Of a stretch of DNA of 64,000 bases, positions 1 through 64,000 are shown one piece after another. Origin of the DNA: an uncultured bacterium. GTDB taxonomy: Bacteria; Verrucomicrobiota; Verrucomicrobiia; Verrucomicrobiales; V1-33. The translations under genes were made by a program, and so were the position numbers. Positions within the stretch are counted from its first letter, which is position 1. Each line of letters starts with the position of its first letter. The notes under the pieces were generated by a model that saw only the letters and a program-made list of their open reading frames with translations, did no database searches and was not told where the DNA came from. The stretch lies in contig CAJBME010000240.1 in the NCBI GenBank assembly GCA_903954065.1, positions 8,732-72,731 of the forward strand, written 5' to 3'.

Positions 1-513
1 ATATACGCGGGCCTCGCCGTAGCCGACGTGGCTGACCGGACGGGCCGCCGTCAACCCCGCCTTCACCGCCGCCACCGCCCGCTCGATGGCCGGCCGCGTG
101 ACCGCCTCCGCAAAAACGGGCGGAGCCAGACGGCGCGCCGCCAGCAATTGGGCGCTCGAAAAATCGCAGAGAGGCGCATCGTGCTGGTGCCCCGCATGCA
201 CCGCCACCCGCTCAGGCGTCGTTCCAGCAGCCTCCGCCAGAGCCGCGCGAAAGGCATCATGGCCAGCATTCGCAATCCCCAGCCAATCAACAGAACACAG
301 AACCACCGGATCGCCAGCCCCAGTCAAAACCAAGCCCCGGCAGCGCAGCGTGAGCACCCCCGCTTCCTTCATCGGATCGTACGCCAGCGCACTGCCCGCC
401 GCCGGGGTGGCATCACAGTCGAACACAGCCACTTTGAGATCGCCAGCCGCAGCCCCGCCCGTCATCAGGAAAACCATCAGAAAAAAACCAGAAAGCAGGA
501 TGGGGCCACGCAT
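1..513 (-). CDS. secreted hypothetical protein, N-terminal part only (gene runs off the left edge)
   Basis: Own reverse-strand translation from the ATG (complement of 511-513) gives MRGPILLSGFFLMVFLMTGGAAAGDLKVAVFDCDATPAAGSALAYDP...VAVHAGHQHDAP... It stays open for 171 codons to position 1. The N-terminus is hydrophobic and signal-like. It is absent from the ORF track because there is no stop in the window. Confidence 0.55.
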   Translation of the reverse strand, partial: MRGPILLSGFFLMVFLMTGGAAAGDLKVAVFDCDATPAAGSALAYDPMKEAGVLTLRCRGLVLTGAGDPVVLCSVDWLGIANAGHDAFRAALAEAAGTTPERVAVHAGHQHDAPLCDFSSAQLLAARRLAPPVFAEAVTRPAIERAVAAVKAGLTAARPVSHVGYGEARVY

Positions 514-559
514 GATGCAGGGTTGTCACACTTTCGTCCCCGAGGTAAGAAAAAAAAAA

Positions 560-3391
560 ATGTATCTCTCGCCCCACCATTCCGGCCTGCAGGCCATGGC
601 TTGGATTTTCACCGTCTGGTCGGGTCTGGCCGCTGAACCGCCGCTGGAGGATGACGACCTCCCCCGCCGCCCGCCGCTGAGCGCGAACCAAGCCATGGCC
701 GCGTTCAAGGTAGCCCCAGGGATGCGGATTGAACTGGCCGCCTGCGAACCGGCGATTGTTGATCCGGTGGCGCTGGATTTTGATGAAACGGGAGCGCTGT
801 ATGTGGTGGAAATGAGAGATTATTCTGAGCGGCGGGGTGAGAAATTATCGAGAATCAAACGACTGCGTGACCTCGATGGCGATGGTCTATTTGAGGAGTC
901 GACGGTTTTCCTGGACGGGCTGGCCTGGGCCACTGGCGTGACGTGTTGGGGGGGCGGCATTCTCGTCGCCAGCACTCCCGATATCATTTTTGCCCGCGAC
1001 GTGACCGGCGACGGGGTGGCGGACGAACGGCGGGTGGTATTGACGGGGTTTGGCGCCGGACGTGACGACTTAAATGTTCAGGCCTTGGTCAACAGCCTGA
1101 CGTTCGGACCGGACAACCGCATCTGGGGCGCCACCGCCGGCAATGGTGGCCAAGTGGCCGGAGTGTCTCTGAACGGCGCCGATTTTTCCTTCGATCCAGT
1201 AAGCTTCGAGCTGACCGCTGAGACCGGTACGGCCCAATTTGGATTGAGTTTTGACGCGGCAGGTCGGCGCTTTGTCTGTAGCAACAGCCACCACTTGCAA
1301 TGGGTGGCTCTGGAGCGCCCGTACGCCAACCACCCACTGGTGCGCGGGAGCCAGTCGCTGGTGGATATTGCTGTCGACGGCCCGGCGGCCCCAGTCTTTC
1401 GCCTCAGCCCCGAGGAGCCGTGGCGAGTGGTTCGGACCCGCTGGCGCGCATCCGGCGTGCTTCCCGGAATCATCGAAGGCGGCGGCCGCGCCTCCGGGTA
1501 TTTCACTTCAGCCAGTGGACTCTGCGTTTATACCGGCGACCTTATGCCCACCCTCTCCGGCCACGTCCTTGTCGGTGACGTCGGCAGCAATCTGGTGCAT
1601 CGGAAACGCCTGACCGAAACCGCCGAGGGACCACAAGCCGAACGACCGCCCGGCGAAGAAACCACAGAATTTCTGGCCTCCACGGACTCATGGTTTCGTC
1701 CGGTCGCCTGCGCCAACGGCCCGGATGGAGCGCTGTACGTCATCGACATGTATCGCGAAGTCATCGAACACCCGCAGTCACTGCCCGCCCCACTGAAGAG
1801 CCGACTCGATCTGAACAGCGGCCATGACCGCGGCCGCCTATACCGGATTCTTCCCGAACACGCCAGCCCTCGACGCCAGACGGACATTGGCTCGCTGGAA
1901 ACCACCGCGTTGGCCGCGCTGACCCGCCATCCCAACGGATGGCATCGCACAACTGCCCGCCGCCTCCTCACCGCGCGGCGCGACCCGACCGCCGCCGCTC
2001 CATTGCGCGCCGCTGGTGGCTTTGACGCTCTGGCCACGCTCGACGGTCTGGGCCTCGTGACGACGAATGATTTGCGCCAGGCACTGCAATCCGATACCGA
2101 GGCGGTCGTCCGGCTGGCCTTGAGACTGCTGGAAACCCGCCCGACGGACGCCCCCTCGCTTGCCTCTGATCTATCCAAGCTGGCGAAACATCCAGCCGCC
2201 TCGGTGCGGCGCCAGTGGGCATTATCGCTCGGCCGCCTGCCCCTGAAAAACCAAACCCTAGAGCGCGCCGCCCTATGGAACCAGCCATCGGCCCCATCGC
2301 GCCTGCGCGAAGCCGTTCGCCTGTCGCTTCGCTCCGGCCGAGATACCTTCGAACTGCTGCAAATTCTGAATGAGCCCGACCCCGAGCTGGTCGCCATGAT
2401 CGGTCGCAGTAAAGAAGCGGCCGCCATCGCAGAAACGGCCGAATGGCTGCACAGTCGCCTGCATGAATCTCCTGGCCGGCTTTTTGCCATGATCACAGCC
2501 TTGAACGACCGCGACACGCTGAGCCGGCTGACGGAAGCCGCGATCGCGTGTGTTCTCGACCCAGCAGCCAGCGCCTCCGACCGAACCTCCGCCGCGGCCG
2601 TGCTAGTGCGCGCGGGCGGCGGCGCAGCCACGGGGGCTCTGGAGCAGGTCTTTTTCGATCCCGCGGCTCCTGACCCGGTGCGAGCGGAAGCGTGGCCAGC
2701 GGTGACCGGAGCGAGGGCCAGCGACGTCTGGGCGGCCTGGCCCGGACTGAGTGCGTGGATGCGCGGTCGCGTGCTCGAACGTGCGGCGGCCACCTCTGAC
2801 TGGCACCAGCCATTGCTGACCGCCGTGGCCGACGGACGGATCGGTGCGCTCGAGCTCACAGCCGCCCAAGCGCAGCACCTTCGCGCATCGGCCGATCCAG
2901 TCGTCCAGCCGCTGGCCCTCACCGCCCTTGGTCCTCCGCCCCCCGACCGCCAAGCCGCCATCGCGGCCCGCCTGCCATTACTGAAACTCAACGGCGACGC
3001 CGCCGTCGGAGAAACCGTCTTCCGCCAGCGATGCCTGACTTGTCACCGTCTCGGCCAAGATGGCGCCGAAGTCGGTCCCGATCGCATTACCTTTCGCCAC
3101 CTTGGAAAACCCGCCCTGCTGGCCAGCGTGCTCGACCCCAATCGCGAAGTCGCCCCGCGCTTTCTCGCCGCCACCGTGACCACCACCACTGGAGAATCAT
3201 GGCAGGGGCTGCTGCAGCGGGACGACCCGACGGGAGTGACTTTGCGGCTCGCCGGAGGCCGCGAAATTGAATTAAGTCGCGCCAACATAACCCGCTTTGA
3301 ACGCCTGACCCGGTCCCTCATGCCGGAAGGACTGGAGACGGGCCTGAGCGAGGCCGAACTGGCGGGACTCTTGGAGTTTCTCGTTCAGTAA
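560..3391 (+). CDS. PVC-type heme-binding protein (membrane-bound-dehydrogenase-like domain, HEAT-like repeats, C-terminal cytochrome c CxxCH)
   Basis: Track ORF 86..3391. The first 158 codons are Arg/Ala-rich and overlap the divergent gene, so the start was moved to the in-frame ATG at 560 (MYLSPHHSGLQAMAWIFTVWSGLAA, signal-like). Motifs: DPVALDFDETGALYVVEMRDY, GPDGALYVIDMYREVIEHP, and C-terminal CLTCHRLGQDG. Confidence 0.85.
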   Translation: MYLSPHHSGLQAMAWIFTVWSGLAAEPPLEDDDLPRRPPLSANQAMAAFKVAPGMRIELAACEPAIVDPVALDFDETGALYVVEMRDYSERRGEKLSRIKRLRDLDGDGLFEESTVFLDGLAWATGVTCWGGGILVASTPDIIFARDVTGDGVADERRVVLTGFGAGRDDLNVQALVNSLTFGPDNRIWGATAGNGGQVAGVSLNGADFSFDPVSFELTAETGTAQFGLSFDAAGRRFVCSNSHHLQWVALERPYANHPLVRGSQSLVDIAVDGPAAPVFRLSPEEPWRVVRTRWRASGVLPGIIEGGGRASGYFTSASGLCVYTGDLMPTLSGHVLVGDVGSNLVHRKRLTETAEGPQAERPPGEETTEFLASTDSWFRPVACANGPDGALYVIDMYREVIEHPQSLPAPLKSRLDLNSGHDRGRLYRILPEHASPRRQTDIGSLETTALAALTRHPNGWHRTTARRLLTARRDPTAAAPLRAAGGFDALATLDGLGLVTTNDLRQALQSDTEAVVRLALRLLETRPTDAPSLASDLSKLAKHPAASVRRQWALSLGRLPLKNQTLERAALWNQPSAPSRLREAVRLSLRSGRDTFELLQILNEPDPELVAMIGRSKEAAAIAETAEWLHSRLHESPGRLFAMITALNDRDTLSRLTEAAIACVLDPAASASDRTSAAAVLVRAGGGAATGALEQVFFDPAAPDPVRAEAWPAVTGARASDVWAAWPGLSAWMRGRVLERAAATSDWHQPLLTAVADGRIGALELTAAQAQHLRASADPVVQPLALTALGPPPPDRQAAIAARLPLLKLNGDAAVGETVFRQRCLTCHRLGQDGAEVGPDRITFRHLGKPALLASVLDPNREVAPRFLAATVTTTTGESWQGLLQRDDPTGVTLRLAGGREIELSRANITRFERLTRSLMPEGLETGLSEAELAGLLEFLVQ

Positions 3392-3439
3392 AAGTAAAAG
3401 CACCCGCCGTATCTTTTTCCGCACCCCCGAAAAAACCTC

Positions 3440-6400
3440 ATGAACACACTCCGCCTCCTGACCGTCTGGATGGCCCTGCACTCCCTAACCACGCTGACGG
3501 GACCCGCACAGGCTGACGACACCCACGACGACACGACAGCGACCGCCCCGCGGCCAGTATTGACGGAAATCCTCGCCAGTAACCGCGGAGGACGGCGTGA
3601 CGAAGACGGAGACTCCCCCGACTGGATGGAAATCTACAACCCCGGAACAGACGCACTGGAACTCGGCGGATGGTATCTGACCGACTCCCCCCGCCTCCTC
3701 ACACGTTGGCAATTTCCACACTCCACGAGGTTACCGGCGGGCGGAAGAATTGTCGTTTTTGCTTCAGGCAAAGACCGAGCTGTGGCAGGGGCCCCGCTGC
3801 ACACCAACTTTCAGCTCGCGGCCGAAGGAGAGTCTGTCCTGCTGGTCGCTCCCGACGGACAAACGGTGGCCAGTCAGATTCTCAACTATCCCGCGCAGAG
3901 AGAAAACGCCAGTTATGGGGTAGCTTGGCAGTTCAAGCCCGCACCCTTGCTCACGCAAGGCAGCGCCGCGCGAGTCCACGTGCCGAAAAGCCCGGAGCCT
4001 GACTGGATGCAGCCTGGATATGATGACAGCGCATGGCTGACCGCCACCCTAGGGATCGGCTTTGATCGGAGCGAAATGACTTCGGGTGACGGACTGCTCG
4101 GGTGGTGGAACTTTGATGAAGCCGGCACGCCATCCCGTGCCCGCGACGCCAGCGGGCAGGGACGCGACGGGATCGTCAGCCGCAGCGTATTTTCCGCGGA
4201 TGGACTGGGCCGCAGCGGCCGGGCGGGCGACCGCTCGATGGTCTTTCAAGGCAGCGGGGTGGTTTCATTTCCGGCCGCCGCAACCGGCGGCTTTGACGCC
4301 ATGGCCGTGCGCGACACCTTCACGATTTCGGTATGGACGCTGGGAGCGGCTACCCTGCCGCAGGACAATGCTATTTTTTACGGCACCAGCGGCACGGGAG
4401 GAGGAGGCGAGCGAGTCCTTGATGCGCACCTGCCATGGTCGGATTCGACCATTTATTTTGACACCGCCGGCTGCTGCGACACCGGCACCACCCGCATTCA
4501 AATAAACGAACCCGATACCACCCAATGGCGAGGCCAGTGGAACCATTACGTATTTCTCAAAAACGGCGACACCAAGCAGATCTGGCAAAACGGCCGACTG
4601 CTTCACGAAGCGGTCAATACAGCGAATCAGACGGTTCTGCGCAGCCTGTTCCTCGGCGCTATGAACTCGGCAGGCGCCTTGGGTTACCGCGGGCGAGTCG
4701 ATGATTTTGCCATCTGGGAAACCGCGCTGGAGCCGGCGCAGATTGCCGCACTGGCGGCAGGGGCTCGCCCGCCGGACGTGCGGCGCTTGACGCCGCTGCT
4801 GGGCACCGACATCGGGGACGCACTGCATACCATCCAGACCACGGCCTATGTCCGGGTGCCCTTGACCATCGAGCCTGGGGAGCCGCCGAATCTGCTGATG
4901 ATGCGGATGAAATATGACGATGGATTTGTGGCCTGGCTGAACGGAGTGGAAGTGGCGCGCCGCCATGCCCCGGAAGTTTTGACTCACACCTCGGCGGCCA
5001 CGGTGCAGCGCGACCGCAGCGCAGCCATGACTGTGGAGGAATTCGATCTCAGCCGTTTCGCGTCGCTCCTGCGCCCCGGCGTGAATATTCTGGCGCTGCA
5101 GGGACTGAACCATGGGGTGAATGACGGCACATTTCTGCTGGGCCCGGAACTCCGGGCCGGCCGCATGGAGGAAGGTCGATTTTTCACGACGCCAACGCCG
5201 GGTGAAGCCAACGGTCTTGGGGTCAGCGGCTTTGTCGAGCCGGTGAGCGTGTCTCCGGAGCGTGGGTTTTACGAGGGACCGGTGACGGCGACCTTAAGTT
5301 GTGCCACCCCGGGGGCCACCATCGTCTACACGACGGACGGTTCGGTGCCGACGCGGCTCCATGGCACCTCTGGCCTGTCGCCGCTGCAGACCGAAATCAA
5401 GCGGACCACGCTACTGCGAACCAGTGCTTTCAAGGATTCACTAGCTCCCGCAGATGTCACCACGCACACGTATCTATTTGTTGATCAGGTAGCAGCACAG
5501 CAGCGACCACCCGGCGCACCGGCCGTCTGGCCGGACGGATCACCGGGGGATTTTGCCATGGATCCGCGGGTACCCGGCCCGGCGCCGGCGCCGGGGTATT
5601 CCTTGCGAGAAAGCCTGCTTGCGCTGCCCTCGCTGAGCCTGATCAGCGACCCAGCCGCATTATGGGGCCCAGCAGGCATCTACACCCAACCCACCGCTCG
5701 CGGCAAAACCTGGGAACGACTGACCAGCGTGGAGTGGCTCGACCCCTCGTCCCCAAAAGGATTTGGGGCGGCCGCGGGCCTGCGCATTCACGGCAACATC
5801 AGCCGCAATAAAAACTTCACTCCCAAACATGGATTCAGCCTGCGGTTCCGCAGCGAATATGGCCACCCATCATTGAATTTTCCGTTATTCCCCGGGTCGC
5901 CAGTCGAAGAATTTGACGAGTTGGTCGTGCGCGCAGGCTCAACCGATACCTGGCCGTGTACGGAATGGGCCCCCTCCGGACTCGGACCCAATGGGGAACC
6001 GTATCAGCGATGGAATCGAGACTGGGCCAGCTATGTGCGGGACCAATGGGCGCGCGACTCCCATCTGGCCATGGGCCACGAAGATTTTCGAGGCCGCTAC
6101 TGTCATTTATATCTGAATGGCTTGTACTGGGGGTTGTACAACGTCACGGAAACTCCATCCGCTAGCCACATGGCAGCGCACCTCGGCGGACCAGAACAAG
6201 AATGGGACACGGTGGCTGATTTCTCCGAACTGCGGGACGGCTCACGTGCCACCTGGGACCAGCTTTTGCAGATGGCCAACCGCGGCCAGCTCAGCAATGA
6301 TGCCGGCCTGCGCCGGGTGCAGGGTCTCCGACCGGACGGCACCCGCGATCCCGCACTGCCGCGCCTACTGAATGTCGACAACCTGATTGATTATATTATA

Positions 6401-7555
6401 CTACATATAAGCATAGGAGCCGACGACTGGCCGAACCACAACTGGTGGGGAGCGCGACGCTCCCGCGGGCCGGATCCCGAAGGGTTTCAGTTTTTTGTCT
6501 GGGATCAGGAAATCTCCAATGTGAACACCGCGCATGCACGCAGTGCGTGGGGACCAATCTATGCGGAAGCCAATGCCGATGGCACGCCAACCCGCGTGTA
6601 TGCCCGGCTCCGGAGCAGCCCAGAATTCCGAATGCGCTTTGCCGACCGCGTGCAGCACCATCTTTTTGACGATGGGGCCCTCACCCAACATCGGAGTCTC
6701 GAACGCTGGCGCGCCCGGGTGGCGGAAATCGACCGGGCTCTGGTTGCCGAGTCGGCACGTTGGGGCGATGCGCAGGTGAATCATACCCGGCCGGGCCAGC
6801 CGTACACGCGGGAAAACGCTTGGTTGCCGCACCTCGACTGGATGGCGTCGAATTACTGGTCGCGGCAGCCAGCCACGGCGCTGACCCGCCTCAAGGTGGC
6901 CGGCCTATTCCCCGCGGTGTCTGCACCCCGCTTCAGCCCGGACGGCGGCACTACCCTCAGCAATCCTAACCCGGCCGCAGGCACGCTGTTTTACACGACA
7001 TCCGGAGAGGACCCCCGCCAGTGGGGCGGCACCATCAACCCGGCCGCCCGCAGCGCCACCGCCGACGTCACACTCGCCGTGCCCGGCCGCACGCTGGTGC
7101 GGGCCCGCGTTCGACAAGGAACCGTCTGGAGTGCACTGGCCGAAAAATGGTTTCCGCCCGGACCGGACCTCGATGAAGATGGCATCGATGACACCTGGGA
7201 AACAATCCATGGGTTTTCCACCAACGACCCCGCCGATGCGACGCTTGATTCCGATGGAGACGGGCAGAACACGCTCGAAGAATTTCTAGCTCACACCGAC
7301 CCCCGTCGCGCCTCCAGTCGACTGCATCTGCGCGCCTCCACCCCGAGCGCCGGGGACGGAACCATCATGCTGCACTTCGAGCTCCCCGCCGGGCGCCGCG
7401 CCGTCCTCGAACGCGCGTCCCGACTCGAAGGCCCACCGTCATGGTCTACCCTTGCTTCGTTTGGACCACAACCGGAAGCCACCGTCATCAACCATCCCAC
7501 CCCCATCGCCTCTCCACAGGAATTTTACCGGCTACGCCTCAGCCTAGCACCATAA
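3440..7555 (+). CDS. giant secreted CotH-family (atypical kinase-like) protein with lamin-tail, LamG-like, chitobiase-C-like and thrombospondin-type-3-like modules
   Basis: 1371 aa. Signal-like N-terminus MNTLRLLTVWMALHSLTTLTGPAQA. LTD motif LTEILASNRGGRRDEDGDSPDWMEIYNPG..LELGGWYLTD. LamG-like segment around DDFAIWETAL. ATIVYTTDGSVPT. CotH core NFTPKHGFSLRFRSEYG...YCHLYLNGLYWGLYNVTE. DLDEDGIDDTWE/DSDGDGQNTLEEF calcium-binding-type repeats. Confidence 0.85.
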   Translation: MNTLRLLTVWMALHSLTTLTGPAQADDTHDDTTATAPRPVLTEILASNRGGRRDEDGDSPDWMEIYNPGTDALELGGWYLTDSPRLLTRWQFPHSTRLPAGGRIVVFASGKDRAVAGAPLHTNFQLAAEGESVLLVAPDGQTVASQILNYPAQRENASYGVAWQFKPAPLLTQGSAARVHVPKSPEPDWMQPGYDDSAWLTATLGIGFDRSEMTSGDGLLGWWNFDEAGTPSRARDASGQGRDGIVSRSVFSADGLGRSGRAGDRSMVFQGSGVVSFPAAATGGFDAMAVRDTFTISVWTLGAATLPQDNAIFYGTSGTGGGGERVLDAHLPWSDSTIYFDTAGCCDTGTTRIQINEPDTTQWRGQWNHYVFLKNGDTKQIWQNGRLLHEAVNTANQTVLRSLFLGAMNSAGALGYRGRVDDFAIWETALEPAQIAALAAGARPPDVRRLTPLLGTDIGDALHTIQTTAYVRVPLTIEPGEPPNLLMMRMKYDDGFVAWLNGVEVARRHAPEVLTHTSAATVQRDRSAAMTVEEFDLSRFASLLRPGVNILALQGLNHGVNDGTFLLGPELRAGRMEEGRFFTTPTPGEANGLGVSGFVEPVSVSPERGFYEGPVTATLSCATPGATIVYTTDGSVPTRLHGTSGLSPLQTEIKRTTLLRTSAFKDSLAPADVTTHTYLFVDQVAAQQRPPGAPAVWPDGSPGDFAMDPRVPGPAPAPGYSLRESLLALPSLSLISDPAALWGPAGIYTQPTARGKTWERLTSVEWLDPSSPKGFGAAAGLRIHGNISRNKNFTPKHGFSLRFRSEYGHPSLNFPLFPGSPVEEFDELVVRAGSTDTWPCTEWAPSGLGPNGEPYQRWNRDWASYVRDQWARDSHLAMGHEDFRGRYCHLYLNGLYWGLYNVTETPSASHMAAHLGGPEQEWDTVADFSELRDGSRATWDQLLQMANRGQLSNDAGLRRVQGLRPDGTRDPALPRLLNVDNLIDYIILHISIGADDWPNHNWWGARRSRGPDPEGFQFFVWDQEISNVNTAHARSAWGPIYAEANADGTPTRVYARLRSSPEFRMRFADRVQHHLFDDGALTQHRSLERWRARVAEIDRALVAESARWGDAQVNHTRPGQPYTRENAWLPHLDWMASNYWSRQPATALTRLKVAGLFPAVSAPRFSPDGGTTLSNPNPAAGTLFYTTSGEDPRQWGGTINPAARSATADVTLAVPGRTLVRARVRQGTVWSALAEKWFPPGPDLDEDGIDDTWETIHGFSTNDPADATLDSDGDGQNTLEEFLAHTDPRRASSRLHLRASTPSAGDGTIMLHFELPAGRRAVLERASRLEGPPSWSTLASFGPQPEATVINHPTPIASPQEFYRLRLSLAP

Positions 7556-7765
7556 AGAAAACGCCTGCTGAGCCGGTATGCGCGCATCTCGGAAGTCGCC
7601 CTCGACGTGGGATTCGGCTCACTTTCGCCGTTCAACCGCTGCTTCGCGCGATACGCCGGGGAAAGCCCGAGCGATTATCGCCGCCGCGTCCTCCGGCCAA
7701 CGCGCGGGGTCATCGCCGAAGCAAGGATAAGCGAAAGCCGTCCCCAAAGTGCCGATCCCCCATGA
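7556..7765 (+). pseudogene. 5'-truncated AraC/XylS-family regulator remnant (second HTH only)
   Basis: Own translation of the frame that opens right after the CotH stop codon gives RKRLLSRYARISEVALDVGFGSLSPFNRCFARYAGESPSDYRRRVLRPT...*. This is the C-terminal AraC HTH signature. There is no start codon and no N-terminal domain. The stop is at 7763-7765. Confidence 0.7.
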
Positions 7766-8202
7766 GGGTTGCCCTAGCGAGCGGCCGACCGAACCGGGCC
7801 CACCATGGTTTTCCAGTCCTCATGTCTAGGGATGGCGACTTTTTTTCTTTTCCGGGAAAAGCTCTTGCCAAGCGAGGTCCCGGGGGCATACACTGCATTA
7901 CGCCTGATTTGTGCCCAGGCTCGTTTACGCTTGATCAGCCAGCCGCCCCGGCCAAACGCACTGTAACGCCGTAGCCGCTCGGTCTGATCTGTCGACGAAA
8001 ACCCCCGACCATCCGTGTGGATAAGCCGGGACCGGGTTGTACTCCCGGTGGCACCAATGCCAAAAGACTGGCTGAGGCCACACTTCCCACCGTTTTGATC
8101 ACGGCGGATCCATTCATTTTTAGTTTTTTCCCGCGGCGCGAATCTCCTTCCATCGTGCCATCACTAACACCCGTGCCCGCATCCCCCCAGCCCCGATAAA
8201 CC

Positions 8203-8955
8203 ATGGCCGGCCACAGTAAATGGTCCAAAGTTAAGCACATCAAGGGCGTCGTTGACGTCAAACGCGGCAGGGTATTTTCCAAGTTGTCGCGCGAAATCAT
8301 CATGGCCGCCAAAGCTGGCGGGGGCGACCCGCGGCTCAACGCGCGCTTGCGCACCGCCATGGATGCGGCGCGGGCGCAGAACATGCCGAATGACACCATT
8401 GAACGCGCCATCAAAAAGGGCACAGGGGAACTGGGAGGGGAAGCCCCCTCTGAGATCACCTATGAAGGGTATGCGCCCGGAGGAGTCGCCATGATGGTGG
8501 AATGTGTCACCGACAATAAGAACCGCACATCCGCTGATCTGCGCAGCGTTTTCACCCGCAACCATGGCAGTCTCGGCACTCCCGGCAGTGTGACCCATCT
8601 TTTCTCCCGCAAAGGTGAAATCCGGCTCCCGCTGGCTTCGGCGGAAGAAGAAACCGTGCTGGAAGCCGCCTTGGAAGCGGGGGCGGATGATGTTTCACAT
8701 GACGGAGAAGACCATGTCATCCTGACCGCGCCCGACCAGCTTTTTGCCGTGGGTGACATCCTGAAGGCCCGTCATCTGACTCCCGCTTCGCAAAAACTCA
8801 TTTTTATCCCTCTGACCACCATTCCCGTCGTTGATTTGGCCACCGCACAGCAGGTCATTCGCCTTTACGAAGCACTGGATGATCTCGATGATGTTCAAAA
8901 CGTCCATTCAAACTTTGACATTCCTGACGAACTCATGGACCAGCTAGCCGTTTAA
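8203..8955 (+). CDS. yebC: YebC/PmpR-family DNA-binding transcriptional regulator
   Basis: MAGHSKWSKVKHIKGVVDVKRGRVFSKLSREI..., 250 aa, a typical family N-terminus and length. Confidence 0.95.
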   Translation: MAGHSKWSKVKHIKGVVDVKRGRVFSKLSREIIMAAKAGGGDPRLNARLRTAMDAARAQNMPNDTIERAIKKGTGELGGEAPSEITYEGYAPGGVAMMVECVTDNKNRTSADLRSVFTRNHGSLGTPGSVTHLFSRKGEIRLPLASAEEETVLEAALEAGADDVSHDGEDHVILTAPDQLFAVGDILKARHLTPASQKLIFIPLTTIPVVDLATAQQVIRLYEALDDLDDVQNVHSNFDIPDELMDQLAV

Positions 8956-9078
8956 ATCCCGGCCCCACCCATCCCCGAAGGCCTTCAGCCCCCAACGGTA
9001 GCCCATTCACTTTTCACTCCCAGCCCCATTGGCTGGATCTTCCACCATCATCCTTCTTTCCTCCCCCACCCCATCCTC

Positions 9079-11142
9079 ATGAGCGATTCATTCGAGTCCA
9101 CCGACGCCCCGGCACCCAAAAAACGTGCGGCCAAAAAAGCGGCGGCTAAAAAGACGAGCGCCACCAAAACCGCCGCCACGCGCGCCCCGAAGGCCGTCGC
9201 AGAAAGCGCCGCCCCACCGCCAGCGCCACCCACGCCTGCCACGCCGAAAAAGTCCGCCCGCAAAGCGGCAGCCCCAGCCGTGGTGGCCACCGCCGCCCCC
9301 GTCATCAACGAAGCCCCGCCAGCCAAAAAAGCCGCGCGCAAAATCGCCCGCAAATCGGCCGCCGTGGAATCCAGCAGTCCTGCCCCGCCGCCAGCAACCG
9401 CGCCAGCGCCCGCGGCGCCACGGACCGCACCAGCTCCAACACCGGCACCCGAGCCACGGACCACACCGGCGGCGACCCGTACGCCGACGACAGACCCCCG
9501 TCCGCCGGCCCCGGGAGACACGGGCATGACCGCCCCGCGGCCTGCTCCGGCGCGCCCCCTGGAAGACGCGATCCCCAGAGGGAACCCCGATCCATCGACG
9601 TCCTATTCACGCCCCCCACGCACGGGAGAGGACAGCCCCTATCAGGGCAGCTCCGAACAGGCTCCGCGTCATCCAGACTCCGGCCCGCCTCATCCGCGCC
9701 ACGCCCAGCAGCAGCACCAGCGCCCGCCTCGCCCCCCTCACGGAGCTCCCACCCAGGGGCCATCCGGCGACCCACGCTTTGACAAAAACCCACGCAAACG
9801 CCGCCGTCGCGGCCGCGACCGTTGGAAAGACCGCCAAGGAGAAGGCCCGCCCCCACCTCACGGAGGCCCGCCGCACGGCGGAGGCGGACCGCGTCAGGGT
9901 GGAAATCCCAGCCACCAGCGTCCCGCACGCGGCGATTACCCGCCACGCCCCCCGCGTGGTCAGGATGACCGCGGCGACCGCGGCGACCGTAGCGAGTCTT
10001 TTGTTCCCACTGGCCCCGCGGAACCGGGCAGCGGGCTCCTCGAAATCTCGGCCAAGGGATTTGGCTATTTGCGGCAAAAGTCCCGCAATTACATCCCTCA
10101 TCCGCAGGATATTTTTGTGACGCCTGAGATGGTGCGCAACGGCGGCCTACGCGATGGTGTTTTCCTCGAGGGGGAAATCCGCGCTGGCCAACGGGGCCCA
10201 CAGATGACGGCCTTGCACAAAATCAACGGTCGCGAACCTGCCAATTACAAAAACCTCCCCGCGTTCGAAGAACTGACGGCCATCAATCCGAGCAAGCGGA
10301 TCCTTCTGGAAACGGAACCGAACCGGGCCACCACGCGGATTATCGACATGATTGCGCCCATCGGCAAAGGCCAGCGCGGCTTGATCGTGGCCCCGCCCCG
10401 CGCCGGCAAAACGACGCTCTTGCAACACATTGCCGAAGCCGTAGCCCTGAAATATCCCGAGATGAAACTCATCATCCTCCTCGTGGATGAGCGTCCGGAA
10501 GAAGTCACCGAAATCACCCGCGCCATCCCACAGGCGGAAATCTATGCGAGCTCGAACGATGCCGAGCCCAAAAACCACCTGCGGATTGCCCAGATTGCCA
10601 TCGAGCGCGCCAAGCGCCTCGTCGAGGCCGGGGATGACGTCTTCATCGTGCTTGATTCCATCACCCGCCTAGCTCGCGCCAGCAACAATGCGATCATGGG
10701 CGGCGGGTCGGGCCGCACGATGTCCGGCGGTATTGACGCACGCGCGCTGGAACTGCCCCGGCGACTGTTTGCTTCCGCCCGCAACACCCGCGAAGCCGGC
10801 AGCCTGACCATCGTGGGCACGGCCCTGATCGAAACCAATTCCAAGGCGGATGAGCTGATTTTCCAGGAATTTAAGGGAACCGGCAACATGGAGCTCGTGC
10901 TCGATCGCAAAATCGCCCAAAGTTACGTCTACCCAGCCGTCGACATCTTCAAAAGCGGCACTCGCCGCGAAGAACTCCTCCTGCCAGCGCACCAGCTGGA
11001 AAAAATCAATCTGATCCGCCGCGGACTGGCCGGACACAAACCCGTCGAAGCCGTCGAGCGGCTACTTCATTTTGTCCGGCGCCATCCGACCAATGCCCAG
11101 ATGCTGCTCGACATCCCGAAAGCGGCCTTTGTCGATCATTGA
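9079..11142 (+). CDS. rho: transcription termination factor Rho with ~330-aa low-complexity N-terminal extension
   Basis: The C-terminal ~350 aa is canonical Rho: FGYLR, Walker A GQRGLIVAPPRAGKTTLL, DSITRLARA, KGTGNMELVLDR. The N-terminus is Lys/Ala-rich (KKRAAKKAAAKKTSATK), then Pro/Ala/Arg/Gly-rich. Confidence 0.95.
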   Translation: MSDSFESTDAPAPKKRAAKKAAAKKTSATKTAATRAPKAVAESAAPPPAPPTPATPKKSARKAAAPAVVATAAPVINEAPPAKKAARKIARKSAAVESSSPAPPPATAPAPAAPRTAPAPTPAPEPRTTPAATRTPTTDPRPPAPGDTGMTAPRPAPARPLEDAIPRGNPDPSTSYSRPPRTGEDSPYQGSSEQAPRHPDSGPPHPRHAQQQHQRPPRPPHGAPTQGPSGDPRFDKNPRKRRRRGRDRWKDRQGEGPPPPHGGPPHGGGGPRQGGNPSHQRPARGDYPPRPPRGQDDRGDRGDRSESFVPTGPAEPGSGLLEISAKGFGYLRQKSRNYIPHPQDIFVTPEMVRNGGLRDGVFLEGEIRAGQRGPQMTALHKINGREPANYKNLPAFEELTAINPSKRILLETEPNRATTRIIDMIAPIGKGQRGLIVAPPRAGKTTLLQHIAEAVALKYPEMKLIILLVDERPEEVTEITRAIPQAEIYASSNDAEPKNHLRIAQIAIERAKRLVEAGDDVFIVLDSITRLARASNNAIMGGGSGRTMSGGIDARALELPRRLFASARNTREAGSLTIVGTALIETNSKADELIFQEFKGTGNMELVLDRKIAQSYVYPAVDIFKSGTRREELLLPAHQLEKINLIRRGLAGHKPVEAVERLLHFVRRHPTNAQMLLDIPKAAFVDH

Positions 11143-11322
11143 AGTGGGCGGACGCCGAGTGGTCCTGCGGGGCCATTTGGGGTGGTGTTGGGGCATTGCG
11201 TGATCGATTCCACAAAGAATCTGGTTGCATTTTTCCGACTTCAGTCTATTCAGCTAGTTCGCCAGACGGCAGCCTCTGAATTCACTTTGTGTACTCCGTT
11301 GCCGCTGGTGCTCTTTCTATTC

Positions 11323-11667
11323 ATGGCCTTGGCAGAGATCATCCCCTTCGATCAGGCTTCCCAGTCCGGGAAGCCGACCAGCCATGGACCCGCCGCCACA
11401 GATATGAGAAGCGACCTTGTCGAACAGGCCTCCAGGCTGATCCCCCACCCTCCGATGCTCATCAACGTGGTGTCGCAACGGGTTCGCCAGCTTAACCAAG
11501 GGCGATCGCCCATGGTTGATCTGACCGGACGCCGCAAGCTCGGACAGGCGGATATCGCCCTGCTGGAAATTATTGAAGGCAAAATTGCCTGGACGGGCAA
11601 TGGCACGGCCTCGGACGGAACTGCTGACGGTTCCACTGGGGCGGCTGCCAAGCGCAAGAAAAAGTAA
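11323..11667 (+). CDS. rpoZ: DNA-directed RNA polymerase subunit omega
   Basis: LINVVSQRVRQLNQGRSPMV...ADIALLEIIEGKI matches the RpoZ core. The start is uncertain: ATG at 11323, with an alternative in-frame Met at MRSDLVEQ. The track ORF begins at 11182. Confidence 0.8.
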   Translation: MALAEIIPFDQASQSGKPTSHGPAATDMRSDLVEQASRLIPHPPMLINVVSQRVRQLNQGRSPMVDLTGRRKLGQADIALLEIIEGKIAWTGNGTASDGTADGSTGAAAKRKKK

Positions 11668-11745
11668 CCGCGATGGACCGTACCGCCAGCGCCCGGCCAT
11701 TGTGGTGGTCCGTGGATGATTGCGCCCGTTTCCTCCGCACACATC

Positions 11746-12207
11746 ATGGGTGACACTGAAATCACCGTTAATCGCAAGGCGCTGCGCGATTACCATATCC
11801 TCGAAACCATCGAGGCCGGCATCGAATTGAAAGGGACCGAGGTGAAATCAATTCGCCAAGGTCACCTCAATCTGCAAGATGCCTTCGCCAGCATCAAAGA
11901 TGGACAACTCTTCCTCCATCAGTGCGACATTTTACCCTACGACAAAGCCAGTCATGAGCAGCATGAGGGGCGTCGTACTCGTCGCCTGCTCGTTCACAAA
12001 AGGGAAATCAACAAACTCTACGGCCATGTCATGGTCAAGGGTGTCTCATTAGTGGCACTCAGAGCGTATTGGAAAAACCATCGAGTCAAAATTCAACTTG
12101 CCCTCGCCAAGGGCAAAGCCAGCCATGACAAACGACAAGACCTTAAAAAGCGCGAAGACCAGCGCGACATTGACCGCGCGATGGCTCATTCCCGCCGGCA
12201 GCGGTGA
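11746..12207 (+). CDS. smpB: SsrA-binding protein SmpB
   Basis: ITVNRKALRDYHILETIEAGIELKGTEVKSIRQGHLNLQDAFA...LLVHKREINKL. The start is set at the internal Met (MGDTEITVNRKA). Confidence 0.93.
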   Translation: MGDTEITVNRKALRDYHILETIEAGIELKGTEVKSIRQGHLNLQDAFASIKDGQLFLHQCDILPYDKASHEQHEGRRTRRLLVHKREINKLYGHVMVKGVSLVALRAYWKNHRVKIQLALAKGKASHDKRQDLKKREDQRDIDRAMAHSRRQR

Positions 12208-12259
12208 GCCAGTGCGGAGCTGGGTTCTACCTTCCCCGACGGTGGGATGGCGGAGCCAC

Positions 12260-13870
12260 ATGCAGCGGCTGATGGGTGTGGTGGCAGCGGTGACCGCGCT
12301 GGGGCTCGGCCCGGTGTCCTGCTCGTCGTCGTCCAAGAAACAGGCGGACCTTTTTTCTCCGAGCGCTCTGGTGGCGGCTGCCAGCGGGTTGGAGTCACAA
12401 CTTCGAGCGGCGGAAGCGGCGTGGCCAGCCGCCACCGCGGCGGACGCCACCCCGGAAGCCCGGGCGGTGTACAACCGGGAAGTAGCCAAGGTGCTTGATA
12501 CCATCCAAAACTCCCGCCTTGGCATTCCCTGGGAAAAACCGTTTACGACGCCGAAATACACGCTTCGTTTTGCGCCCGGAGCCATTAATTCGCCGCTGCG
12601 TGAGATTTACAATCTAACCGAAGCCGTACAAGCGAGCGATGTACCGTTGAAGAATGCCTCACGCCGTATTGAGGGAGCCGGCCTCGGGGTCGCCTGCGTC
12701 ACCGTGCGCCAGAGGGACACCGAAATTGTCAAAACAAGCCGGTTCGTTCCGCCCAATGGCCGCTGGTTGCCATCGAATTTTCTGATCGATTTCTCAGAAC
12801 CAGGGATGCCTGAAGCGCGGTTTTACAATACCCAGACAGCCCAGACCACCGTCCTCAACGGCCGCCAGACGCCCCTAGCTTATGATTTTACGGCGGGATT
12901 GGAGCTCAGTCTGGGCTCCAAATTCCTCAAAAAGCTAGGTCTGTCGGGACTGCTCAATCCAGCTGGAGCCGCGGACAATGCTGGCCTCTTCATGACGGAA
13001 GCGTATAATCCTCAGCGAATTCCTGTCATTATGGTCCACGGACTGGCCTCCGACCCGCACATCTGGCAGAATGTGATGAATGAAATCTTGGGCGATCCGG
13101 TACTGCGTGAGCGTTATCAGTTGTGGTATTTCCTGTACCCAACCGGACTACCGGTGGCGGGCACCTCAAATCGCCTCCGCCTCGCCATCCAAGCCGCGGC
13201 GGAGACGTTTGACCCGGAGCATGACGATGCGGCGCTGCGGAAAATGGTCATCATTGGCCACAGCATGGGCGGCCTGCTCAGCCGGATGCAGGTCATTGAC
13301 AGCGGCAACGACATCTGGGGCTCGTATTTTGCGGTACCGCCAGAGAAACTCGATGTGGATCCCGAGAAACGCAAAATGTTGCGGGACGCCATGTTTTTCA
13401 AACGTTCGCCCTACATCAAGCGCACTGTTTTTGTGGCCACACCGCATCGCGGCAGTGAAATTGCCGATCTTAAAATCGTCCAGTGGGCGGTCAAATTCAT
13501 CCGATTGCCCCTCGATCTGGCCAACTTGACATCGGAATTTGCCCAGCTCGACATGTCGTTTTTCAATCCTGAACTCCGCAAATTCAAAGCCTTCGGCACC
13601 CGCAGCGTGGACAACCTCTCGCCCCAGCACCCGCTGCTGCACGGCATGAACAACCGCCCACTCACCGTTCCCCACCACTCCATCATCGGCAATCGCGGAA
13701 AATCTGGCCCGCTCGAAACAAGCTCGGACGGCATCGTCCCATACTCCAGCGCCCGCGTGGAAACCGCCTTGAGCGAAAAAATCGTGCCCGCGCCCCACAG
13801 CTGCGTCCAACACCCGCAGGTCGCCGAAGAAGTCGTCCGCATCCTCCACCAACACCTGCAAAGCAAATAA
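12260..13870 (+). CDS. alpha/beta-hydrolase (lipase/esterase-like), probably exported
   Basis: Start moved to MQRLMGVVAAVTALGLGPVSCSSSS (signal/lipoprotein-like) beyond the smpB stop. VIMVHGLASDPHIWQNV and the nucleophile elbow IIGHSMGGLLSR are present. Confidence 0.8.
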   Translation: MQRLMGVVAAVTALGLGPVSCSSSSKKQADLFSPSALVAAASGLESQLRAAEAAWPAATAADATPEARAVYNREVAKVLDTIQNSRLGIPWEKPFTTPKYTLRFAPGAINSPLREIYNLTEAVQASDVPLKNASRRIEGAGLGVACVTVRQRDTEIVKTSRFVPPNGRWLPSNFLIDFSEPGMPEARFYNTQTAQTTVLNGRQTPLAYDFTAGLELSLGSKFLKKLGLSGLLNPAGAADNAGLFMTEAYNPQRIPVIMVHGLASDPHIWQNVMNEILGDPVLRERYQLWYFLYPTGLPVAGTSNRLRLAIQAAAETFDPEHDDAALRKMVIIGHSMGGLLSRMQVIDSGNDIWGSYFAVPPEKLDVDPEKRKMLRDAMFFKRSPYIKRTVFVATPHRGSEIADLKIVQWAVKFIRLPLDLANLTSEFAQLDMSFFNPELRKFKAFGTRSVDNLSPQHPLLHGMNNRPLTVPHHSIIGNRGKSGPLETSSDGIVPYSSARVETALSEKIVPAPHSCVQHPQVAEEVVRILHQHLQSK

Positions 13871-13932
13871 TCCGGCGACCGCGCCTCCCGTCACCGCCGC
13901 GACGCTCTCACCCTCCTACCCTCCAGCGCCGC

Positions 13933-14949
13933 TCAATATAAGCGGGGCTCACCCGGCTCAAGCACATCGATCATGTGGCGCACGCCGGTAGAGGAGCTGG
14001 CCAGCATGAGCCGCTGCAGCGGCTCATCCAGCGGTTCCCTAGTCAACGCATATGTTCCGTAGTGCATGGGCACCATGCGCTTCGCCCCCACATCGCGAAA
14101 AGCGGCCAGCGATTCCTCGGGATTCATGTGCACCCCGCGACCGCTCACCGGACGATACGCGCCAATTGGAATCAGGGCGACCTCGATAGGGAAACGGCGG
14201 CCGATTTCATGAAATCCATCGAAGTACGCGCTGTCACCACTGTGATAAACCGTCGTCGCCGCACCGCCCGTCATCGTCTCAACCTCGGGCTGGCGCAGCA
14301 CATACCCGCCAAACCCACGGTGCACATCGTGCACATAGCGGGCGCCCCAGTGACGCGCCGGCGTGAAAATCACCTCGAGTTCACCCACCCGCAGGCTGTC
14401 CCATTTGCCCATTTCGTGCACGCTGCCAAAGCCGCGCCGCCGTACCAGACTACCCACTCCCTTCGGTACGATAATCGGTTGACCGTCACTGACCGCCTCC
14501 AACGTCGGCACATCTAAGTGATCATGATGCGCATGACTGATCAAAACGAGGTCAATCCGGGGCAGTTCATGCAACGATAATCCCGGACAGTGCGCCCGCT
14601 TGACCACCGCCAACCATGGCGCCCAGACTGGGTCGATCAAAATGTTAAGCCCAGCCATCTGCACCAGAAATGAAGCATGACCAATCCAGATGACGCGCGC
14701 CTTACCGGCTGGAACATCAACCGCCTCCAGCGAACGCTCGCGCCCACGGCGCAGCTTGACCGCCTGCGGAATAAGCACTTTTCCAATAAATTCGACATTC
14801 CGCCGCCCCCATCCCCGGCTGGGCGAAAGCCCGATCCGATGGCCGTGTTCGTCATCCTGAGAGCCGGTTCCATCCCGCAACCCCGCTGCCTTGCTGCGCA
14901 GAGAGTCAGTCAGTTTGGAAATCGGGCCTTTGGAGGGACGGGGCGTCAC
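13933..14949 (-). CDS. MBL-fold metallo-hydrolase
   Basis: VIWIGHASFLVQMAGLNILIDPVW...LVLISHAHHDHLD motif. The track ORF extends to an ATG at 15189, but that extension is Arg/Ser-rich and antisense to the 5-FCL gene. The start was tentatively moved to the GTG at 14949. Confidence 0.75.
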   Translation of the reverse strand: MTPRPSKGPISKLTDSLRSKAAGLRDGTGSQDDEHGHRIGLSPSRGWGRRNVEFIGKVLIPQAVKLRRGRERSLEAVDVPAGKARVIWIGHASFLVQMAGLNILIDPVWAPWLAVVKRAHCPGLSLHELPRIDLVLISHAHHDHLDVPTLEAVSDGQPIIVPKGVGSLVRRRGFGSVHEMGKWDSLRVGELEVIFTPARHWGARYVHDVHRGFGGYVLRQPEVETMTGGAATTVYHSGDSAYFDGFHEIGRRFPIEVALIPIGAYRPVSGRGVHMNPEESLAAFRDVGAKRMVPMHYGTYALTREPLDEPLQRLMLASSSTGVRHMIDVLEPGEPRLY

Positions 14950-15028
14950 GGAATCGGAAAAAAAGAATGAGGATGGGCCGCGAGTCAGCTCTTGGCTGGA
15001 TGAGGGAATTAGGAGATAATACGCTGTT

Positions 15029-15739
15029 TTGCAATCCGGGGGTTTCACCAATGATGACCAGAAAATCGCCGCGCGCCGGGACCTTCGGGCCCGGCTCCGC
15101 AGTCTTTCGCCGGGCGCCCGAGCCACTGCCTCGCAGGCCGTGGGCGCCACGCTTATGCAGTTTTTCCCCTCCCCGGCCGGCCGGGTCATCGCTGGATTCC
15201 TGCCCCTTCCTTCCGAGCCGGATTTAACGGTTTTTTACCACCACTGGCGCAATCACGGCGGCCATCTAGCCATGCCGCTGATCACGGGGCCCGGCCAAAT
15301 GGAATTCCGACGACTTCCCGCCAGCGAACCGACCACAAGCGCCCCCCCGGATCCCGACTCCGCCCCACCCTCCTTTCCGGGCCTCATCCCGGGGCCTCAT
15401 GGCCTGTATGAACCAGATCCGACCCGCTGCGAGCCCGCCGCCATCAGTGACATGAGCCTGGTGCTGGTGCCCGGTCTAGGTTTTGCCGCCGGCGGAACAC
15501 GCCTCGGTCGTGGTGGCGGTTATTATGACCGCTGGCTCGCCCACCTCCCATCCTCCACCCCAACCATCGGAATAGCCTTTTCCCTCCAGATTTGCCCGTC
15601 TCTGCCAACCCTCAACCACGATCAAAAAGTCGACTTCCTCCTCACCGAATCAGGATGGTCCGAAGGAAACCGGGGACAACCGCCCATCCCCCCACCAACC
15701 CGCCGCCCCATGGACAAATTTCCTGACCCTCGCTTTTGA
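15029..15739 (+). CDS. 5-formyltetrahydrofolate cyclo-ligase
   Basis: KIAARRDLRARLRSLSP..., AGFLPLPSEPDL and RLGRGGGYYDRWL are family motifs. The start is TTG at 15029, the only upstream in-frame start. Confidence 0.85.
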   Translation: MQSGGFTNDDQKIAARRDLRARLRSLSPGARATASQAVGATLMQFFPSPAGRVIAGFLPLPSEPDLTVFYHHWRNHGGHLAMPLITGPGQMEFRRLPASEPTTSAPPDPDSAPPSFPGLIPGPHGLYEPDPTRCEPAAISDMSLVLVPGLGFAAGGTRLGRGGGYYDRWLAHLPSSTPTIGIAFSLQICPSLPTLNHDQKVDFLLTESGWSEGNRGQPPIPPPTRRPMDKFPDPRF

Positions 15740-15770
15740 AAATACAGAATCCCGCGGCTATCATTCCACC

Positions 15771-16067
15771 ATGCACGCTGCCACCAAGACCCGGGAACGC
15801 CCGTCCGTAGAAACGGACGTGGATGACTCGCTGGATCGTCCGTGGACCGTGACCGTCTATAACGACCCGATCAATCTCATGGGGTATGTCACCCTCATCA
15901 TCATGCGCGTCTTCGGGTACGCCCGAGAAAAAGCCGAAAAAATGATGCTCGACGTCCACCAAAAAGGGAAATGTATCGTCTGGAGCGGCACCCGGGAAAA
16001 AGCCGAACTCTACGTCCAACAACTTCACGGCTACCATCTCAATGCCGCCATGGCCCGCGACAACTAG
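15771..16067 (+). CDS. clpS: ATP-dependent Clp protease adaptor ClpS
   Basis: WTVTVYNDPINLMGYVTLIIMRVFGYAREKAEKMMLDVHQKGKCIVWSGTREKAELYVQQLHGYHL, 98 aa. Confidence 0.95.
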   Translation: MHAATKTRERPSVETDVDDSLDRPWTVTVYNDPINLMGYVTLIIMRVFGYAREKAEKMMLDVHQKGKCIVWSGTREKAELYVQQLHGYHLNAAMARDN

Positions 16068-16075
16068 CCGCCACC

Positions 16076-16714
16076 ATGAAAATGCGCCGCATCATCTCCA
16101 AAGGACTGGTCCTCAGCGGAATGCCCGCCGCCCAGCTCCGCATGCTGGAACAGGTGGCACTCCATGCCGACCCCTCCGGATCACCCGCCGCCAGCGAACG
16201 ACTGTACCAATCTCCCGTCAAACAACCGCAAAATGTGACCGATGAGGAACTCGTCGACGACTGGCAAGAATTCGTCATGCCAGACCTCCGCCATGAGTTC
16301 ACCAGACAGCTCGATTGCGTGGCCAACGACCTCAGCCAAGCGCAGCGAGAATCAACTCCCAGCCCGCTGCATGACGACTCGCCGCATGACGACTCGCCGC
16401 ATGACGACTCGCTGCGCGAGGGAGAAGACGAGGACGACGGTGAATCCGAAGAAGAATTCGAAGATGAAGACGCAGCGACCTCTCCCGCGGCCACCTACGA
16501 ACTCATCATTCCCTTTGATCATATCGAGTCGTGGTATGGCGCGTTGAATCAGGCCCGCCTCGTGATGCAAGAGCGATACGAATTCCCCGAGACCGAAAAC
16601 CTCGAAGCCATGGTCGCACTCCTGACGTCGAAAAACCTAAAACCGTATCTGACGTCGCGATTTTACATGGAGATTCAGGGCGCCCTGCTGGATCTTGGAA
16701 TGGACGTTGCTTGA
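16076..16714 (+). CDS. acidic hypothetical protein downstream of clpS (HDDSP tandem repeat)
   Basis: ATG at 16076 (MKMRRIISKG...), 9 nt after the clpS stop. Contains LHDDSPHDDSPHDDSLREGEDEDDGESEEEFEDED. No family was recognised with confidence. Confidence 0.65.
   Translation: MKMRRIISKGLVLSGMPAAQLRMLEQVALHADPSGSPAASERLYQSPVKQPQNVTDEELVDDWQEFVMPDLRHEFTRQLDCVANDLSQAQRESTPSPLHDDSPHDDSPHDDSLREGEDEDDGESEEEFEDEDAATSPAATYELIIPFDHIESWYGALNQARLVMQERYEFPETENLEAMVALLTSKNLKPYLTSRFYMEIQGALLDLGMDVA
16370..16414 (+). repeat. 15-bp in-frame tandem repeat, 3 copies (catgacgactcgccg)
   Basis: Read directly: copies at 16370-16384 and 16385-16399 are identical, and 16400-16414 has one mismatch. It encodes HDDSP x3. 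Confidence 0.95.
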
Positions 16715-16831
16715 ACGGCCGGCGCGGGTTGGAGGGGGCTAGCGCGACCAATACTTCCCTTTAAACCGGCGTGCGGAGGGGCTCACCCCCCCCTTGCACT
16801 CTCCCCTCCACGGTTCTAGGCTACGCGTTCC

Positions 16832-18679
16832 ATGCATCCAGACCTCGAATCGCTTGTCACCGCCGGAAAACTACCCGCCCCGGCAGCGGAAAAACTCTCA
16901 CTCCTGGAACCAGGCACTTACTGCCTGCACCCGAGCTGGGGACCCGGCAAGATCGCGGGCTGGGACGTGGACAATGACCGGGTGCGCGTCGACTTCGAAG
17001 GCAAAGACGGTCACGAGCTGAAACTGGAGTTTGCGGCCAAGTCATTAAGCCCACTGGTTTCCACACATGTCCTCGCCATGCGGGTGGCTGACCGGGCCGC
17101 GATGACGACGATGGCCGAGAAGCAGGCGGCTGATTTTGTGAAGCTGGTCCTGCAGAGTTACGGTGGCCGCATGATGCTGGATCAGTTTGAAGAAGTAGTG
17201 AAGCCGAAGATCCTCAGCGAGGCGCGATTCAAGCCGTGGTGGGAGGCGACCAAGAAGGTGCTGCGGACCAACAAATCTTTTGTGGTCCCCCCGAAGCGCA
17301 CGTTGCCCATGGAGCTGCGCGATGAAGGTCTCACCCATGCCGAGGCGCTGGTCGGTGATTTCACCTCCTCCAAAGACCTCAAAACGAAGGTTAAAGCAGC
17401 CGAAGCCATCCTCAACAACCTCGCGGCCTTCGACAAAGATGCCGGTCCGCTCGGCACCGTGCTGGCCGGCCTGGAAGAAGCTGGTTCAAAATCGCTTCGC
17501 CTCCAGCCCAACGTCGCGTTCGAGCTCCTCCTCATTCGCGACGAACTCCTCGTCCGGGTCCCCACCCTCGGCACCCTGCCCGAAGGATCGCAAACCATCG
17601 CCGCCGCTCTGAATGACGAACGCAAGTCGGTCACCGACGTACTCAAAGCCCTGCCTATCGGTCGCACCAAACAACTTCTCGCCACTTTCCCCACTGCCTT
17701 CGGCGAGAGCTGGCTCCAAGAAGCCTTTGCCCGGTTGAACGATACCACCGGCCGCACCGTCACCGAAATTGCCCGCTTCATCATGGATCAGGGGAAATCC
17801 GAAGAGTTGATGATTTACCTCCAAACCGGCATTCAAAACCGCAGTCTGAGCATGGACGCCCTCCAGTGGGTGTGCCGCGAACGCAAAGCCGATGCCTTCG
17901 AGGTCTTTGACAGCGACTTTGCCCCGGCCCTGCTCAGCGCGCTGGAGCGGGAACACTATGACGAAAGCAACCGCCGCACCGGCCGCCTCCGCGACTTGAT
18001 CACCGACGATAAAGAATTGCTGGGGGACTTGGTCGCTCAACTTGACCCTAGCCAGATCAAGACTTTTGCCCGCCGCCTCTGGGGAAGCCCCGTCTTCGAT
18101 GACTTGACCCGCCGCTCGCTGCTGGCCCGCGTCATCAAGGCCGCACCAGAAGTCCAGAGCATCGTGGAACAAACCGAGGACGAAAGCGACGGATCCGATG
18201 ACATCCTCATCGTGAGCACCCAAAGCTATATCGACCGCCAAGCCAGCTACGAACGCCTCCTCAAAGAAGAAATCCCCCAGAATACACGCGATATCGCCAT
18301 CGCCCGCGGCTACGGCGACTTGCGCGAAAACTTCGAGTTCAAATCAGCCAAGGAACAACAACGGGTCCTGATGCGCCGTCAGAAAGTCATGGAACGCGAA
18401 ATCTCCATCGCGCGGCAGACTGACTTCAAAGATGCTCCAACTCACCTCGTCTCCATCGGCACCGTGGTCGAATACCGCGAATCTCCAACCGCAGAAATCG
18501 AAAGCGTCACGTTGCTCGGCGCTTGGGATTCGGAACCAGCACGCGGGATTCTTAGCTATCTTTCCGGTATCGGCAAAGCCTTGATCGGCAAGGCCGTCGG
18601 TGAAGTAGCCACTCTGCCGACCTCTGACGGCACGCCCCGCGGAGTCACCATCACTTCCATCCGGCGCTTCGCCCAGTAA
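16832..18679 (+). CDS. long GreA/GreB-family transcription elongation factor-like protein
   Basis: 615 aa. The C-terminus has Gre-type motifs GYGDLRENFEFKSAKEQQRVL and SIGTVVEYRE...VTLLGAWDSEPARGILSYLSGIGKALIGKAVGEV. The N-terminus has a small CarD-like beta motif, PGKIAGWDVDNDRVRVDFEG. Confidence 0.8.
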   Translation: MHPDLESLVTAGKLPAPAAEKLSLLEPGTYCLHPSWGPGKIAGWDVDNDRVRVDFEGKDGHELKLEFAAKSLSPLVSTHVLAMRVADRAAMTTMAEKQAADFVKLVLQSYGGRMMLDQFEEVVKPKILSEARFKPWWEATKKVLRTNKSFVVPPKRTLPMELRDEGLTHAEALVGDFTSSKDLKTKVKAAEAILNNLAAFDKDAGPLGTVLAGLEEAGSKSLRLQPNVAFELLLIRDELLVRVPTLGTLPEGSQTIAAALNDERKSVTDVLKALPIGRTKQLLATFPTAFGESWLQEAFARLNDTTGRTVTEIARFIMDQGKSEELMIYLQTGIQNRSLSMDALQWVCRERKADAFEVFDSDFAPALLSALEREHYDESNRRTGRLRDLITDDKELLGDLVAQLDPSQIKTFARRLWGSPVFDDLTRRSLLARVIKAAPEVQSIVEQTEDESDGSDDILIVSTQSYIDRQASYERLLKEEIPQNTRDIAIARGYGDLRENFEFKSAKEQQRVLMRRQKVMEREISIARQTDFKDAPTHLVSIGTVVEYRESPTAEIESVTLLGAWDSEPARGILSYLSGIGKALIGKAVGEVATLPTSDGTPRGVTITSIRRFAQ

Positions 18680-18697
18680 GGAGAATATCAGCTGGGC

Positions 18698-19927
18698 ATG
18701 GCGGCCCCTTCCCCGCCTGCCCCAGCTTTGCTCATGAGAGACCGCCCCATCACGCGACTATCCGTCCGCCGGGTGTACCTCGCCGCGGCCATCCTCCTGG
18801 CCGCGAGCCCGCAGGCCTGCCGCCCAGCGGCCAAATCCGCGGCCCTGCCTGCCGCCCCGCCCGCGGTCACCGTGGCGGCACCAGTCAGCCGAACCATCAC
18901 CGAATGGAATGAATTCTCCGGGCGTCTGGCCTCGCCCGCTCGGGTCGAAATCAGAGCCCGCGTCTCCGGACACCTTGACACCGTCCACTTTAAAGAAGGC
19001 TCGGTCGTGCAGCAAGGGGACCTGCTGTTCACGATCGACCCGCGCCCGTATGCGGTGGAAGCAGCCCGTCTGCAGGCCGACGTCGAGCGAATGAGGACGC
19101 GGGTGGACCTGGCCCGCATTGAGTCACGCAACGCCGAACAACTGCGCGCCTCAGCGGCCATTTCCAACGAAGAAATGGAGCGACGCTTCAAGGCGCTGGG
19201 TGAAACCCTCGGCTCTGTCAAAGCTGCCGAAGCCGCGCTGGAAGCGGCGCAGCTCGACCTCAAGTTTACGGAAGTGCGGTCGCCCATCACCGGGCGCATC
19301 AGCAATGCCCGAGTCACCGCCGGAAATCTAGTCCGAGGCGGCACCCAGGAAACGACCCTGCTGACCACCGTGGTCGCCCTCGACCCGATTCATTGCTACT
19401 TTGAGGTCGATGAACGCTCGGCGTTAAAATACCGGGACCTAATTCGTTCGGGACAACTCCCTCACGCGCTGGATGGCGGTATGCCAGCCGAAATGGGACT
19501 GGCCGATCAGGCGGATTTCTCGCATCAGGGGGTGGTCGATTTCATGGACAACGAGTTGGCGCCGGGCACGGGCACTCTTCGCGCCCGCGGTGTTTTCCCC
19601 AATCCCGACCGGTTGATGGTTCCGGGATTTTTTGCGCGGGTGCGCATTCCTGGAAGTGAAGCCCGCGAGACGTTGTTGATCCGCGATCAAGCCGTCAGTG
19701 ATGATCAGGGCCGGAGTTTTGTCTGGGTGGTGGGGCCGGATAACACTGCGATCTATCGTCCGGTCGTGCTCGGCCCGAAAACCGACGGTCTCAGAATCGT
19801 GCGCGACGGGCTTGCCGCCGGAGAACGCGTGGTCATCAATGGCGCAATGGCCGTGCGCGCCGGCGCCAAAGTGACCGCCACCGACGGGACCATGGATCCC
19901 GCTCCACCCTCCACCCCAAAGCCGTGA
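18698..19927 (+). CDS. RND efflux periplasmic adaptor (membrane fusion protein)
   Basis: EFSGRLASPARVEIRARVSGHLDTVHFKEGSVVQQGDLLFTIDPRPY and LDLKFTEVRSPITGRIS match the HlyD/AcrA family pattern. Confidence 0.92.
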   Translation: MAAPSPPAPALLMRDRPITRLSVRRVYLAAAILLAASPQACRPAAKSAALPAAPPAVTVAAPVSRTITEWNEFSGRLASPARVEIRARVSGHLDTVHFKEGSVVQQGDLLFTIDPRPYAVEAARLQADVERMRTRVDLARIESRNAEQLRASAAISNEEMERRFKALGETLGSVKAAEAALEAAQLDLKFTEVRSPITGRISNARVTAGNLVRGGTQETTLLTTVVALDPIHCYFEVDERSALKYRDLIRSGQLPHALDGGMPAEMGLADQADFSHQGVVDFMDNELAPGTGTLRARGVFPNPDRLMVPGFFARVRIPGSEARETLLIRDQAVSDDQGRSFVWVVGPDNTAIYRPVVLGPKTDGLRIVRDGLAAGERVVINGAMAVRAGAKVTATDGTMDPAPPSTPKP

Positions 19928-19934
19928 ACGGCTT

Positions 19935-22900
19935 ATGAATTTCGCCCGCTACTTCGTGGACCGGCCGATTTTTGCCGGGGTCCTCAGCATCCTCATCACT
20001 CTGATCGGGGCCTTGGCGTACTTCCGGCTGCCGGTCACCCAGTACCCGGAAGTCGTCCCTCCCACCGTCGTCGTCAACGCCAGCTACCCGGGAGCCGATG
20101 CCAAAACGCTCGCCGAAACCGTAGCCACTCCGCTCGAGCAGGAAATCAACGGCGTGGAAAACATGCTGTATGTGTCGTCGTCGTCGACGGCTGACGGCCG
20201 AGTCCAAATCACCGTCACTTTCAAACTCGGCACCGACCTGAATCAGGCTCAGGTTCTCGTACAAAACCGGCTGAATGCCACCCTACCGCGCTTGCCCGAA
20301 GAAGTGCGCCGCCTCGGCGTGACCGCACAAAAACGCTCGCCAGACCTCACTCTGACCGCCCAGTTCTTCAGCCCCGATGGCTCGCGCGACGTCTCCTACC
20401 TCGCCAATTACGTCACCCTGCAGGTTCAGAATGAAATCGCCCGCCTGCCAGGCGTGGCCGAAGCCTCCATGCTCGGCGGTCTGGATTATTCCATGCGCCT
20501 CTGGCTCGACCCGGAAAAAGTCGCCGCCCTCGGACTGAACGCCGGCGATGTCATCCGCGCCGTGCGCGAACAAAACGTCCAGGTCGCCGCCGGCAGTCTA
20601 GGCCAGCCTCCCACCCCCGCCGGGGTCGACTTCCAATACACCCTGACCGCACCAGGTCGGCTGAAAACTCCCGAAGAATTCGGCCACATCGTCCTCAAAA
20701 CCGGCGACCACGGTGAAGTCGCCCGCTTGAGCGACGTCGCCCGCATCGAGCTGGGCTCCCGCGATTATGCCACCCATACCTACATGGATGGGAAAAATGC
20801 CGTCTCCCTGCGCGTCTTTCAACTGCCCGGCAGCAACGCCCTCGACACCGCCGATGCCGTCTACACTGCCATCCAGCGGCTAAAAAAACGGTTTCCGCCC
20901 GGCGTTGATTACCGAATCAACTACGACACCACAAAATTCGTCCGCTCCTCCATCCAGTCGGTACTGCACACCCTGCTGGAGGCCGTCCTGCTCGTGGTCG
21001 TCGTGGTCATTCTTTTTCTGCAAACATGGCGCGCGTCCATCATCCCACTGCTGGCCGTGCCCGTCTCACTCATCGGCACCCTCGCCGTCACGCATGCGCT
21101 GGGGTTTTCACTGAACAATCTCTCGCTCTTCGGACTCGTGCTTTCAATCGGCATCGTGGTCGATGACGCCATTGTCGTGGTGGAAAACATTGAACGCAAT
21201 GTGGCGGCTGGCTTGAGCCCGCGCGACGCCGCGCGCAAAGCGATGGACGAAGTGAGCGGAGCGGTCATTGCCGTCGCGCTCGTCCTTTGCGCGGTCTTTA
21301 TTCCCACCGCCTTCATCAGCGGCATTACCGGCCAGTTTTACCGTCAATTCGCACTGACGATTGCTGTGTCCACGGTCATTTCCGCCTTCAACTCGCTCAC
21401 GCTATCACCGGCGCTGGGGGCGCTCTTGATTCGTCCGCACCATCACCGCACCGATATACTAACCCGCGTGCTCAATAAGCTGCTGGGATGGTTTTTCCGC
21501 CGCTTTAACCGCTCGTTCGACTGGGCTGCTCAGGCCTATGCCGGCGGGGTGCGGCGGCTGCTCCGAGGCACCACCGTCGTCCTGACGGCCTATGTTGCCC
21601 TGATTGGCCTCGGGGCCTGGCTCTTTCGCACCGTCCCCGGCGGATTCATTCCGGCCCAAGACATGGGGTACATGATCGCCGTTATCCAGCTGCCCGACGC
21701 CGCATCGCTGGCCCGAACCGATGAAGTCGTCCGGCGCGTCGACGAAATAGCCCGCCAGACGCCGGGCATCGCTCACACCTTCGCCCTTTCCGGCTATTCC
21801 TCCGTTCTCCAAGCCAGCCAGTCAAACCTCGGAGCCGCATTCTTCATCCTCGATGACTTTGATCAACGCACTTCCCCGGAACTGCAAGCCGACCGCCTGA
21901 CCGCCACTCTCCGCCAGAAATTCTCCGCCATTCAAGAAGCCCGGGTCATCGTCCTCCCACCCCCAGCCCTGCGCGGCCTGGGCAACGCCGGCGGCTTTAA
22001 AATTCAAGTCCAAGACCTGAACAACGCCGGATTGCCCGCCCTCGAGGCCGCCACCCAAAAACTCCTCGCCGCCGCTCAAAAAGATCCCCTGCTCACCTCC
22101 CTCATCACCGGGTTCCGCGCCAATTCACCGCAATTTCACATCGATCTGGATCGCGCCCAAGCCAAAACCATGGGCGTCTCGCTGGCCGATATCAACGAAG
22201 CCCTTCAAGTGTATCTCGGGTCGTCCTACGTCAATGACTTCAACCTCTTCGGACGCACCTACCAAGTGACCGCCCAAGCGGACCCCGCCTTCCGCACCAG
22301 CCCGTCCGATCTGGCCCGCATCAAAGTGCGCAATCAAGACGGTGACATGGTGCCGCTCAGCGCCGTCACCACCGTTCTCAAAAATGGCGGAGCCGATCGC
22401 GTCCAACGCTACAACCTCTACTACTCATCCGATATCTCCGGCACCGTCACCCCAGGCGTCAGCTCCAGCCAGATGATCCATCGCGTCGAACAACTCGCCC
22501 AAGAACACCTGCCCGAAGGATTCACCTTCGCCTGGACGGACTTGACCTATCAGCAAATCCTCGCCGGACAGTCCATCAACTTCATCTTCCCTCTCTGCAT
22601 CCTCTTCGTCTTCCTCGTGCTGGCCGCCCTCTACGAAAGCTGGAGCCTGCCGCTCGCCATCATCCTCATCGTCCCCATGTGCCTGCTCTCCGCCATCGGA
22701 GGCGTCTGGCTGCTCAATCGAGATAATAATATCTTCACCCAAATCGGCCTGGTCGTGCTCGTCGGCCTAGCCGCCAAAAACGCCATCCTGATCGTCGAAT
22801 TTGCCAGACAAGCGCAAAATGCCGGCATGGACCGCACCCATGCCGCCGTCGAAGCCTGCCGCCTCCGGCTTCGCCCCATCCTCATGACCAGCTTCGCCTT

Positions 22901-23087
22901 CATCCTCGGCGTGCTTCCACTCGTACTGGCCCGCGGCGCCGGCGCCGAAATGCGCCAAGCCCTCGGGACCGCCGTCTTCTTCGGGATGCTCGGAGTCACC
23001 CTCTTCGGCCTGCTCTTCACTCCCGTGTTTTACGTCACCATCCGCCGATGGGTGGAACGCCGAACACCGCCAACCCCAGACGCCTGA
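19935..23087 (+). CDS. RND multidrug efflux permease (AcrB/HAE1-like)
   Basis: 1050 aa. MNFARYFVDRPIFAGVLSILITLIGALAYFRLPVTQYPEV plus 12-TM RND architecture motifs (VVDDAIVVVENIER, GLAAKNAILIVEFA). Confidence 0.95.
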   Translation: MNFARYFVDRPIFAGVLSILITLIGALAYFRLPVTQYPEVVPPTVVVNASYPGADAKTLAETVATPLEQEINGVENMLYVSSSSTADGRVQITVTFKLGTDLNQAQVLVQNRLNATLPRLPEEVRRLGVTAQKRSPDLTLTAQFFSPDGSRDVSYLANYVTLQVQNEIARLPGVAEASMLGGLDYSMRLWLDPEKVAALGLNAGDVIRAVREQNVQVAAGSLGQPPTPAGVDFQYTLTAPGRLKTPEEFGHIVLKTGDHGEVARLSDVARIELGSRDYATHTYMDGKNAVSLRVFQLPGSNALDTADAVYTAIQRLKKRFPPGVDYRINYDTTKFVRSSIQSVLHTLLEAVLLVVVVVILFLQTWRASIIPLLAVPVSLIGTLAVTHALGFSLNNLSLFGLVLSIGIVVDDAIVVVENIERNVAAGLSPRDAARKAMDEVSGAVIAVALVLCAVFIPTAFISGITGQFYRQFALTIAVSTVISAFNSLTLSPALGALLIRPHHHRTDILTRVLNKLLGWFFRRFNRSFDWAAQAYAGGVRRLLRGTTVVLTAYVALIGLGAWLFRTVPGGFIPAQDMGYMIAVIQLPDAASLARTDEVVRRVDEIARQTPGIAHTFALSGYSSVLQASQSNLGAAFFILDDFDQRTSPELQADRLTATLRQKFSAIQEARVIVLPPPALRGLGNAGGFKIQVQDLNNAGLPALEAATQKLLAAAQKDPLLTSLITGFRANSPQFHIDLDRAQAKTMGVSLADINEALQVYLGSSYVNDFNLFGRTYQVTAQADPAFRTSPSDLARIKVRNQDGDMVPLSAVTTVLKNGGADRVQRYNLYYSSDISGTVTPGVSSSQMIHRVEQLAQEHLPEGFTFAWTDLTYQQILAGQSINFIFPLCILFVFLVLAALYESWSLPLAIILIVPMCLLSAIGGVWLLNRDNNIFTQIGLVVLVGLAAKNAILIVEFARQAQNAGMDRTHAAVEACRLRLRPILMTSFAFILGVLPLVLARGAGAEMRQALGTAVFFGMLGVTLFGLLFTPVFYVTIRRWVERRTPPTPDA

Positions 23088-23182
23088 TAGCCCGCAACAT
23101 TCGCGCTGTCCCCGACGTGCGCGAGCTTATACGTTTTCACCCGCGGACTCGACAGACTGCCAATCAGGGGCATGGATAAGGG

Positions 23183-24535
23183 GTGGTATTTTCTGACGAT
23201 ACGATTGCGGCGGTGGCAACACCCTTTGGACAGGGAGCGATCTCAATGCTCCGGCTGAGCGGACCGAGGGCCCGAGAAATTTTCGCGAGGTGCTGGCGCG
23301 GACCGGTGTTGGATGATCCGCGGCGATCGGTGCTCGGCCGGATCGTTCGAGTGCAAGCGGACGGCGGACGAGCGGTAGTGGACGAAGGACTGGCCGTGTT
23401 TTTTGCCGGACCGGCCAGCTATACGGGGGAGGATGTCATCGAATTTTCCGGCCATGGTGGGGTGTTAGTGACGCGGCGCGTCTTGGATGCGGTACTGGCC
23501 GCCGGGGCGCGGCTGGCGGATCCGGGAGAATTCACCCAGCGCGCCTTCCTCCATGGCCGGCTGGACCTGACGCAGGCGGAGGCCGTGATGGACCTCATCT
23601 CAGCGCAGACTGACTTGGCACTGCAAGCCGCTCATGAGCAGCTAGCGGGGCGACTTGGCGAAAGATTGCTGGCTCTGCGCGGGGAGGTCTTGGGCCTACT
23701 GGCGCATGTCGAGGCCTTTATTGATTTCCCGGAGGAGGACATTGATCCTGATACGGGGGCGGTTTTGGTGGCGCGTCTGGACGCCGCCCGCGAGGCGGTG
23801 CATCGTCTGCTCGCCACGGCTGATCAGGGACGCGTGCTCCGTGATGGCGTGCGCACGGCTATTGTCGGCCCTCCCAACGTCGGCAAATCCAGCCTGCTCA
23901 ATCGCCTGCTTGGGTTTGACCGCGCCATTGTCAGTGATATTGCCGGCACTACCCGCGATACCCTTGAAGAAGTGATTAACCTGCGCGGCCTGCCGCTGCG
24001 GTTGATCGACACCGCCGGCCTCCGCGAATCTGATGACGTGCTCGAACGCGCCGGCATCGAACGCTCACATGCCGCCCTCGCCGGCGCCGGACTCGTCCTC
24101 GAAGTAGCCGACGGCTCGCAGCCGAAATCCCAGCCGACCACCGTCACTAACCCCGGCACCCCACATTTGCTCGTCCTCAACAAGGCGGATCTCGGCGAAG
24201 ATCCATCGTGGCACGGCACCGCCGCCATTCGCGTTTCATGCTCCAGCGGCGAAGGAATGGAGGCGCTTGCCGCAGCCATCGAATCATTGCTCACAGGAGG
24301 CGCCGTCACCTGGAACGCCGACCTCGTCTCCATCAACGCTCGCCATCAGGCCTGCCTGCAGGAGGCTCGCACCGCCCTCGATGCCGCACGCGACCTGCTC
24401 GTCACCAGCCAACCACCCGAACTGGCCGCAGAAGAACTCCGCGCCGCCATGCAAGCCATCGGCACCGTCGTCGGCCAGACCAACCCCGAGGAACTGCTCG
24501 GCCTCATCTTCGGGCAGTTCTGCATCGGGAAATAA
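23183..24535 (+). CDS. mnmE: tRNA uridine-5-carboxymethylaminomethyl modification GTPase MnmE
   Basis: GTG start. DTIAAVATPFGQGAISMLRLSG, G1 motif GPPNVGKSSLLN, DTAGLRE, NKADL, and a C-terminal CIGK tail. Confidence 0.95.
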   Translation: MVFSDDTIAAVATPFGQGAISMLRLSGPRAREIFARCWRGPVLDDPRRSVLGRIVRVQADGGRAVVDEGLAVFFAGPASYTGEDVIEFSGHGGVLVTRRVLDAVLAAGARLADPGEFTQRAFLHGRLDLTQAEAVMDLISAQTDLALQAAHEQLAGRLGERLLALRGEVLGLLAHVEAFIDFPEEDIDPDTGAVLVARLDAAREAVHRLLATADQGRVLRDGVRTAIVGPPNVGKSSLLNRLLGFDRAIVSDIAGTTRDTLEEVINLRGLPLRLIDTAGLRESDDVLERAGIERSHAALAGAGLVLEVADGSQPKSQPTTVTNPGTPHLLVLNKADLGEDPSWHGTAAIRVSCSSGEGMEALAAAIESLLTGGAVTWNADLVSINARHQACLQEARTALDAARDLLVTSQPPELAAEELRAAMQAIGTVVGQTNPEELLGLIFGQFCIGK

Positions 24536-24547
24536 TCCCGGCCGAGC

Positions 24548-26119
24548 ATGAACCCAGCCGCCACTGACATGACCAACGTCCCCCTCCCCCTCAACCAGCA
24601 GCTGCACCGGGAAATTCTCATGGCCCGGGAACGCGTATACCGGTTTGGCCAGCCGACGCCGATGGAAAGACTCATCCTGCCCGGCCCAGAACCACAACCC
24701 GAGATCTGGGCCAAACGGGAGGACCTCTCCGCGGTCAAGTCGTATAAATGGCGTGGCGCCTGTAACCGCATGGCCCAACTGACCGCGGAACAGGCGGTTC
24801 GCGGCGTAGTGACCGCTTCCGCCGGCAATCACGCCCAAGGAGTGGCTCTAGCAGCGCAGGCTCTAGGCATCCACGCCCGGATCTTTATGCCGCGGTCTAC
24901 ACCGCGAATCAAACAGCAGGCGGTGCGCCACCACGGTGGTAGCTGGGTAGAAATTGTCTTGTCTGGTGATAGTTACGATGAGGCCGTCACCGCAGCCCGC
25001 GACGATGAACGCGCCCGCGGGGCGGTTTATGTCCATGCTTATGACGATCTGCACGTCATGGCGGGCCAAGGCACGCTGGCGGACGAAGTCGTCCTCTCCG
25101 GCCATGGCCCGTTTGACACAGCCTTTTTGCAAGTCGGCGGTGGTGGCATGACCGCCGGCGTCTCCACCTGGCTGCATTCCTACTGGCCGGACCTTGAATT
25201 AGTCGGCGTCGAAGGCGTCGGACAGGCGTCCATGCGCGCGGCCCTGACCGCCGGACACCCCGTCGCCCTGCCCGAGCTCGATATTTTTTGCGACGGAACC
25301 GCCGTCCGACAAGCGGGAGCCCTGCCGTTCGCCGTCTGCCGCCACACCCTGACCCGCACGGAAACCGTGACCAATGGCGAAGTCAGCCGAGCCATCCGCA
25401 TGTTGTGGGAATCATTGCGGTGCATCTCCGAACCGTCCGGAGCCTTGGGACTGGCCGCTGTCATCAAAAACCGGGCCGCCCTCGCCCACAAAAAAGTCCT
25501 CCTCATCATCACCGGAGCCAATATCGATTTCCTGCAACTCGGCCTGATCGCCCAATCGGAAGGCGCCGCCAGCCTGGCCTCGCGCACCCTGCGCATCCAG
25601 CTGCAAGAACGCCGCGGTACCATGCTCGAATTGCTGGATTCCTGCTTCACCGGTCTCAACATCGCCGACTTTCAATACGGCAAAAATCACGAAACCAGCG
25701 CCTGGCCGGTCTTTACCATCACCGCCGAAGACCCCGCCGTCCTCGCCGAGCTTCCCGCGCGCCTCGAGGCCCGGGGTTTTTCATGGGAGGACTTGACGGG
25801 CGCCACCGACGTTCTGTTCCGGGCCATCCCGTTGCGCGGTGACTTGTTGCGCTGTCCGCTCTTTCTGCGGCTTGATTTTTATGAACGGCCCGGCGCCTTG
25901 CATGATTTTCTGGACGCGGTCATCCGCGGCCGGGCCAGTCTGTGTTATTTCAATTACCGCCAGTCGGGTGAACGCATCGGCCGCGCGTTGATTGGCCTTG
26001 ATTTTGAAGAGTATACCCAGCGAGATAGCTTTCTGGCGGCATTGCCGTCGCAGGGCAGCGGGTACCGTTCATGCCAGCCAGTGGATGCCGCCACCGCGCT
26101 CCGGCTGACCCAAAGCTGA
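24548..26119 (+). CDS. ilvA: threonine ammonia-lyase (biosynthetic, long form with C-terminal regulatory domains)
   Basis: KREDLSAVKSYKWRGA, ASAGNHAQGVALAA and ITGANIDF, followed by ~180 aa of ACT-like C-terminus. 523 aa. Confidence 0.9.
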   Translation: MNPAATDMTNVPLPLNQQLHREILMARERVYRFGQPTPMERLILPGPEPQPEIWAKREDLSAVKSYKWRGACNRMAQLTAEQAVRGVVTASAGNHAQGVALAAQALGIHARIFMPRSTPRIKQQAVRHHGGSWVEIVLSGDSYDEAVTAARDDERARGAVYVHAYDDLHVMAGQGTLADEVVLSGHGPFDTAFLQVGGGGMTAGVSTWLHSYWPDLELVGVEGVGQASMRAALTAGHPVALPELDIFCDGTAVRQAGALPFAVCRHTLTRTETVTNGEVSRAIRMLWESLRCISEPSGALGLAAVIKNRAALAHKKVLLIITGANIDFLQLGLIAQSEGAASLASRTLRIQLQERRGTMLELLDSCFTGLNIADFQYGKNHETSAWPVFTITAEDPAVLAELPARLEARGFSWEDLTGATDVLFRAIPLRGDLLRCPLFLRLDFYERPGALHDFLDAVIRGRASLCYFNYRQSGERIGRALIGLDFEEYTQRDSFLAALPSQGSGYRSCQPVDAATALRLTQS

Positions 26120-26198
26120 CCCCCCCTCGCTCGTCCATCCACACGATGGGGGACAAGCCATTTGCCATCGCCAGCCCGCCCGCTAGTCTCCACCCATC

Positions 26199-27185
26199 AT
26201 GTCAGGAACCAATTTGTTTTCATGGACGGCCCTGTGTCTTGCCTTGTTCATCGCCGCCAGCACCGGGCGACTCCAGGCTCAGGGCGGAGTCATGGACGCC
26301 TACATCGTGGTCGACTCAAGCACAAAAAAAGTCCTCATGTCCGGCAACGCCGGAAAAAAACGCCCAGTGGCCAGCCTCACCAAAATTGCCACCGCCTGCG
26401 TCGTCATGGACTGGGCCGAACGCACCGGCGCCGACATGGGACAAAGAGCCGTCATCCCCACATCCACCACCGGCATGCAGCCAAACCCATTTGGCTTTGC
26501 TCCCGGCGATACCATCTCGCTCCGCGATGCCCTCAGCTGCGCCATGATGGGCAGTGACAACATCGCCGCCGAAACACTCGCTTGGTACGTCGGAGCAGAT
26601 ATCCAGTACCGCACCGGCAAAACCGGCTCGCCCTACGCCCTGTTCATCAAAGAAATGAACAGCCTCGCCGCCAGCCTGAACATGCGCGCCACCAACTTCC
26701 TCAACCCCCATGGCCTAGACAATACCCGCCAAGTGCCGCTCTCAACCGCCGCCGATATGGCGCGCCTCACCCTCTACGCCCAGAAAAAACCAGCCTTTAG
26801 CTTCTATACGTCACAAGCCGAAAGACGCATTACGTTCTACCGCAACGGGGTCGATAAACAAATGTTCGTCCTCAAAAATACCAATGCCTCCCTCGGACGG
26901 AATGGTATCGATGGCGTCAAAACCGGTACCACCCTCCGCGCCGGTCAATGCGTCATCCTCTCCGCCCCACGCAAAAACATCGTCGTGCGCCATAGCGAAG
27001 ACAATACCACCCTCTACCCACGCCGCCTCGTCGTCGTCGTCCTCGGATCGCAAAATCGCTTCGTCGATGCTGAATCATTACTCGATCAAGGCTGGAAACG
27101 GTACGATCAATGGCATACCTCTGGTCGCGTCATTGCCAATAGCTCGGAATTACTCGATCCCTCCACTCCCCCACCCGCCCGCTAA
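26199..27185 (+). CDS. D-alanyl-D-alanine carboxypeptidase (S11 serine peptidase, low-MW PBP)
   Basis: Signal-like N-terminus. SxxK (ASLTK), SxN (GSDN) and KTG (VKTGTT) boxes occur in the canonical order. Confidence 0.85.
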   Translation: MSGTNLFSWTALCLALFIAASTGRLQAQGGVMDAYIVVDSSTKKVLMSGNAGKKRPVASLTKIATACVVMDWAERTGADMGQRAVIPTSTTGMQPNPFGFAPGDTISLRDALSCAMMGSDNIAAETLAWYVGADIQYRTGKTGSPYALFIKEMNSLAASLNMRATNFLNPHGLDNTRQVPLSTAADMARLTLYAQKKPAFSFYTSQAERRITFYRNGVDKQMFVLKNTNASLGRNGIDGVKTGTTLRAGQCVILSAPRKNIVVRHSEDNTTLYPRRLVVVVLGSQNRFVDAESLLDQGWKRYDQWHTSGRVIANSSELLDPSTPPPAR

Positions 27186-27252
27186 TCACTGACACCACGT
27201 CATCACATTTTCTTCAGGACGGCACGCCGTCCGCTTTCTACCACCACCATCT

Positions 27253-28341
27253 ATGAGCGATAAAATCCGTATTGGAGTCTTGAACAGCGGCGGCGACTGC
27301 CCCGGTCTCAACGCCGTCATCCACGGTGTGACTGGAGCCGCCCATCAACTGGGCTGGGAAGTTGTCGGCTTCCGCGACGGCTTTGAAGGACTCCTGCCTC
27401 CCGGCAATCACATGATGTTGGACCCGATCAAAACAGCCGGCATCGCCAAACTCGGCGGTACCATCCTCGGGACCGTCAACAAAGGCCACTTCGTCTCCAT
27501 CATCGGCAAGGATAACGTCCAACGGGTCCCGTCCGAAATCATGGACCAGGCTAAAGCCACCCTCGAACGACTCGACGTGCGCGCCCTCATTGTCGTCGGA
27601 GGTGATGGATCCCTCACCACCGCCCTCCAGATCCAAAAGGAAGGAATGCCAGTGGTCGGCGTGCCCAAGACCATCGACAATGATCTCGAGGCGACCTCCA
27701 TGACCTTCGGATTCGACTCCGCCATCACCGCGGTGGTGGACGCTCTCGACCGCCTGAACACCACCGCCGACAGCCATAAACGCGTCATGGTCCTCGAGGT
27801 CATGGGTCGTCATGCCGGCTGGATCGCCCTCCACGGCGGCATTGCCGGGGGCGCCGACATCATCTTGATACCGGAAATCCCTTTTACTCACGAAAAAGTA
27901 GCCGAAGCCGTCCTCGATCGCGAGCGCCGTGGATACCACAGCACCCTGGTCGTCGTCGCCGAAGGCGCCTGCCCGGTGGGCGGCACCCTGACCGGTACCG
28001 ACATGGGCGGCAGCGGCCAGATCCGACTGAAAGGCGTGTCCGACGCCGTCGCTTATGAAATCGAGGCCCGCACCGGCAAAGAAACTCGCTCCTGCATCCT
28101 CGGCCACTTGCAACGCGGCGGCTCCCCCACTGCCCTCGACCGCATCCTCGGTATCCGCTTCGGCGTCAAAGCCGTCAGCCTGATCAAAGAAGGCCTCTTC
28201 GGCCACATGGTCAGTTACCAAAGCTACCACGTCGGCTCCGTCCCCATCGAAAAAGCCGTGGAAAAATTGCGGAACGTCGATCCCAATGGCGAGCTCGTCA
28301 CGTCCGCCAAAGCCATTGGCATCAGCTTCGGTCACCCCTAG
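27253..28341 (+). CDS. pfkA: 6-phosphofructokinase (ATP-type signature)
   Basis: IGVLNSGGDCPGLNAVI, VVGGDGSLT, VPKTIDNDL, MGRHAGWIAL, LGHLQRGG. Confidence 0.92.
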   Translation: MSDKIRIGVLNSGGDCPGLNAVIHGVTGAAHQLGWEVVGFRDGFEGLLPPGNHMMLDPIKTAGIAKLGGTILGTVNKGHFVSIIGKDNVQRVPSEIMDQAKATLERLDVRALIVVGGDGSLTTALQIQKEGMPVVGVPKTIDNDLEATSMTFGFDSAITAVVDALDRLNTTADSHKRVMVLEVMGRHAGWIALHGGIAGGADIILIPEIPFTHEKVAEAVLDRERRGYHSTLVVVAEGACPVGGTLTGTDMGGSGQIRLKGVSDAVAYEIEARTGKETRSCILGHLQRGGSPTALDRILGIRFGVKAVSLIKEGLFGHMVSYQSYHVGSVPIEKAVEKLRNVDPNGELVTSAKAIGISFGHP

Positions 28342-28359
28342 CCACCGCTACCGCCTGCC

Positions 28360-28839
28360 ATGTCCCCAGTCCTCAAACTCATCCAGACGAACGCCAAACT
28401 CAGCACCAGCGAGCTGGCGCAAATGCTGGCCCTCGATCCATCCGTGGTAGCCGCCCAGATCGCCCGATGGGAGCAGGACGGCACCATCATGGGATATCAG
28501 GCGATTCTGGACCCCGAGAAAAGCGGACATGAAGGCGTGACCGCACTCATCGAAGTAAAAATCCGCCCTGAGCGAGGCGGCGGGTTCGACCATTTGGCCG
28601 AACGCATCGCCAAATTCGACCAGGTGACCAGTTGCTACCTCATGAGCGGTGGGTACGACCTGTGCGTAGTCGTCACCGGCGACACCTTGCGCGAAGTCGC
28701 CCGATTTGTTGCCGAACGCCTCAGCACCATCGAAGGCGTGCTCAGCACGGCCACCCGGTTCCAGCTCAAGGTGTACAAGCAGAACGGTCTGCTGGCCCAC
28801 CAAGAGACTGGCAATGAACGACTCCCCGTCACGCCCTAA
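28360..28839 (+). CDS. Lrp/AsnC-family transcriptional regulator
   Basis: 159 aa with an N-terminal HTH (LIQTNAKLSTSELAQMLALDPSVVAAQIARWEQDGTI) and an RAM/AsnC_trans_reg C-terminus (TALIEVKI...CYLMSGGYDLCVVV). Confidence 0.9.
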   Translation: MSPVLKLIQTNAKLSTSELAQMLALDPSVVAAQIARWEQDGTIMGYQAILDPEKSGHEGVTALIEVKIRPERGGGFDHLAERIAKFDQVTSCYLMSGGYDLCVVVTGDTLREVARFVAERLSTIEGVLSTATRFQLKVYKQNGLLAHQETGNERLPVTP

Positions 28840-28879
28840 CCTGTTGGCGCGCGCGGACCACGCCCCGGGCGCGCGCTCA

Positions 28880-29923
28880 TCATCCCTCGTCGCGAATGGC
28901 CACCGGGCCATCGGCGACCACGCTCGGACCGTCGAGCAGGTGCTCATCAAAGAACTGGCGCAGCTTTAAATACAAGTCTTTGCTGGCAAAGACGTGCGGA
29001 GCATCCTGACCGGTCAACATGATGCTCGACACTCCGCTTTTCTCGAGCGCGGCATCGAACTCCCGAGCCTGACCATAGGGCACGAGTTCATCCTTAGTGC
29101 CATGAATATGCAGAAAGGGTGGGTCATTTTCGGTGATATACGTCACCGGGGAAGCCGCTTTGGCCAAATCAAGATGCTCGCTCATCGGCCCCCCGAAAAA
29201 CCGCGCCAGTGGCCCCATGGGATCGTCTTCATGGATGACGCTGCCCTGGCCAGGGAAACTGAGAAAATTGGCCGGGCCGCAGAAGTTGGCTACTCCAAGG
29301 ATGCCGGGCGCGCGCGGGAGCACAACACCGTCCGGCACGCCAACCCGACCTTCCAAGGCGTCTACGCCCTGACTGGTCCCCAACAAACTGACCAAATGGC
29401 CGCCCGCGGAAATTCCAAAAAGAACCATGCGCTTCGCATCACAACCATGGCTGGCCGCATGCTGCCCCAACCACCGCAAGGCCGCTTTACAGTCGTGAAT
29501 CTGAGCCGGCCAGATCGCCTCGTCCGTCAAACGATACCCCAGCGAGGCGCCCGCATACACACCATCCGCCAAAAGCGGGAAAATCACGCGGCCATCGCTC
29601 TTGCTCCCCCCTTGCCACGCCCCACCATGCACAAAAACAATCAAAGGACGCAGCCCATCCATCGGCTTCTCCGGTAAATACAAATCCAACATTTGTCGGA
29701 CATTGGCCGATCCTCCATAGTCCAGATTGCGAACCATCTTGAGACCCGGAGTCCCCTCTACCGGAGTCGCCGTCGCCGAGGAACCCGCGGCCTGAGGCGC
29801 CGCCGCCGAAGAGGCCGTCGCCTGAGGCGCCGCCGGAGCCGCCACGGCCAGCACCGCCGCCAGCCCCCCGCATAAGACCGCACGCCCGCAAAAATAAGTC
29901 GCCATGGCAGGTATCGTAACCAC
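28880..29923 (-). CDS. secreted alpha/beta-hydrolase (carboxylesterase-like)
   Basis: Signal-like N-terminus, oxyanion region VFVHGGAWQGGSK and nucleophile elbow GISAGGHL. Confidence 0.85.
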   Translation of the reverse strand: MVTIPAMATYFCGRAVLCGGLAAVLAVAAPAAPQATASSAAAPQAAGSSATATPVEGTPGLKMVRNLDYGGSANVRQMLDLYLPEKPMDGLRPLIVFVHGGAWQGGSKSDGRVIFPLLADGVYAGASLGYRLTDEAIWPAQIHDCKAALRWLGQHAASHGCDAKRMVLFGISAGGHLVSLLGTSQGVDALEGRVGVPDGVVLPRAPGILGVANFCGPANFLSFPGQGSVIHEDDPMGPLARFFGGPMSEHLDLAKAASPVTYITENDPPFLHIHGTKDELVPYGQAREFDAALEKSGVSSIMLTGQDAPHVFASKDLYLKLRQFFDEHLLDGPSVVADGPVAIRDEG

Positions 29924-30007
29924 CGAAACAAGTCCGGCAACCAGCGATCAGCAGCCGTCCGACCGCTGACCTTTTGTCACAGCGCAGAGCTCACCTCACC
30001 ATCACCG

Positions 30008-30670
30008 TCACCCTCCTGACGCGTTCCCGCGAGCGGTCCGGCTCTGGCGGGGCGGATGAGTGGCTCGGCATAGCTCGCACGTCGTCCCGTCGCATCCGCG
30101 AGCGGAGCAATATTCCCGCCCGTAGAAGATGATTTGCAGATGCAGCCGGTTCCAGAATTCGCGGGGAAACAGCTTTTTTAAATCTCGCTCGGTCTGGGCC
30201 ACATTTCTGGCTTCGCTCAGCCGCCATCGACGCGCCAGGCGGTGGATGTGGGTATCGACGGGAAAGGCGGGAACGCCAAAGGCTTGGGCCATGACTACCG
30301 AAGCCGTCTTGTGTCCGACTCCCGGCAGGGCCTCCAGCTCGGCGAATGTTTTGGGGACCTCCCCGCCGTGGCATTCGACTATTAGGCGCGACAATTCCTT
30401 GATAGCCTTTGCTTTCTGTGGACTAAGACCGCAGGGACGAATGATGGCTTGGATTGTTTCCACCGGCTGGACAGCCATGACTTCGGGGGTGTCTGCCAAC
30501 GCGAAGAGCGCGGGAGTCACCTGATTGACACGCTTGTCCGTGCACTGTGCGGAAAGCAGGACCGCAATCAGCAGTGTGAACGGGTCGCGATGGTCGAGCG
30601 GAATGGGAGTTTCCGGATACAGTTCCTGCAACCTCCGGGCTACGAGGTCCGCCCGTTGCTGTCGCGTCAT
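30008..30670 (-). CDS. nth: endonuclease III (DNA glycosylase/AP lyase)
   Basis: LIAVLLSAQCTDKRVN, HhH-GPD LPGVGHKTASVV, VDTHIHR and a C-terminal Fe-S Cys cluster CSARGCDGTTCELC. Confidence 0.93.
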   Translation of the reverse strand: MTRQQRADLVARRLQELYPETPIPLDHRDPFTLLIAVLLSAQCTDKRVNQVTPALFALADTPEVMAVQPVETIQAIIRPCGLSPQKAKAIKELSRLIVECHGGEVPKTFAELEALPGVGHKTASVVMAQAFGVPAFPVDTHIHRLARRWRLSEARNVAQTERDLKKLFPREFWNRLHLQIIFYGREYCSARGCDGTTCELCRATHPPRQSRTARGNASGG

Positions 30671-30719
30671 CCGGCGGAAAAGAAAGGGTCCCTCATGGGG
30701 GAGGAAGTGCCACGTGTCC

Positions 30720-31349
30720 TCAACGGCGGGGTGGGCGGGCCGTGGCCTTGGCCACGAGACGCTTGCGGGTGATACTGGTCAACATCGCGCGGACATGAGG
30801 ATGCGCGCTGCGCTGCGCCATGACTTCTCGACTCCTTGAATAACTGCCCCATTTGAGAATCTCGATTTCCACCGTACGCGCCCCCCAGGCCTTGATGCCC
30901 GCCTTGGTCGGCTGGTAAATGTCAATCGTACGCGTCCCAACCAGAGCGCTGCCGTAGTCATCAATCCGGTACGTGTACGGCTGCCCGGTAATGCGGAACA
31001 ACGTGCCCACCGGAAAAACTGACCAATCAGCTGCCGCGCTCCGCACATTGTCATAACGCAACTCCGTCCCAAAGGCCGTCTTGCGACCGTACTTCAAACT
31101 GTCGGCCTCCAAATGCGAATACGCCGTGGTCTTGACCACCGCAAACAAACTCCCGTTCTTCTTGAAAAACCCGGGATGCGGCGAAGTGCGCACCAAACAC
31201 GCCTTGTCCACCCCAGGCTTGGCCAGTGAAACCGGCGGATACGCCCGCGATCTAGCGCCCGCGGTAGCTTGGGAGCCCGTCGCACAGCTGCTCAAAGAAC
31301 AAACCATGCACATGCTGATAAATGCGGCCAAGCGGCTGAGTGAAATCAT
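30720..31349 (-). CDS. 3D-domain lipoprotein (MltA/RlpA-like fold)
   Basis: Start moved to MISLSRLAAFISMCMVCSLSSC (lipobox LSSC). 3D-domain pattern VAADWSVFPVGTLFRITG...YRIDDYGSALVGTRTIDIY. Confidence 0.8.
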   Translation of the reverse strand: MISLSRLAAFISMCMVCSLSSCATGSQATAGARSRAYPPVSLAKPGVDKACLVRTSPHPGFFKKNGSLFAVVKTTAYSHLEADSLKYGRKTAFGTELRYDNVRSAAADWSVFPVGTLFRITGQPYTYRIDDYGSALVGTRTIDIYQPTKAGIKAWGARTVEIEILKWGSYSRSREVMAQRSAHPHVRAMLTSITRKRLVAKATARPPRR

Positions 31350-31499
31350 CCGTGAATCAAATAGGGTGGTGGGAGAGGTGGAGTTTTTCACTCGTCCGTG
31401 CGCTTGGCCAGTAAAAAAACACCCTCGCACGCCCTAAGAACACCGCTTTTACGCGATTTTCCACAAATTAACGGGTTTTTTAGACGATCAGCGCCCTGC

Positions 31500-32561
31500 T
31501 CACCCGACGAGGGTGACGGAGCGCGCCGGCGCCATGGCCAAGCTGGAAGCACCGGAAAGCAGCGGCATCTCGGCGGCCGCCGCGGCCGGCGGGGTGGCGG
31601 TTCCATCACGCAGACACTGTTCGATCCAGCCGAAAAACGACTGAAATTCCGGATGGTCCCGGCGCATGTCACGGATCAATCGCCAATCCAGCGTGGCGGT
31701 GGGCCGGGCCACGGTGATCTTCTGGCGCGAAATCAAGCGGCCTTGCAGGCTTTCAAACGCGCGGTCCTCCATGCGAGCGATGGACGACGCGTCGGCGATA
31801 TCGTCTAACGCTTCGATTTGAATCCCCAGCGTACTCACACCCACTCCGTATTCCCCTCCGAGGCGGCGCAGGTCTTCAGCGAGTTGCTCGTCCGTGATGG
31901 CGGCCCCGATGACAAGCTCGCCAGCATGAGCCCAACGCGAGCCGCTCAGCGTCTGAAAAAACAGCTCGCGTACGGTATCATAACTCGCAGCCATGGAAAG
32001 GCGCACACTGCTGATGGCAAACGGCTGCACCCCCAAGCTTCGCTTGAGATCCAGCAAATCGCCGCTCAATCGCAAATCCGTATCGCCCGCCTCCTCCAAC
32101 TCCCAGTCAACCACCGCCACATCTGGATATTTCCAAAGCCCCTCCGGCGAGGCGCTCGGAGACAGGGCAAAAGGAAACCGCGCATCCGCCGCCGCCACCC
32201 GCAGATACAACGCCCGCATTTTTGCCATGCGACTGCGGGCTAGGTCCACCATCTCCCGCCCGCTGTGAAAAAGATCCATACCCGCCTGAGTGAAACCCGC
32301 GGCCGCCAGCGCCCGCGCTTCCTCCAGTGTCGTGACCCGCGTCGTCCGCAGATAATACCCCTGGCCCTGATCAACCTTGGCAATGGGCGATGACGGATCA
32401 GCGCACAAAATGGAGAAGTGATACCGCAACGTGGCATCACTGTATTCCTGCTTCAGCCGGTACTTCACCAGCCGAATCAGCTCGGTGCCCTTGATGGAGC
32501 TGGATGGATCACTGGGCAGGATCTCGGGAAGGATCTCCTTGAGCTGGTCTCGTAGGTTCAT
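31500..32561 (-). CDS. hypothetical protein with N-terminal winged-helix-like module
   Basis: ATG at 32561 (MNLRDQLKEILPEILP...). The first ~75 aa resemble Mrr_N/HARE-type wHTH modules (GTELIRLVKYRLKQEYSDATLRYHFSILCADPSSPIAKVDQGQGYYLR). The remaining ~280 aa were not recognised. Confidence 0.6.
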   Translation of the reverse strand: MNLRDQLKEILPEILPSDPSSSIKGTELIRLVKYRLKQEYSDATLRYHFSILCADPSSPIAKVDQGQGYYLRTTRVTTLEEARALAAAGFTQAGMDLFHSGREMVDLARSRMAKMRALYLRVAAADARFPFALSPSASPEGLWKYPDVAVVDWELEEAGDTDLRLSGDLLDLKRSLGVQPFAISSVRLSMAASYDTVRELFFQTLSGSRWAHAGELVIGAAITDEQLAEDLRRLGGEYGVGVSTLGIQIEALDDIADASSIARMEDRAFESLQGRLISRQKITVARPTATLDWRLIRDMRRDHPEFQSFFGWIEQCLRDGTATPPAAAAAEMPLLSGASSLAMAPARSVTLVG

Positions 32562-32663
32562 GCGGGGTGAGGGACACGCTCTAGGCGTCGTGTCCATACA
32601 AGAAGCGAGAGTGATCAGTAGCGGGAGATGCGTCAAGGTGAACCTGTCGTCAACGGGTGTGAT

Positions 32664-33233
32664 TTATGCATCACTTCCCGCCGCCCGACTTCCTGACTTC
32701 TTCGCGCGCTCCACACTGGCGGCCCGCAGCTTGGCCATCATGGCCCGGCGCAGCTTCGGCCATTCCTCGCGGGCGACAATGTATCCAGCACACTTGGGCA
32801 TGCCACATCGGCAGGGATGATCCTCCCATGTATCCACCGAGAATCCATAGTTGAACCCCAACTCCTCCCCTTTCTTGATCGCGCGCCGAGCCTCGATGAA
32901 CAAACGATTGTCGTAGTTCCAAGCATCACAGTTCGGCTCACACGAATGGTTGATCAAGCGGGCATCATTATCGGGCTGGTCCCCATCCAGATCCCACTCA
33001 TCGTCCAGCGTGAAAATATAAACCGCCGCCCCGCCATCATGCTGGGCTTTTTCCATCAAGGCCAGTCCCCGCCGCTCCGACTCCTCCTTCGAGATGCGCT
33101 CACCTAAATACTCCAAAATACGCTCGCCTTTGCGCAAATCCCGCGCCGCAAACACGCCCGTCCCATGGATATTCGAGCGACGGATTTCATACGCAGGACC
33201 AACAGCAGGTGAGTTGACATCATTTTGAGACAT
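32664..33233 (-). CDS. SET-domain protein-lysine N-methyltransferase
   Basis: Start moved to MSQNDVNSPAVGPAYEIRRSNIHGTGVFAA. Motifs: RLINHSCEPNC, GEELGFNYGF and post-SET CRCGMPKCAGY. Confidence 0.88.
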   Translation of the reverse strand: MSQNDVNSPAVGPAYEIRRSNIHGTGVFAARDLRKGERILEYLGERISKEESERRGLALMEKAQHDGGAAVYIFTLDDEWDLDGDQPDNDARLINHSCEPNCDAWNYDNRLFIEARRAIKKGEELGFNYGFSVDTWEDHPCRCGMPKCAGYIVAREEWPKLRRAMMAKLRAASVERAKKSGSRAAGSDA

Positions 33234-33291
33234 GACGGCCGTCCTGTAGCGCAATCCCTTGCAGTCGCAATACCATTTCCTAAACTCCTCC

Positions 33292-33720
33292 ATGCCCAAA
33301 ATCCATTTCGTGTTCCCAGACGGCGCCGAAGCCCGCTTCGCCCTCGAAGGCGATACGTTCACCATCGGCCGCGCCGAAGACAATGACATGGTCATCCAAG
33401 ACCCACGCGTCTCCGCCCATCACCTCATCCTCAAACGCTCCCAATCAGGAAATTTCATCATCAATGACCTCGGCGCCACCAACCCAACCAAAGTCAACGG
33501 CCGCGCCGCCACCCTCGCCGAATTAAGCGATGGCGATACCCTCCTGATCGGCGACACCTTCGCCCGCTACGAAGCCACCTCCCCCGCCGCCACCGCTCCC
33601 AATCGGCGCTCCCGCACCCCCAGCGACCCAGCCACCACCCAAGGAGGATGCTTCGCCCTCTTACTCGCCTCCGCCTCCCTTCTCGGCGTCCTCATCGGAA
33701 CCGCCAAAACCCTCTGGTAA
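33292..33720 (+). CDS. FHA-domain protein with C-terminal membrane anchor
   Basis: MPKIHFVFPDGAEARFALEGDTFTIGRAEDNDMVIQDPRVSAHHLILKR...INDLGATNPTKVNG (FHA G-R...S-x-x-H...N-G pattern). C-terminal hydrophobic helix CFALLLASASLLGVLIG. Confidence 0.85.
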   Translation: MPKIHFVFPDGAEARFALEGDTFTIGRAEDNDMVIQDPRVSAHHLILKRSQSGNFIINDLGATNPTKVNGRAATLAELSDGDTLLIGDTFARYEATSPAATAPNRRSRTPSDPATTQGGCFALLLASASLLGVLIGTAKTLW

Positions 33721-33765
33721 TTAAGCCGCACCGCAGATCTGCGGCCGCGAATGTGCGCCCGCTGC

Positions 33766-34899
33766 CTAGCCCAGCGCCCGGCGCCGACGTACCGCCGCAG
33801 CAAAACGATCGAGCACCCGCACGGTCGTCTCCCAGTCGATGCAAGCATCCGTAATGCTCTGGCCATAAGAAGGAGCCCGCCCCGGTATCACCGACTGGCT
33901 GCCCTCCACCAGATGGCTTTCCAGCATGACCCCCGCCACCGCCCGCGACCCACCCTCGATCTGCACCGCCAGATCCTCCGCCACCAACGGTTGATTGCGA
34001 TGGTCCTTGCCACTGTTGCCATGGCTGCAGTCAATCATCACATACGGCGGCAGCCCCGCCTTCTGCAACTCCGCCACCACCCCGGAAACATCCTCCGCCC
34101 GGTAGTTCGGACCCCGACTCGAACCCCGCAAAATCACATGGCAAGAATCATTGCCCCGAGTCTTCACAATCGCAGAAACACCTTCCTTGGTCACCGATAG
34201 AAAATGATGCGGATGCTGCGCCGCACGCAACGCGTCAATCGCCACCCCAATGCTGCCGCTCGTGGCATTCTTGAAACCCACCGGCATCGACAACCCAGAC
34301 GCCAGCTCGCGATGAATCTGACTCTCCGTCGTCCTCGCCCCAATCGCACCCCACCCGACCAAGTCCGCAATATATTGAGGAATAATCGTATCCAGAAATT
34401 CCGTGCCCGTCGGCAAACCCAGCCGGGAAATCTGCAACATCAGCTCGCGAGCCCATCGCAACCCCAAATTGATGTCATACGTGCTGTCCAAACGCGGGTC
34501 GTTAATCAACCCCTTCCACCCCACCGTCGTCCGCGGCTTCTCAAAATAAACCCGCATCACCACCAACAAATCAGCCGCAACCGTCGGCGCAAACGACGCC
34601 AGCCGCTCCGCATACTCCAAGGCCGCTTCCCGATCGTGAATCGAACACGGCCCCACCACCACCAATAAACGATCATCCTCCCCACGCATAATCGCCGCCG
34701 CCGAACGCCGACCCGCCGCCACCGACTCCTGCACCGCCGCCTCCGGCGATAGCTCGGCAATCAGCACCCCAGGGGCAATCAAAGGACGGATCTCATCAAT
34801 CCGCACGTCATCAGTTGTAATGCGAGTAGGCACAGGCAGAAAAGCCGCGCGGCGCGCGGTCGGAATCGCCAAGAGTGCGGGAAAAAATGCGTCTGACAA
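33766..34899 (-). CDS. aroG: 3-deoxy-7-phosphoheptulonate (DAHP) synthase, class I
   Basis: DDRLLVVVGPCSIHD, EKPRTTVGWKGLINDP, IDCSHGNS. The start is uncertain: TTG at 34899 or GTG at 34833. Confidence 0.92.
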   Translation of the reverse strand: MSDAFFPALLAIPTARRAAFLPVPTRITTDDVRIDEIRPLIAPGVLIAELSPEAAVQESVAAGRRSAAAIMRGEDDRLLVVVGPCSIHDREAALEYAERLASFAPTVAADLLVVMRVYFEKPRTTVGWKGLINDPRLDSTYDINLGLRWARELMLQISRLGLPTGTEFLDTIIPQYIADLVGWGAIGARTTESQIHRELASGLSMPVGFKNATSGSIGVAIDALRAAQHPHHFLSVTKEGVSAIVKTRGNDSCHVILRGSSRGPNYRAEDVSGVVAELQKAGLPPYVMIDCSHGNSGKDHRNQPLVAEDLAVQIEGGSRAVAGVMLESHLVEGSQSVIPGRAPSYGQSITDACIDWETTVRVLDRFAAAVRRRRALG

Positions 34900-35002
34900 G
34901 CCCTAAGCCACCCTCTTTGCCCTTCAACCCCCAGAAACCCCCGCCCACTCGACCCCATAGACCCCAGTTTTGAAGAATTTTATGGAAATTATAAATAAGA
35001 TG

Positions 35003-35030
35003 TTGACAATCGTGATGTAGTTGTTATATT
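35003..35030 (+). promoter_or_regulatory. sigma70-like promoter for the pilin genes (TTGACA-16 nt-TATATT)
   Basis: TTGACA at 35003-35008 and TATATT at 35025-35030, inside the most AT-rich stretch I noticed in the window (about 34970-35100), roughly 70 nt upstream of the pilin ATG at 35102. Confidence 0.6.
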
Positions 35031-35101
35031 CACCATGTTTACTATACTTAGTCGTTTCGTTTATTCATTCATTCAATCAACCCGTTCACGTATTCTATCA
35101 C

Positions 35102-35479
35102 ATGAAAGTCCAAATCCAGAAAGCGAAGGCAGCCGGCTTCTCCCTTGTTGAATTGCTCGTCGTTATTGCTGTCATCGGCATCATGGCCGCCATCGCTATT
35201 CCGATGATTTCCAATATCAACGAGAAAGCGAAAACCGCGAAGAACAAGCGGAACGCCCAGAACATTGCCTCAGTGTACGGGGCCGCCACGGCGGCTGGGG
35301 CCACGATTACGGCCACCACGGCCGCGGCGGTGGTGACGGCGCTCTCGACAGGTGTGAATGGCGCGGACCAGTTTGCCGATACGAAGTTTCAGGTCAGCAT
35401 CTCCACCGCGGAAGACAAAACGGCAGCGGCGGCTCTGCTCAACGATCCGGTCGGCGGTGTCTTGACGACAAAATTCTAA
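35102..35479 (+). CDS. prepilin-type (type IV pilin-like) major subunit, copy 1
   Basis: MKVQIQKAKAAG|FSLVELLVVIAVIGIMAAIAIP shows the class III signal (G-1, F+1, E+5). 125 aa, Ala/Thr-rich, no Cys. The track ORF begins upstream at 35021. Confidence 0.88.
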   Translation: MKVQIQKAKAAGFSLVELLVVIAVIGIMAAIAIPMISNINEKAKTAKNKRNAQNIASVYGAATAAGATITATTAAAVVTALSTGVNGADQFADTKFQVSISTAEDKTAAAALLNDPVGGVLTTKF

Positions 35480-35492
35480 GGCCGGACTAACC

Positions 35493-35530
35493 ACGGGGTC
35501 CTGTCTTCAGGAGGGCCGGACCTCGTTTTG
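35493..35530 (+). terminator. hairpin plus T-run after pilin copy 1
   Basis: acggggtcc (35493-35501) pairs with ggacctcgt (35517-35525), including one G-U pair, and is followed by tttg. Confidence 0.55.
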
Positions 35531-35566
35531 TAAGATAACGGCCACCAGCCGGTCAAATTCTATCAC

Positions 35567-35944
35567 ATGAAAGTCCAAATCCAGAAAGCGAAGACCGCCG
35601 GCTTCTCCCTTGTTGAATTGCTCGTCGTTATTGCCGTCATTGGCATCATGGCCGCCATCGCTATTCCGATGATTTCCAATATCAACGAGAAAGCGAAGAC
35701 CGCGAGGAACAAGCGGAACGCCCAGAACATTGCCTCAGTGTACGGGGCCGCCACGGCGGCTGGGGCCACGATTACAGCCACCACGGCCGCGGCGGTGGTG
35801 ACAGCGCTCTCGACAGGCGTGAATGGCGCCGACCAGTTTGCCGATACGAAGTTCCAGGTCAACATCACCACCGCGGAAGGCAAGACGGCGGCGGCGGCTC
35901 TGCTCAACGATCCGGTCGGCGGTGTCTTGACGACAAAATTCTAA
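35567..35944 (+). CDS. prepilin-type (type IV pilin-like) major subunit, copy 2
   Basis: 125 aa. Differs from copy 1 at 5 residues (A10T, K47R, S98N, S100T, D103G) and has the same class III signal. Confidence 0.88.
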   Translation: MKVQIQKAKTAGFSLVELLVVIAVIGIMAAIAIPMISNINEKAKTARNKRNAQNIASVYGAATAAGATITATTAAAVVTALSTGVNGADQFADTKFQVNITTAEGKTAAAALLNDPVGGVLTTKF

Positions 35945-35957
35945 GGCCGGACTAGCC

Positions 35958-35995
35958 ACGAGGTCCTGTCTTCAGGAGGGCCGGACCTCGTTTCG
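35958..35995 (+). terminator. hairpin plus short T-run after pilin copy 2
   Basis: acgaggtcc (35958-35966) is perfectly complementary to ggacctcgt (35983-35991) and is followed by ttcg. Confidence 0.5.
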
Positions 35996-36107
35996 CAAGT
36001 TAACACCCTCCGGCCGGTCGATTCCCCTCGCCTCTCTGAAAGCGTTCTCCCGCGGATGTTGAGACTGGCCCTGGTTCATAGGTTTAATCACGCAGCAGCT
36101 TGATGAG

Positions 36108-36137
36108 GGGGGAGATGGCTCATGAGTCATTTCCCCC
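36108..36137. promoter_or_regulatory. 30-bp near-perfect palindrome upstream of the minor-pilin genes
   Basis: gggggagatggctcatgagtcatttccccc. The arms are complementary except for two G-T positions, and the centre is ctcatgag. It lies about 95 nt upstream of the proposed GTG at 36232. Confidence 0.35.
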
Positions 36138-36231
36138 TTCCTTATTGTGCCCTTTCTTATTTTTTCCTTTTGATCCCTCATCCGTGAAGTATTCCGTGGA
36201 TTACCCCCAGACATTTTTTCGCACTCATTGG

Positions 36232-36669
36232 GTGACGCGCAGGCGTGTTGCCGGCACCAGCCGGGGGTTCACACTCATTGAGATGCTGATTGTGGTCGCC
36301 GTTATCGGCATTCTGGCCGCCATTGTCATCAGTCAGATTGCCAATGCGACCTATGAGGCGCGCCGCATTATGGCCCGGCAGCAACAAGTCGTAGTGCAGT
36401 CAGCGGTCAGCAGTTGGATTATTCAAAGCACGACGAGGCAGGCACTGACCACCGTTCAAGGCACCTACAATGCGGCGGCCGACAGCCGAAGCCGGCTGGC
36501 CATGATCAGCCATTATTTAGACCCGGAAACGTACGCGCATCTGGCGGCCCAAACCGTCGACGCCAACAAAATTCAAAGTGACGCCATGAAGCGAACCGGC
36601 AAATGGATTGAACTACCGGCGTGGGCGCCAGGCAGTTATCCACGAGTCAACCTGCTGCCGGTGAACTGA
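36232..36669 (+). CDS. prepilin-type N-terminal cleavage/methylation domain protein (minor pilin 1)
   Basis: RG|FTLIEMLIVVAVIGILAAIVISQI. The start is uncertain: an in-frame GTG at 36232 gives a 12-aa leader, whereas the track ORF starts at TTG 36100. Confidence 0.8.
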   Translation: MTRRRVAGTSRGFTLIEMLIVVAVIGILAAIVISQIANATYEARRIMARQQQVVVQSAVSSWIIQSTTRQALTTVQGTYNAAADSRSRLAMISHYLDPETYAHLAAQTVDANKIQSDAMKRTGKWIELPAWAPGSYPRVNLLPVN

Positions 36670-36679
36670 CTGTGCGACC

Positions 36680-37120
36680 ATGATTTCTCTTTTGACCATG
36701 CCTCGATCCCCGGCTGTTCACCGACGGGGATTTTCATTGATTGAAGCCCTCGCCACGGTGGCGATCATTGGGGTCATCACTTTTCTAGCCCTGCCGAACA
36801 TCGTCAACCTGCGGCGGGATGCGGAGCGCAACATGGCAGTAGCGCGCGCCGAAGCCTTCAATCTCGGGGTAGCGGCCTACGTGCAATCGCTCGGACTGAC
36901 GGCGGCCGCCGCCGACTGGGCGCCCTTAAATGCCGACACCCGCTACGGCCGCATCAGGCCTTTCCTCGCGTTTGCTCCCGCCTCGCTCAGCGAATACCTC
37001 TCCAGTCCCTACTCGCTGGGAGTCGCCAATTACCCGATCTCAAGCACAGGCACAGCCACCTTCGGAAAAATCCCGCTGTACGACTCCACCACCGGAACGG
37101 CCGTGCCGCTTTCTTATTAG
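36680..37120 (+). CDS. prepilin-type N-terminal cleavage/methylation domain protein (minor pilin 2)
   Basis: MISLLTMPRSPAVHRRG|FSLIEALATVAIIGVITFLALP. It starts 11 nt after the previous stop. Confidence 0.8.
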   Translation: MISLLTMPRSPAVHRRGFSLIEALATVAIIGVITFLALPNIVNLRRDAERNMAVARAEAFNLGVAAYVQSLGLTAAAADWAPLNADTRYGRIRPFLAFAPASLSEYLSSPYSLGVANYPISSTGTATFGKIPLYDSTTGTAVPLSY

Positions 37121-37160
37121 TCACACTCTCCCCACCCCCCACCGCCCACCCCCCAACCCC

Positions 37161-37592
37161 ATGACTGTGTCTCCCAAAAAACCCTCTCGTGACGCGGGTC
37201 TCAGTCTGCCCGAACTGCTGACTTGCGTAGCCGTCATCGGCCTACTGTCCGCCATGGCCCTGCCTCACCTCACCCACACCGGCCGCGCCGCCACCGCCGA
37301 AGTCGCCCAACAGAAAGCGTCCTGTATCAATCGCGCGCTGGGCGGATACCGGCAATGCGCTGTCGAGATTACCATCGCCGCTGACGGCCAGTCGAGCCGG
37401 GATGAAACCGCTGTCATGGCCTTGTTGACGACCCGCGATGACGGCGTCGTCGGCAGCCCGCTGCTGACCGGAGTTTGGCCCGCCGCCTCGACTAACAATC
37501 CGTTGACTTACAGAGTAGAGTGGAACGGCCATTCATTCGTCGTTCTCGACCCCGGCACCCCGGGGCTCGGTCTGCTCATTCCGGACCTTTAA
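37161..37592 (+). CDS. degenerate prepilin-like protein (minor pilin 3)
   Basis: Start moved to ATG 37161 (MTVSPKKPSRDAG|LSLPELLTCVAVIGLLSAMALP). G-1 and E+5 are retained and F+1 is replaced by L. Confidence 0.65.
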   Translation: MTVSPKKPSRDAGLSLPELLTCVAVIGLLSAMALPHLTHTGRAATAEVAQQKASCINRALGGYRQCAVEITIAADGQSSRDETAVMALLTTRDDGVVGSPLLTGVWPAASTNNPLTYRVEWNGHSFVVLDPGTPGLGLLIPDL

Positions 37593-37608
37593 ATCATTTT
37601 TTCGCCTC

Positions 37609-39786
37609 ATGAATCAACTTCTGACTTCCAGAACGTCTCGTTACGGCAACCGGCTGGCGGCGCCGCGCCCCGGATCGGTCGACTCACTGCCGCCGGATCC
37701 CGCGACTGCCTTCCTCACCCCGGAACTCGAAGACGCGTCGGAAGCCGCCGCCTTGATGCCGCTGCGACTGCTGCGCGCGACCACCACCATGCCCGCGGAA
37801 ACAATGGTCCGCCATCTGGGGCGCCTGCCCCACACCGCCGAGCCGTGGCTGCCTCTAGCCACCCTCGGACCACTGCTGATCGTAGGGCATTATGACCCTG
37901 CCAGCAGTGACACTTGGGGACTGCCGTCGTTTCTCATCATCCGCACGCGCCTCTCCCAGAGCGATTACGCCGCAGTAGGTCAAGATTTGCAAAGCCGACT
38001 GACGCTCCATCCAATGGCCGCCACCAATCCCTTGGAGGGCACCCTGCACGCGCCGCCTCCCGTCGGCAGCCCCTTGGCCGCAGTTCTCGCTTGGTTCACA
38101 GAACAATACCCCTTTGCCTCCAGCGAAGACGCTGAGCGTATGCGCCGCCTAGTGGACGAAAACCGTGACAAGCCACTCCGGCGCCTCGAAGACATGCTGT
38201 TCCTGCCCCGCCACTATGGCGTGGCCCTCTACCATCTGGCCACCGGCCTGCCTGTCTTCAACCCGGAACTCGCGCCCGCTCAAGATCTTTTTCCACCGGA
38301 ACTGCTGGAAAAACACGGGGTTTACCCGCTCCACATCGGAGAAGACACGGTCCATTTGCTCTGCGCCAGCACCAGCATCTACGCCTTCGAGGATGAATGG
38401 CTCTCATCAGGCCACTCCGCCCTCTCGATGCAGCCAGTCCTCGCCGACCCCTCCGCCATCCGCGCGACCATCGCCCGCGACCGGTCAAGAGCCGCCCGCG
38501 CCACCACCACCCCCCAAGTCGGTGAACTCTACTTCTCGGATCAAGTCGAAAACCTCGTGGAAATCGATCCGGTCGACATCGCCCGCGTCAATCCCCAAAA
38601 TCCAAACCACACTCCGGAACAAGTCGTCCAGTGGATTCTCTGGCGGGCCATCACCATGCGCTCGTCCGATCTGCACGTGGAGAAATTTTACAACATGGCC
38701 CGATTTCGGGCCCGCGTGGACGGTGAGCTCGTCACGATTTATTCCTGCTCCGAGGAATACCTGCAGCGGTACGTAGCCATGTTTAAAAATTACTGCGGCA
38801 TGGGCCAGCAGCGACAGGACACGCAGGACGGACGGTTCTCCATCAGAATCGGCCAGCGCCGACTCGATGTGCGCGTGGCCGCCATCCCATGCCGTCGCGA
38901 ACAACAGAAACTCGTCATGCGGTTTCTGGATAAACAAGACGGCATTAAACAACTCTCAGAACTCAACCTCTCGCCACGACAGGCCGCCATCATCCGCGAC
39001 GTGACCCACCGCGATCAGGGACTCTGCCTCGTCACCGGACCGACCGGATCCGGCAAAACCACCACCCTCTACGCCTTCATCAACTCGATCAACAGCGAGA
39101 ACGTCAACATCCAAACCATCGAAGATCCGATCGAATACGAGATCGAGGGCATCAATCAAACGCAGACCGACCCGTACCACGGCATCACTTTTGCCACCGG
39201 CCTGCGCTCGTTGCTGCGCTGCGATCCGGATGTGATTCTCGTCGGCGAATCACGCGACCCGGAGACGGCCCAGGCGTCCATTAATGCCGCTCTGACCGGG
39301 CACCTCGTCTTCACCACCCTACATGCCAATGACTCGCTACGCGCCGTGTCGCGATTGATGAGCATGGGGGTCGAAAACTACCTGCTCGCGGACGCACTCT
39401 GCCTAAGCCAGGCCCAGCGGCTGGTGCGCCGCCTCTGTCCGTATTGTAAAGCAGCCACCCCCATCACCTCGGAAATTGCCGATCACCTCGGCCGCCATGG
39501 CGCCCTCAAGGACGGCCGCGTCCCGCCCACCCCCATTTACCAAAAAAGTGGATGCCCCGAATGCAACGGGGTCGGATACTCCGGTCGCGTGGCCCTCATG
39601 GAAATGTGCCCGGTCGATGCCGAGCTGCAAAACCTCGTCGCCACCGGAGCCAGCATGCAAAGCATGCGCGCCGTCGCCGTGCGATCTGGATTTCTCAGCC
39701 TGTACCAAGAAGGACTCGCGCATGTTCTCGCCGGCAACACCAGCTTCGAGGAAATTGCCTGCCTGAGTTACACCGCCGCACCGTAA
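37609..39786 (+). CDS. type II/IV secretion-family assembly ATPase (PilB/GspE-like)
   Basis: Walker A GPTGSGKTTTLYA, Asp box, Walker B ILVGESRD, His box TGHLVFTTLHAND and a tetracysteine CPYC...CPEC motif. The ~330-aa N-terminal region has two GSPII_E_N-like segments. Confidence 0.92.
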   Translation: MNQLLTSRTSRYGNRLAAPRPGSVDSLPPDPATAFLTPELEDASEAAALMPLRLLRATTTMPAETMVRHLGRLPHTAEPWLPLATLGPLLIVGHYDPASSDTWGLPSFLIIRTRLSQSDYAAVGQDLQSRLTLHPMAATNPLEGTLHAPPPVGSPLAAVLAWFTEQYPFASSEDAERMRRLVDENRDKPLRRLEDMLFLPRHYGVALYHLATGLPVFNPELAPAQDLFPPELLEKHGVYPLHIGEDTVHLLCASTSIYAFEDEWLSSGHSALSMQPVLADPSAIRATIARDRSRAARATTTPQVGELYFSDQVENLVEIDPVDIARVNPQNPNHTPEQVVQWILWRAITMRSSDLHVEKFYNMARFRARVDGELVTIYSCSEEYLQRYVAMFKNYCGMGQQRQDTQDGRFSIRIGQRRLDVRVAAIPCRREQQKLVMRFLDKQDGIKQLSELNLSPRQAAIIRDVTHRDQGLCLVTGPTGSGKTTTLYAFINSINSENVNIQTIEDPIEYEIEGINQTQTDPYHGITFATGLRSLLRCDPDVILVGESRDPETAQASINAALTGHLVFTTLHANDSLRAVSRLMSMGVENYLLADALCLSQAQRLVRRLCPYCKAATPITSEIADHLGRHGALKDGRVPPTPIYQKSGCPECNGVGYSGRVALMEMCPVDAELQNLVATGASMQSMRAVAVRSGFLSLYQEGLAHVLAGNTSFEEIACLSYTAAP

Positions 39787-39793
39787 AGGAACA

Positions 39794-40048
39794 GTGGCAA
39801 GCCCTCGTCGGGAAGTTAATCAACTTCCCGCTGGCCGGATACGCCGGCCCCGGTTTCCACACTTGGCCTTCGGGCCACATCCCTCAAGACACGGCTCTGA
39901 ATCCGCTTCTTCGCATCCGACCCCCTACCAAAAAAAGGTTCGGAGAGACGTTCGGCGCCGCGACCGGGGTCAGCGACCCACGGCTACAAAAGATCTGGAT
40001 CCGAAACGATTACGCAGGTCCGTTAACTTCCCGACGAGGGCTTGCCAC
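39794..40048 (+). repeat. 255-bp element bounded by perfect 26-bp inverted repeats (structured RNA, giant terminator or MITE-like element)
   Basis: gtggcaagccctcgtcgggaagttaa (39794-39819) is the exact reverse complement of ttaacttcccgacgagggcttgccac (40023-40048). Internal hairpins include tggcc-ttcg-ggcca (39864-39877) and gggaagtt-aatc-aacttccc (39810-39829). Confidence 0.85.
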
Positions 40049-40196
40049 CTATTTTGCGAAATTCCCAAGGCGATACCCTGGGTTTGGGCCGTAAAACGAT
40101 GCCGATCCTACCGGGGCGGAATGAAAGGGTGGCTTTCTGGCCGATGAGAGTGGCAGGGTCAGAGGCGCCGAGTGAACCAAGACAAGGCGGTCCGCC

Positions 40197-40979
40197 TCAA
40201 GCCGGAACCGGCAACGGGGAAGTCAGCCGCGCGCGAGGCGTCAAGATTTCCGGGTCCCCCTGGGTGATGAGAACCGTATGCTCAAAGTGACTGCTCGGAC
40301 GGCCGTCGACAGTAACCGCCGTCCAGTTGTCGGCCAAAACGCGCGTTTTACCGCGACCCATGTTGATCATGGGTTCGATGGCGAGAATCATGCCGGCCTT
40401 CAGTTTGGTCCTGATAGACGGGTCGGCCCAGTTGGGCACTTGCGGTTCTTCGTGGAGTCGGCGTCCGACCCCATGACCCACGAATTGCCGGACGACACTA
40501 AACCCATGGCGGGTCACCAGTTTTTCGACGGCACCGCACAGATCACGCAGGCTGTTGTTATGACGCGCGAATGAAATAGCGGCGTCTAGGGAGTCCTCGG
40601 TAGCCTGCAGTAAACGCCACGTTTCAGGATCGATGTCGCCCACCGGCACGGTCATGGCATTATCCCCGACCCAGCCGTTGAGATAAACACCGACATCAAG
40701 CTTCACAATGTCGCCGTCACGGATAATCCGCGACGATCTCCCGATGCCATGCACGACTTCGTCGTTCAACGAAATACAGATATTAGCCGGGTAGTTACGG
40801 TACCCAAGGAATGCGCTGGTGCAGCCGTTCTCGCGAATGAGGTCAGCCGCCAGTCGATCGACCTCAGCGGTGGAGATCCCGGCACGAACCTGAGTGGCGA
40901 CAAGCCCCAGAATCTTGGCGGCTGCATGACCCGCCTGCCTCATCCCCTCAATTTCCTTTCCCTGGCGTAAGTGAATCAC
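40197..40979 (-). CDS. map: type I methionyl aminopeptidase
   Basis: KEIEGMRQAGHAAAKIL, VHGIG, metal ligands in DIVKLDVGV..GWVGD, FVGHGVG and EPMI. The start is GTG 40979 or TTG 41009. Confidence 0.93.
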   Translation of the reverse strand: MIHLRQGKEIEGMRQAGHAAAKILGLVATQVRAGISTAEVDRLAADLIRENGCTSAFLGYRNYPANICISLNDEVVHGIGRSSRIIRDGDIVKLDVGVYLNGWVGDNAMTVPVGDIDPETWRLLQATEDSLDAAISFARHNNSLRDLCGAVEKLVTRHGFSVVRQFVGHGVGRRLHEEPQVPNWADPSIRTKLKAGMILAIEPMINMGRGKTRVLADNWTAVTVDGRPSSHFEHTVLITQGDPEILTPRARLTSPLPVPA

Positions 40980-41051
40980 GGTAAATACTCTTAGGGCTGA
41001 TCCAAGCAAAACGCTCAGAAGTTGAGCGCCTGCTGGGCGATGATCCCGGGG

Positions 41052-42569
41052 TTACTGACCTGCACCGCTAAAAGCGAACATGGCAGCTCCAACAATAATC
41101 ACAGCGCAGAGAATAAGCAGCCAAGTGATGTTGCCACCAGCGATACCACCCGTTTCGGCTCCCTGACGCTCGAAGCGACCGCGAATCCGACCTTTGCGAA
41201 GGAAACCGTCATAATGCTTCTGCAACAGATGGGTTTCGATCTGGCGCATCATGTCGAGGAGAACCCCAACGAGAATGAGCAAACTGGTGCCTCCGAAGAA
41301 CTGGGAAACCGTAGGAGTCACGCCAGCCCAGTTGGAGATGATGGTGGGCAGGACCGCGATGATGACGAGAAAAATAGCACCAGCGAACGTCAGCCGGCTC
41401 ATCGTATAATCGAGGAAATCAGCTGTGGGTTTCCCAGGACGAACCCCTGGAATATAACCGCCGTTTTTCTTGAGATCTTCAGAGATCTGTGTCGGTTGGA
41501 ACATGGTCGCCACCCAGAAGTAACTGAAGAAGAAAATCAGAATGGCATCGAGAACGTAGTACCAAACACTCGTGTGGGAAAACAAGTTCTGCAACTTCGC
41601 ACCCCAAGCGCTAGCGCCAGCGAGAGTGGTCGCAATCCAAGTGGGGAACAAGATGATCGCTTGAGCAAAAATGATCGGCATGACACCGGCATAATTGATC
41701 TTAAGGGGCAAGTAGGTCGACTGACCTCCTACCACCTTCCGGCCCATTTGGCGTTTCGCATACTGGATGTTGACTCGCCGGGCCGCTTGCGTAATGGCCA
41801 CCACCCCTGCAATCACTGCGAGAAGGAGAGCGAGCAACATCACCAACCCGAGAGCCTTCAGAGAAGTATCTTGATCACCCGTAATGTACGTTTTCCACAC
41901 CTGAACCAAGGCCCCAGGAAGCGCGGTTAAGATGTTGGCCGAGATGATAAGAGACATCCCGTTACCGACGCCACGCTCCGTAATTTGGTCGCCCATCCAC
42001 ATGAGCAACATGGAAGCAGCCGTCATGGTTAGGACCGCAATCAGCTGAAATTGTAGGCCACCGTGAGGGATCAAAACGTTGCGAGTTTGATCCAGAAACT
42101 CACCGAGCTGTGGAAGAAGGATGTTCTGCGATGGATTCAACAATCCACCCACCATCATCCAGCCTTGAACCAAACAGAGAGCAATGGCCGCATAACGGGT
42201 CAACTGAGTGATACGCTGGCGACCGCCCTCTTCTTTGGCCAGTTTGCCCAAGCGCGGAACTACCGCAGTCAGGAGCTGCATCATGATGCTAGCACTGATG
42301 TAAGGCATAATGCCGAGCGCAAACAGAGCGCATTTGGCGATACCACCACCAGAGAAAACATTCAGCAATTGGGCGAACGCAGCACCGCCACCTTCCCCCT
42401 TCATCGCCTGCTGCTTGCTGTACTCGACCCACTCGTGAACAACCACAGGGTCGACACCAGGCAGAGTGATGTGAGTCCCGATTTGGACTACCACCAGCAT
42501 TAACAGAGTGAACAAGATCCGTTTCCGAAGCTCGGGGATCTTGAAGGAGTTGGCGAAGGCCGATATCAT
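41052..42569 (-). CDS. secY: preprotein translocase subunit SecY (with extra C-terminal hydrophobic tail)
   Basis: MISAFANSFKIPELRKRILFTLLMLVVVQIGTHITLPGVDP..., 505 aa. The canonical end ...YDGFLRKGRIRGR is followed by about 40 more residues that include a hydrophobic helix. Confidence 0.95.
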   Translation of the reverse strand: MISAFANSFKIPELRKRILFTLLMLVVVQIGTHITLPGVDPVVVHEWVEYSKQQAMKGEGGGAAFAQLLNVFSGGGIAKCALFALGIMPYISASIMMQLLTAVVPRLGKLAKEEGGRQRITQLTRYAAIALCLVQGWMMVGGLLNPSQNILLPQLGEFLDQTRNVLIPHGGLQFQLIAVLTMTAASMLLMWMGDQITERGVGNGMSLIISANILTALPGALVQVWKTYITGDQDTSLKALGLVMLLALLLAVIAGVVAITQAARRVNIQYAKRQMGRKVVGGQSTYLPLKINYAGVMPIIFAQAIILFPTWIATTLAGASAWGAKLQNLFSHTSVWYYVLDAILIFFFSYFWVATMFQPTQISEDLKKNGGYIPGVRPGKPTADFLDYTMSRLTFAGAIFLVIIAVLPTIISNWAGVTPTVSQFFGGTSLLILVGVLLDMMRQIETHLLQKHYDGFLRKGRIRGRFERQGAETGGIAGGNITWLLILCAVIIVGAAMFAFSGAGQ

Positions 42570-42612
42570 GATACGCAGTGGACGGAGACGCTCGGGGGAC
42601 GGGACGGCCCGC

Positions 42613-43068
42613 TTACGATGCGGCCAGAGCCGTCACGGTACCACCGGCTTTTTCGATTTTTTCGCGGGCGGAAGCACTGATGGCCGCCACGGAGACAGTG
42701 AAGGACTTGGTGACCTCACCAGAGCCGAGAATCTTCACACCGTGATAACGGCCACGAAGAATACCGGACTCACGGAGGGCGAGTTCATTGATTTCTGCAC
42801 CTGCCTCGAAACGTTCTTCCAAAGTGGAGAGATTGATCACGGCGTAATTGGTGGCAAAGCGGGCATTGTTAAAACCCTTGCCTGGCACCCGGCGATACAA
42901 TGGCATCTGACCACCTTCGAAACCGAGGCGGATGGCCGCTCCAGCGCGGGCCTTTTGACCTTTGTGACCGCGACCGGATGTTTTTCCGTGACCGGAGCTT
43001 TCGCCGCAACCGAGGCGCTTGCGACGGTGCTTGGCCCCTGGGCGAGGCGCGAGTTCATGAAGTCTCAT
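42613..43068 (-). CDS. rplO: 50S ribosomal protein L15
   Basis: MRLHELAPRPGAKHRRKRLGCGESSGHGKTSGRGHKGQKAR, and operon position. Confidence 0.95.
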   Translation of the reverse strand: MRLHELAPRPGAKHRRKRLGCGESSGHGKTSGRGHKGQKARAGAAIRLGFEGGQMPLYRRVPGKGFNNARFATNYAVINLSTLEERFEAGAEINELALRESGILRGRYHGVKILGSGEVTKSFTVSVAAISASAREKIEKAGGTVTALAAS

Positions 43069-43150
43069 ATAAAAAGTAGATTAAAGTGATAACGAGTTCC
43101 CGCCGAGGACGAGCGGCCTCAGCCGCCCGCACCCACGTCTGGGAAAATGG

Positions 43151-43693
43151 TTAGATTGCTTGCTGCTCGGGCAGTTTTTTGCCGCGGGCACGATAGATAC
43201 TGTCACGGTGACGGAGTTTGACAAGAGCCTCAAGCGTCGCCTTGACAACGTTAGCGTGGTTCTTGGATCCGAGGCTCTTCGCGAGCACATCTTTGACCCC
43301 AGCGGCTTCCAAAACAGCGCGCACCCCGCCCCCAGCAATAATGCCGGTACCTGGGCTGGCTGGCTTCAGCAGAACCTTGCCACCGCCAAACTCACCGTAG
43401 GTTTCATGAGGAATGGTATGCTCGCGGATAGCGACCGTTTGCAGTTCCTTCTTGGCCGATTCAGTCGCCTTTTTGATGGCGTCCGAAACTTCGTTGGCCT
43501 TGCCAAATCCGAATCCGACGCGACCCGAACGGTCACCGGAAACGACGAGCGCACTGAAGCTAAAGCGACGGCCGCCCTTAACGACCTTGGCGCATCGGTT
43601 GATGAAGACGACTTTGTCCGAAAATTGCGGGCCATCGCCCGGCTCGGCATTGCGATCGGGTTCGCGGGAATTCCGTTGGTTTCTCATGCTCAA
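43151..43693 (-). CDS. rpsE: 30S ribosomal protein S5
   Basis: [42 protein letters not shown]. Confidence 0.95.
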
Positions 43694-43711
43694 TTGATGG
43701 TCGGGGACAAA

Positions 43712-44068
43712 TTAAAATTTAAGGCCAGCGGAACGGGCTGCGTCGGCCAAAGCCTTCACTTTCCCGTGGAAGGTGAATCCACCGCGATCGAAAACAACGG
43801 CTTCGACTTGATGCTCTTTGGCGCGAGCGGCAATGAGTTCGCCGATCTTCGTGGCGGCAGCCACATTGGCGCCCTTCACGGTGCTGGCCTTTTCCATGGT
43901 CGAAGCAGCAGCCAAAGTCACGCCCTTGGTGTCGTCGATGACTTGGGCGTAAACATGCTGCCCGGAAAAGTGAACGGCCAAACGAGGACGAGCCGTGGTG
44001 CCGGAAACTTTCTTACGAACCCGGCGATGAACCACGCGGTGCGCGGCTTTACGAATATACTGAGGCAT
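43712..44068 (-). CDS. rplR: 50S ribosomal protein L18
   Basis: [29 protein letters not shown]...[22 protein letters not shown]. Confidence 0.95.
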
Positions 44069-44089
44069 TGTCTAAAAATGGTAAAGGGA

Positions 44090-44629
44090 CTATTGAACGC
44101 TCTTGCCAGCCTTGCGGCGGACTTGCTCACCGGCATAACGAATGCCTTTGCCTTTGTATGGCTCAGGCGGGTAGTAGCTCCGCACATCCGCTGCAAACTG
44201 ACCAACCAATTGGCGATCGATGCCATCGACGCGAATTTTAGTATTGTCAGTCACCGTGACCTGCAAGGTCGCTGGGATCGGATGAAGAACAGGATGGCTT
44301 TTGCCGACGCTCAAATCAAGCTTGTCGCCTTTGACGGCAGCCCGGAAGCCAGTGCCCTGGATCTCAAGGCTTTTGGTGAATCCATCGCTGACGCCCTTGA
44401 CCAAATTGTTGATGATGGCGCGCGCTGTGCCGTGCATAGCACGAGCACGACGATCTTCCGAGGTCCGGGTGACGGCGAGAACGGACTCGCGAACTTCCAA
44501 ATTAACCCCGTTAGGCAGGGTCCATTCGAGTTTGCCCTTAGGTCCCTCGACGGTCACTAGACCGGCGGCCCCCGCTTTCACAGAGACTTTGGACGGCAGA
44601 ACTATGGTCTTATTACCAACTCGTGACAT
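44090..44629 (-). CDS. rplF: 50S ribosomal protein L6
   Basis: MSRVGNKTIVLPSKVSV...VEGPKGKLEWTLP...YPPEPYKGKGIRY. Confidence 0.95.
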   Translation of the reverse strand: MSRVGNKTIVLPSKVSVKAGAAGLVTVEGPKGKLEWTLPNGVNLEVRESVLAVTRTSEDRRARAMHGTARAIINNLVKGVSDGFTKSLEIQGTGFRAAVKGDKLDLSVGKSHPVLHPIPATLQVTVTDNTKIRVDGIDRQLVGQFAADVRSYYPPEPYKGKGIRYAGEQVRRKAGKSVQ

Positions 44630-44654
44630 GATATTCGATGCTGTATGGGTGAAA

Positions 44655-45053
44655 TTACCAAACTTCGGCTAGGTACTCGCCGCCAACATTGGCGCGACGA
44701 GCCTTGGCTCCAGAAAGGATACCTTTCGGTGTAGAGAGAATGGCAATGCCAAAACCTTTGATGACCTTAGGTACATCTTGGGATCCAACATAACGCCGAC
44801 GGCCTGGCTTGCTTACCCGACGTAGATCGGTCAGGGCAGCGGTTTTGCCTTCAAAACGATTGGTGACAACCAAACGAGTGAAACCGTCAACCGTAGTGAC
44901 TTCGTAGTTCCAGATAAACCCTTCTTCTTTCAGAATGCGGGCGATGTCCACTTTAATGCGGGAGTGCGGAGCGTCGAATGTCTCCTTGCGAGCACGCACG
45001 GAGTTTTTCAGACGGGTCAAAAAGTCGGCGATAGGATCGGTCAATGTGGCCAT
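44655..45053 (-). CDS. rpsH: 30S ribosomal protein S8
   Basis: Start moved to MATLTDPIADFLTRLKNSVRARKETF (ATG at 45053). The track ORF extends to 45191 and overlaps rplE. Confidence 0.93.
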   Translation of the reverse strand: MATLTDPIADFLTRLKNSVRARKETFDAPHSRIKVDIARILKEEGFIWNYEVTTVDGFTRLVVTNRFEGKTAALTDLRRVSKPGRRRYVGSQDVPKVIKGFGIAILSTPKGILSGAKARRANVGGEYLAEVW

Positions 45054-45081
45054 GACAAGAGAAAAGTAAACTGCGACAGGA

Positions 45082-45684
45082 TCAAGCTGCCTGGGATGTG
45101 GTTTGGGTAGGAGGCGCTTCGTTTGGATTCCGACGGAATGGCATCCCGAGCGCCTTGAGGAGCTCACGAGCTTCTTCGTCCGTCCGCGCACTGGTCACGA
45201 TACAAATATCGAAACCGAGATTGCGTTTGACCTTGTCGATTTCGATTTCGGGAAAGATCGTGTGATCTTTGATACCTAAAGTATAGTTGCCACGGCCATC
45301 GAAGGCGCGAGTGGCAACACCACGGAAGTCACGAATGACGGGAATCGCCAATTTGATCAGGCGCTCCAGGAATTCGTACATATTGCGACCGCGCAGTGTG
45401 ACCTTCACGCCGACTGGTTCCCCAGCACGAAGCTTAAAGTTTGAAATAGCGAGTTTCGCCTTGGTAATCACTGGGCGTTGACCCGTGATCTTGGCGACAT
45501 CGTTGGCCGCGTCTTCGACGGCCACCTTGCGATCAGCCTCCTTGCCGACGGAACAATTGATGACCACCTTTTCGATCCGTGGGATCTGATGGACATTTTT
45601 CAAGGCCAGCTTTTCGCGCAGAGCGGGAACAGCGTGTTCTTGATAATACTTTTTGAGTGCGGGTGCGGGTGCCATGGCGGACAA
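45082..45684 (-). CDS. rplE: 50S ribosomal protein L5
   Basis: LKKYYQEHAVPALREKLALKNVHQIPRIEKVVINCSVG...RGRNMYEFLERLI. Confidence 0.95.
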   Translation of the reverse strand: MSAMAPAPALKKYYQEHAVPALREKLALKNVHQIPRIEKVVINCSVGKEADRKVAVEDAANDVAKITGQRPVITKAKLAISNFKLRAGEPVGVKVTLRGRNMYEFLERLIKLAIPVIRDFRGVATRAFDGRGNYTLGIKDHTIFPEIEIDKVKRNLGFDICIVTSARTDEEARELLKALGMPFRRNPNEAPPTQTTSQAA

Positions 45685-45687
45685 TGA

Positions 45688-46026
45688 TTACTTCTTCTTG
45701 CTTTTACCAGCGGGCTTGGCCGCGGCCGTTGATTCGACGAGTCGAACGTTTGAAATATGAATCGGGCCTTCGCGCTCGATAATACCACCTTCAGGCGATT
45801 GTTGATTTTTGCGCTGATGCTTTTTGATCATGCGAAGTCCCTCAACCAATACTTGATTTTTGGCTGGGAAAACCGCGAGTACGCGGCCTTGACGCTGAGC
45901 GGCGGTGCGCTTCACCTTGATGGGATCCATCGACGGATCTTTTGGTTGCTCATAAGTATAGAGCTGACCACCGGAGATGACTTCGACGAGATCGCCCTTG
46001 TGGACGTGAGTTTTAATGCGGCTCAT
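45688..46026 (-). CDS. rplX: 50S ribosomal protein L24
   Basis: MSRIKTHVHKGDLVEVISG (KOW motif), and operon position. Confidence 0.93.
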   Translation of the reverse strand: MSRIKTHVHKGDLVEVISGGQLYTYEQPKDPSMDPIKVKRTAAQRQGRVLAVFPAKNQVLVEGLRMIKKHQRKNQQSPEGGIIEREGPIHISNVRLVESTAAAKPAGKSKKK

Positions 46027-46030
46027 GGCG

Positions 46031-46399
46031 TTAGAGAACCTCCGGGGCGAGGGACACGATTTTCATGAAGTTTTTCTCGCGAAGTTCGCGAGCCACCGGG
46101 CCGAAAATGCGGGTGCCCTTGGGGTTTTGATCTTTCTTCTCGATGATGACAACCGCGTTGTGATCAAAGCGAAGGTATGATCCATCAGCACGGCGAACCG
46201 GTTGACGAGTGCGCACGACTACAGCCGTGACGACATCACCCTTCTTGACGCTGCCAGTTGGCGACGCTTCACGGACGTTGCATGTGATGATGTCGCCCAC
46301 ATGAGCGAAACGGGTTGGTTTCCCAAGCACCCCGATCATCTTGGCCATTTTGGCCCCGGTATTGTCGGCCACCACCAGGCGGCTGCGCATTTGAATCAT
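46031..46399 (-). CDS. rplN: 50S ribosomal protein L14
   Basis: [26 protein letters not shown]..., 122 aa. Confidence 0.96.
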
Positions 46400-46462
46400 G
46401 AGTATTCCTCCTAAAAATTGAAAAGTGTAGACTGCCTCACGGCAGGAAAGTCTGAGATGATC

Positions 46463-46750
46463 TTAGTGGGCGAGAACCTCGACGAGGCGCCACCGCTTGA
46501 GTTTGCTCAAAGGACGGGTCTCCATGATGCGGACACGCTGTCCTTCCTTGGCTTCGCCCTTTTCATCATGCGCATAGAACTTAGTCGTGCGTTTGATGAT
46601 CTTTTTAAATTGTGGGTGAGGCACGCGGCGGACGACTTCGACCACGATGGTCTTGTCCATTTTGGCGGACACGACTTGACCGACGCGGGTCTTGCGCAGA
46701 CCGCGCTCGACGGCGGCGGTTTCAGTGGGGGCGGTGACAGGATCGCTCAT
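46463..46750 (-). CDS. rpsQ: 30S ribosomal protein S17
   Basis: [45 protein letters not shown]. Confidence 0.95.
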
Positions 46751-46774
46751 GACGAAAATTAATGTATGCGTTGA

Positions 46775-46978
46775 TTACTGAGCCGCGAGTCCGAGGCGAT
46801 GCTGGCTGAGCAGCGTTTGGGTACGGGCGATGGCCCGGCGCACCGAGGTGATGCGGGCGGGATTTTCGAGCTGGCCACTGGCCTTCTGGATGCGCAGGGT
46901 CATCATTTCCTGGCGCAACTCGACCTCACGGCGGACGAGTTCCTCGACTGAAAGTGGCTTAAGTTCCTTGATCTTCAT
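46775..46978 (-). CDS. rpmC: 50S ribosomal protein L29
   Basis: MKIKELKPLSVEELVRREVELRQEMMTLRIQKASGQLENP. Confidence 0.93.
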   Translation of the reverse strand: MKIKELKPLSVEELVRREVELRQEMMTLRIQKASGQLENPARITSVRRAIARTQTLLSQHRLGLAAQ

Positions 46979-47002
46979 CTGAGTAATATGGGGGGTGACG
47001 GC

Positions 47003-47419
47003 TTAATGAGCGTCGCGAGCGAGGAAACGGCAACGCAGTCCAAGCTTGGCCGAAGCAAGGCGGAACGCCTCTTTGGCCACCGACTCGGTTGCACCGCCAA
47101 TTTCGAAGAGAACCAAACCTGGACGAACCACCGCCACCCAGAATTCAGGAGCCCCTTTACCCTTACCCATCCGGGTTTCAGGCGGGCGCTTGGTGATCGG
47201 TTTGTGAGGGAAAATCCGAATCCAGACTTTTCCCTTCCGTTTAAGGGCGCGATTGATGGCCACACGACAGGCTTCAATCTGTTGGCTGGTGATCCACGCC
47301 CGACCCAGCGACTGCAGGCCGTACTCACCAAAGTCAACCTTGGTGCCACGAGATGCGTTGCCAGCGCGGCTGCCGCGGTGGGATTTGCGAAATTTTGTTC
47401 TGCTTGGAATCAGTGCCAT
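47003..47419 (-). CDS. rplP: 50S ribosomal protein L16
   Basis: [36 protein letters not shown]. Confidence 0.96.
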
Positions 47420-47451
47420 ATGCCTGGAAAGAAAGTATGTGAGTCAGTCGA

Positions 47452-48168
47452 TTAAGCGCGAACTTCAGGATTTTCGCGTGGGGTACGGGGACGGGCTTCG
47501 CGCGGTTCGCGTGTTTCACGCTTTTGAACGTTGCTTGAATCGTCCTCTTCTTTCTTCGTGAGCCAGCATTTGACACCAATGATGCCGTAAACTGTGCGCG
47601 CCTCGGAAAAGCCGTAATCAATATTGCACCGCAATGTTTGCAAAGGAACTTTACCTTCACGATATTGCTCGGTACGCGCGATCTCAGCACCGCCAAGACG
47701 GCCAGCACAACGAACTCGGATCCCTTCGGCCCCGAAATCCATAGCGGTCTGAACAGCCCGCTTCATCGCCCGCCGGAAAGCAATACGCCGCTCCAACTGG
47801 AGTGCGATGTTCTCTGAGATAAGCTGCGCGTCAAGCTCGGGTTGCTTGATTTCGTAAATGTCGATTTTGACCTGCTTGCCACCACAAAGAGCGGAAATAT
47901 CGGCATTAAAACGCTCAATTTCGGCGCCTTTTTTACCGATGACCAGTCCTGGACGGGCGGTAAAAAGAGTCACTCGTACGCTGTTCCACGCACGCTCGAT
48001 CAAAATCTTAGAAACCGCCGCAAAGGACAGCTGCTTTTTCAGATACGCACGAATGCGGTGATCGCTGTAAAGATTGTCCGCGAATTCCTGTTTCGTGGCA
48101 AACCACTTCGAACGCCAGTCTTTAGTGACGGCGAGTCGATAACCGATTGGATTGACTTTTTGGCCCAT
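47452..48168 (-). CDS. rpsC: 30S ribosomal protein S3
   Basis: [24 protein letters not shown]...[12 protein letters not shown]. Confidence 0.96.
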
Positions 48169-48203
48169 GATGAAGGTGCGAGTACGGTGTAAGGCGGAAT
48201 TGA

Positions 48204-48587
48204 CTAGGCGGCTGGTTTACGACCGGCGCCCTTCTGCTTTGGCTGAGGAAGTGGGATCTCGTCGGAGAGGACGATAGTGATATGACTGCTGCGGCGTTTA
48301 ATCGCGGAAGCAGAGCCCTTAGCGCGCTGGGTAATGCGGGCGAGGTGGCGGGCTTCAGTGACGATGGCGCTTTTGACGACCAGACTGTTGGGAGCCAGTC
48401 CATTGTTGTGCTCCGCATTGGCCACGGCGCTTTTTAGCGTTTTACCGATCAATGTTGCGGCTTTTTTCGGCACGAAATTAAGCAGGTCCAGAGCGCGCGA
48501 GGCGGACAGACCTTGAATTTCGCGAGCGACTTCCCGCGCCTTGAGGGGCGAGATGCGCTGCTGACGGGCGATGGCTCGGACTTCCAT
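48204..48587 (-). CDS. rplV: 50S ribosomal protein L22
   Basis: [26 protein letters not shown]...[19 protein letters not shown]. Confidence 0.95.
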
Positions 48588-48622
48588 GATTGATTCGGGT
48601 TCGAAGGGGGCGGTGAAATGGC

Positions 48623-49399
48623 CTAGTTTGACTCTGAGAGCAAGCGAAGAGTGTCACCAACCTGAGGAAACTCCTCTCCTTCCAGGGCGGTGACGACACT
48701 TCCACTTAAACTGTTGCGTACTTCCACCACGACGGCGGAAGCGAGGGGGCGATCGTTACGATAAATTCTAAGAGGCGTCCCGGGTTTGAGACCGGCACGC
48801 TGACCCGCATTGATGAGAAGCAAACGTTGCTCGGGTTTAATACTGACGATGCGGCTGGACTCAATTCGCGAGGAGGCGGCGACCGGCTCGACAGAAGAAT
48901 CCGCATCAGCGAGAGCTGTGGCCGCGATTAAAGCAGATTCTAAGGCTTCGCGAACCGCTGGAACTTCAACCGCACCCGGCTGAAGCACCGCTTGAGCGCA
49001 TTCGATCAGTTGATGAAGACTTTCTTGAGCGGCTGCCTCACTGGCCCGCGTCAGACGCAAATCGTTGATGGCATCAAGCAAGCGACTTTCCAAAACGGCT
49101 GTAGTGGCAGGCGCACCGGTCAGTTCGGCTCGCTGGCGAAGTTGCAAGGCCTCCTCCCGAGCGGCCGAAGCCTCGGCGCTCAGAATACCAACCTTGACCG
49201 CCATCGCATTGTTGGCAGCTGTCTCAGCGTGGTACCGATCTTGCAAGACCTTGTTTTGCGCCAGAGCGGCCTTGAGTGCCGTTCGGCATTCTATGGCATC
49301 AAACTGAGCGTCCTGGGCCTGAGCACCGTACACACCCACGCTGCTGACCGCCAGAGAGGCAGACAAAAGCAATGAGGATGATGACAGTGACAAGACCAT
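48623..49399 (-). CDS. signal-peptide-bearing coiled-coil protein of unknown function, embedded in the S10 operon
   Basis: ATG at 49399 (MVLSLSSSSLLLSASLAVSSVGVYGAQAQD...), 259 codons. It starts 19 nt after the rpsS stop and ends 35 nt before the rplV start, on the same strand. The track's 348-aa version (to 49669) overlaps rpsS out of frame and is not credible upstream of 49399. Confidence 0.7.
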   Translation of the reverse strand: MVLSLSSSSLLLSASLAVSSVGVYGAQAQDAQFDAIECRTALKAALAQNKVLQDRYHAETAANNAMAVKVGILSAEASAAREEALQLRQRAELTGAPATTAVLESRLLDAINDLRLTRASEAAAQESLHQLIECAQAVLQPGAVEVPAVREALESALIAATALADADSSVEPVAASSRIESSRIVSIKPEQRLLLINAGQRAGLKPGTPLRIYRNDRPLASAVVVEVRNSLSGSVVTALEGEEFPQVGDTLRLLSESN

Positions 49400-49418
49400 G
49401 GAAAAAGGAAAAAGAGAA

Positions 49419-49697
49419 CTACTTGCTGACCTTGGCTGTGTGATTGCCGTGGCTGATGAACTTGCGAGTCGGGCTGAATTCACCGAGGCGGTGACCGACC
49501 ATGTTTTCCGTGACGTAGACCGTGGGGAAGTCTTTGCCGTTGTGCACGAGAAAGGTGTGACCGACGAAGTCAGGCGTGACCATGCTGGCACGGGACCAGG
49601 TTTTGATCGGTTTTTTCTGATTGGCCGAATTGAGCTTGTCGATTTTGACCAGCAATTTCTGCTGAACAAAAGGGCCTTTTTTGAGTGAGCGTCCCAT
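49419..49697 (-). CDS. rpsS: 30S ribosomal protein S19
   Basis: [23 protein letters not shown]...[28 protein letters not shown]. Confidence 0.96.
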
Positions 49698-49730
49698 AGG
49701 ATGGAGAAGTGATGCGGTGACCGTGAGGGG

Positions 49731-50561
49731 TTACTTTTTGCGACGCTGAACGATCAGCTTGTTGGTCGCCTTTTTAGGATTGCGTGTCTTCTGCCCCTTG
49801 GCATGGCCCCATGGGCTCTTCAAGTGCTGACGACCACCGCCGGATTTCGATTTACCCTCACCACCACCGTTCGGGTGGTCGACTGGGTTCATACACATCC
49901 CGCGAACCGTCGGGCGGATGCCCATCCAGCGACTGCGACCGGCCTTACCGGAGATGACATTCATGTGATCCACATTGCCGACTTGGCCGATCGTGGCCAG
50001 ACACCGAGCATGCAGACGACGAATTTCGCCAGAAGGCATCTTCAAGAGTGCATAATCACCTTCGCGGTTGCTCAAAACAGCGGCCTGACCGGCAGCGCGA
50101 GCGATTTTGCCGCCGCGACCTGGTTCCAATTCGATGTTATGAACCTGCAAGCCCAGAGGGATCGCGCTGAGAGGCAAAGCATTGCCGACTTCAGGCGCAG
50201 CCTTGGGCCCGGCTTGGACCGTGGCACCGACAACCAGACCAGCAGGGGCCAAGATATAGCTCTTGGCGCCATCTGGGTACTGAATCAAAGCAATGCGGGC
50301 CGAACGATTCGGATCATACTCCACGGCGATGACCTTAGCGCTGTCGGTACGGGAACGCTTGAAGTCAACCATGCGGTACTTCCGCTTATGCCCACCACCA
50401 ATGTGACGGCACGTGATGCGACCGGAGTGATTGCGACCGCCGCTCTTCTTCAGCGTGAAGACAAGCGATTTCTCTGGCTTCGACTTCGTCACTTCCTCGA
50501 AAGTCGGAAGTGCCTTGAATCGGCAAGATGGTGTGAGTGGGCGAAAAGTCTTGAGAGCCAT
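49731..50561 (-). CDS. rplB: 50S ribosomal protein L2
   Basis: [15 protein letters not shown]...[22 protein letters not shown]...[13 protein letters not shown]. Confidence 0.97.
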
Positions 50562-50602
50562 GAGGTTATCTCCTAGAAAAGAAAAAAATGGACGGGATGA
50601 AC

Positions 50603-50887
50603 TTACGTGAGATCGATTTTCTCGCCTGGAGCCAGCTTGACGATGGCCTTTTTCCAGTCAGCGGTGAAGCCAGCCTGCGGAGTGCGTTTACGGCGGGCTT
50701 TGCCAGCGTAGTTGAGCGTGTTGACCGCGACCACTTTCAGGCCGAAACCAGCTTCCACCGCCTGCGCGATTTCCTGCTTGGTCGACTTTGGATGGACCTC
50801 GAACACGTAGCTGTTGTTGTTCTCGACCAGAAGGGTAGCCTTCTCGCTGAGACGAATGGTCTTAATGACGTGCGACAGGTTTTGCAT
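50603..50887 (-). CDS. rplW: 50S ribosomal protein L23
   Basis: [14 protein letters not shown]...[19 protein letters not shown], and position between rplD and rplB. Confidence 0.93.
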
Positions 50888-50890
50888 GGC

Positions 50891-51502
50891 TTAGGCGGCG
50901 GTCCGTTGGGCGAGCACTGGAAGCGCATCGCTGGTGAGAATGATTTTCCGGTAGTTGACGAGCTGCTCCACGTTGACATCGGAAGCCGTAGTCAATTGGG
51001 TGGCACCGTGATTGCGGGCGGAAAGATATGTTTTTTCGTCGAACTGACCGGCGATGATCAGGACTTTGGAAGCATCGGTGGTGGCACCGAGGAGCTTGAT
51101 AAAGCTGCTGGTCTTGCCGTCGGCAACGGTGAACTCAGTGACGTGTATCACATCTCCGGCTTGGATCCGCGAACTGAGCACGGCGCGCAGGGCGAGCTGC
51201 TTGACCTTCTTATTTACCTTTTTGGAATAATCGCGAGGTTTTGGGCCGAAAATGACCGCACCACCACACCAAATCGGGCTGTTCGGGGTACCGGCACGAG
51301 CGCGGCCAGTGCCTTTCTGACGCCAAGGCTTTTTATCGGGCTTATGCAGCTCGCTGCGGGTCTTAGTATTTGCCGAGCCGGAACGGCGATTGGCACGCAT
51401 AGCGGTCACAGTATCGTGAACTGCCTGCGACGCCTTCTTAGGCTGATCGAGAACAGTCAACTGTGCCGAACGAGCGGCTTCGAGAGTGAGAACAGTGGCC
51501 AT
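50891..51502 (-). CDS. rplD: 50S ribosomal protein L4
   Basis: KKPWRQKGTGRARAGTPNSPIWCGGAVIFGPKPRDY. Confidence 0.95.
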   Translation of the reverse strand: MATVLTLEAARSAQLTVLDQPKKASQAVHDTVTAMRANRRSGSANTKTRSELHKPDKKPWRQKGTGRARAGTPNSPIWCGGAVIFGPKPRDYSKKVNKKVKQLALRAVLSSRIQAGDVIHVTEFTVADGKTSSFIKLLGATTDASKVLIIAGQFDEKTYLSARNHGATQLTTASDVNVEQLVNYRKIILTSDALPVLAQRTAA

Positions 51503-51549
51503 CAGAGTGTCCAGGGTAAAAGGGAAACAGGGAAACAGGTTTCGGGAGG

Positions 51550-52197
51550 TTACGCGGCAGGAGCCGACTTCTTCTTCGCCGGGCGAATGACAACGAGGTC
51601 ACCCTTGGCACCGGGGAAACTTCCGCGGATCAAGATCACATTGTCAGCCGTCCGGGCTTCCACAATTTGCAAGTTTTGAGTGGTGCGACGCACTTGACCC
51701 ATGTGACCTGGCATTTTCTGGTTTTTCCAGACCCGGCCCGGAGTCAATCGGCAACCAATCGATCCAGTCCGGCGGTGCATCATAGAACCGTGGGAAGCAG
51801 GCTGTCCGGCAAATCCATAGCGCTTAACTACCCCCTGAAAACCCCGGCCCTTGCTGACGCCAATGACGTCGACAAATTGACCTTTTTGGAACAGATCTGC
51901 CGTCAAGGAAGTTCCTTCTGCAGGAGCCTCCACGCCGTCAGCGAGCCGGAACTCACGAGCATGCCGTTTGAGGGGCGTCCCGTGTTTCGTATAATGGCCC
52001 TGTTCCTGTTTTGTCAGGTGTTTGGCTTTGCCGTTCTGAAAGCCAACCTGGACGGCGCGATAGCCATCAATGTCGGCAGTCTTCACCTGCACCACGTCGT
52101 TATCACTCACATCAACCACGGTGACGGCCACAGCCTCGCCTTGATCGGTGTAAATGCGGGTCATCCCCAGTTTTTTTCCAAGCAGTCCCAAGCTCAT
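51550..52197 (-). CDS. rplC: 50S ribosomal protein L3
   Basis: MSLGLLGKKLGMTRIYTDQGEAVAVTVV...GKGFQGVVKRYGF-like segment SKGRGFQGVVKRYGFAGQPASHG. Confidence 0.96.
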   Translation of the reverse strand: MSLGLLGKKLGMTRIYTDQGEAVAVTVVDVSDNDVVQVKTADIDGYRAVQVGFQNGKAKHLTKQEQGHYTKHGTPLKRHAREFRLADGVEAPAEGTSLTADLFQKGQFVDVIGVSKGRGFQGVVKRYGFAGQPASHGSMMHRRTGSIGCRLTPGRVWKNQKMPGHMGQVRRTTQNLQIVEARTADNVILIRGSFPGAKGDLVVIRPAKKKSAPAA

Positions 52198-52237
52198 GTC
52201 GTGCGTCCTCGTTTAAGGGTGGGTTCGGTGCGAAAGG

Positions 52238-52546
52238 TCAGATTTTGATCGTGATGTCGACACCGGCGGGGAGATTGAGCTTTTTGAGCTCATCGACCGT
52301 GTTCATCGTAGGATTGACAATATCCAAGAGGCGCTTGTGAGTGCGCAACTCGAACTGGTCCATAGACTTTTTGTCAACGTGGGGAGAACGGTTGACGGTG
52401 AATTTTTCAATGCGCGTCGGCAGCGGGATGGGGCCGGCCACCAAGGCGCCGGTGCGCTTGGCGGTATCCACGATCTCGACGACTGATTTGTCGAGCACGC
52501 GGCAGTCAAAGGCGCGAAGCCGGATGCGAATGCGTTGCGATTCCAT
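52238..52546 (-). CDS. rpsJ: 30S ribosomal protein S10
   Basis: [41 protein letters not shown]. Confidence 0.97.
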
Positions 52547-52581
52547 GATGAAGAGTGGTAAAGGGGTGCGGTCAGCTGAAG

Positions 52582-54741
52582 TTATTCCTTGTCTTTTTTG
52601 CCGCCGCGGGATTCGACAATTTGCTCCACAATGTTGCGTGGAACTTCTTCGAATTTAGCGGGTTCCATGGTGTAGGAAGCGCGGCCGGATGACAGCGTGC
52701 GGATGGCTGTCGAGTAACCGAACATTTCAGCCAGCGGAACTTCCGCCTTGATGATGGCCAAACCATTTTTGCTGTCGATGCCGTTGATGCGTCCACGACG
52801 ACGGTTCAAGTCGCCCATGATGTCGCCCTGGTTTGTCTCCGGGGTGACCGCTTCCACGGCCATGATTGGCTCCAACAAAATGCACTTGGCCTTCTTCAAC
52901 GCGTCTTTCAGCGCGAAAATGCCGGCCATCTTGAAGGCGTTTTCGTTGGAATCGACGTCATGGTAGCTGCCGTCGTAAATTTCAACATGCAAGTCAACCA
53001 CTGGATAACCTGCGATGATGCCGTTCAGTACCGCTTCTTTCACGCCGTTGATAGCTGGCTGGATGAATTCCTTTGGAATCGTACCGCCGACAACTTTGCT
53101 TTCCACCGTGATGCCCTTGCCTTTCTCGACAGTGGCGATGCGCAGAACAACGTGTCCGTACTGACCGCGACCACCCGATTGTTTGACCAACTTGCCTTCA
53201 CCTTCCGCGTTTTGCGTGATAGTTTCACGGTAGGCGATCTGAGGTTTACCGGCGTCGGTTTCCACCTTGTGCTCGCGGAGCATACGATCCCGGAGAATTT
53301 CGAGGTGGAGCTCACCCATCCCAGCAATAATCGTCTGGCCAGTTTCTTCGTCCGTAAAGACGCGGAAGGTTGGGTCCTCCTCCGAAAGACGCTGCAGAGC
53401 ACCTGACATTTTTTCTTGGTCGCCCTTGGTCCGTGGCTCGATAGCCATGCTGATGACCGGATCCGGGAATGATGGTGGCTCGAGCAAGACTTCGTTGCCA
53501 TCCGCCGTCAGCGTGTCACCGGTGGTCACATTGCGCAGACCGACAATGGCCGCGATGTCACCCGCATAACACGTTTCAATATCCGTGTGGACGTTGGCTT
53601 GGATCTGAATGATCCGTCCAATCCGGTCGGTTTTCCGAGTCCTTGGATTGTAAACCGTGTCACCCTTCGAAAGCATGCCGGAATAAACACGGAAGAAAGT
53701 CAGGCGACCGAATTTATCGGACCAGAGTTTGAAAGCGAGACCCACAAACTTGTCATGATCGTTAACCGGAACGAGCACCGTCTCTTCTGGATTGTCCGCA
53801 TTGACACCCTTGGCTGGAAGAATGTCGAGCGGGCTCGGAAGATAATCGACCACAGCATCGAGCAGATACTGGACGCCCTTGTTCTTGAAGGCGGAACCAC
53901 CGACAATCGGGACAATTTTGTTACCAATCGTGGCCCGGCGCAAAGCTGCCTTCACATCAGGAACGGAAATCGGCTTTTCTTCGAGGAACATCGTGCCGAT
54001 TTCATCATCCACGTCACACAAGGCACCGACCAGGCCATCATACGCTTCGTCGGCAATGGCGCGCTGCTCAGGCGTCAAATCAACTACGTCGTAGGTCGAA
54101 CCAAACTTGTCGTTATCAGAATAAACGACCGCTTTCTTCGCGATGACGTCGATCTGTCCTTTCAGCTGATCTTCGGCGCCGATCGGGATGAGGATCGGCC
54201 AACCATTGGCGCGAAGTTTGTTGCGCACGTCATCGACGACGTTTTGGAAATTTGCACCAGTGCGGTCCATTTTGTTGACGAACGCAATGCGAGGAACTCC
54301 GTACTTGTTGGCTTGGCGCCAGACGGTTTCCGACTGCGGCTGGACGCCGGCGACACCACAAAAAACGGCAACCGCACCATCGAGAACTCGGAGCGAGCGC
54401 TCCACCTCAGCGGTGAAATCGACGTGACCCGGGGTATCGATGACGTTGACCCGCATTTCGATTCCTTCGAATCCTTTAAACACCCCGTCATTGGGCAGCT
54501 GTTTCCACTTGGTGGTAACGGCGGCCGACGTGATGGTAATACCGCGTTCTTTTTCTTGTTCCATCCAGTCCGTGGTGGCGGCACCGTCGTGGACTTCACC
54601 GATACGGTGGACCATTCCGGTGTAGAACAGAATTCGCTCGGTCAGCGTCGTTTTGCCGGCGTCGATGTGCGCGGCAATACCGATGTTGCGTGTCCGCTCA
54701 AGCGGATACTGGCGATGAGGACTGTTGGGATTGGCCGACAT
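52582..54741 (-). CDS. fusA: translation elongation factor G
   Basis: [38 protein letters not shown]. 719 aa. Located between rpsG and rpsJ. Confidence 0.97.
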
Positions 54742-54804
54742 GAAACGTGAAACTAAAAGTGACGAAAAAGGTGGAGACGCAGGAAAGAGTGGACCAAGCG
54801 TGGA

Positions 54805-55278
54805 CTACCAACGGAAGTGAGCAAACGCGCGGTTGGCTTGAGCCATCTTGTGCACGTCATCGCGTTTGCGGATGGCGCTGCCTTGACCGGTGGCGGCGTC
54901 GCGAATTTCGTTGGCCAGAGCCGACCACATCGGAGTGCCTTTGCGATTACGGGCGTAATTGATAAGCCAGCGCATGGCGAGTGATTCAGAGCGGTCAGCC
55001 GACAATTCGAGCGGCACCTGATAGGTGGCGCCACCGACCCGGCGGGATTTCACTTCGAGACGGGGCTTGGCGTTTTCCACAGCGCGGTTGAAGATTTCCA
55101 ACGGATCAACGGAGCTGGAGCTTTCGTTGACCTTGTCGATCGCGGCGTAGACGATGCGCTCGGCTGTGGATTTCTTGCCACCGCTCATCATTTTGGCGAC
55201 GAAACGGGCGACGAGCGGCGAATCATAGCGTGAATCGCGGTAGTCGGGCTTGTGATAGACGCGTTTGCGGCGGGCCAT
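54805..55278 (-). CDS. rpsG: 30S ribosomal protein S7
   Basis: MARRKRVYHKPDYRDSRYDSPLVARFVAKMMSGGKKSTAERIVY. Confidence 0.96.
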   Translation of the reverse strand: MARRKRVYHKPDYRDSRYDSPLVARFVAKMMSGGKKSTAERIVYAAIDKVNESSSSVDPLEIFNRAVENAKPRLEVKSRRVGGATYQVPLELSADRSESLAMRWLINYARNRKGTPMWSALANEIRDAATGQGSAIRKRDDVHKMAQANRAFAHFRW

Positions 55279-55338
55279 GGTGAGTGAAAGTGAAAGGTAA
55301 AATTGAGTGTGGACTAGACCAGTAAGATGACGGGGCGG

Positions 55339-55746
55339 TTACTTCTTGCCCTTCGTGGCGGCGGCAGGGGCCCCGGGTTTCGGCCGTTTGGCGCCGTATT
55401 TGGAGCGGCTGACGCGGCGTTTATCAACTCCGAGACAGTCAAGGGCGCCGCGTACCACGTGGTAGCGAACCCCTGGAAGATCCTTTACACGACCACCGCG
55501 GACGAGCACGATGGAGTGTTCCTGAAGATTGTGACCTTCACCACCGATGTAGGCGATGACTTCGTATCCATTGGTAAGGCGGACTTTGCACACCTTCCGC
55601 AAAGCCGAGTTAGGCTTCTTGGGCGTACGCGTCATCACCTGAAGGCAAACGCCACGGCGAGCCGGGCAGTTCTCCATCGCCGGAGACTTCGATTTCACGC
55701 GGGCCGGGGTACGACCTTTGCGGACAAGCTGTTGAATGGTTGGCAT
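55339..55746 (-). CDS. rpsL: 30S ribosomal protein S12
   Basis: Start moved to [12 protein letters not shown] (ATG at 55746). ...[23 protein letters not shown]... Confidence 0.96.
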
Positions 55747-55818
55747 GACGATCGGACGGAAATGCGATTCCGAAGTGGGCTGGGCGGTCTTCCCTGTTAT
55801 TCTCCCCTCTTGCAACAC

Positions 55819-55903
55819 TTATCGGGACCGCGTTCGCGCCGTCTCCAACCGGAGACAACTCTACTGTGAACGTGCGCTTCTTTTCCGGAGCGCGTCCCGA
55901 TAA
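55819..55903 (-). promoter_or_regulatory. nested inverted repeats in the putative rpsL (str operon) leader
   Basis: Outer arms ttatcgggac (55819-55828) and gtcccgataa (55894-55903). Inner hairpin gtctcc-aacc-ggagac (55841-55856). Located 73-157 nt upstream of the rpsL ATG. Confidence 0.3.
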
Positions 55904-56057
55904 ATCCTGTGAGCAGCACTGACCCAGCACTGCCAAGAAGGAGGGGCGACTATTATCCCAGACGTTTCATTCGCAAGTGATTTTTACGACTTTCTTCTTT
56001 GGCCTCGCCGAAACTTTCCAGATAGACCCCCGAGCTGATCTCGCCTAGGCCATCCCC

Positions 56058-56864
56058 ATGCGATTTTACGTACCTAAAGACCGGTGGGCCGCAGACGCCA
56101 CCGAAATCACCCTCGACCCAGGCGAGTCTCATCACGTCGCCTCCGTCCTTCGCGGCGCCGTCGGGGACAGCGTCCAGATCATTGACGGTCAAGGGAGAAC
56201 CGCCATAGGCGAAATTAGCAGCCTCCACAAAAAAGAAACTCGCGTGCGCCTCGGCCCCATCCGTTTCTTGCCTCCACCCCCAGCCAGACTGGTCCTCGCG
56301 GTCGCCGTACCCAAAGGCTCCACGATGGACTGGATCATTGAAAAAGCAGTCGAACTCGGCGCCACCGAGATTGTGCCGCTGCTCACGCAACGCACCGTCG
56401 TCCGCCTCAACGCCAGCGACCGGCCCGAACGGCAGCGCAAATGGCAACGCATCGCGGTCGAAGCCTGTAAACAATGCGGACAACCTTGGTTACCATGGGT
56501 CCGCACCCCTCGAACGCTTCCGGAGGCACTGCTCATCGCTCCCCCGCCCTCGTTCGCACTCCCCCTGCTCGCCAGTCTGGAATCGCCCGTCAAGCCGCTC
56601 TCCGCGCTGTGGCCTCCCTCTCCGCCCGTTCCGACGCCCACCCCGGAAGCAGCCTCGATGGATGCCGTCGTCTGGATTGGGCCCGAGGGTGATTTCACCC
56701 CCGAAGAATACGCCCAGCTCCGCGACGCTGGCCTCTGGCCGGTCTCCCTCGGCCCGCTCACCCTGCGCGTCGAGACCGCCGCCTTTGTCTGCTTGAGCGT
56801 CCTGCGGCACGAGCAAGGCCGGTCGCGCGAGGAAGCCGCACGATCCGCGCGCGATTCTCTTTGA
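56058..56864 (+). CDS. rsmE: 16S rRNA (uracil1498-N3)-methyltransferase RsmE
   Basis: MRFYVP...LDPGESHHVASVLR...PKGSTMDWIIEKAVELGATEIVPL...VVWIGPEGDFTPEE. Confidence 0.9.
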   Translation: MRFYVPKDRWAADATEITLDPGESHHVASVLRGAVGDSVQIIDGQGRTAIGEISSLHKKETRVRLGPIRFLPPPPARLVLAVAVPKGSTMDWIIEKAVELGATEIVPLLTQRTVVRLNASDRPERQRKWQRIAVEACKQCGQPWLPWVRTPRTLPEALLIAPPPSFALPLLASLESPVKPLSALWPPSPPVPTPTPEAASMDAVVWIGPEGDFTPEEYAQLRDAGLWPVSLGPLTLRVETAAFVCLSVLRHEQGRSREEAARSARDSL

Positions 56865-56896
56865 AAAGCGCGGCAGGCCGCGTTGGCTGCAGGCTT

Positions 56897-58285
56897 ATGT
56901 CGTCGAAGTATGATCTTGTTGTTGTGGGTGGCGGACCGGCGGGTTACGTCGGCGCCATCCGGGCCGCCCAATTGGGAAAAAAAGTTGCCTGCGTCGAAAA
57001 AGAACGCGCCGGCGGAACCTGTCTGAACTGGGGATGTATCCCCACCAAGGCGCTGCTCAAAAACGCAGAGCTCTACCACACGCTGACCCACAAGGCGCAG
57101 GAGATGGGGATCAAAATCGAAGGCCTCTCGTATGACTGGCCGACCATCATCGGTCGCAGCCGAAAGGTGAGTGACAAAATGGCTGGGGGCATCGAATTCC
57201 TCTTTCGCAAAAACAAGGTTGATTACATCAAGGGCGAAGCCGCGCTGGCTACCGCCAACACCGTGCAAGTGACGGCGGCCGATGGCACCACCTCGACAGT
57301 GGAGGGAACCAACATCCTCGTGGCCACCGGCTGTGTCAGCCGCGATTTGCCCGGACTACCGTTTAACGGCACCACCGTCATCAGCAGTCATGAGGCCATG
57401 GTGCTGGCGACTCAGCCCAAAGACATCCTCATCATTGGCGCCGGGGCCATCGGTATTGAGTTTGCCTACTTTTTCCACGCCTTCGGCACCAAAGTCACTG
57501 TCATCGAGATGCTGCCGAACCTGCTGCCCGTGGAAGACACCGAGGTCAGTCAGGCCCTAGAAAAATCATTCAATAAACTCGGGGTTGGCATACGCACGGG
57601 CACCCGTGTCATCGCCACCAAGGACCATGGCACTCACGTGGAGGTCACTGTGGAGAAGGATGGTCGCCAGGAAGTACTGACGGCCGCGACCTGCCTTGTG
57701 GCCATTGGCGTGAAGCCGCTGCTCCCCGGCGGCTCGACGCCCGCCCTCACCGACCGCGGCTACATCCAAACCGACGGACGCTATCAGACCTCTCTGCGCG
57801 GCGTGTTTGCGGCAGGCGACATCATCGGCCCGCCCTGGCTGGCTCACGTGGCCATGTTTGAAGCCATTCAGGCCGTCAACGGCATGTTCGATGCCAAGTT
57901 CAAACCCCGGAAGGTGGATCTTTTCCCCGGCTGCACTTATTGCCAGCCACAGGTGGCCAGCGTCGGCCTCACCGAACGCGCCGCGCGCGAGAAAGGCCTC
58001 AAATTCAAAGTGGGCAAATTCCCGTTCCTGGCCAGCGGCAAGGCGGTGGCCGCCGCCGATGCCGATGGGTTTGTCAAAGTCTTGATTGGCGAACCCCACG
58101 GAGAAATCATCGGAGCACATATCATTGGCAATGAAGCGACGGAGCTGATTGCCGAATTCGCGTTGGCTATGAATAGCGAGCTGACATACGAAGACATTGA
58201 GGCCACCATTCACGCGCACCCGACGCTGGCTGAAGCCATCCACGAAGCCGTGGCCCAAGCCTCGGGCCACGCCATTCACATCTAG
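56897..58285 (+). CDS. lpdA: dihydrolipoyl dehydrogenase (E3)
   Basis: Start moved to MSSKYDLVVVGGGPAGYVGAIRAAQLG. Redox-active GGTCLNWGCIPTK. C-terminal HAHPTLAE. Confidence 0.95.
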   Translation: MSSKYDLVVVGGGPAGYVGAIRAAQLGKKVACVEKERAGGTCLNWGCIPTKALLKNAELYHTLTHKAQEMGIKIEGLSYDWPTIIGRSRKVSDKMAGGIEFLFRKNKVDYIKGEAALATANTVQVTAADGTTSTVEGTNILVATGCVSRDLPGLPFNGTTVISSHEAMVLATQPKDILIIGAGAIGIEFAYFFHAFGTKVTVIEMLPNLLPVEDTEVSQALEKSFNKLGVGIRTGTRVIATKDHGTHVEVTVEKDGRQEVLTAATCLVAIGVKPLLPGGSTPALTDRGYIQTDGRYQTSLRGVFAAGDIIGPPWLAHVAMFEAIQAVNGMFDAKFKPRKVDLFPGCTYCQPQVASVGLTERAAREKGLKFKVGKFPFLASGKAVAAADADGFVKVLIGEPHGEIIGAHIIGNEATELIAEFALAMNSELTYEDIEATIHAHPTLAEAIHEAVAQASGHAIHI

Positions 58286-58352
58286 TCACGAGCGCCGGAA
58301 CCTATGCTCTAGGCCATCCCCAAGGACGGCCCCCTCACACCCAGTAAACAAC

Positions 58353-59234
58353 GTGGAAATATCCTCGCCCCTCCACCCCACCCCCAACCCTCTGCGCCCA
58401 CCCCTGATCGAGGTCGACGGACTGTTGGTGAAACGAGAGGGGGCCGTCATCCTCGACCACGTCGCCTGGCGCGTGGAGGCTGGACAACACTGGGTTATTC
58501 TCGGAGCCAACGGCTCGGGAAAAACCTCCCTCCTCATGGCCCTGACCGGGTATCTGATGCCCACCGCCGGTGGCCTCAGCGTCTTGGGCCGCAAATTTGG
58601 AGAAACAGACTGGCGCGAGCTCCGGCGCGACATCGGTATCGTCAGCAGCAATCTGCGCCAACGCATCGAAGAAAATGAATCCGCCCGGGAGGTCGTCGCC
58701 TCAGGCCGGTATGCCATGCTCAATTTTTGGGGCACCCTGACCCGCGCCGACCTAGCCACAGCGGCCGCATGGCTAGAACGCGTCGGCTGCGCCCACCTCG
58801 CCCGCCGACCATGGGCCGTGCTCTCCCAAGGCGAACGGCAACGAATCCTCATCGCCCGAGCTCTCATCGCCGATCCCAAACTGCTCATCCTGGACGAACC
58901 CTGCTCCGGGCTGGATCCCGTGGCCCGGGAACGGTTCCTCACGTTTATGCACTCCCTGACCAGCGAACCCGCAGGCCCAGGACTGGTGCTGGTCACCCAC
59001 CACGTGGAGGAAATCACCCCAGCATTCACCCACGCCTTACTCCTCCGCGACGGCCGCATCCTCACCCAAGGCCCCCGCCACCAAACCCTCACCAGCTCGC
59101 ACCTCAGCCAGCTCTTCAACCACCCCGTCACCGTGCGCCGCCACCAAAACCGCCTGCAGCTCACTCTCACCCCCCACATTTCTACGTTACAGGCTAAAAC
59201 TGTTCGTGAGAACAAATATTGCCAGACCTGTTGA
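58353..59234 (+). CDS. ABC transporter ATP-binding protein (stand-alone, ModF/YlmA-like)
   Basis: Walker A GANGSGKTSLL, signature LSQGERQRILIARAL and Walker B LLILDEPCSGLD. There is no in-frame ATG after the lpdA stop, so a GTG at 58353 is proposed. Confidence 0.8.
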   Translation: MEISSPLHPTPNPLRPPLIEVDGLLVKREGAVILDHVAWRVEAGQHWVILGANGSGKTSLLMALTGYLMPTAGGLSVLGRKFGETDWRELRRDIGIVSSNLRQRIEENESAREVVASGRYAMLNFWGTLTRADLATAAAWLERVGCAHLARRPWAVLSQGERQRILIARALIADPKLLILDEPCSGLDPVARERFLTFMHSLTSEPAGPGLVLVTHHVEEITPAFTHALLLRDGRILTQGPRHQTLTSSHLSQLFNHPVTVRRHQNRLQLTLTPHISTLQAKTVRENKYCQTC

Positions 59235-59316
59235 AAATATCGTAAATAATTCTGGAAACCTTAACTATAAAAGATTATCAACATGTCGGGTAACAGCCTG
59301 ACTTTTCTCAGAATTT

Positions 59317-59988
59317 ATGTCTTCTTTTTCACCTCGCACGAAAAGCCTTTCTCCGCTCGGATCAGATGAATTTCGGATTGAGTTTGAGGATGATGTGCTG
59401 CCGGCCCCGGTATCGAGGTTAAACCCTCCGGCGAGGGCCATGGGGGACGAGGAAGATTTTGAGCTCCAGCTGGCCCGCACGCAGGAGGAGTTGCTCAACC
59501 TTCAAAACCAAGCACGGGTAGTAGAGCGCCGGAAGGAGGAGTTGGAGGAAGTGACCCGCAAGGAGCGCGAGTATACGCGCGGGCGGGCGGAACTTCATGA
59601 AAAGCTTTCGGGCAAGCTGGTTACGCTAGAGCGCGCCTCCACGGAAACTCAACGCCAATTGGAGACGCTTTTGCAGGCGCGGGATGACATTTCGCGACAC
59701 TATCGGGCGTTGACGTCAATTGTCATTGAGGACTGGCATGCTCCGGGGGTGGTGGAGCAGGCGGACCACGCCTTGGCGGTCATCAACGAGGCACGGGCGG
59801 ATTATGAGCGGGTGTGCGCGCGCACCTCGACCTGCCTGTCGATGGGCGTGCAGACGGGACTTTTACCGGCTGACATCCCGATGGTCCCGGCTCATGATTT
59901 CCGTTATTGGTTGCTCAGTGGGTTTGCCTTTACACTGCCGCTCTTTGTACTGGGTGTGGCAGCGGTCGTATTGAGCATGATTTTTTGA
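59317..59988 (+). CDS. hypothetical coiled-coil protein with C-terminal transmembrane segment(s)
   Basis: MSSFSPRTKSL..., a heptad-like Glu/Arg/Leu-rich centre (LARTQEELLNLQNQARVVERRKEELEEVTRKERE) and a hydrophobic C-terminus FRYWLLSGFAFTLPLFVLGVAAVVLSMIF. It is preceded by an AT-rich intergenic region. Confidence 0.6.
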   Translation: MSSFSPRTKSLSPLGSDEFRIEFEDDVLPAPVSRLNPPARAMGDEEDFELQLARTQEELLNLQNQARVVERRKEELEEVTRKEREYTRGRAELHEKLSGKLVTLERASTETQRQLETLLQARDDISRHYRALTSIVIEDWHAPGVVEQADHALAVINEARADYERVCARTSTCLSMGVQTGLLPADIPMVPAHDFRYWLLSGFAFTLPLFVLGVAAVVLSMIF

Positions 59989-60009
59989 TTTATCCCCCCT
60001 GATCACTCC

Positions 60010-60366
60010 ATGTCCAGCCCCGCAAGCACGCGTCAACCGAACCGCTTTGTCCACAAGCTGGTTATGCATGGGCGATCCACGCACCCGTCGGTGGATGTGG
60101 ATGAAATCGACCTGCGATCGCGCATTGCCGAGCTCGAGAACCGGGTGGCGACGGCGCCGGCCCTGGAGCGCCGACGCCGGGAATCAGCGCGGCACGTGGT
60201 TCCGGCGGAAGAGGGCGCGGGGCGCCAACGTCCGCAGCGACGACTGACCAAGCTGCAGAAACGCGCCGTCGCCCGCGAACGCCGACGCCACATTCTGACC
60301 TCGGTGGTGCTGGTGGCTGCTCTGATTGGCCTGCTCAACCTGCTGGCCCATCTGCTGAAAGCCTAA
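60010..60366 (+). CDS. small Arg-rich tail-anchored hypothetical protein
   Basis: 118 aa with a helical Arg/Glu-rich body and a C-terminal TM helix ILTSVVLVAALIGLLNLLAHLL. It starts 21 nt after the previous stop. Confidence 0.5.
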   Translation: MSSPASTRQPNRFVHKLVMHGRSTHPSVDVDEIDLRSRIAELENRVATAPALERRRRESARHVVPAEEGAGRQRPQRRLTKLQKRAVARERRRHILTSVVLVAALIGLLNLLAHLLKA

Positions 60367-60430
60367 AATCCACGACTTGCTCATCCAAGGCGTCCGGGCA
60401 GACTCTGGAGCCGTTCACTTACGGCCTGCC

Positions 60431-61312
60431 ATGGTTGAAATCGACGCCATCTCCAAAACCTTCACCAAAGAACGCAAGGCGGTTGATGCCGTGAGCTTCA
60501 CGGTGCGAAAAGGTGAAATCTTCGGGCTCCTCGGCCACAATGGCGCCGGCAAAAGCACTCTGCTCGGGTGCATGCTCGGCATGGTTTATCCCGATCAAGG
60601 CGAGGTCCGCATTGATGGTATTTCCGTCCAGCAGGAACGCAACCGAGCCCTGCGCAAAGTCGGTGCCATCTTCGAAGCCCCCGCATTTTACGACTACCTC
60701 AGCGGGTGGCAAAACCTCAAAATCCTCGCCGCCCTCAGTGGCTTCACCGACCGCACCGAAATCAGCCGCGTCGTCGATCTGGTGAATCTCACCGAGCGCA
60801 TCAAACACCCAGTGGGCACCTACAGTCATGGCATGAGGCAGAGGCTGGCCTTGGCTCAGGCGTTGCTGCCGAGCCCGGAAGTCCTACTACTGGACGAACC
60901 AACAGATGGCCTTGACCCTGAAGGAATTCGCGAGTTCCGTGACTTTGTCCTGCGGCTGCGCGACGAGCGCGGCATGACCATTCTGTTTAATTCCCACTTG
61001 TTGGCGGAAGTCGAACTGTTATGTGACCGGGTGGCCATCATCAAGCGAGGCCGCCTGATGTACACCGGCGACGGCGCCGATCTTCGTCAGCAAAGCCAAC
61101 GGTTTTCCTTTGTCGTCGATGACTGGGCCCGGTTGGTGGCCGTGGCGGAGCCGCTCGGAGGCTGGCCGGACGGCGAGTCTCACCTCACTCTTCCCCTGAA
61201 CCTTGATGTGGCCGAAGTCGTGGCCGCGGCCGTGCAGGCGGGGCTGCGCGTACGCGAGGTGCATCGGCACAAGGAAACTCTGGAAGACCTTTACCTGAAA
61301 GTGAGCGCATGA
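60431..61312 (+). CDS. ABC-2-type transporter ATP-binding protein
   Basis: Start moved to MVEIDAISKTF. Walker A GHNGAGKSTLL, signature YSHGMRQRLALAQAL and Walker B LLLDEPTDGLDP. Confidence 0.9.
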   Translation: MVEIDAISKTFTKERKAVDAVSFTVRKGEIFGLLGHNGAGKSTLLGCMLGMVYPDQGEVRIDGISVQQERNRALRKVGAIFEAPAFYDYLSGWQNLKILAALSGFTDRTEISRVVDLVNLTERIKHPVGTYSHGMRQRLALAQALLPSPEVLLLDEPTDGLDPEGIREFRDFVLRLRDERGMTILFNSHLLAEVELLCDRVAIIKRGRLMYTGDGADLRQQSQRFSFVVDDWARLVAVAEPLGGWPDGESHLTLPLNLDVAEVVAAAVQAGLRVREVHRHKETLEDLYLKVSA

Positions 61313-62157
61313 TCCTTTTTCTTCGTCAGCTGTGGGGCGAGTTGGTCAAAATGTCGGCCCGCAAACGAACCTATGTCGGCTTCGGCGCCTTTCTCGGGCT
61401 CGAAGCCGGATTGGTGTGGATTCTCAATACCCCGCCTGCGCGCCGCCACTTTCAACGGCTCATTGAATCGGGAGGCTTCGATTTCACAGATTATTGGTCG
61501 ATGCTTTCGCTCAGTTTTCTCATCATCAGCTGGACGGTTTTCCTACTGGGCGGCATCTACCTCGCCCTTGTCATGGGGGACATTGTCGCCAAGGAAACCG
61601 AAGAAGGATCGTTTCGACTCCTCATGAGCCGACCGGTGAGCCGGCTGCGCATCCTCGCCCTGAAATTCTGCGCCGGCACGATCTACACATTTGCGCTGAT
61701 CTTTTTCATTGGACTGACCTCGCTGGCCGCGGGAGCGCTGAACCGGGGATGGGGCGGCGGCATGTTCATCTGGGCCCCTGAACAGGGGGTGTTTGAAATG
61801 TATTCGTTCGCCGACGGCCTGCTCCGCTACCTCGGCGGCCTGCCCCTGCTAGCCCTCAGCACACTGACGACGGCCTCCGTCGCGTTCATGTTTTCATGCT
61901 TCAAAATCAAGCCGGCGACTGCCGCCATTATGGCCGTCACCGTCAGCATCGTCGACATGATCCTGCTCGCTCTGCCGTTTGCCACCGGCTACAAGGAATT
62001 CTCGCTGCTCAATCACATGGCGGTCTATGCGAAATTTTTCGCCAACCCCATCCCCTGGGCCCAGCTCGTCAAAGATTATACGTTCCTCCTCGGGGTCGAC
62101 GCCACCTGCTTCATCATCGGCTGGCTCGCTTTTCAGTCGCGGGATTTCAAATCATAA
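61309..62157 (+). CDS. ABC-2-type transporter permease
   Basis: The ATGA start/stop overlap with the upstream ATPase spans 4 nt. About 6 hydrophobic segments, 282 aa. Confidence 0.8.
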   Translation: MILFLRQLWGELVKMSARKRTYVGFGAFLGLEAGLVWILNTPPARRHFQRLIESGGFDFTDYWSMLSLSFLIISWTVFLLGGIYLALVMGDIVAKETEEGSFRLLMSRPVSRLRILALKFCAGTIYTFALIFFIGLTSLAAGALNRGWGGGMFIWAPEQGVFEMYSFADGLLRYLGGLPLLALSTLTTASVAFMFSCFKIKPATAAIMAVTVSIVDMILLALPFATGYKEFSLLNHMAVYAKFFANPIPWAQLVKDYTFLLGVDATCFIIGWLAFQSRDFKS

Positions 62158-62589
62158 GCCGCCCGCCGCCGGCCTCCTTTCCCGAGGGTCCTCCGTTGAG
62201 CTCGCGTCAGATATCCAGACAGCCAACACGACGTCGCCGACGCGCCCCTTGGCTCTGTGCCACGTCGTCGCCGGAGTCAGCCCGGCGGCCGAGATCGTGA
62301 CCAGCGCCACAGCCGTTTGCGGGTCGCTACCAATCACCCGGGCCAGCTACAGGCGGGCGCGACCGGCTCCGGCTCGGCCGGCCGGGTGCGGTCCCGGACT
62401 CGTTTCTGCTCAAAATCAGCGCCCTTGGTCGCAGGAGTAGCGGTATCGAGCGCCGAAAGACTGGCTCCTACTAGACTGCAGAAAAGGGCCCACAGAAATC
62501 GGCGATGGCGGGAAGGACTCATGAAGGATGAGAGGGAACGGGACAAAATGAGTGCTACCCCGCCGACAGCAATATCACAAAATCCGCCT

Positions 62590-62616
62590 CCTCTCTCAGC
62601 CATCGGCTGAGAGAGG
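62590..62616 (-). terminator. perfect 12-bp stem / 3-nt loop hairpin (possible terminator or regulatory hairpin)
   Basis: cctctctcagcc-atc-ggctgagagagg. On the minus strand an attttg run follows 7 nt later. It lies 212 nt downstream of the SRPBCC stop and 68 nt upstream of a small ORF. Confidence 0.3.
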
Positions 62617-62828
62617 CCGGGGCATAAACCGGTCAGGAGCGAGGAACCCTCGAACCGTCAGCCCAGCGGACCAAGGGCCGACCGCAGCCACCGGCCAGGC
62701 CAGTCATGACCATCCCGAATATCATCAGCGATCGACCGCTCCACTCCCTAACGAAACCAGAGCGTAGTTGAGCAGTATCTCGCTATGATCGCCGAGATCC
62801 TCAAAATATCTCAAGACGAACGAATAGG

Positions 62829-63347
62829 TTAAACACACCGTCCGAAAGAACCACCCGCGCCGTCGAGCACGCTTTCCTGAAAACGCTCCAAACCCCAGCG
62901 AAGCCGGACCGCCAGCTTCTCCATTGATTCAGCCAACGGTCCAGAAGCCACGGGCGGCTCAAACTCGCAGTTAATAGTGATGCGCGTGGCGCCACCGATG
63001 TCAGGACTGAAATGGACACCCCCCGAATTAGGACAGGGCCGACCACCGCCGCACTGACTCCAGAAAATGCTTTCATTCACCAGCTGACGGCTGAGCTCGG
63101 CATGCCACGGATACCATGTACCATCGAAATGAATCCGCCAGACCAGCCGACTCCAGCCGTAGATAAATCCATCCTCCTCACCTCTCATGAAATGAGGAAA
63201 CTCATCAAAACGGCGCCACTGTTGGAAAACATGCCGCAGCGGTGCCCGAATGGCCGTGGAAACAGTGATGGCATCAACCCGGCCATTCACCAGACAGGAA
63301 TCAGCCTCAATAATGGGAGAGGAGGAAATGAGGGAAAACGGCGTCAT
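62829..63347 (-). CDS. SRPBCC-superfamily (polyketide cyclase/dehydrase-like) protein
   Basis: Start moved to MTPFSLISSS... The pattern VSTAIRAPLRHVFQQWRRFDEFPHFM...WHAELSRQLVNESIFWSQ...GGVHFSPDIGGATRITINCEFEPP is typical of SRPBCC ligand-binding folds. Confidence 0.7.
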   Translation of the reverse strand: MTPFSLISSSPIIEADSCLVNGRVDAITVSTAIRAPLRHVFQQWRRFDEFPHFMRGEEDGFIYGWSRLVWRIHFDGTWYPWHAELSRQLVNESIFWSQCGGGRPCPNSGGVHFSPDIGGATRITINCEFEPPVASGPLAESMEKLAVRLRWGLERFQESVLDGAGGSFGRCV

Positions 63348-64000
63348 GGCTCGTAACAGGGAAGGATTAAGAATCAAAAAACCACTCACATCTTAGCACC
63401 ATGGAACCCCGGAGACGGACTCGGGAGGAGGCTGCACCCGCCTCCAGGGCCCATGGCATTCAGTGAAGACAACGCTTAACTTCACCCCTCAGCATCCCAT
63501 CAATCTGATTCTCCTCAATCCGGCAAAACATCGCACACTCATCCATCCCACGACTGAACAGCGCCTTCAGGTAATTACTGACGGCTTTAAGCTCTGGCCT
63601 GACATCAAACCATCCGCCGCACCCCCAACCCGTTTGTTTTGATCCTCAACTCGCAACTTCTCAACTTTCGACCCACTCTGATTCCCAAAAGCGCTTCAAG
63701 CCGCGCGTGGCTCGATCACTCCGATTTCTAGGCCGCAAAATCTCCCTCTACCACCGCCCGAGAGTCCCTCATCCCTAAAATCCACATCTGGATCGCTGCA
63801 GATCTAGGAAAACTGATGGCACAGATGTAAAAACGGACGCGCCAGCATCTGCCCCACCGGGCGAATGCTGGCGAAAAACCCGGTGACAGAATGCTACGCT
63901 GGTATCGGCGCGTAATGAAACAATCCACAGCCGGGCGGCTTCCAATCAGGCAGTTCTAACCCACCGCTCACCACACGGTCCGCCGTTCCGTCCGCCGCGA

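Follow-up and report, generated by a model that had tools for sequence, protein, structure and literature searches.

BOX elements of Streptococcus pneumoniae are built as boxA-(boxB)n-boxC, with units of about 45 nt and without GTAG-tagged stem-loops, and in the BIMEs of E. coli REPs of alternating orientation are joined by short linkers. Liang, Rudd and Deutscher reportedly found in 2015 that E. coli REPs near stop codons lead to ribosome stalling and trans-translation.

Nearer to the case considered here are the GTAG REPs, which are found in Verrucomicrobia; they make up head-to-head dimers in which the spacer is conserved and structured, as well as tandem clusters of such dimers together with flanking DNA (PMC3733652). 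GTAG repeats abound in the verrucomicrobium Opitutus terrae, among them the families GTAG-17 to -20 (Di Nocera, De Gregorio & Rocco 2013, PMC3733652). REPINs, and tandem clusters of them, have been described in Pseudomonas fluorescens SBW25 (Bertels & Rainey 2011, PMC3116915). As to enzymes, E. coli TnpA(REP) needs in vitro a bulged imperfect palindrome located after a conserved motif (PMC8266576), and in the TIRtrons, or TIRYT, genes for RayT-like tyrosine transposases lie between inverted repeats with GGGGWSAS (PMC3733652).

The subject of this report is a 255-bp hairpin-rich element at 39794-40048 of a 64,000-nt stretch of DNA from an uncultured member of the Verrucomicrobiales (the whole stretch is referred to as the window), where it is positioned between a secretion ATPase gene and map. 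An earlier sequence-only reading had left three options for it: a bidirectional terminator with a very long stem, a structured small RNA, or a non-autonomous mobile element of the MITE or REP kind. Rather than a unique RNA gene or a dedicated terminator, the element is very probably a copy of a GTAG-tagged REP-type repeat family of Verrucomicrobiales that is modular, extragenic and numerous, with the organization of a head-to-head dimer, or REPIN, that elsewhere forms tandem arrays.

The inverted repeat and its genes

On the plus strand an ORF of 725 aa (37609-39786, stop codon TAA) specifies an ATPase of the T2SSE/GspE type (Pfam PF00437), and convergent with it, on the minus strand, is the gene for an M24 methionine aminopeptidase (map, 40197-40979), after which comes secY. 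Nearly all of the 410-nt spacer between the ATPase gene and map is repeat-derived, with family-related sequence running past 40048 to about 40104. The left arm, GTGGCAAGCCCTCGTCGGGAAGTTAA (39794-39819), begins 8 nt past the ATPase TAA and the right arm, TTAACTTCCCGACGAGGGCTTGCCAC (40023-40048), is followed directly by ctattttg; the arms are 26 nt in length, 100% complementary and have 203 nt between them. In these respects the element is as had been described from the letters, and the same holds for the flanks, aaggaaca on the left and ctattttg on the right, which have neither a direct repeat nor a target-site duplication.

When the 26-mer was sought with up to 3 mismatches, the two arms were its only sites in the 64-kb window, the number expected from 100 shuffles being 0.00. 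The three GC hairpins that had been singled out in the interior are all present: the UUCG-capped tggcc-ttcg-ggcca at 39864-39877, ggccgg-atacg-ccggcc at 39833-39849 and gggtc-agc-gaccc at 39966-39978. Relative to shuffled sequences the folding of the element has z values of -7.1 (plus strand) and -6.9 (minus strand) as RNA and of -6.4 as DNA. Chance gives nothing comparable to a GC-hairpin-rich interior of this kind within a perfect 26-bp inverted repeat.

REP doublets, arrays and bracketing modules

The core 20-mer CCGTGGGTCGCTGACCCCGG, from the minus strand of the window, led to 65 metagenome loci, 62 of them true members of the family, with 57 from one metagenome. Dispersed copies in number were what the sequence-only reading had considered the mark of an ordinary repeat family rather than of a functional RNA, and the 62 loci are just that. 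Many of the loci are at contig ends, and in many the units are repeated in tandem, 2-4 or more of them, the period being 204-206 nt and the largest count 4.1 copies; nhmmer delineated 143 unit segments in the loci to which it was applied. When 185,579 species-representative genomes were searched for exact matches to a 21-mer from the arm, one true match came up: L006, a Verrucomicrobiales MAG in which 213 nt are 87% identical to the window but lie among unrelated genes and lack the second arm. Both searches also gave chance matches to coding sequence, which were rejected (L014, L022 and L053 from the metagenome scan, L007 and L008 from that with the arm 21-mer). In two other long contigs an array is met about every 10-20 kb, copies having been counted across metagenome contigs. 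The window itself has no second copy, either of the 26-mer with up to 3 mismatches or in a blastn search with the family, and there were no matches in viral contigs (two patterns), in phage records or in plasmid records.

Five independent metagenome contigs with an identical ATPase all stop inside the element, at window positions 39838-39897, with two of the five differing in sequence within it, and 3 further contigs, of a 99%-identical strain, also stop inside it; of the independent contigs carrying the ATPase, 8 of 11 end within the element. Assemblers break at repeats, and copies elsewhere account for these ends. Breaks inside an element with perfect inverted repeats around a short segment might also bring to mind an invertible DNA switch, in which the 26-bp repeats would be recombination sites and the 203-bp interior would flip between them. 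That such an inverton is involved is, however, exceedingly improbable: in addition to the breaks having their explanation in the repeat copies, the interior has one orientation in the window and in 11 of 11 contigs that enter the element, the same inverted repeats enclose arrays of different lengths, and the neighbouring genes revealed no recombinase.

Each unit of the family has two related stem-loops, GTAGCCGTGGGTCGCTGACCCCGG and GTAGCCGGGTACGCCGGCCCCGG, inverted with respect to each other, GTAG-tagged and about 110 nt apart; the window has a single doublet only. REP1 (GTAGCCGTGGGTCGCTGACCCCGG, minus strand, 39964-39987) comprises the GTAG tag and an imperfect palindrome with a bulged T, CCG(T)GGGTC-GCT-GACCCCGG, yielding an 8-bp stem with one bulge and a 3-nt loop. 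Nowhere is the family more conserved than in REP1, which sits in a 47-nt block that is identical in the window and L006; the core 20-mer was taken from this block. The second REP-like stem-loop, REP2', has in the family the form GTAG-CCGGGTACGCCGGCCCCGG, on the strand opposite to that of REP1 in the same unit, with the stem-loop GCCGG-GTACG-CCGGC; in the window (CTGGCCGGATACGCCGGCCCCGG, plus strand, 39831-39853) its tag has decayed from GTAG to CTGG, as is the case in terminal units of the family. With a search pattern that left out the tag, GTAG was found directly before 88 of the 97 REP1 bodies in the loci examined, and before the 96 REP2' bodies there was GTAG in 72 and CTGG in 17, the latter including the window copy and those at the 3' ends of terminated arrays. 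Between the REPs is a conserved structured spacer (39854-39963) with the UUCG-capped hairpin (39864-39877) and an A7/T7 run at 39933-39939; the identity of the spacer region is 92% to a unit of L061 and, over the 213 nt mentioned, 87% to L006, with the changes mostly in hairpin loops.

The inverted similarity of REP1 and REP2' has a score of 24 versus 12.1 +/- 1.8 for dinucleotide shuffles, none of 2000 of which reached 24. Both end heptamers are common to the two, 20 of 25 positions are identical, and the central parts have diverged. Folding of the alignment predicts a long-range helix between the REPs (columns 44-63 with 199-219), and helix 1 is paired in 99.1% of cells. The family has what marks a REP, namely a short imperfect palindrome forming a stem-loop, a terminal GTAG beside it, and both dimers and tandem clusters of dimers, as well as what marks a REPIN, namely two inverted REPs with a spacer and a predicted single hairpin.

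Read in the family sense, which corresponds to the minus strand of the window, an array consists of a leader, n units of about 205 nt and a trailer. The conserved 5' leader is GCCCTCGTCGGGAAGTTAACTTACCTGCGTAGTCGTTTCGTATTC, and its first part is the right arm: the minus strand of 40023-40048 is the leader (GTG)GCAAGCCCTCGTCGGGAAGTTAA, common to L006, L012, L018, L030, L038, L042, L043, L052, L059, L065 and L086. The leader or linker segment next to it (39988-40022, minus strand CGGACCTGCGTAATCGTTTCGGATCCAGATCTTTT) is homologous to the family leader ACTTACCTGCGTAGTCGTTTCGTATTC. At their 3' ends arrays stop at unit position 164 and continue into a trailer, CAGC-GGGAAGT-NN-ACTTCCC-..., with GGGAAGT-NN-ACTTCCC being present in 15 of 15 terminated arrays examined. 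Leader and trailer each hold a variously decayed copy of the palindrome CTCGTC-GGGAAGTT..AACTTCCC-GACGAG, and in every member the outer half of the one is complementary to that of the other; an intact solo copy of the full bracketing palindrome is in L068. In the family sense the left arm (39794-39819) forms the outer, right-hand half of the palindrome that brackets the 3' end, and a trailer ...CAGCGGGAAGTT..AACTTCCCGACGAGGGCTTGCCA, as in the left arm, closes arrays in L060 and L086. In L086 a perfect 19-bp inverted repeat of the same sequence surrounds a 3-unit array, and in L085 an inverted repeat of about 47 bp (43/47), with a second terminus type, surrounds a 2-unit array and is without a target-site duplication.

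This anatomy bears on the either/or structure that had been perceived in the element. The motif AACTTCCCG does occur twice, at 39822 and 40025, and CGGGAAGTT at 39809-39817 can pair locally with the first of these (39822-39830), the resulting palindrome CGGGAAGTT-aatc-AACTTCCCG (39809-39830) being a competitor of the long-range stem. The competing pairings are real enough; what they reflect is two copies of one palindromic module, not a riboswitch-like design. The local palindrome is a copy of the bracketing module (P), and the long 26-bp stem and the local hairpin competing with it are there because the outer halves of the two module copies happen to be complementary. The pairing is of the either/or type because the distal arm makes up one half of a palindrome and has the other half beside it.

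Beyond the right arm, 40049-40104 has an adjoining module, with the hairpin CCCAAGG-cgatac-CCTGGG and GGGCCGTAAAAC, that is also present, in either orientation, in the flanks of other family copies (L020, L038, L060 and L086) and is probably the remnant of a neighbouring element end. Window positions 40069-40101 match L006 2258-2290; inversion of this motif between the window and L006 was considered and rejected, since it is a quasi-palindromic hairpin module found at either end of elements.

The terminal position of the perfect 26-bp inverted repeats, the small size of the element, the dispersal of the family and the bracketing of other copies by inverted repeats of 19-47 bp are all features that a classical MITE would have, that is, a deletion derivative of an IS with a DDE transposase that is moved in trans via its termini. 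The mobile-element option of the sequence-only reading was correct to the extent of there being a dispersed repeat family, with 62 loci, tandem arrays and the 292 spurious ORFs considered below. A strict MITE is nevertheless improbable. There is no target-site duplication here or at L085, the interior consists of tandem units that vary in number, and at least two terminus types are mixed between both ends. Moreover no parent IS was found, the exact arm 21-mer revealing no transposase-carrying element in the 185,579 species-representative genomes, and the strongest conservation is internal, in the GTAG stem-loop, not at the termini. In the case of a GTAG-tagged REP family, copies would spread as single-stranded DNA hairpins by means of a RayT/TnpA(REP)-type HUH tyrosine transposase, a putative mechanism that would explain the absence of target-site duplications because it leaves none, and the arrays may have grown by unequal recombination or slippage.

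Evolution of the locus and tests for RNA, termination and coding

Three assemblies of a sister strain read through the element and have it at the same site. Its divergence from the window is 3.5-4.7%, versus 2.4-2.5% for the ATPase CDS, and in two of the three assemblies there is one change in each arm (at 39808, and at 40045 or 40040) with the pairing partner uncompensated. Since these arm changes are uncompensated, the perfect stem is not being maintained. A more distant pair of contigs, L075 and L076 (82% protein identity), has the synteny ATPase-map-secY with a 602-nt spacer, and this orthologous spacer has no copy of the element. (L074 and L077 were discarded as orthologous loci on account of different downstream genes.) No pair of filled and empty sites, which would be a sign of mobility, was recovered.

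The genes that face arrays do so by 47 3' ends versus 18 5' ends (p = 4e-4, with a rough ORF model), and relative to the genes facing by their 3' ends the element is in one orientation 25 times and in the other 22 times. The pattern of location and evolution is that expected of a selfish or neutral extragenic repeat which is tolerated downstream of genes, not that expected of a strand-specific RNA.

Might the element or its relatives nonetheless be the gene, or gene array, for a structured non-coding RNA with a long closing stem and a switch between local and distal pairing? The very low folding energies (z about -7), the keeping of hairpins across copies (97.6% of helix cells stay paired), the concentration of variation in loops with some transitions compatible with G-U pairing in the minus-strand sense, and an AT-rich, promoter-like region upstream in L006 can all be cited for it. 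Against it, Rfam 15 gave no match to the repeat on either strand, be it for the whole window at the gathering threshold, for 39600-40300 even at E <= 10, or for 20 related loci at the gathering threshold. Covariation is weak, at -0.61 kcal/mol for one strand and +0.07 for the other in alignment folds of 43 units with a double change in 6 of 40 pairs, although the copies compared, 80-95% identical, are too similar for this to be informative. The closing stem gains uncompensated mismatches in sister strains, the orthologous locus of the relative is without the element, both orientations relative to neighbouring genes are found, and there is no sigma-70-like promoter in 39500-40400. On this evidence an RNA gene, the structured small RNA of the sequence-only reading, is no more probable than a MITE, though with helices mostly kept some function of the family at the RNA level stays conceivable. 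The same searches registered an unrelated tmRNA in L051 and tRNAs in L060, the only Rfam matches in the related loci, and with ARAGORN the window gave neither a tRNA nor a tmRNA.

A primary role as bidirectional terminator, or in stabilizing the 3' ends of RNAs, at the junction where the ATPase gene and map converge has the position of the element to recommend it: it fills the spacer of two convergent genes, its stem starts 8 nt past the ATPase stop codon, its right arm is followed by CUAUUUUG, and its family favours gene 3' ends. REPs have also been reported to stabilize upstream mRNA and to attenuate transcription (PMC3733652). Yet a consensus scan of 39500-40400 found no canonical intrinsic terminator inside the element, its 2 sites (versus 1.3 expected) being minus-strand ones outside it, close to the stop codon of map, at 40199-40183 and 40114-40102. 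In addition, the 26-bp stem closes a 'loop' of 203 nt, the relative represented by L075 and L076 manages the same convergent junction without the element, and selection against insertions into promoters would lead one to expect the same bias towards 3' ends. The proposal of a long-stemmed terminator accordingly fares slightly worse than that of an RNA gene and is quite improbable. As a member of a GTAG-tagged REP family the element is probably at most an incidental barrier, or stabilizer of RNA 3' ends, between the two genes.

The antisense strand of the unit is nearly without stop codons, and its conceptual translation matched 292 'proteins', nearly all of them singleton clusters, of which 291 have no Pfam domain and for which the named entries are almost all 'hypothetical protein'. 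These products are mis-called ORFs over the repeat in JGI, ENA and NCBI data. A coding repeat is ruled out by the periods of 204-206 nt with indels, by the Arg/Pro-rich reading frames and by that lack of Pfam domains in 291 of 292; the ORFs across the element had been dismissed from the start as Arg/Pro-rich and not credible.

A candidate transposase and the place of the family among known repeats

There is no Y1 transposase gene in the 64-kb window. L086 (ERZ27313515, from a sample shared with one of the window-identical contigs) has, in addition to its 3-unit array, a gene for a Y1_Tnp protein of 353 aa, with 60.8 bits against the NCBIfam model REP_Tyr_transpos (below the cutoff of 80). Its family has 4546 matches at E <= 1e-20, is strongly conserved in Verrucomicrobiales, with 65-97% identity among the best matches listed (Prosthecobacter included), and is called 'REP element-mobilizing transposase RayT' by the sources. 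Two distinct genomic contexts have the gene bounded by the same 24-bp inverted repeat, GGGGTCAGTGTGCAAATCTTGACA, which has GGGGTCAG[C/T]G (9/10 nt) in common with the reverse complement of REP1, CCGGGGTCAGCGACCC. None of the RayT-like genes examined (L086-L097) is flanked by REP1 or REP2', a different repeat bounding them. The sharing of GGGGTCAG[C/T]G is a lead to a possible partner enzyme, not proof of one.

A bolder proposal would be that the bracketed arrays of REP doublets are a distinct composite class of non-autonomous elements, mobilized or maintained by the 353-aa RayT-like enzyme through GGGGTCAG[C/T]G, with the inverted repeats of the transposase gene being versions of the REP in which the loop is expanded, and/or that the arrays are transcribed into abundant structured RNAs with a function for the host. 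This is unlikely, if somewhat less so than the rival explanations of the window element considered above.

In practice the family matters for assembly and annotation. Metagenome assemblies of Verrucomicrobiales from fresh water and soil are broken by it, and public protein collections contain at least 292 bogus 'hypothetical proteins' that stem from it; recognizing it prevents such loci from being mis-called as novel RNAs, terminators or invertons. The conserved RayT-like gene family is a candidate partner, and the two may constitute a tractable system for REPIN-RAYT co-evolution outside the Proteobacteria. Current concepts are unchanged by it.

Comparison with the BOX elements and BIMEs reveals a likeness of plan, with variable internal tandem units between partly complementary end modules, a probably high copy number, intergenic location and long-stem folding, but no sequence relationship to the window family. 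The REPINs of SBW25 likewise have two inverted REPs and a spacer, with a long hairpin predicted in single-stranded DNA or RNA. They differ in that, of the two, SBW25 is the one for which a cognate REP-flanked RAYT and excision intermediates have been demonstrated, and in that the REPs here have diverged centrally, with 20 of 25 positions identical. The TIRtrons, or TIRYT, are approached in that Verrucomicrobiales contigs, including L086, encode the 353-aa Y1_Tnp between copies of GGGGTCAGTGTGCAAATCTTGACA, which fits GGGGWSAS, as does GGGGTCAGCG within the reverse complement of REP1; the difference is that the repeat and the REP share just 9 of 10 nt and that the copies of the transposase gene are not flanked by the REP itself.

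The closest resemblance is to the GTAG REPs, with which the family shares the short GC-rich imperfect palindrome with terminal GTAG, the inverted heterodimers with GTAG termini on the outside and a conserved structured spacer, the repetition of dimer clusters in tandem together with flanking DNA, and the extragenic location with gene 3' ends favoured and no target-site duplications. It departs from those of O. terrae in that, compared by peptides, the listed VGPALAAG and GTGVPPV fit no frame of the window REP. Its spacer of about 110 nt and unit of about 205 nt exceed the usual 20-100 bp and fall at the upper end of the sizes described for REP dimers, and its arrays are also bracketed by a second palindromic module able to form a terminal inverted repeat of 19-47 bp. 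The REP/REPIN/BIME kind of repeat is well known, and what is new is the presence, in uncultured Verrucomicrobiales, of GTAG-tagged REP/REPIN-type repeats with unusually large 205-nt units and with inverted repeats that bracket them.

The gene cluster and the spacer between the ATPase gene and map

Within the pilus/T2SS-like cluster of the window, two adjacent paralogous small ORFs (35021-35479 and 35534-35944, + strand; called as 125-aa genes on the contig) lie upstream of the pseudopilin (N_methyl) genes, and both match a single gene (511-705) of L075, the syntenic 82%-identical relative, at 82% nucleotide identity. The pair is a tandem gene duplication. The repeat family is absent from the orthologous ATPase-map spacer, 602 nt long, of that relative (L075:5290-5760). 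Other long GC-rich inverted repeats are present there, such as GGAGTGCCG...CGGCACTCC, and these are possibly a separate repeat family. Sister strains also differ at the 3' end of map (window 40160-40196 versus L079:5552-5613), the product being 260 aa in the window and 248 aa at the sister-strain locus, with complete sequence divergence of the two from about 40155 of the window onward, just past the repeat-derived spacer.

Variation within the unit and neighbors of its copies

Directly ahead of the T-run in the family unit is an 11-12 nt sub-repeat, CTCTCCGAACG(Y), with 0 to 5 tandem copies across members, most having 1 or 2. Its site, seen at L073:1490-1540 and at the equivalent unit position in three other family loci (L028, L066 and L039), is a microsatellite-like hot spot.

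Several family arrays have tmRNA or tRNA genes immediately upstream (L051:2040-2390, L060:1735-1808 and 2184-2255, L086:~8780-8865(-)); in L051 and L060 these are Rfam matches, and in L086 the evidence is a tRNA likeness judged by eye. The repeat copy in a Verrucomicrobiales MAG locus is followed, about 600 nt downstream, by a 308-aa ORF (L006:3162-4088, + strand; start MHQPHDKLFKAGF), presumably akin to the Rpn/YhgA-like (PD-(D/E)XK) recombination-promoting nucleases.

RayT-like genes and palindromes

The contig with a three-unit array, L086, also has a conserved RayT-like Y1_Tnp gene of 353 aa (362-1423(-)), present too in L087-L097. GGGGTCAGTGTGCAAATCTTGACA flanks the gene on both sides as a perfect 24-bp inverted repeat (328-351 and 1452-1475). 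The same repeat brackets RayT-like genes of 84-97% identity in two unrelated gene contexts. A search at E <= 1e-20 gave 4546 matches to the protein family, Prosthecobacter included, with 65-97% identity among the best matches listed. Upstream of the RayT-like gene of L092 an additional incomplete inverted-repeat tip, AAAATGGGGTCAGCGA (2420-2475), immediately precedes the full repeat. Within this tip, the 11-mer GGGGTCAGCGA exactly matches the reverse complement of the repeat family's REP1, its most conserved GTAG stem-loop.

In the bracketing palindrome at the array ends CGTC/GACG adjoins the GGGAAGTT stem (window 39803-39808 and 40034-40039). This recalls, as a resemblance only, the 'CGTC-tagged' palindromic repeats of the second published superfamily. 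The 24-bp repeat of the RayT-like gene conforms to the published 'TIRYT' motif, GGGGWSAS.

What the first reader, a model, noticed from the sequence alone, without database searches (positions are those of the whole stretch)
48588..49418. Signal-peptide/coiled-coil protein gene inserted between rpsS and rplV inside the S10 ribosomal operon
The order S10-L3-L4-L23-L2-S19-L22-S3-L16-L29-S17 is one of the most conserved gene strings in bacteria, and S19 and L22 are normally separated by a few bases. Here they are 831 bp apart. The gap is filled by a same-strand 259-codon ORF (49399 to 48623) that begins 19 nt after the S19 stop and ends 35 nt before the L22 start. That leaves no room for its own promoter or terminator, so it should be co-transcribed with ribosomal proteins. 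The product does not look ribosomal. It has a signal-like N-terminus (MVLSLSSSSLLLSASLAVSSVGVYGAQAQD) and ~150 aa of Ala/Glu/Gln/Leu-rich, apparently helical sequence. A ~70-aa beta-rich C-terminal module follows (IVSIKPEQRLLLINAGQRAGLKPGTPLRIYRNDRPLASAVVVEVRNSLSGSVVTALEGEEFPQVGDTLRL), with the alternating pattern of small barrel domains. I cannot assign it to any known family. An exported protein made in stoichiometric coupling with ribosome synthesis would be an unusual regulatory arrangement, possibly tying envelope growth to growth rate.
Basis: partly seen in the sequence, partly recalled or inferred. Interest (0 to 1): 0.72.

Follow-up and report, generated by a model that had tools for sequence, protein, structure and literature searches.

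The report
Exported coiled-coil gene inside S10 operon
A real, strongly conserved gene for an apparently exported, unannotated coiled-coil plus small-barrel protein sits between ribosomal genes S19 and L22 in every verrucomicrobial relative examined, an ancient lineage-wide break in one of the most conserved bacterial gene strings; its function is unknown.

Summary
rpsS (49697-49419), a 258-codon ORF (49399-48623) and rplV (48587-48204) lie on the minus strand, separated by 19 and 35 nt. The ORF is a real gene: dN/dS is 0.165 against an 88%-identical relative. It founds a large unannotated family, with 783 representatives at 50% clustering and no Pfam or NCBIfam assignment. In every context examined the homolog lies between S19 and L22. 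This holds for 12 contig look-ups (four chosen through L22 alone, including cultured Sulfuriroseicoccus oceanibius), 5 reference MAGs, and 52/52 and 55/55 testable metagenome loci. It holds even where ribosomal protein L2 is only about 60% identical.

The protein has a Sec-type signal peptide by a heuristic test. It then has an antiparallel coiled-coil hairpin of about 65 residues per arm with a conserved tip, a linker, and a confidently modelled six-stranded barrel (pLDDT 94). The barrel is of the FlgT-C / periplasmic-adaptor / F1-crown class.

It fails the membership tests for FlgT, MreC and membrane-fusion proteins. Co-transcription with ribosomal genes is very likely. Stoichiometric production is not supported, because codon adaptation is below every ribosomal gene.

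My best guess is a periplasmic oligomeric scaffold or adaptor whose transcription is tied to ribosome synthesis, as for secY. The function is inferred, not shown.

The parts
49419..49697 (-). rpsS (ribosomal protein S19), the upstream neighbour
   Evidence: translation. It is 88-99% identical to the S19 of related loci. Pfam Ribosomal_S19 is recorded for the orthologous genes in L001-L003.
49400..49418 (-). 19-nt S19-ORF spacer; U-rich, with no Shine-Dalgarno site, promoter or terminator
   Evidence: Most ribosomal genes of this operon also lack an SD site, so its absence here is uninformative. In the 52 metagenome loci where S19 could be located, the median gap is about 22 nt.
48623..49399 (-). 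The inserted gene: 258 codons plus stop; founding member (here) of an unannotated family specific to Verrucomicrobiia
   Evidence: The exhaustive profile search gives 783 representatives at E<=1e-3, 317 at <=1e-10 and 50 at <=1e-30, mostly full length. dN/dS is 0.165. It is a single copy in the window.
49316..49399 (-). Predicted Sec signal peptide, aa 1-28, with a likely AQA|QD cleavage site
   Evidence: Read directly from the sequence, plus a family-wide heuristic. About 90% of 269 members have an N-terminal hydrophobic stretch (median start at residue 11, uncharged run of about 18 aa). 83% have K/R before it, and many have AXA-like sites. SignalP was not available. The window's own n-region has no K/R.
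48899..49315 (-). Helical domain, aa 29-167: helix 27-94, then helices 100-139 and 143-167, forming an antiparallel coiled-coil hairpin
   Evidence: AF2 secondary structure. Hydrophobicity has a 3.5-residue periodicity. In the coevolution analysis, 23 of the top 40 inter-helix pairs fall at i+j = 180-199 against about 11 expected, and the best antidiagonal is i+j = 194.
49052..49138 (-). Hairpin-tip region, aa 88-116; the most conserved part of the helical domain (consensus R.EALG ... L.QRLL.AV.DLRL)
   Evidence: Alignments A1 and A2. G95, R106 and A110 are nearly invariant (>=90%) across the broad family alignment A2. Per-column conservation is given.
48863..48898 (-). Variable, low-confidence linker, aa 168-179
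   Evidence: pLDDT is below 50 for residues 167-179. This is the region of the alignments that varies in length and sequence.
48635..48862 (-). C-terminal six-stranded beta-barrel, aa 180-255, of the FlgT-C / PAP-barrel / F1-crown fold class
   Evidence: AF2 domain model with pLDDT 93.7 and pTM 0.82. Foldseek PDB top hits are FlgT in 8z5n (E 9.7e-4) and 3w1e (4.3e-3), then F1/V1-ATPase N-terminal barrels and MreC 2j5u. G199, G207, P209, R214, R228, G233, G248 and D249 are invariant. Coevolving pairs are concentrated within the barrel.
48588..48622 (-). 35-nt ORF-L22 spacer, without a terminator or promoter
   Evidence: L22 follows directly in 55/55 testable metagenome loci. In L016 the called family gene ends at the first base of L22.
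48204..48587 (-). rplV (ribosomal protein L22), the downstream neighbour
   Evidence: All listed homologs carry PF00237.

Best explanation
Shown: the S19-L22 interval holds a genuine protein-coding gene under purifying selection. It belongs to a large family without annotation. In every relative examined, the homolog occupies exactly this slot on the same strand with short gaps. This holds from close Verrucomicrobiales to lineages whose L2 and S3 are only about 60% identical. The insertion is therefore ancient and has been retained.

Shown by prediction: the product has an N-terminal hydrophobic leader of signal-peptide type. It then has an antiparallel coiled-coil hairpin of about 65 residues per arm whose tip is the best-conserved helical segment, a flexible linker, and a six-stranded barrel of the FlgT-C / periplasmic-adaptor-barrel / F1-crown class.

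Inferred: the gene is transcribed as part of the S10 polycistron, so its mRNA level follows ribosome synthesis, as secY does in the spc operon. It is translated less efficiently than its ribosomal neighbours. The protein is exported by Sec to the periplasm. There the barrel mediates lateral self-association into an oligomer or ring, as this barrel class does in FlgT, TsaP, adaptor proteins and F1. The conserved hairpin tip docks onto a conserved envelope partner. On this reading it is a lineage-specific structural scaffold or adaptor of the verrucomicrobial cell envelope. The partner and the physiological role are unknown.
For: The gene is real and selected: 36 close clusters; 783 representatives in the exhaustive profile search, mostly full length at 240-290 aa; dN/dS 0.165 against 0.01-0.04 for the flanking ribosomal genes.

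Synteny: L001-L003 and L009-L014. Four loci were chosen through L22 alone: L015 (Sulfuriroseicoccus oceanibius CP066776.1), L016, L086 and L087. L004-L008 show the same order. In 69 metagenome loci, S19 is upstream in 52/52 testable cases and L22 is downstream in 55/55. There were no exceptions and no second copy in the window.

Depth of divergence: against L010-L014, L2 is 58-61% identical, S3 62-64% and the ORF 23-26%.

Co-transcription: gaps of 19 and 35 nt with no promoter-like or terminator-like sites.

Export: signal-peptide features in about 90% of 269 members.

Hairpin.

Barrel: pLDDT 93.7. FlgT is the top hit by fold and the top Pfam motif hit, in 10 of 28 members with best E 7.5e-5. 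TsaP and a MexC-like adaptor are hit by the profile search against PDB sequences. PMC4446572 states that FlgT-C, PAP barrels and the F1 beta N-domain share this six-stranded topology.

Sub-stoichiometric translation: CAI 0.60 against 0.68-0.85.
Against: No function-bearing homology exists. All Pfam hits are below the curated cut-offs, and the FlgT_C hits cover only about 25 of 77 profile positions. The fold-search E-values are weak (1e-3 to 1e-2), and this barrel fold is widespread, including in cytoplasmic proteins.

Oligomerisation and partner docking are analogies, not results. No multimer modelling was possible, and the full-length model has pTM 0.31.

The signal-peptide call is a home-made heuristic. 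The window's own leader has no basic residue.

The coevolution support for the hairpin is modest (best antidiagonal z = 2.2, Neff 212).

There are no expression data. Outgroups could not be examined, nor could several named lineages: Opitutales, Chthoniobacterales, Methylacidiphilales, Kiritimatiellia, Lentisphaeria, Chlamydiota, Planctomycetota and Akkermansia muciniphila. 'Lineage-wide' therefore rests on the carriers sampled.
Confidence: 0.55

Rival explanations
1. It is a periplasmic 'jellyfish' holdase chaperone, analogous to Skp or prefoldin. The barrels would oligomerise into a body from which the coiled-coil hairpins hang as tentacles holding unfolded outer-membrane or secreted proteins. 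Placement in the ribosomal superoperon, which already carries secY and map, would scale export-chaperone capacity with protein-synthesis capacity.
For: The architecture is a long helical hairpin plus a small barrel likely to oligomerise. A signal peptide is predicted. The operon neighbourhood is devoted to protein biogenesis, with secY at 41052-42569 and map at 40197-41009 downstream. That Skp and prefoldin have this body-and-tentacle design is established knowledge.
Against: There is no sequence or fold match to Skp/OmpH or prefoldin in Pfam or the PDB searches. In Skp the hairpin is inserted within the beta-body; here the barrel is a separate contiguous C-terminal domain. The hairpin tip is the most conserved helical segment, which fits a specific docking site better than a promiscuous substrate-binding tentacle. 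The mature protein is acidic (net charge -7), unlike the very basic Skp (from memory).
Confidence: 0.15
2. It is a divergent MreC-like or other cell-wall morphogenesis factor, with a membrane or periplasmic coiled coil plus a barrel that regulates a peptidoglycan synthase, relocated into the S10 operon.
For: JGI pipelines label two family clusters 'cell shape-determining protein MreC' (P0256 and P0267). MreC 2j5u appears among the fold hits (E 2e-2). PF04085 is weakly hit in 2 of 28 members. The general plan matches: N-terminal hydrophobic segment, coiled coil, beta-barrel.
Against: The PF04085 scores of 14-15 bits are far below the 28-bit cut-off, and only 2 of 28 members hit. The family has one 70-aa barrel, not MreC's two-barrel core. 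TMq to MreC is 0.51, against 0.68 to FlgT and F1 barrels. The gene is never next to mreB or mreD; it is always between S19 and L22. The N-terminus looks like a cleavable signal peptide rather than MreC's signal anchor.
Confidence: 0.1
3. It is not exported. The hydrophobic N-terminus is a membrane anchor or is misjudged, and the protein is a cytoplasmic, ribosome- or translation-associated factor, which would explain its position among ribosomal genes.
For: It is strictly embedded in the S10 operon across deep divergence. Genes in ribosomal operons are usually translation-related (general knowledge). The barrel fold also occurs in cytoplasmic proteins such as the F1 and FliI N-domains. No dedicated signal-peptide predictor was run. 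The window's leader lacks a basic n-region.
Against: About 90% of members have a short hydrophobic leader near residue 11, usually preceded by K/R and followed by AXA-like sites. The leader sequence itself is poorly conserved, as expected for signal peptides. The positive-inside rule would put the bulk of the protein outside the cytoplasm. The mature protein is acidic (net -7), unlike RNA-binding ribosomal proteins. It evolves about 10 times faster than its ribosomal neighbours. Its nearest sequence and fold relatives (FlgT, TsaP, adaptor proteins, MreC) are all periplasmic. secY shows that an envelope gene can live in a ribosomal operon.
Confidence: 0.1
4. The ORF is a non-functional or selfish insertion, or an assembly or annotation artefact, with no cellular role.
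For: No functional annotation exists anywhere. Codon adaptation is lower than in the neighbours.
Against: dN/dS is 0.165. The C-terminal domain is near-invariant, with 8 invariant residues across sequences only 20-30% identical overall. The model is confident. The gene is retained at the same site in more than 80 independent assemblies spanning deep divergence. There are no repeats, no mobile-element genes and no compositional anomaly.
Confidence: 0.02

Closest known systems
FlgT C-terminal domain (Vibrio flagellar H-ring protein; Pfam PF16538; PDB 3w1e, 8z5n) and the FlgT-like domains of TsaP (type IV pilus secretin-associated ring, PDB 3jc8)
   Same: FlgT is the best fold match to the C-terminal barrel (Foldseek E 9.7e-4 and 4.3e-3, TMq 0.68-0.69). 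It is also the best Pfam motif hit, in 10 of 28 members. TsaP is hit by the family profile (E 8e-4). All are Sec-exported periplasmic proteins whose barrels pack into rings around envelope machines.
   Different: Only about 25 of 77 FlgT_C profile positions align, and scores are below the cut-off. There are no FlgT_N or FlgT_M domains and no LysM domain. There is no flagellar or pilus gene context. This family instead has a long N-terminal coiled-coil hairpin and sits in the S10 operon.
Periplasmic adaptor / membrane-fusion proteins of tripartite pumps (AcrA, MexC, HlyD family)
   Same: Both combine a long antiparallel alpha-hairpin with a conserved tip and a six-stranded barrel of the same topology class (PMC4446572). 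Profile hits to a MexC-like protein (4.6e-5) and weakly to AcrA cover the VxxVRxxxSGxV...GD motif. In adaptor proteins the hairpin tip docks onto an outer-membrane channel, which gives a working analogy for the conserved tip here.
   Different: The domain topology differs. In adaptor proteins the hairpin is nested inside a lipoyl domain, which is nested inside the barrel; here the hairpin and barrel follow one another in sequence. There are no lipoyl or membrane-proximal domains and no HlyD-family Pfam hit, whereas the genuine adaptor in this window (18698-19927) hits HlyD_D23, HlyD_3 and Biotin_lipoyl_2. There is no adjacent transporter.
MreC (rod-shape protein; Pfam PF04085; PDB 2j5u)
   Same: Both have an N-terminal hydrophobic segment, a coiled coil and a periplasmic beta-barrel. 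There is a weak fold hit (E 2e-2) and there are weak Pfam hits. Two family clusters were auto-labelled MreC by JGI.
   Different: This family has a single small barrel rather than a two-barrel core. Scores are far below the cut-off. The leader looks cleavable rather than a signal anchor. The gene is never in an mreBCD context.
secY (with adk, map, infA and rpoA): non-ribosomal genes embedded in the S10-spc-alpha ribosomal superoperon
   Same: This is a precedent for an envelope or protein-biogenesis gene being co-transcribed with ribosomal proteins and translated at its own, lower rate. In this window secY has CAI 0.67 and the ORF 0.60, against 0.68-0.85 for ribosomal genes.
   Different: Those genes are near-universal, lie in the spc and alpha parts of the superoperon, and have known functions. 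This gene is lineage-specific, interrupts the S10 part at the S19/L22 junction, encodes a soluble exported protein, and has no known function.

Membership tests
FlgT (flagellar H-ring protein) | FlgT_C domain (PF16538) scored above Pfam's gathering threshold over most of the profile | tested here: not met
   The best score is 23.5 bits (E 7.5e-5) against a cut-off of 27. Hits cover profile positions 4 to about 30 of 77 only. 10 of 28 members hit at E<=1.
FlgT (flagellar H-ring protein) | Three-domain architecture FlgT_N, FlgT_M, FlgT_C | tested here: not met
   There are no FlgT_N or FlgT_M hits. The N-terminal 150 aa of the mature protein are coiled coil.
FlgT (flagellar H-ring protein) | Six-stranded barrel fold of the C-domain | tested here: met
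   Foldseek top hits are 8z5n and 3w1e, with TMq 0.68-0.69. The model pLDDT is 93.7.
FlgT (flagellar H-ring protein) | Flagellar gene neighbourhood | tested here: not met
   The gene is always between rpsS and rplV.
MreC | MreC barrel core (PF04085) above the gathering threshold | tested here: not met
   Scores are 14.4-14.6 bits against a cut-off of 28, in 2 of 28 members.
MreC | Encoded in an mreB-mreC-mreD cluster | tested here: not met
   The gene is in the S10 operon in all loci, and no mre genes flank it.
MreC | Interaction with PBP2 and a role in rod elongation | not testable with these tools
   This requires genetics or biochemistry.
Periplasmic adaptor / membrane-fusion protein (HlyD family) | HlyD_D23, HlyD_3 or Biotin_lipoyl_2 Pfam domains, with the hairpin nested within a lipoyl domain | tested here: not met
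   No such hits occur in the window protein or in 28 members. The positive control in the same window (18698-19927) hits all three. The helices precede a contiguous barrel.
Periplasmic adaptor / membrane-fusion protein (HlyD family) | Adjacent inner-membrane transporter (RND, ABC or MFS) | tested here: not met
   The neighbours are S19 and L22 in all loci (and others).
Ribosomal protein | Membership of a known ribosomal-protein family; basic, RNA-binding, cytoplasmic | tested here: not met
   There is no Pfam or NCBIfam ribosomal hit. The protein has a signal-peptide-like leader, a net charge of -7, and evolves about 10 times faster than its neighbours.
Sec-exported (SPase I) protein | N-terminal n-, h- and c-regions with an AXA-type cleavage site | tested here: inconclusive
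   The heuristic is positive in about 90% of 269 members, and the window has AQA|QD at 26-28. No trained predictor was available, and the window's n-region lacks K/R.
S10-operon co-transcribed gene | Same strand, short gaps, no intervening promoter or terminator | tested here: met
   The gaps are 19 and 35 nt, and no consensus sites are present. Related loci have similarly short gaps. Transcript evidence is not available.

The most novel reading that the evidence does not exclude
Verrucomicrobiia acquired, early in their history, a dedicated exported envelope protein that became an obligatory cistron of the S10 ribosomal operon. It forms a lineage-specific periplasmic assembly (a ring or scaffold built from FlgT-C-type barrels with projecting coiled-coil hairpins), and its abundance is hard-wired to ribosome production. 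This would be a previously unrecognised mechanism coupling envelope architecture (for example periplasm width, outer-membrane tethering or OMP handling) to growth rate. It would also be a clean molecular synapomorphy for the clade.
Probability: 0.25. Interest if true: 0.8.

Novelty: new variant of a known kind. Interest (0 to 1): 0.62.

Why it matters
The S10 gene string is among the most conserved in bacteria. A gene that entered it and was then kept at exactly the same junction, across divergence as deep as 60% identity in L2, must be under strong selection for both its product and its position.

It gives three things. First, a simple and robust genomic marker for a major, poorly studied lineage (rpsS-X-rplV). 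Second, a large 'dark' protein family (at least 783 clusters at 50% identity) with a confident domain model and a clear experimental entry point. Third, a second example, after secY, of an envelope or export component transcriptionally yoked to ribosome synthesis, this time a soluble exported protein.

If its role is structural, it may bear on the unusual envelope organisation reported for PVC bacteria. It also matters for annotation: the gene is called 'hypothetical', is occasionally mislabelled MreC or YgaE, and is sometimes given a false N-terminal extension across rpsS.

Tried and rejected
- **Family libraries.** Pfam and NCBIfam scans of the window protein and of 38 family members gave only sub-threshold hits: the FlgT_C motif, generic coiled-coil families, and MreC at E>=0.028.
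- **Profile against PDB sequences.** Only motif-level hits to a MexC-like adaptor and to TsaP.
- **Full-length fold search.** Nothing beyond the barrel.
- **RNA families.** The Rfam scan of the whole window found no RNA family, hence no known ribosomal leader or riboswitch near the gene.
- **Literature.** Searches for S10 operon/Verrucomicrobia/rplV, the PVC signature protein, 'between rpsS and rplV' and ribosomal-cluster insertions found no description. The PVC signature-protein papers concern other proteins.
- **First genome scan.** It returned only 5 loci because its search patterns were narrow. This under-represents the family and should not be read as rarity.
- **Metagenome scan.** Broad alignments A2 and A5 were too diverse for it, so a tighter clade alignment, A6, was used.
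- **Cluster names.** They gave only 'hypothetical', one spurious 'YgaE' and two 'MreC' labels.
- **Akkermansia muciniphila.** I looked for an ortholog as a link to proteomic or Tn-seq data. No named or high-membership cluster appeared, so presence there is undetermined.
- **Rejected readings.** Assembly artefact, pseudogene or neutral ORF, mobile-element insertion (no repeats, no integrase, normal G+C), and a ribosomal protein.
Full report
**1. The observation**

On the minus strand the window carries the canonical str/S10/spc string: EF-G, S10, L3, L4, L23, L2, S19, then L22, S3, L16, L29, S17, L14, L24, L5, S8. Between rpsS (49697..49419) and rplV (48587..48204) lies an ATG-initiated ORF, 49399..48623, of 258 codons. 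It starts 19 nt after the S19 stop and ends 35 nt before the L22 start.

Neither gap holds a sigma-70-like promoter or an intrinsic-terminator-like hairpin on the coding strand. The G+C content of the ORF is 56-59%, the same as its surroundings. No Rfam family is present anywhere in the window.

There is no Shine-Dalgarno sequence upstream, but 12 of the 16 neighbouring genes examined lack one too. The ORF's 25-nt leader is U-rich, like those of EF-G, S17 and L5.

**2. It is a real gene and the family is large**

A word-indexed search found 36 clusters from 98% down to 40% identity, all about 245-260 aa and none annotated. An exhaustive profile search against 1.84 billion representatives found 783 proteins at E<=1e-3, 317 at <=1e-10 and 50 at <=1e-30. 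Most of the best 150 listed are full-length matches of 240-290 aa.

Source labels are Verrucomicrobiales, Verrucomicrobiae or Verrucomicrobiia MAGs, with 'hypothetical protein'. The exceptions are two JGI auto-labels of 'MreC' and one 'YgaE'.

Against an 88%-identical relative (L004) the ORF has dN 0.068, dS 0.413 and dN/dS 0.165. In the same pair, S19, L22 and S3 have dN/dS of 0.023, 0.011 and 0.039. The gene is therefore under clear purifying selection but evolves roughly ten times faster than its ribosomal neighbours. The window holds a single copy.

**3. The position is invariant**

Family-guided look-ups placed the homolog between S19 and L22, on the same strand, in L001, L002 and L003 (40-61% identity). 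The same holds in L010, L011, L012/L013 and L014 (23-26% identity). In the short contig L009 it lies directly upstream of L22.

To avoid circularity I chose four further loci only through their L22 protein:
- L015, the complete genome of cultured Sulfuriroseicoccus oceanibius (Verrucomicrobiaceae)
- L016
- L086 and L087

All four carry a Pfam-less gene of 226-268 aa in the slot. All four are family members: hhalign probability 100% with E 1.8e-41 and 7.7e-44, and hmmsearch E 2e-76 and 6e-75.

The five reference-genome loci L004-L008 show the same order. A metagenome scan with a distant clade alignment returned 69 more loci. S19 is immediately upstream in 52 of 52 loci with enough sequence, and L22 is immediately downstream in 55 of 55. 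I found no exception.

The divergence spanned is deep. Between the window and L010-L014, L2 is 58-61% identical, S3 62-64% and L22 52-55%. This excludes an assembly artefact and a recent insertion.

**4. Anatomy of the product**

*Leader.* In the window the sequence is MVLSLSSSSLLLSASLAVSSVGVYGAQA|QD. In 269 family sequences, 90% have a hydrophobic stretch beginning at about residue 11 (median). The median uncharged run is 18 aa, and 83% have K/R just before it. The leader sequence itself is not conserved, and AXA-like sites are common. This is the pattern of Sec/SPase I signal peptides. No canonical lipobox is general to the family. The test is a heuristic, because no trained predictor was available.

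*Helical domain.* AlphaFold2 (19-sequence alignment, pLDDT 75, pTM 0.31) predicts helices 27-94, 100-139 and 143-167. Family-averaged hydrophobicity has a 3.5-residue period in helices 1 and 2. Helix 1 (68 aa) matches helices 2 and 3 combined (65 aa).

A mean-field DCA on 324 sequences (Neff 212) puts 23 of the 40 strongest inter-helix couplings at i+j = 180-199, against about 11 expected. The best antidiagonal is at i+j = 194. This indicates an antiparallel hairpin turning near residue 97. The support is moderate.

The most conserved helical segment is the tip (aa 88-116; consensus R.EALG ... L.QRLL.AV.DLRL).

*Linker.* Residues 167-179 are variable and have low model confidence.

*C-terminal domain.* Modelled alone with 28 diverse sequences, it gives pLDDT 93.7, pTM 0.82 and six strands. 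Eight residues are invariant across the family: G199, G207, P209, R214, R228, G233, G248 and D249. Most top DCA couplings fall inside it.

**5. What the barrel resembles**

The top Foldseek hits in the PDB are FlgT: the Vibrio LPHT-ring structure 8z5n (E 9.7e-4) and 3w1e (4.3e-3), with TMq 0.68-0.69. Next come the N-terminal 'crown' barrels of F1/V1-ATPase subunits and EscN (E about 1e-2 to 3e-2, rmsd 2.4-3.5 Å), and MreC 2j5u (2e-2).

By sequence, Pfam FlgT_C is hit by 10 of 28 members. The best E-value is 7.5e-5 at 23.5 bits, below the 27-bit cut-off, and the hits cover only profile positions 4 to about 30 of 77. The domain profile also hits a MexC-like adaptor (4.6e-5) and TsaP (8e-4) among PDB sequences.

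A published review states that the FlgT C-domain, the beta-barrel domain of periplasmic adaptor proteins and the N-terminal domain of F1 beta share one six-stranded topology (PMC4446572). The domain therefore belongs to a known fold class whose members typically pack side by side into rings. The full-length model adds no further match.

**6. Membership tests**

- **FlgT:** fold met; Pfam threshold, N and M domains, and flagellar context not met.
- **MreC:** PF04085 at 14-15 bits against 28; one barrel rather than two; never in an mre cluster. Not met.
- **Membrane-fusion proteins:** no HlyD-family domains, whereas the genuine adaptor in this window (18698-19927) hits three of them. The domain order differs and there is no transporter neighbour. 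Not met.
- **Ribosomal protein:** no family hit, acidic (net -7), signal peptide predicted. Not met.

The family is therefore unassigned.

**7. How it most likely works**

*Shown:* a conserved, selected gene locked into the S10 operon.

*Inferred, with good support:* it is transcribed on the S10 polycistron, since there is no room or signal for independent transcription and the gaps are short in all relatives.

*Inferred from codon usage:* it is translated less efficiently than the ribosomal genes. Its CAI is 0.60, against 0.68-0.85 for the reference genes, 0.67 for secY, and 0.58-0.77 for other genes in the window. Its dS is also higher than that of its neighbours. Expression is therefore coupled to ribosome synthesis but probably not stoichiometric.

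*Inferred from the leader and from the periplasmic nature of its nearest relatives:* the protein is exported.

*Inferred by analogy only:* the barrel drives oligomerisation and the conserved hairpin tip docks onto a conserved partner. This would make it a lineage-specific periplasmic scaffold or adaptor.

*Rivals:* a Skp/prefoldin-like 'jellyfish' holdase, an MreC-like morphogenetic factor, and a non-exported translation-associated factor. A neutral or selfish ORF is excluded.

**8. Comparison with what is known, and novelty**

Non-ribosomal genes inside ribosomal operons are well known (secY, adk, map, infA, rpoA). An insertion at the S19/L22 junction of the S10 part is not described in any paper I could search. 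The family has no Pfam or NCBIfam model.

I rate it a new variant of a known kind: a new cistron of the ribosomal superoperon encoding a new family built from known structural elements.

What remains untested is the phyletic boundary (other verrucomicrobial orders, Kiritimatiellia, Lentisphaeria, Chlamydiota, Planctomycetota, Akkermansia muciniphila) and everything about function.

**9. Verdict**

The structural reading is supported. The 'stoichiometric coupling' idea is not supported. The function is open. Interest is 0.62.

Noticed in passing
window 44655-45684 (L5 45082-45684, S8 44655-45053); also L001-L003: There is no rpsN (S14) gene between L5 and S8; the gap is only 28 nt. No S14-like motif occurs anywhere in the 64-kb window. 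The related loci L001-L003 also go directly from L5 to S8. There is likewise no L30 between S5 and L15, and no adk between secY and map. These are further departures from the textbook spc operon.
   Followed up: partly
window 16832-18679 (+): A GreA/GreB homolog is 615 aa long. The GreA domains occupy only aa 461-611, leaving an N-terminal extension of about 460 aa with no Pfam match.
   Followed up: no
window 9079-11142 (+): Rho termination factor is 687 aa long, and its RNA-binding domain begins only at aa 318. This leaves a long N-terminal region of unknown nature.
   Followed up: no
window 18698-24535 (+): An RND efflux pair (HlyD-family adaptor 18698-19927 and AcrB-type pump 19935-23087) has no adjacent outer-membrane factor; the next gene is mnmE (23183-24535). 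The adaptor gave the only weak secondary hit to the C-terminal-domain HMM of the studied family (E 0.014), which reflects the shared barrel/lipoyl motif.
   Followed up: partly
window 48623-49669 (-); P0029, P0037, P0062: The reading frame of the inserted gene stays open upstream to a TTG at 49669, overlapping rpsS. Gene callers sometimes report 305-343-aa products with a spurious N-terminal extension. In L016 the opposite error occurs: the start is called too far downstream, giving 226 aa without the leader.
   Followed up: partly
L008 (CAZQUC010000008.1) and L006 (CAZYHO010000002.1): The record title of L008 says 'uncultured Enterobacteriaceae bacterium', but its ribosomal proteins are 84-88% identical to this Verrucomicrobiales window and it carries the family gene, so it is a taxonomic mislabel. 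The 'uncultured Akkermansia sp.' label on L006 may also be loose.
   Followed up: partly
window 48204-48587 and L22 genes of L009-L016, L086, L087: L22 length varies from 111 to 180 aa among carriers of the inserted gene, through C-terminal tails. The window's L22 ends in a basic tail, ...[15 protein letters not shown]. Whether the tail length tracks clades of the inserted gene was not examined.
   Followed up: no
window 86-7555 (+): Two very large genes sit at the start of the window: a 1101-aa DUF7133 protein (86-3391), and a 1371-aa protein (3440-7555) combining Lamin-tail, Laminin_G_3, CHB_HEX_C and CotH kinase domains, which is probably a surface or secreted protein.
   Followed up: no
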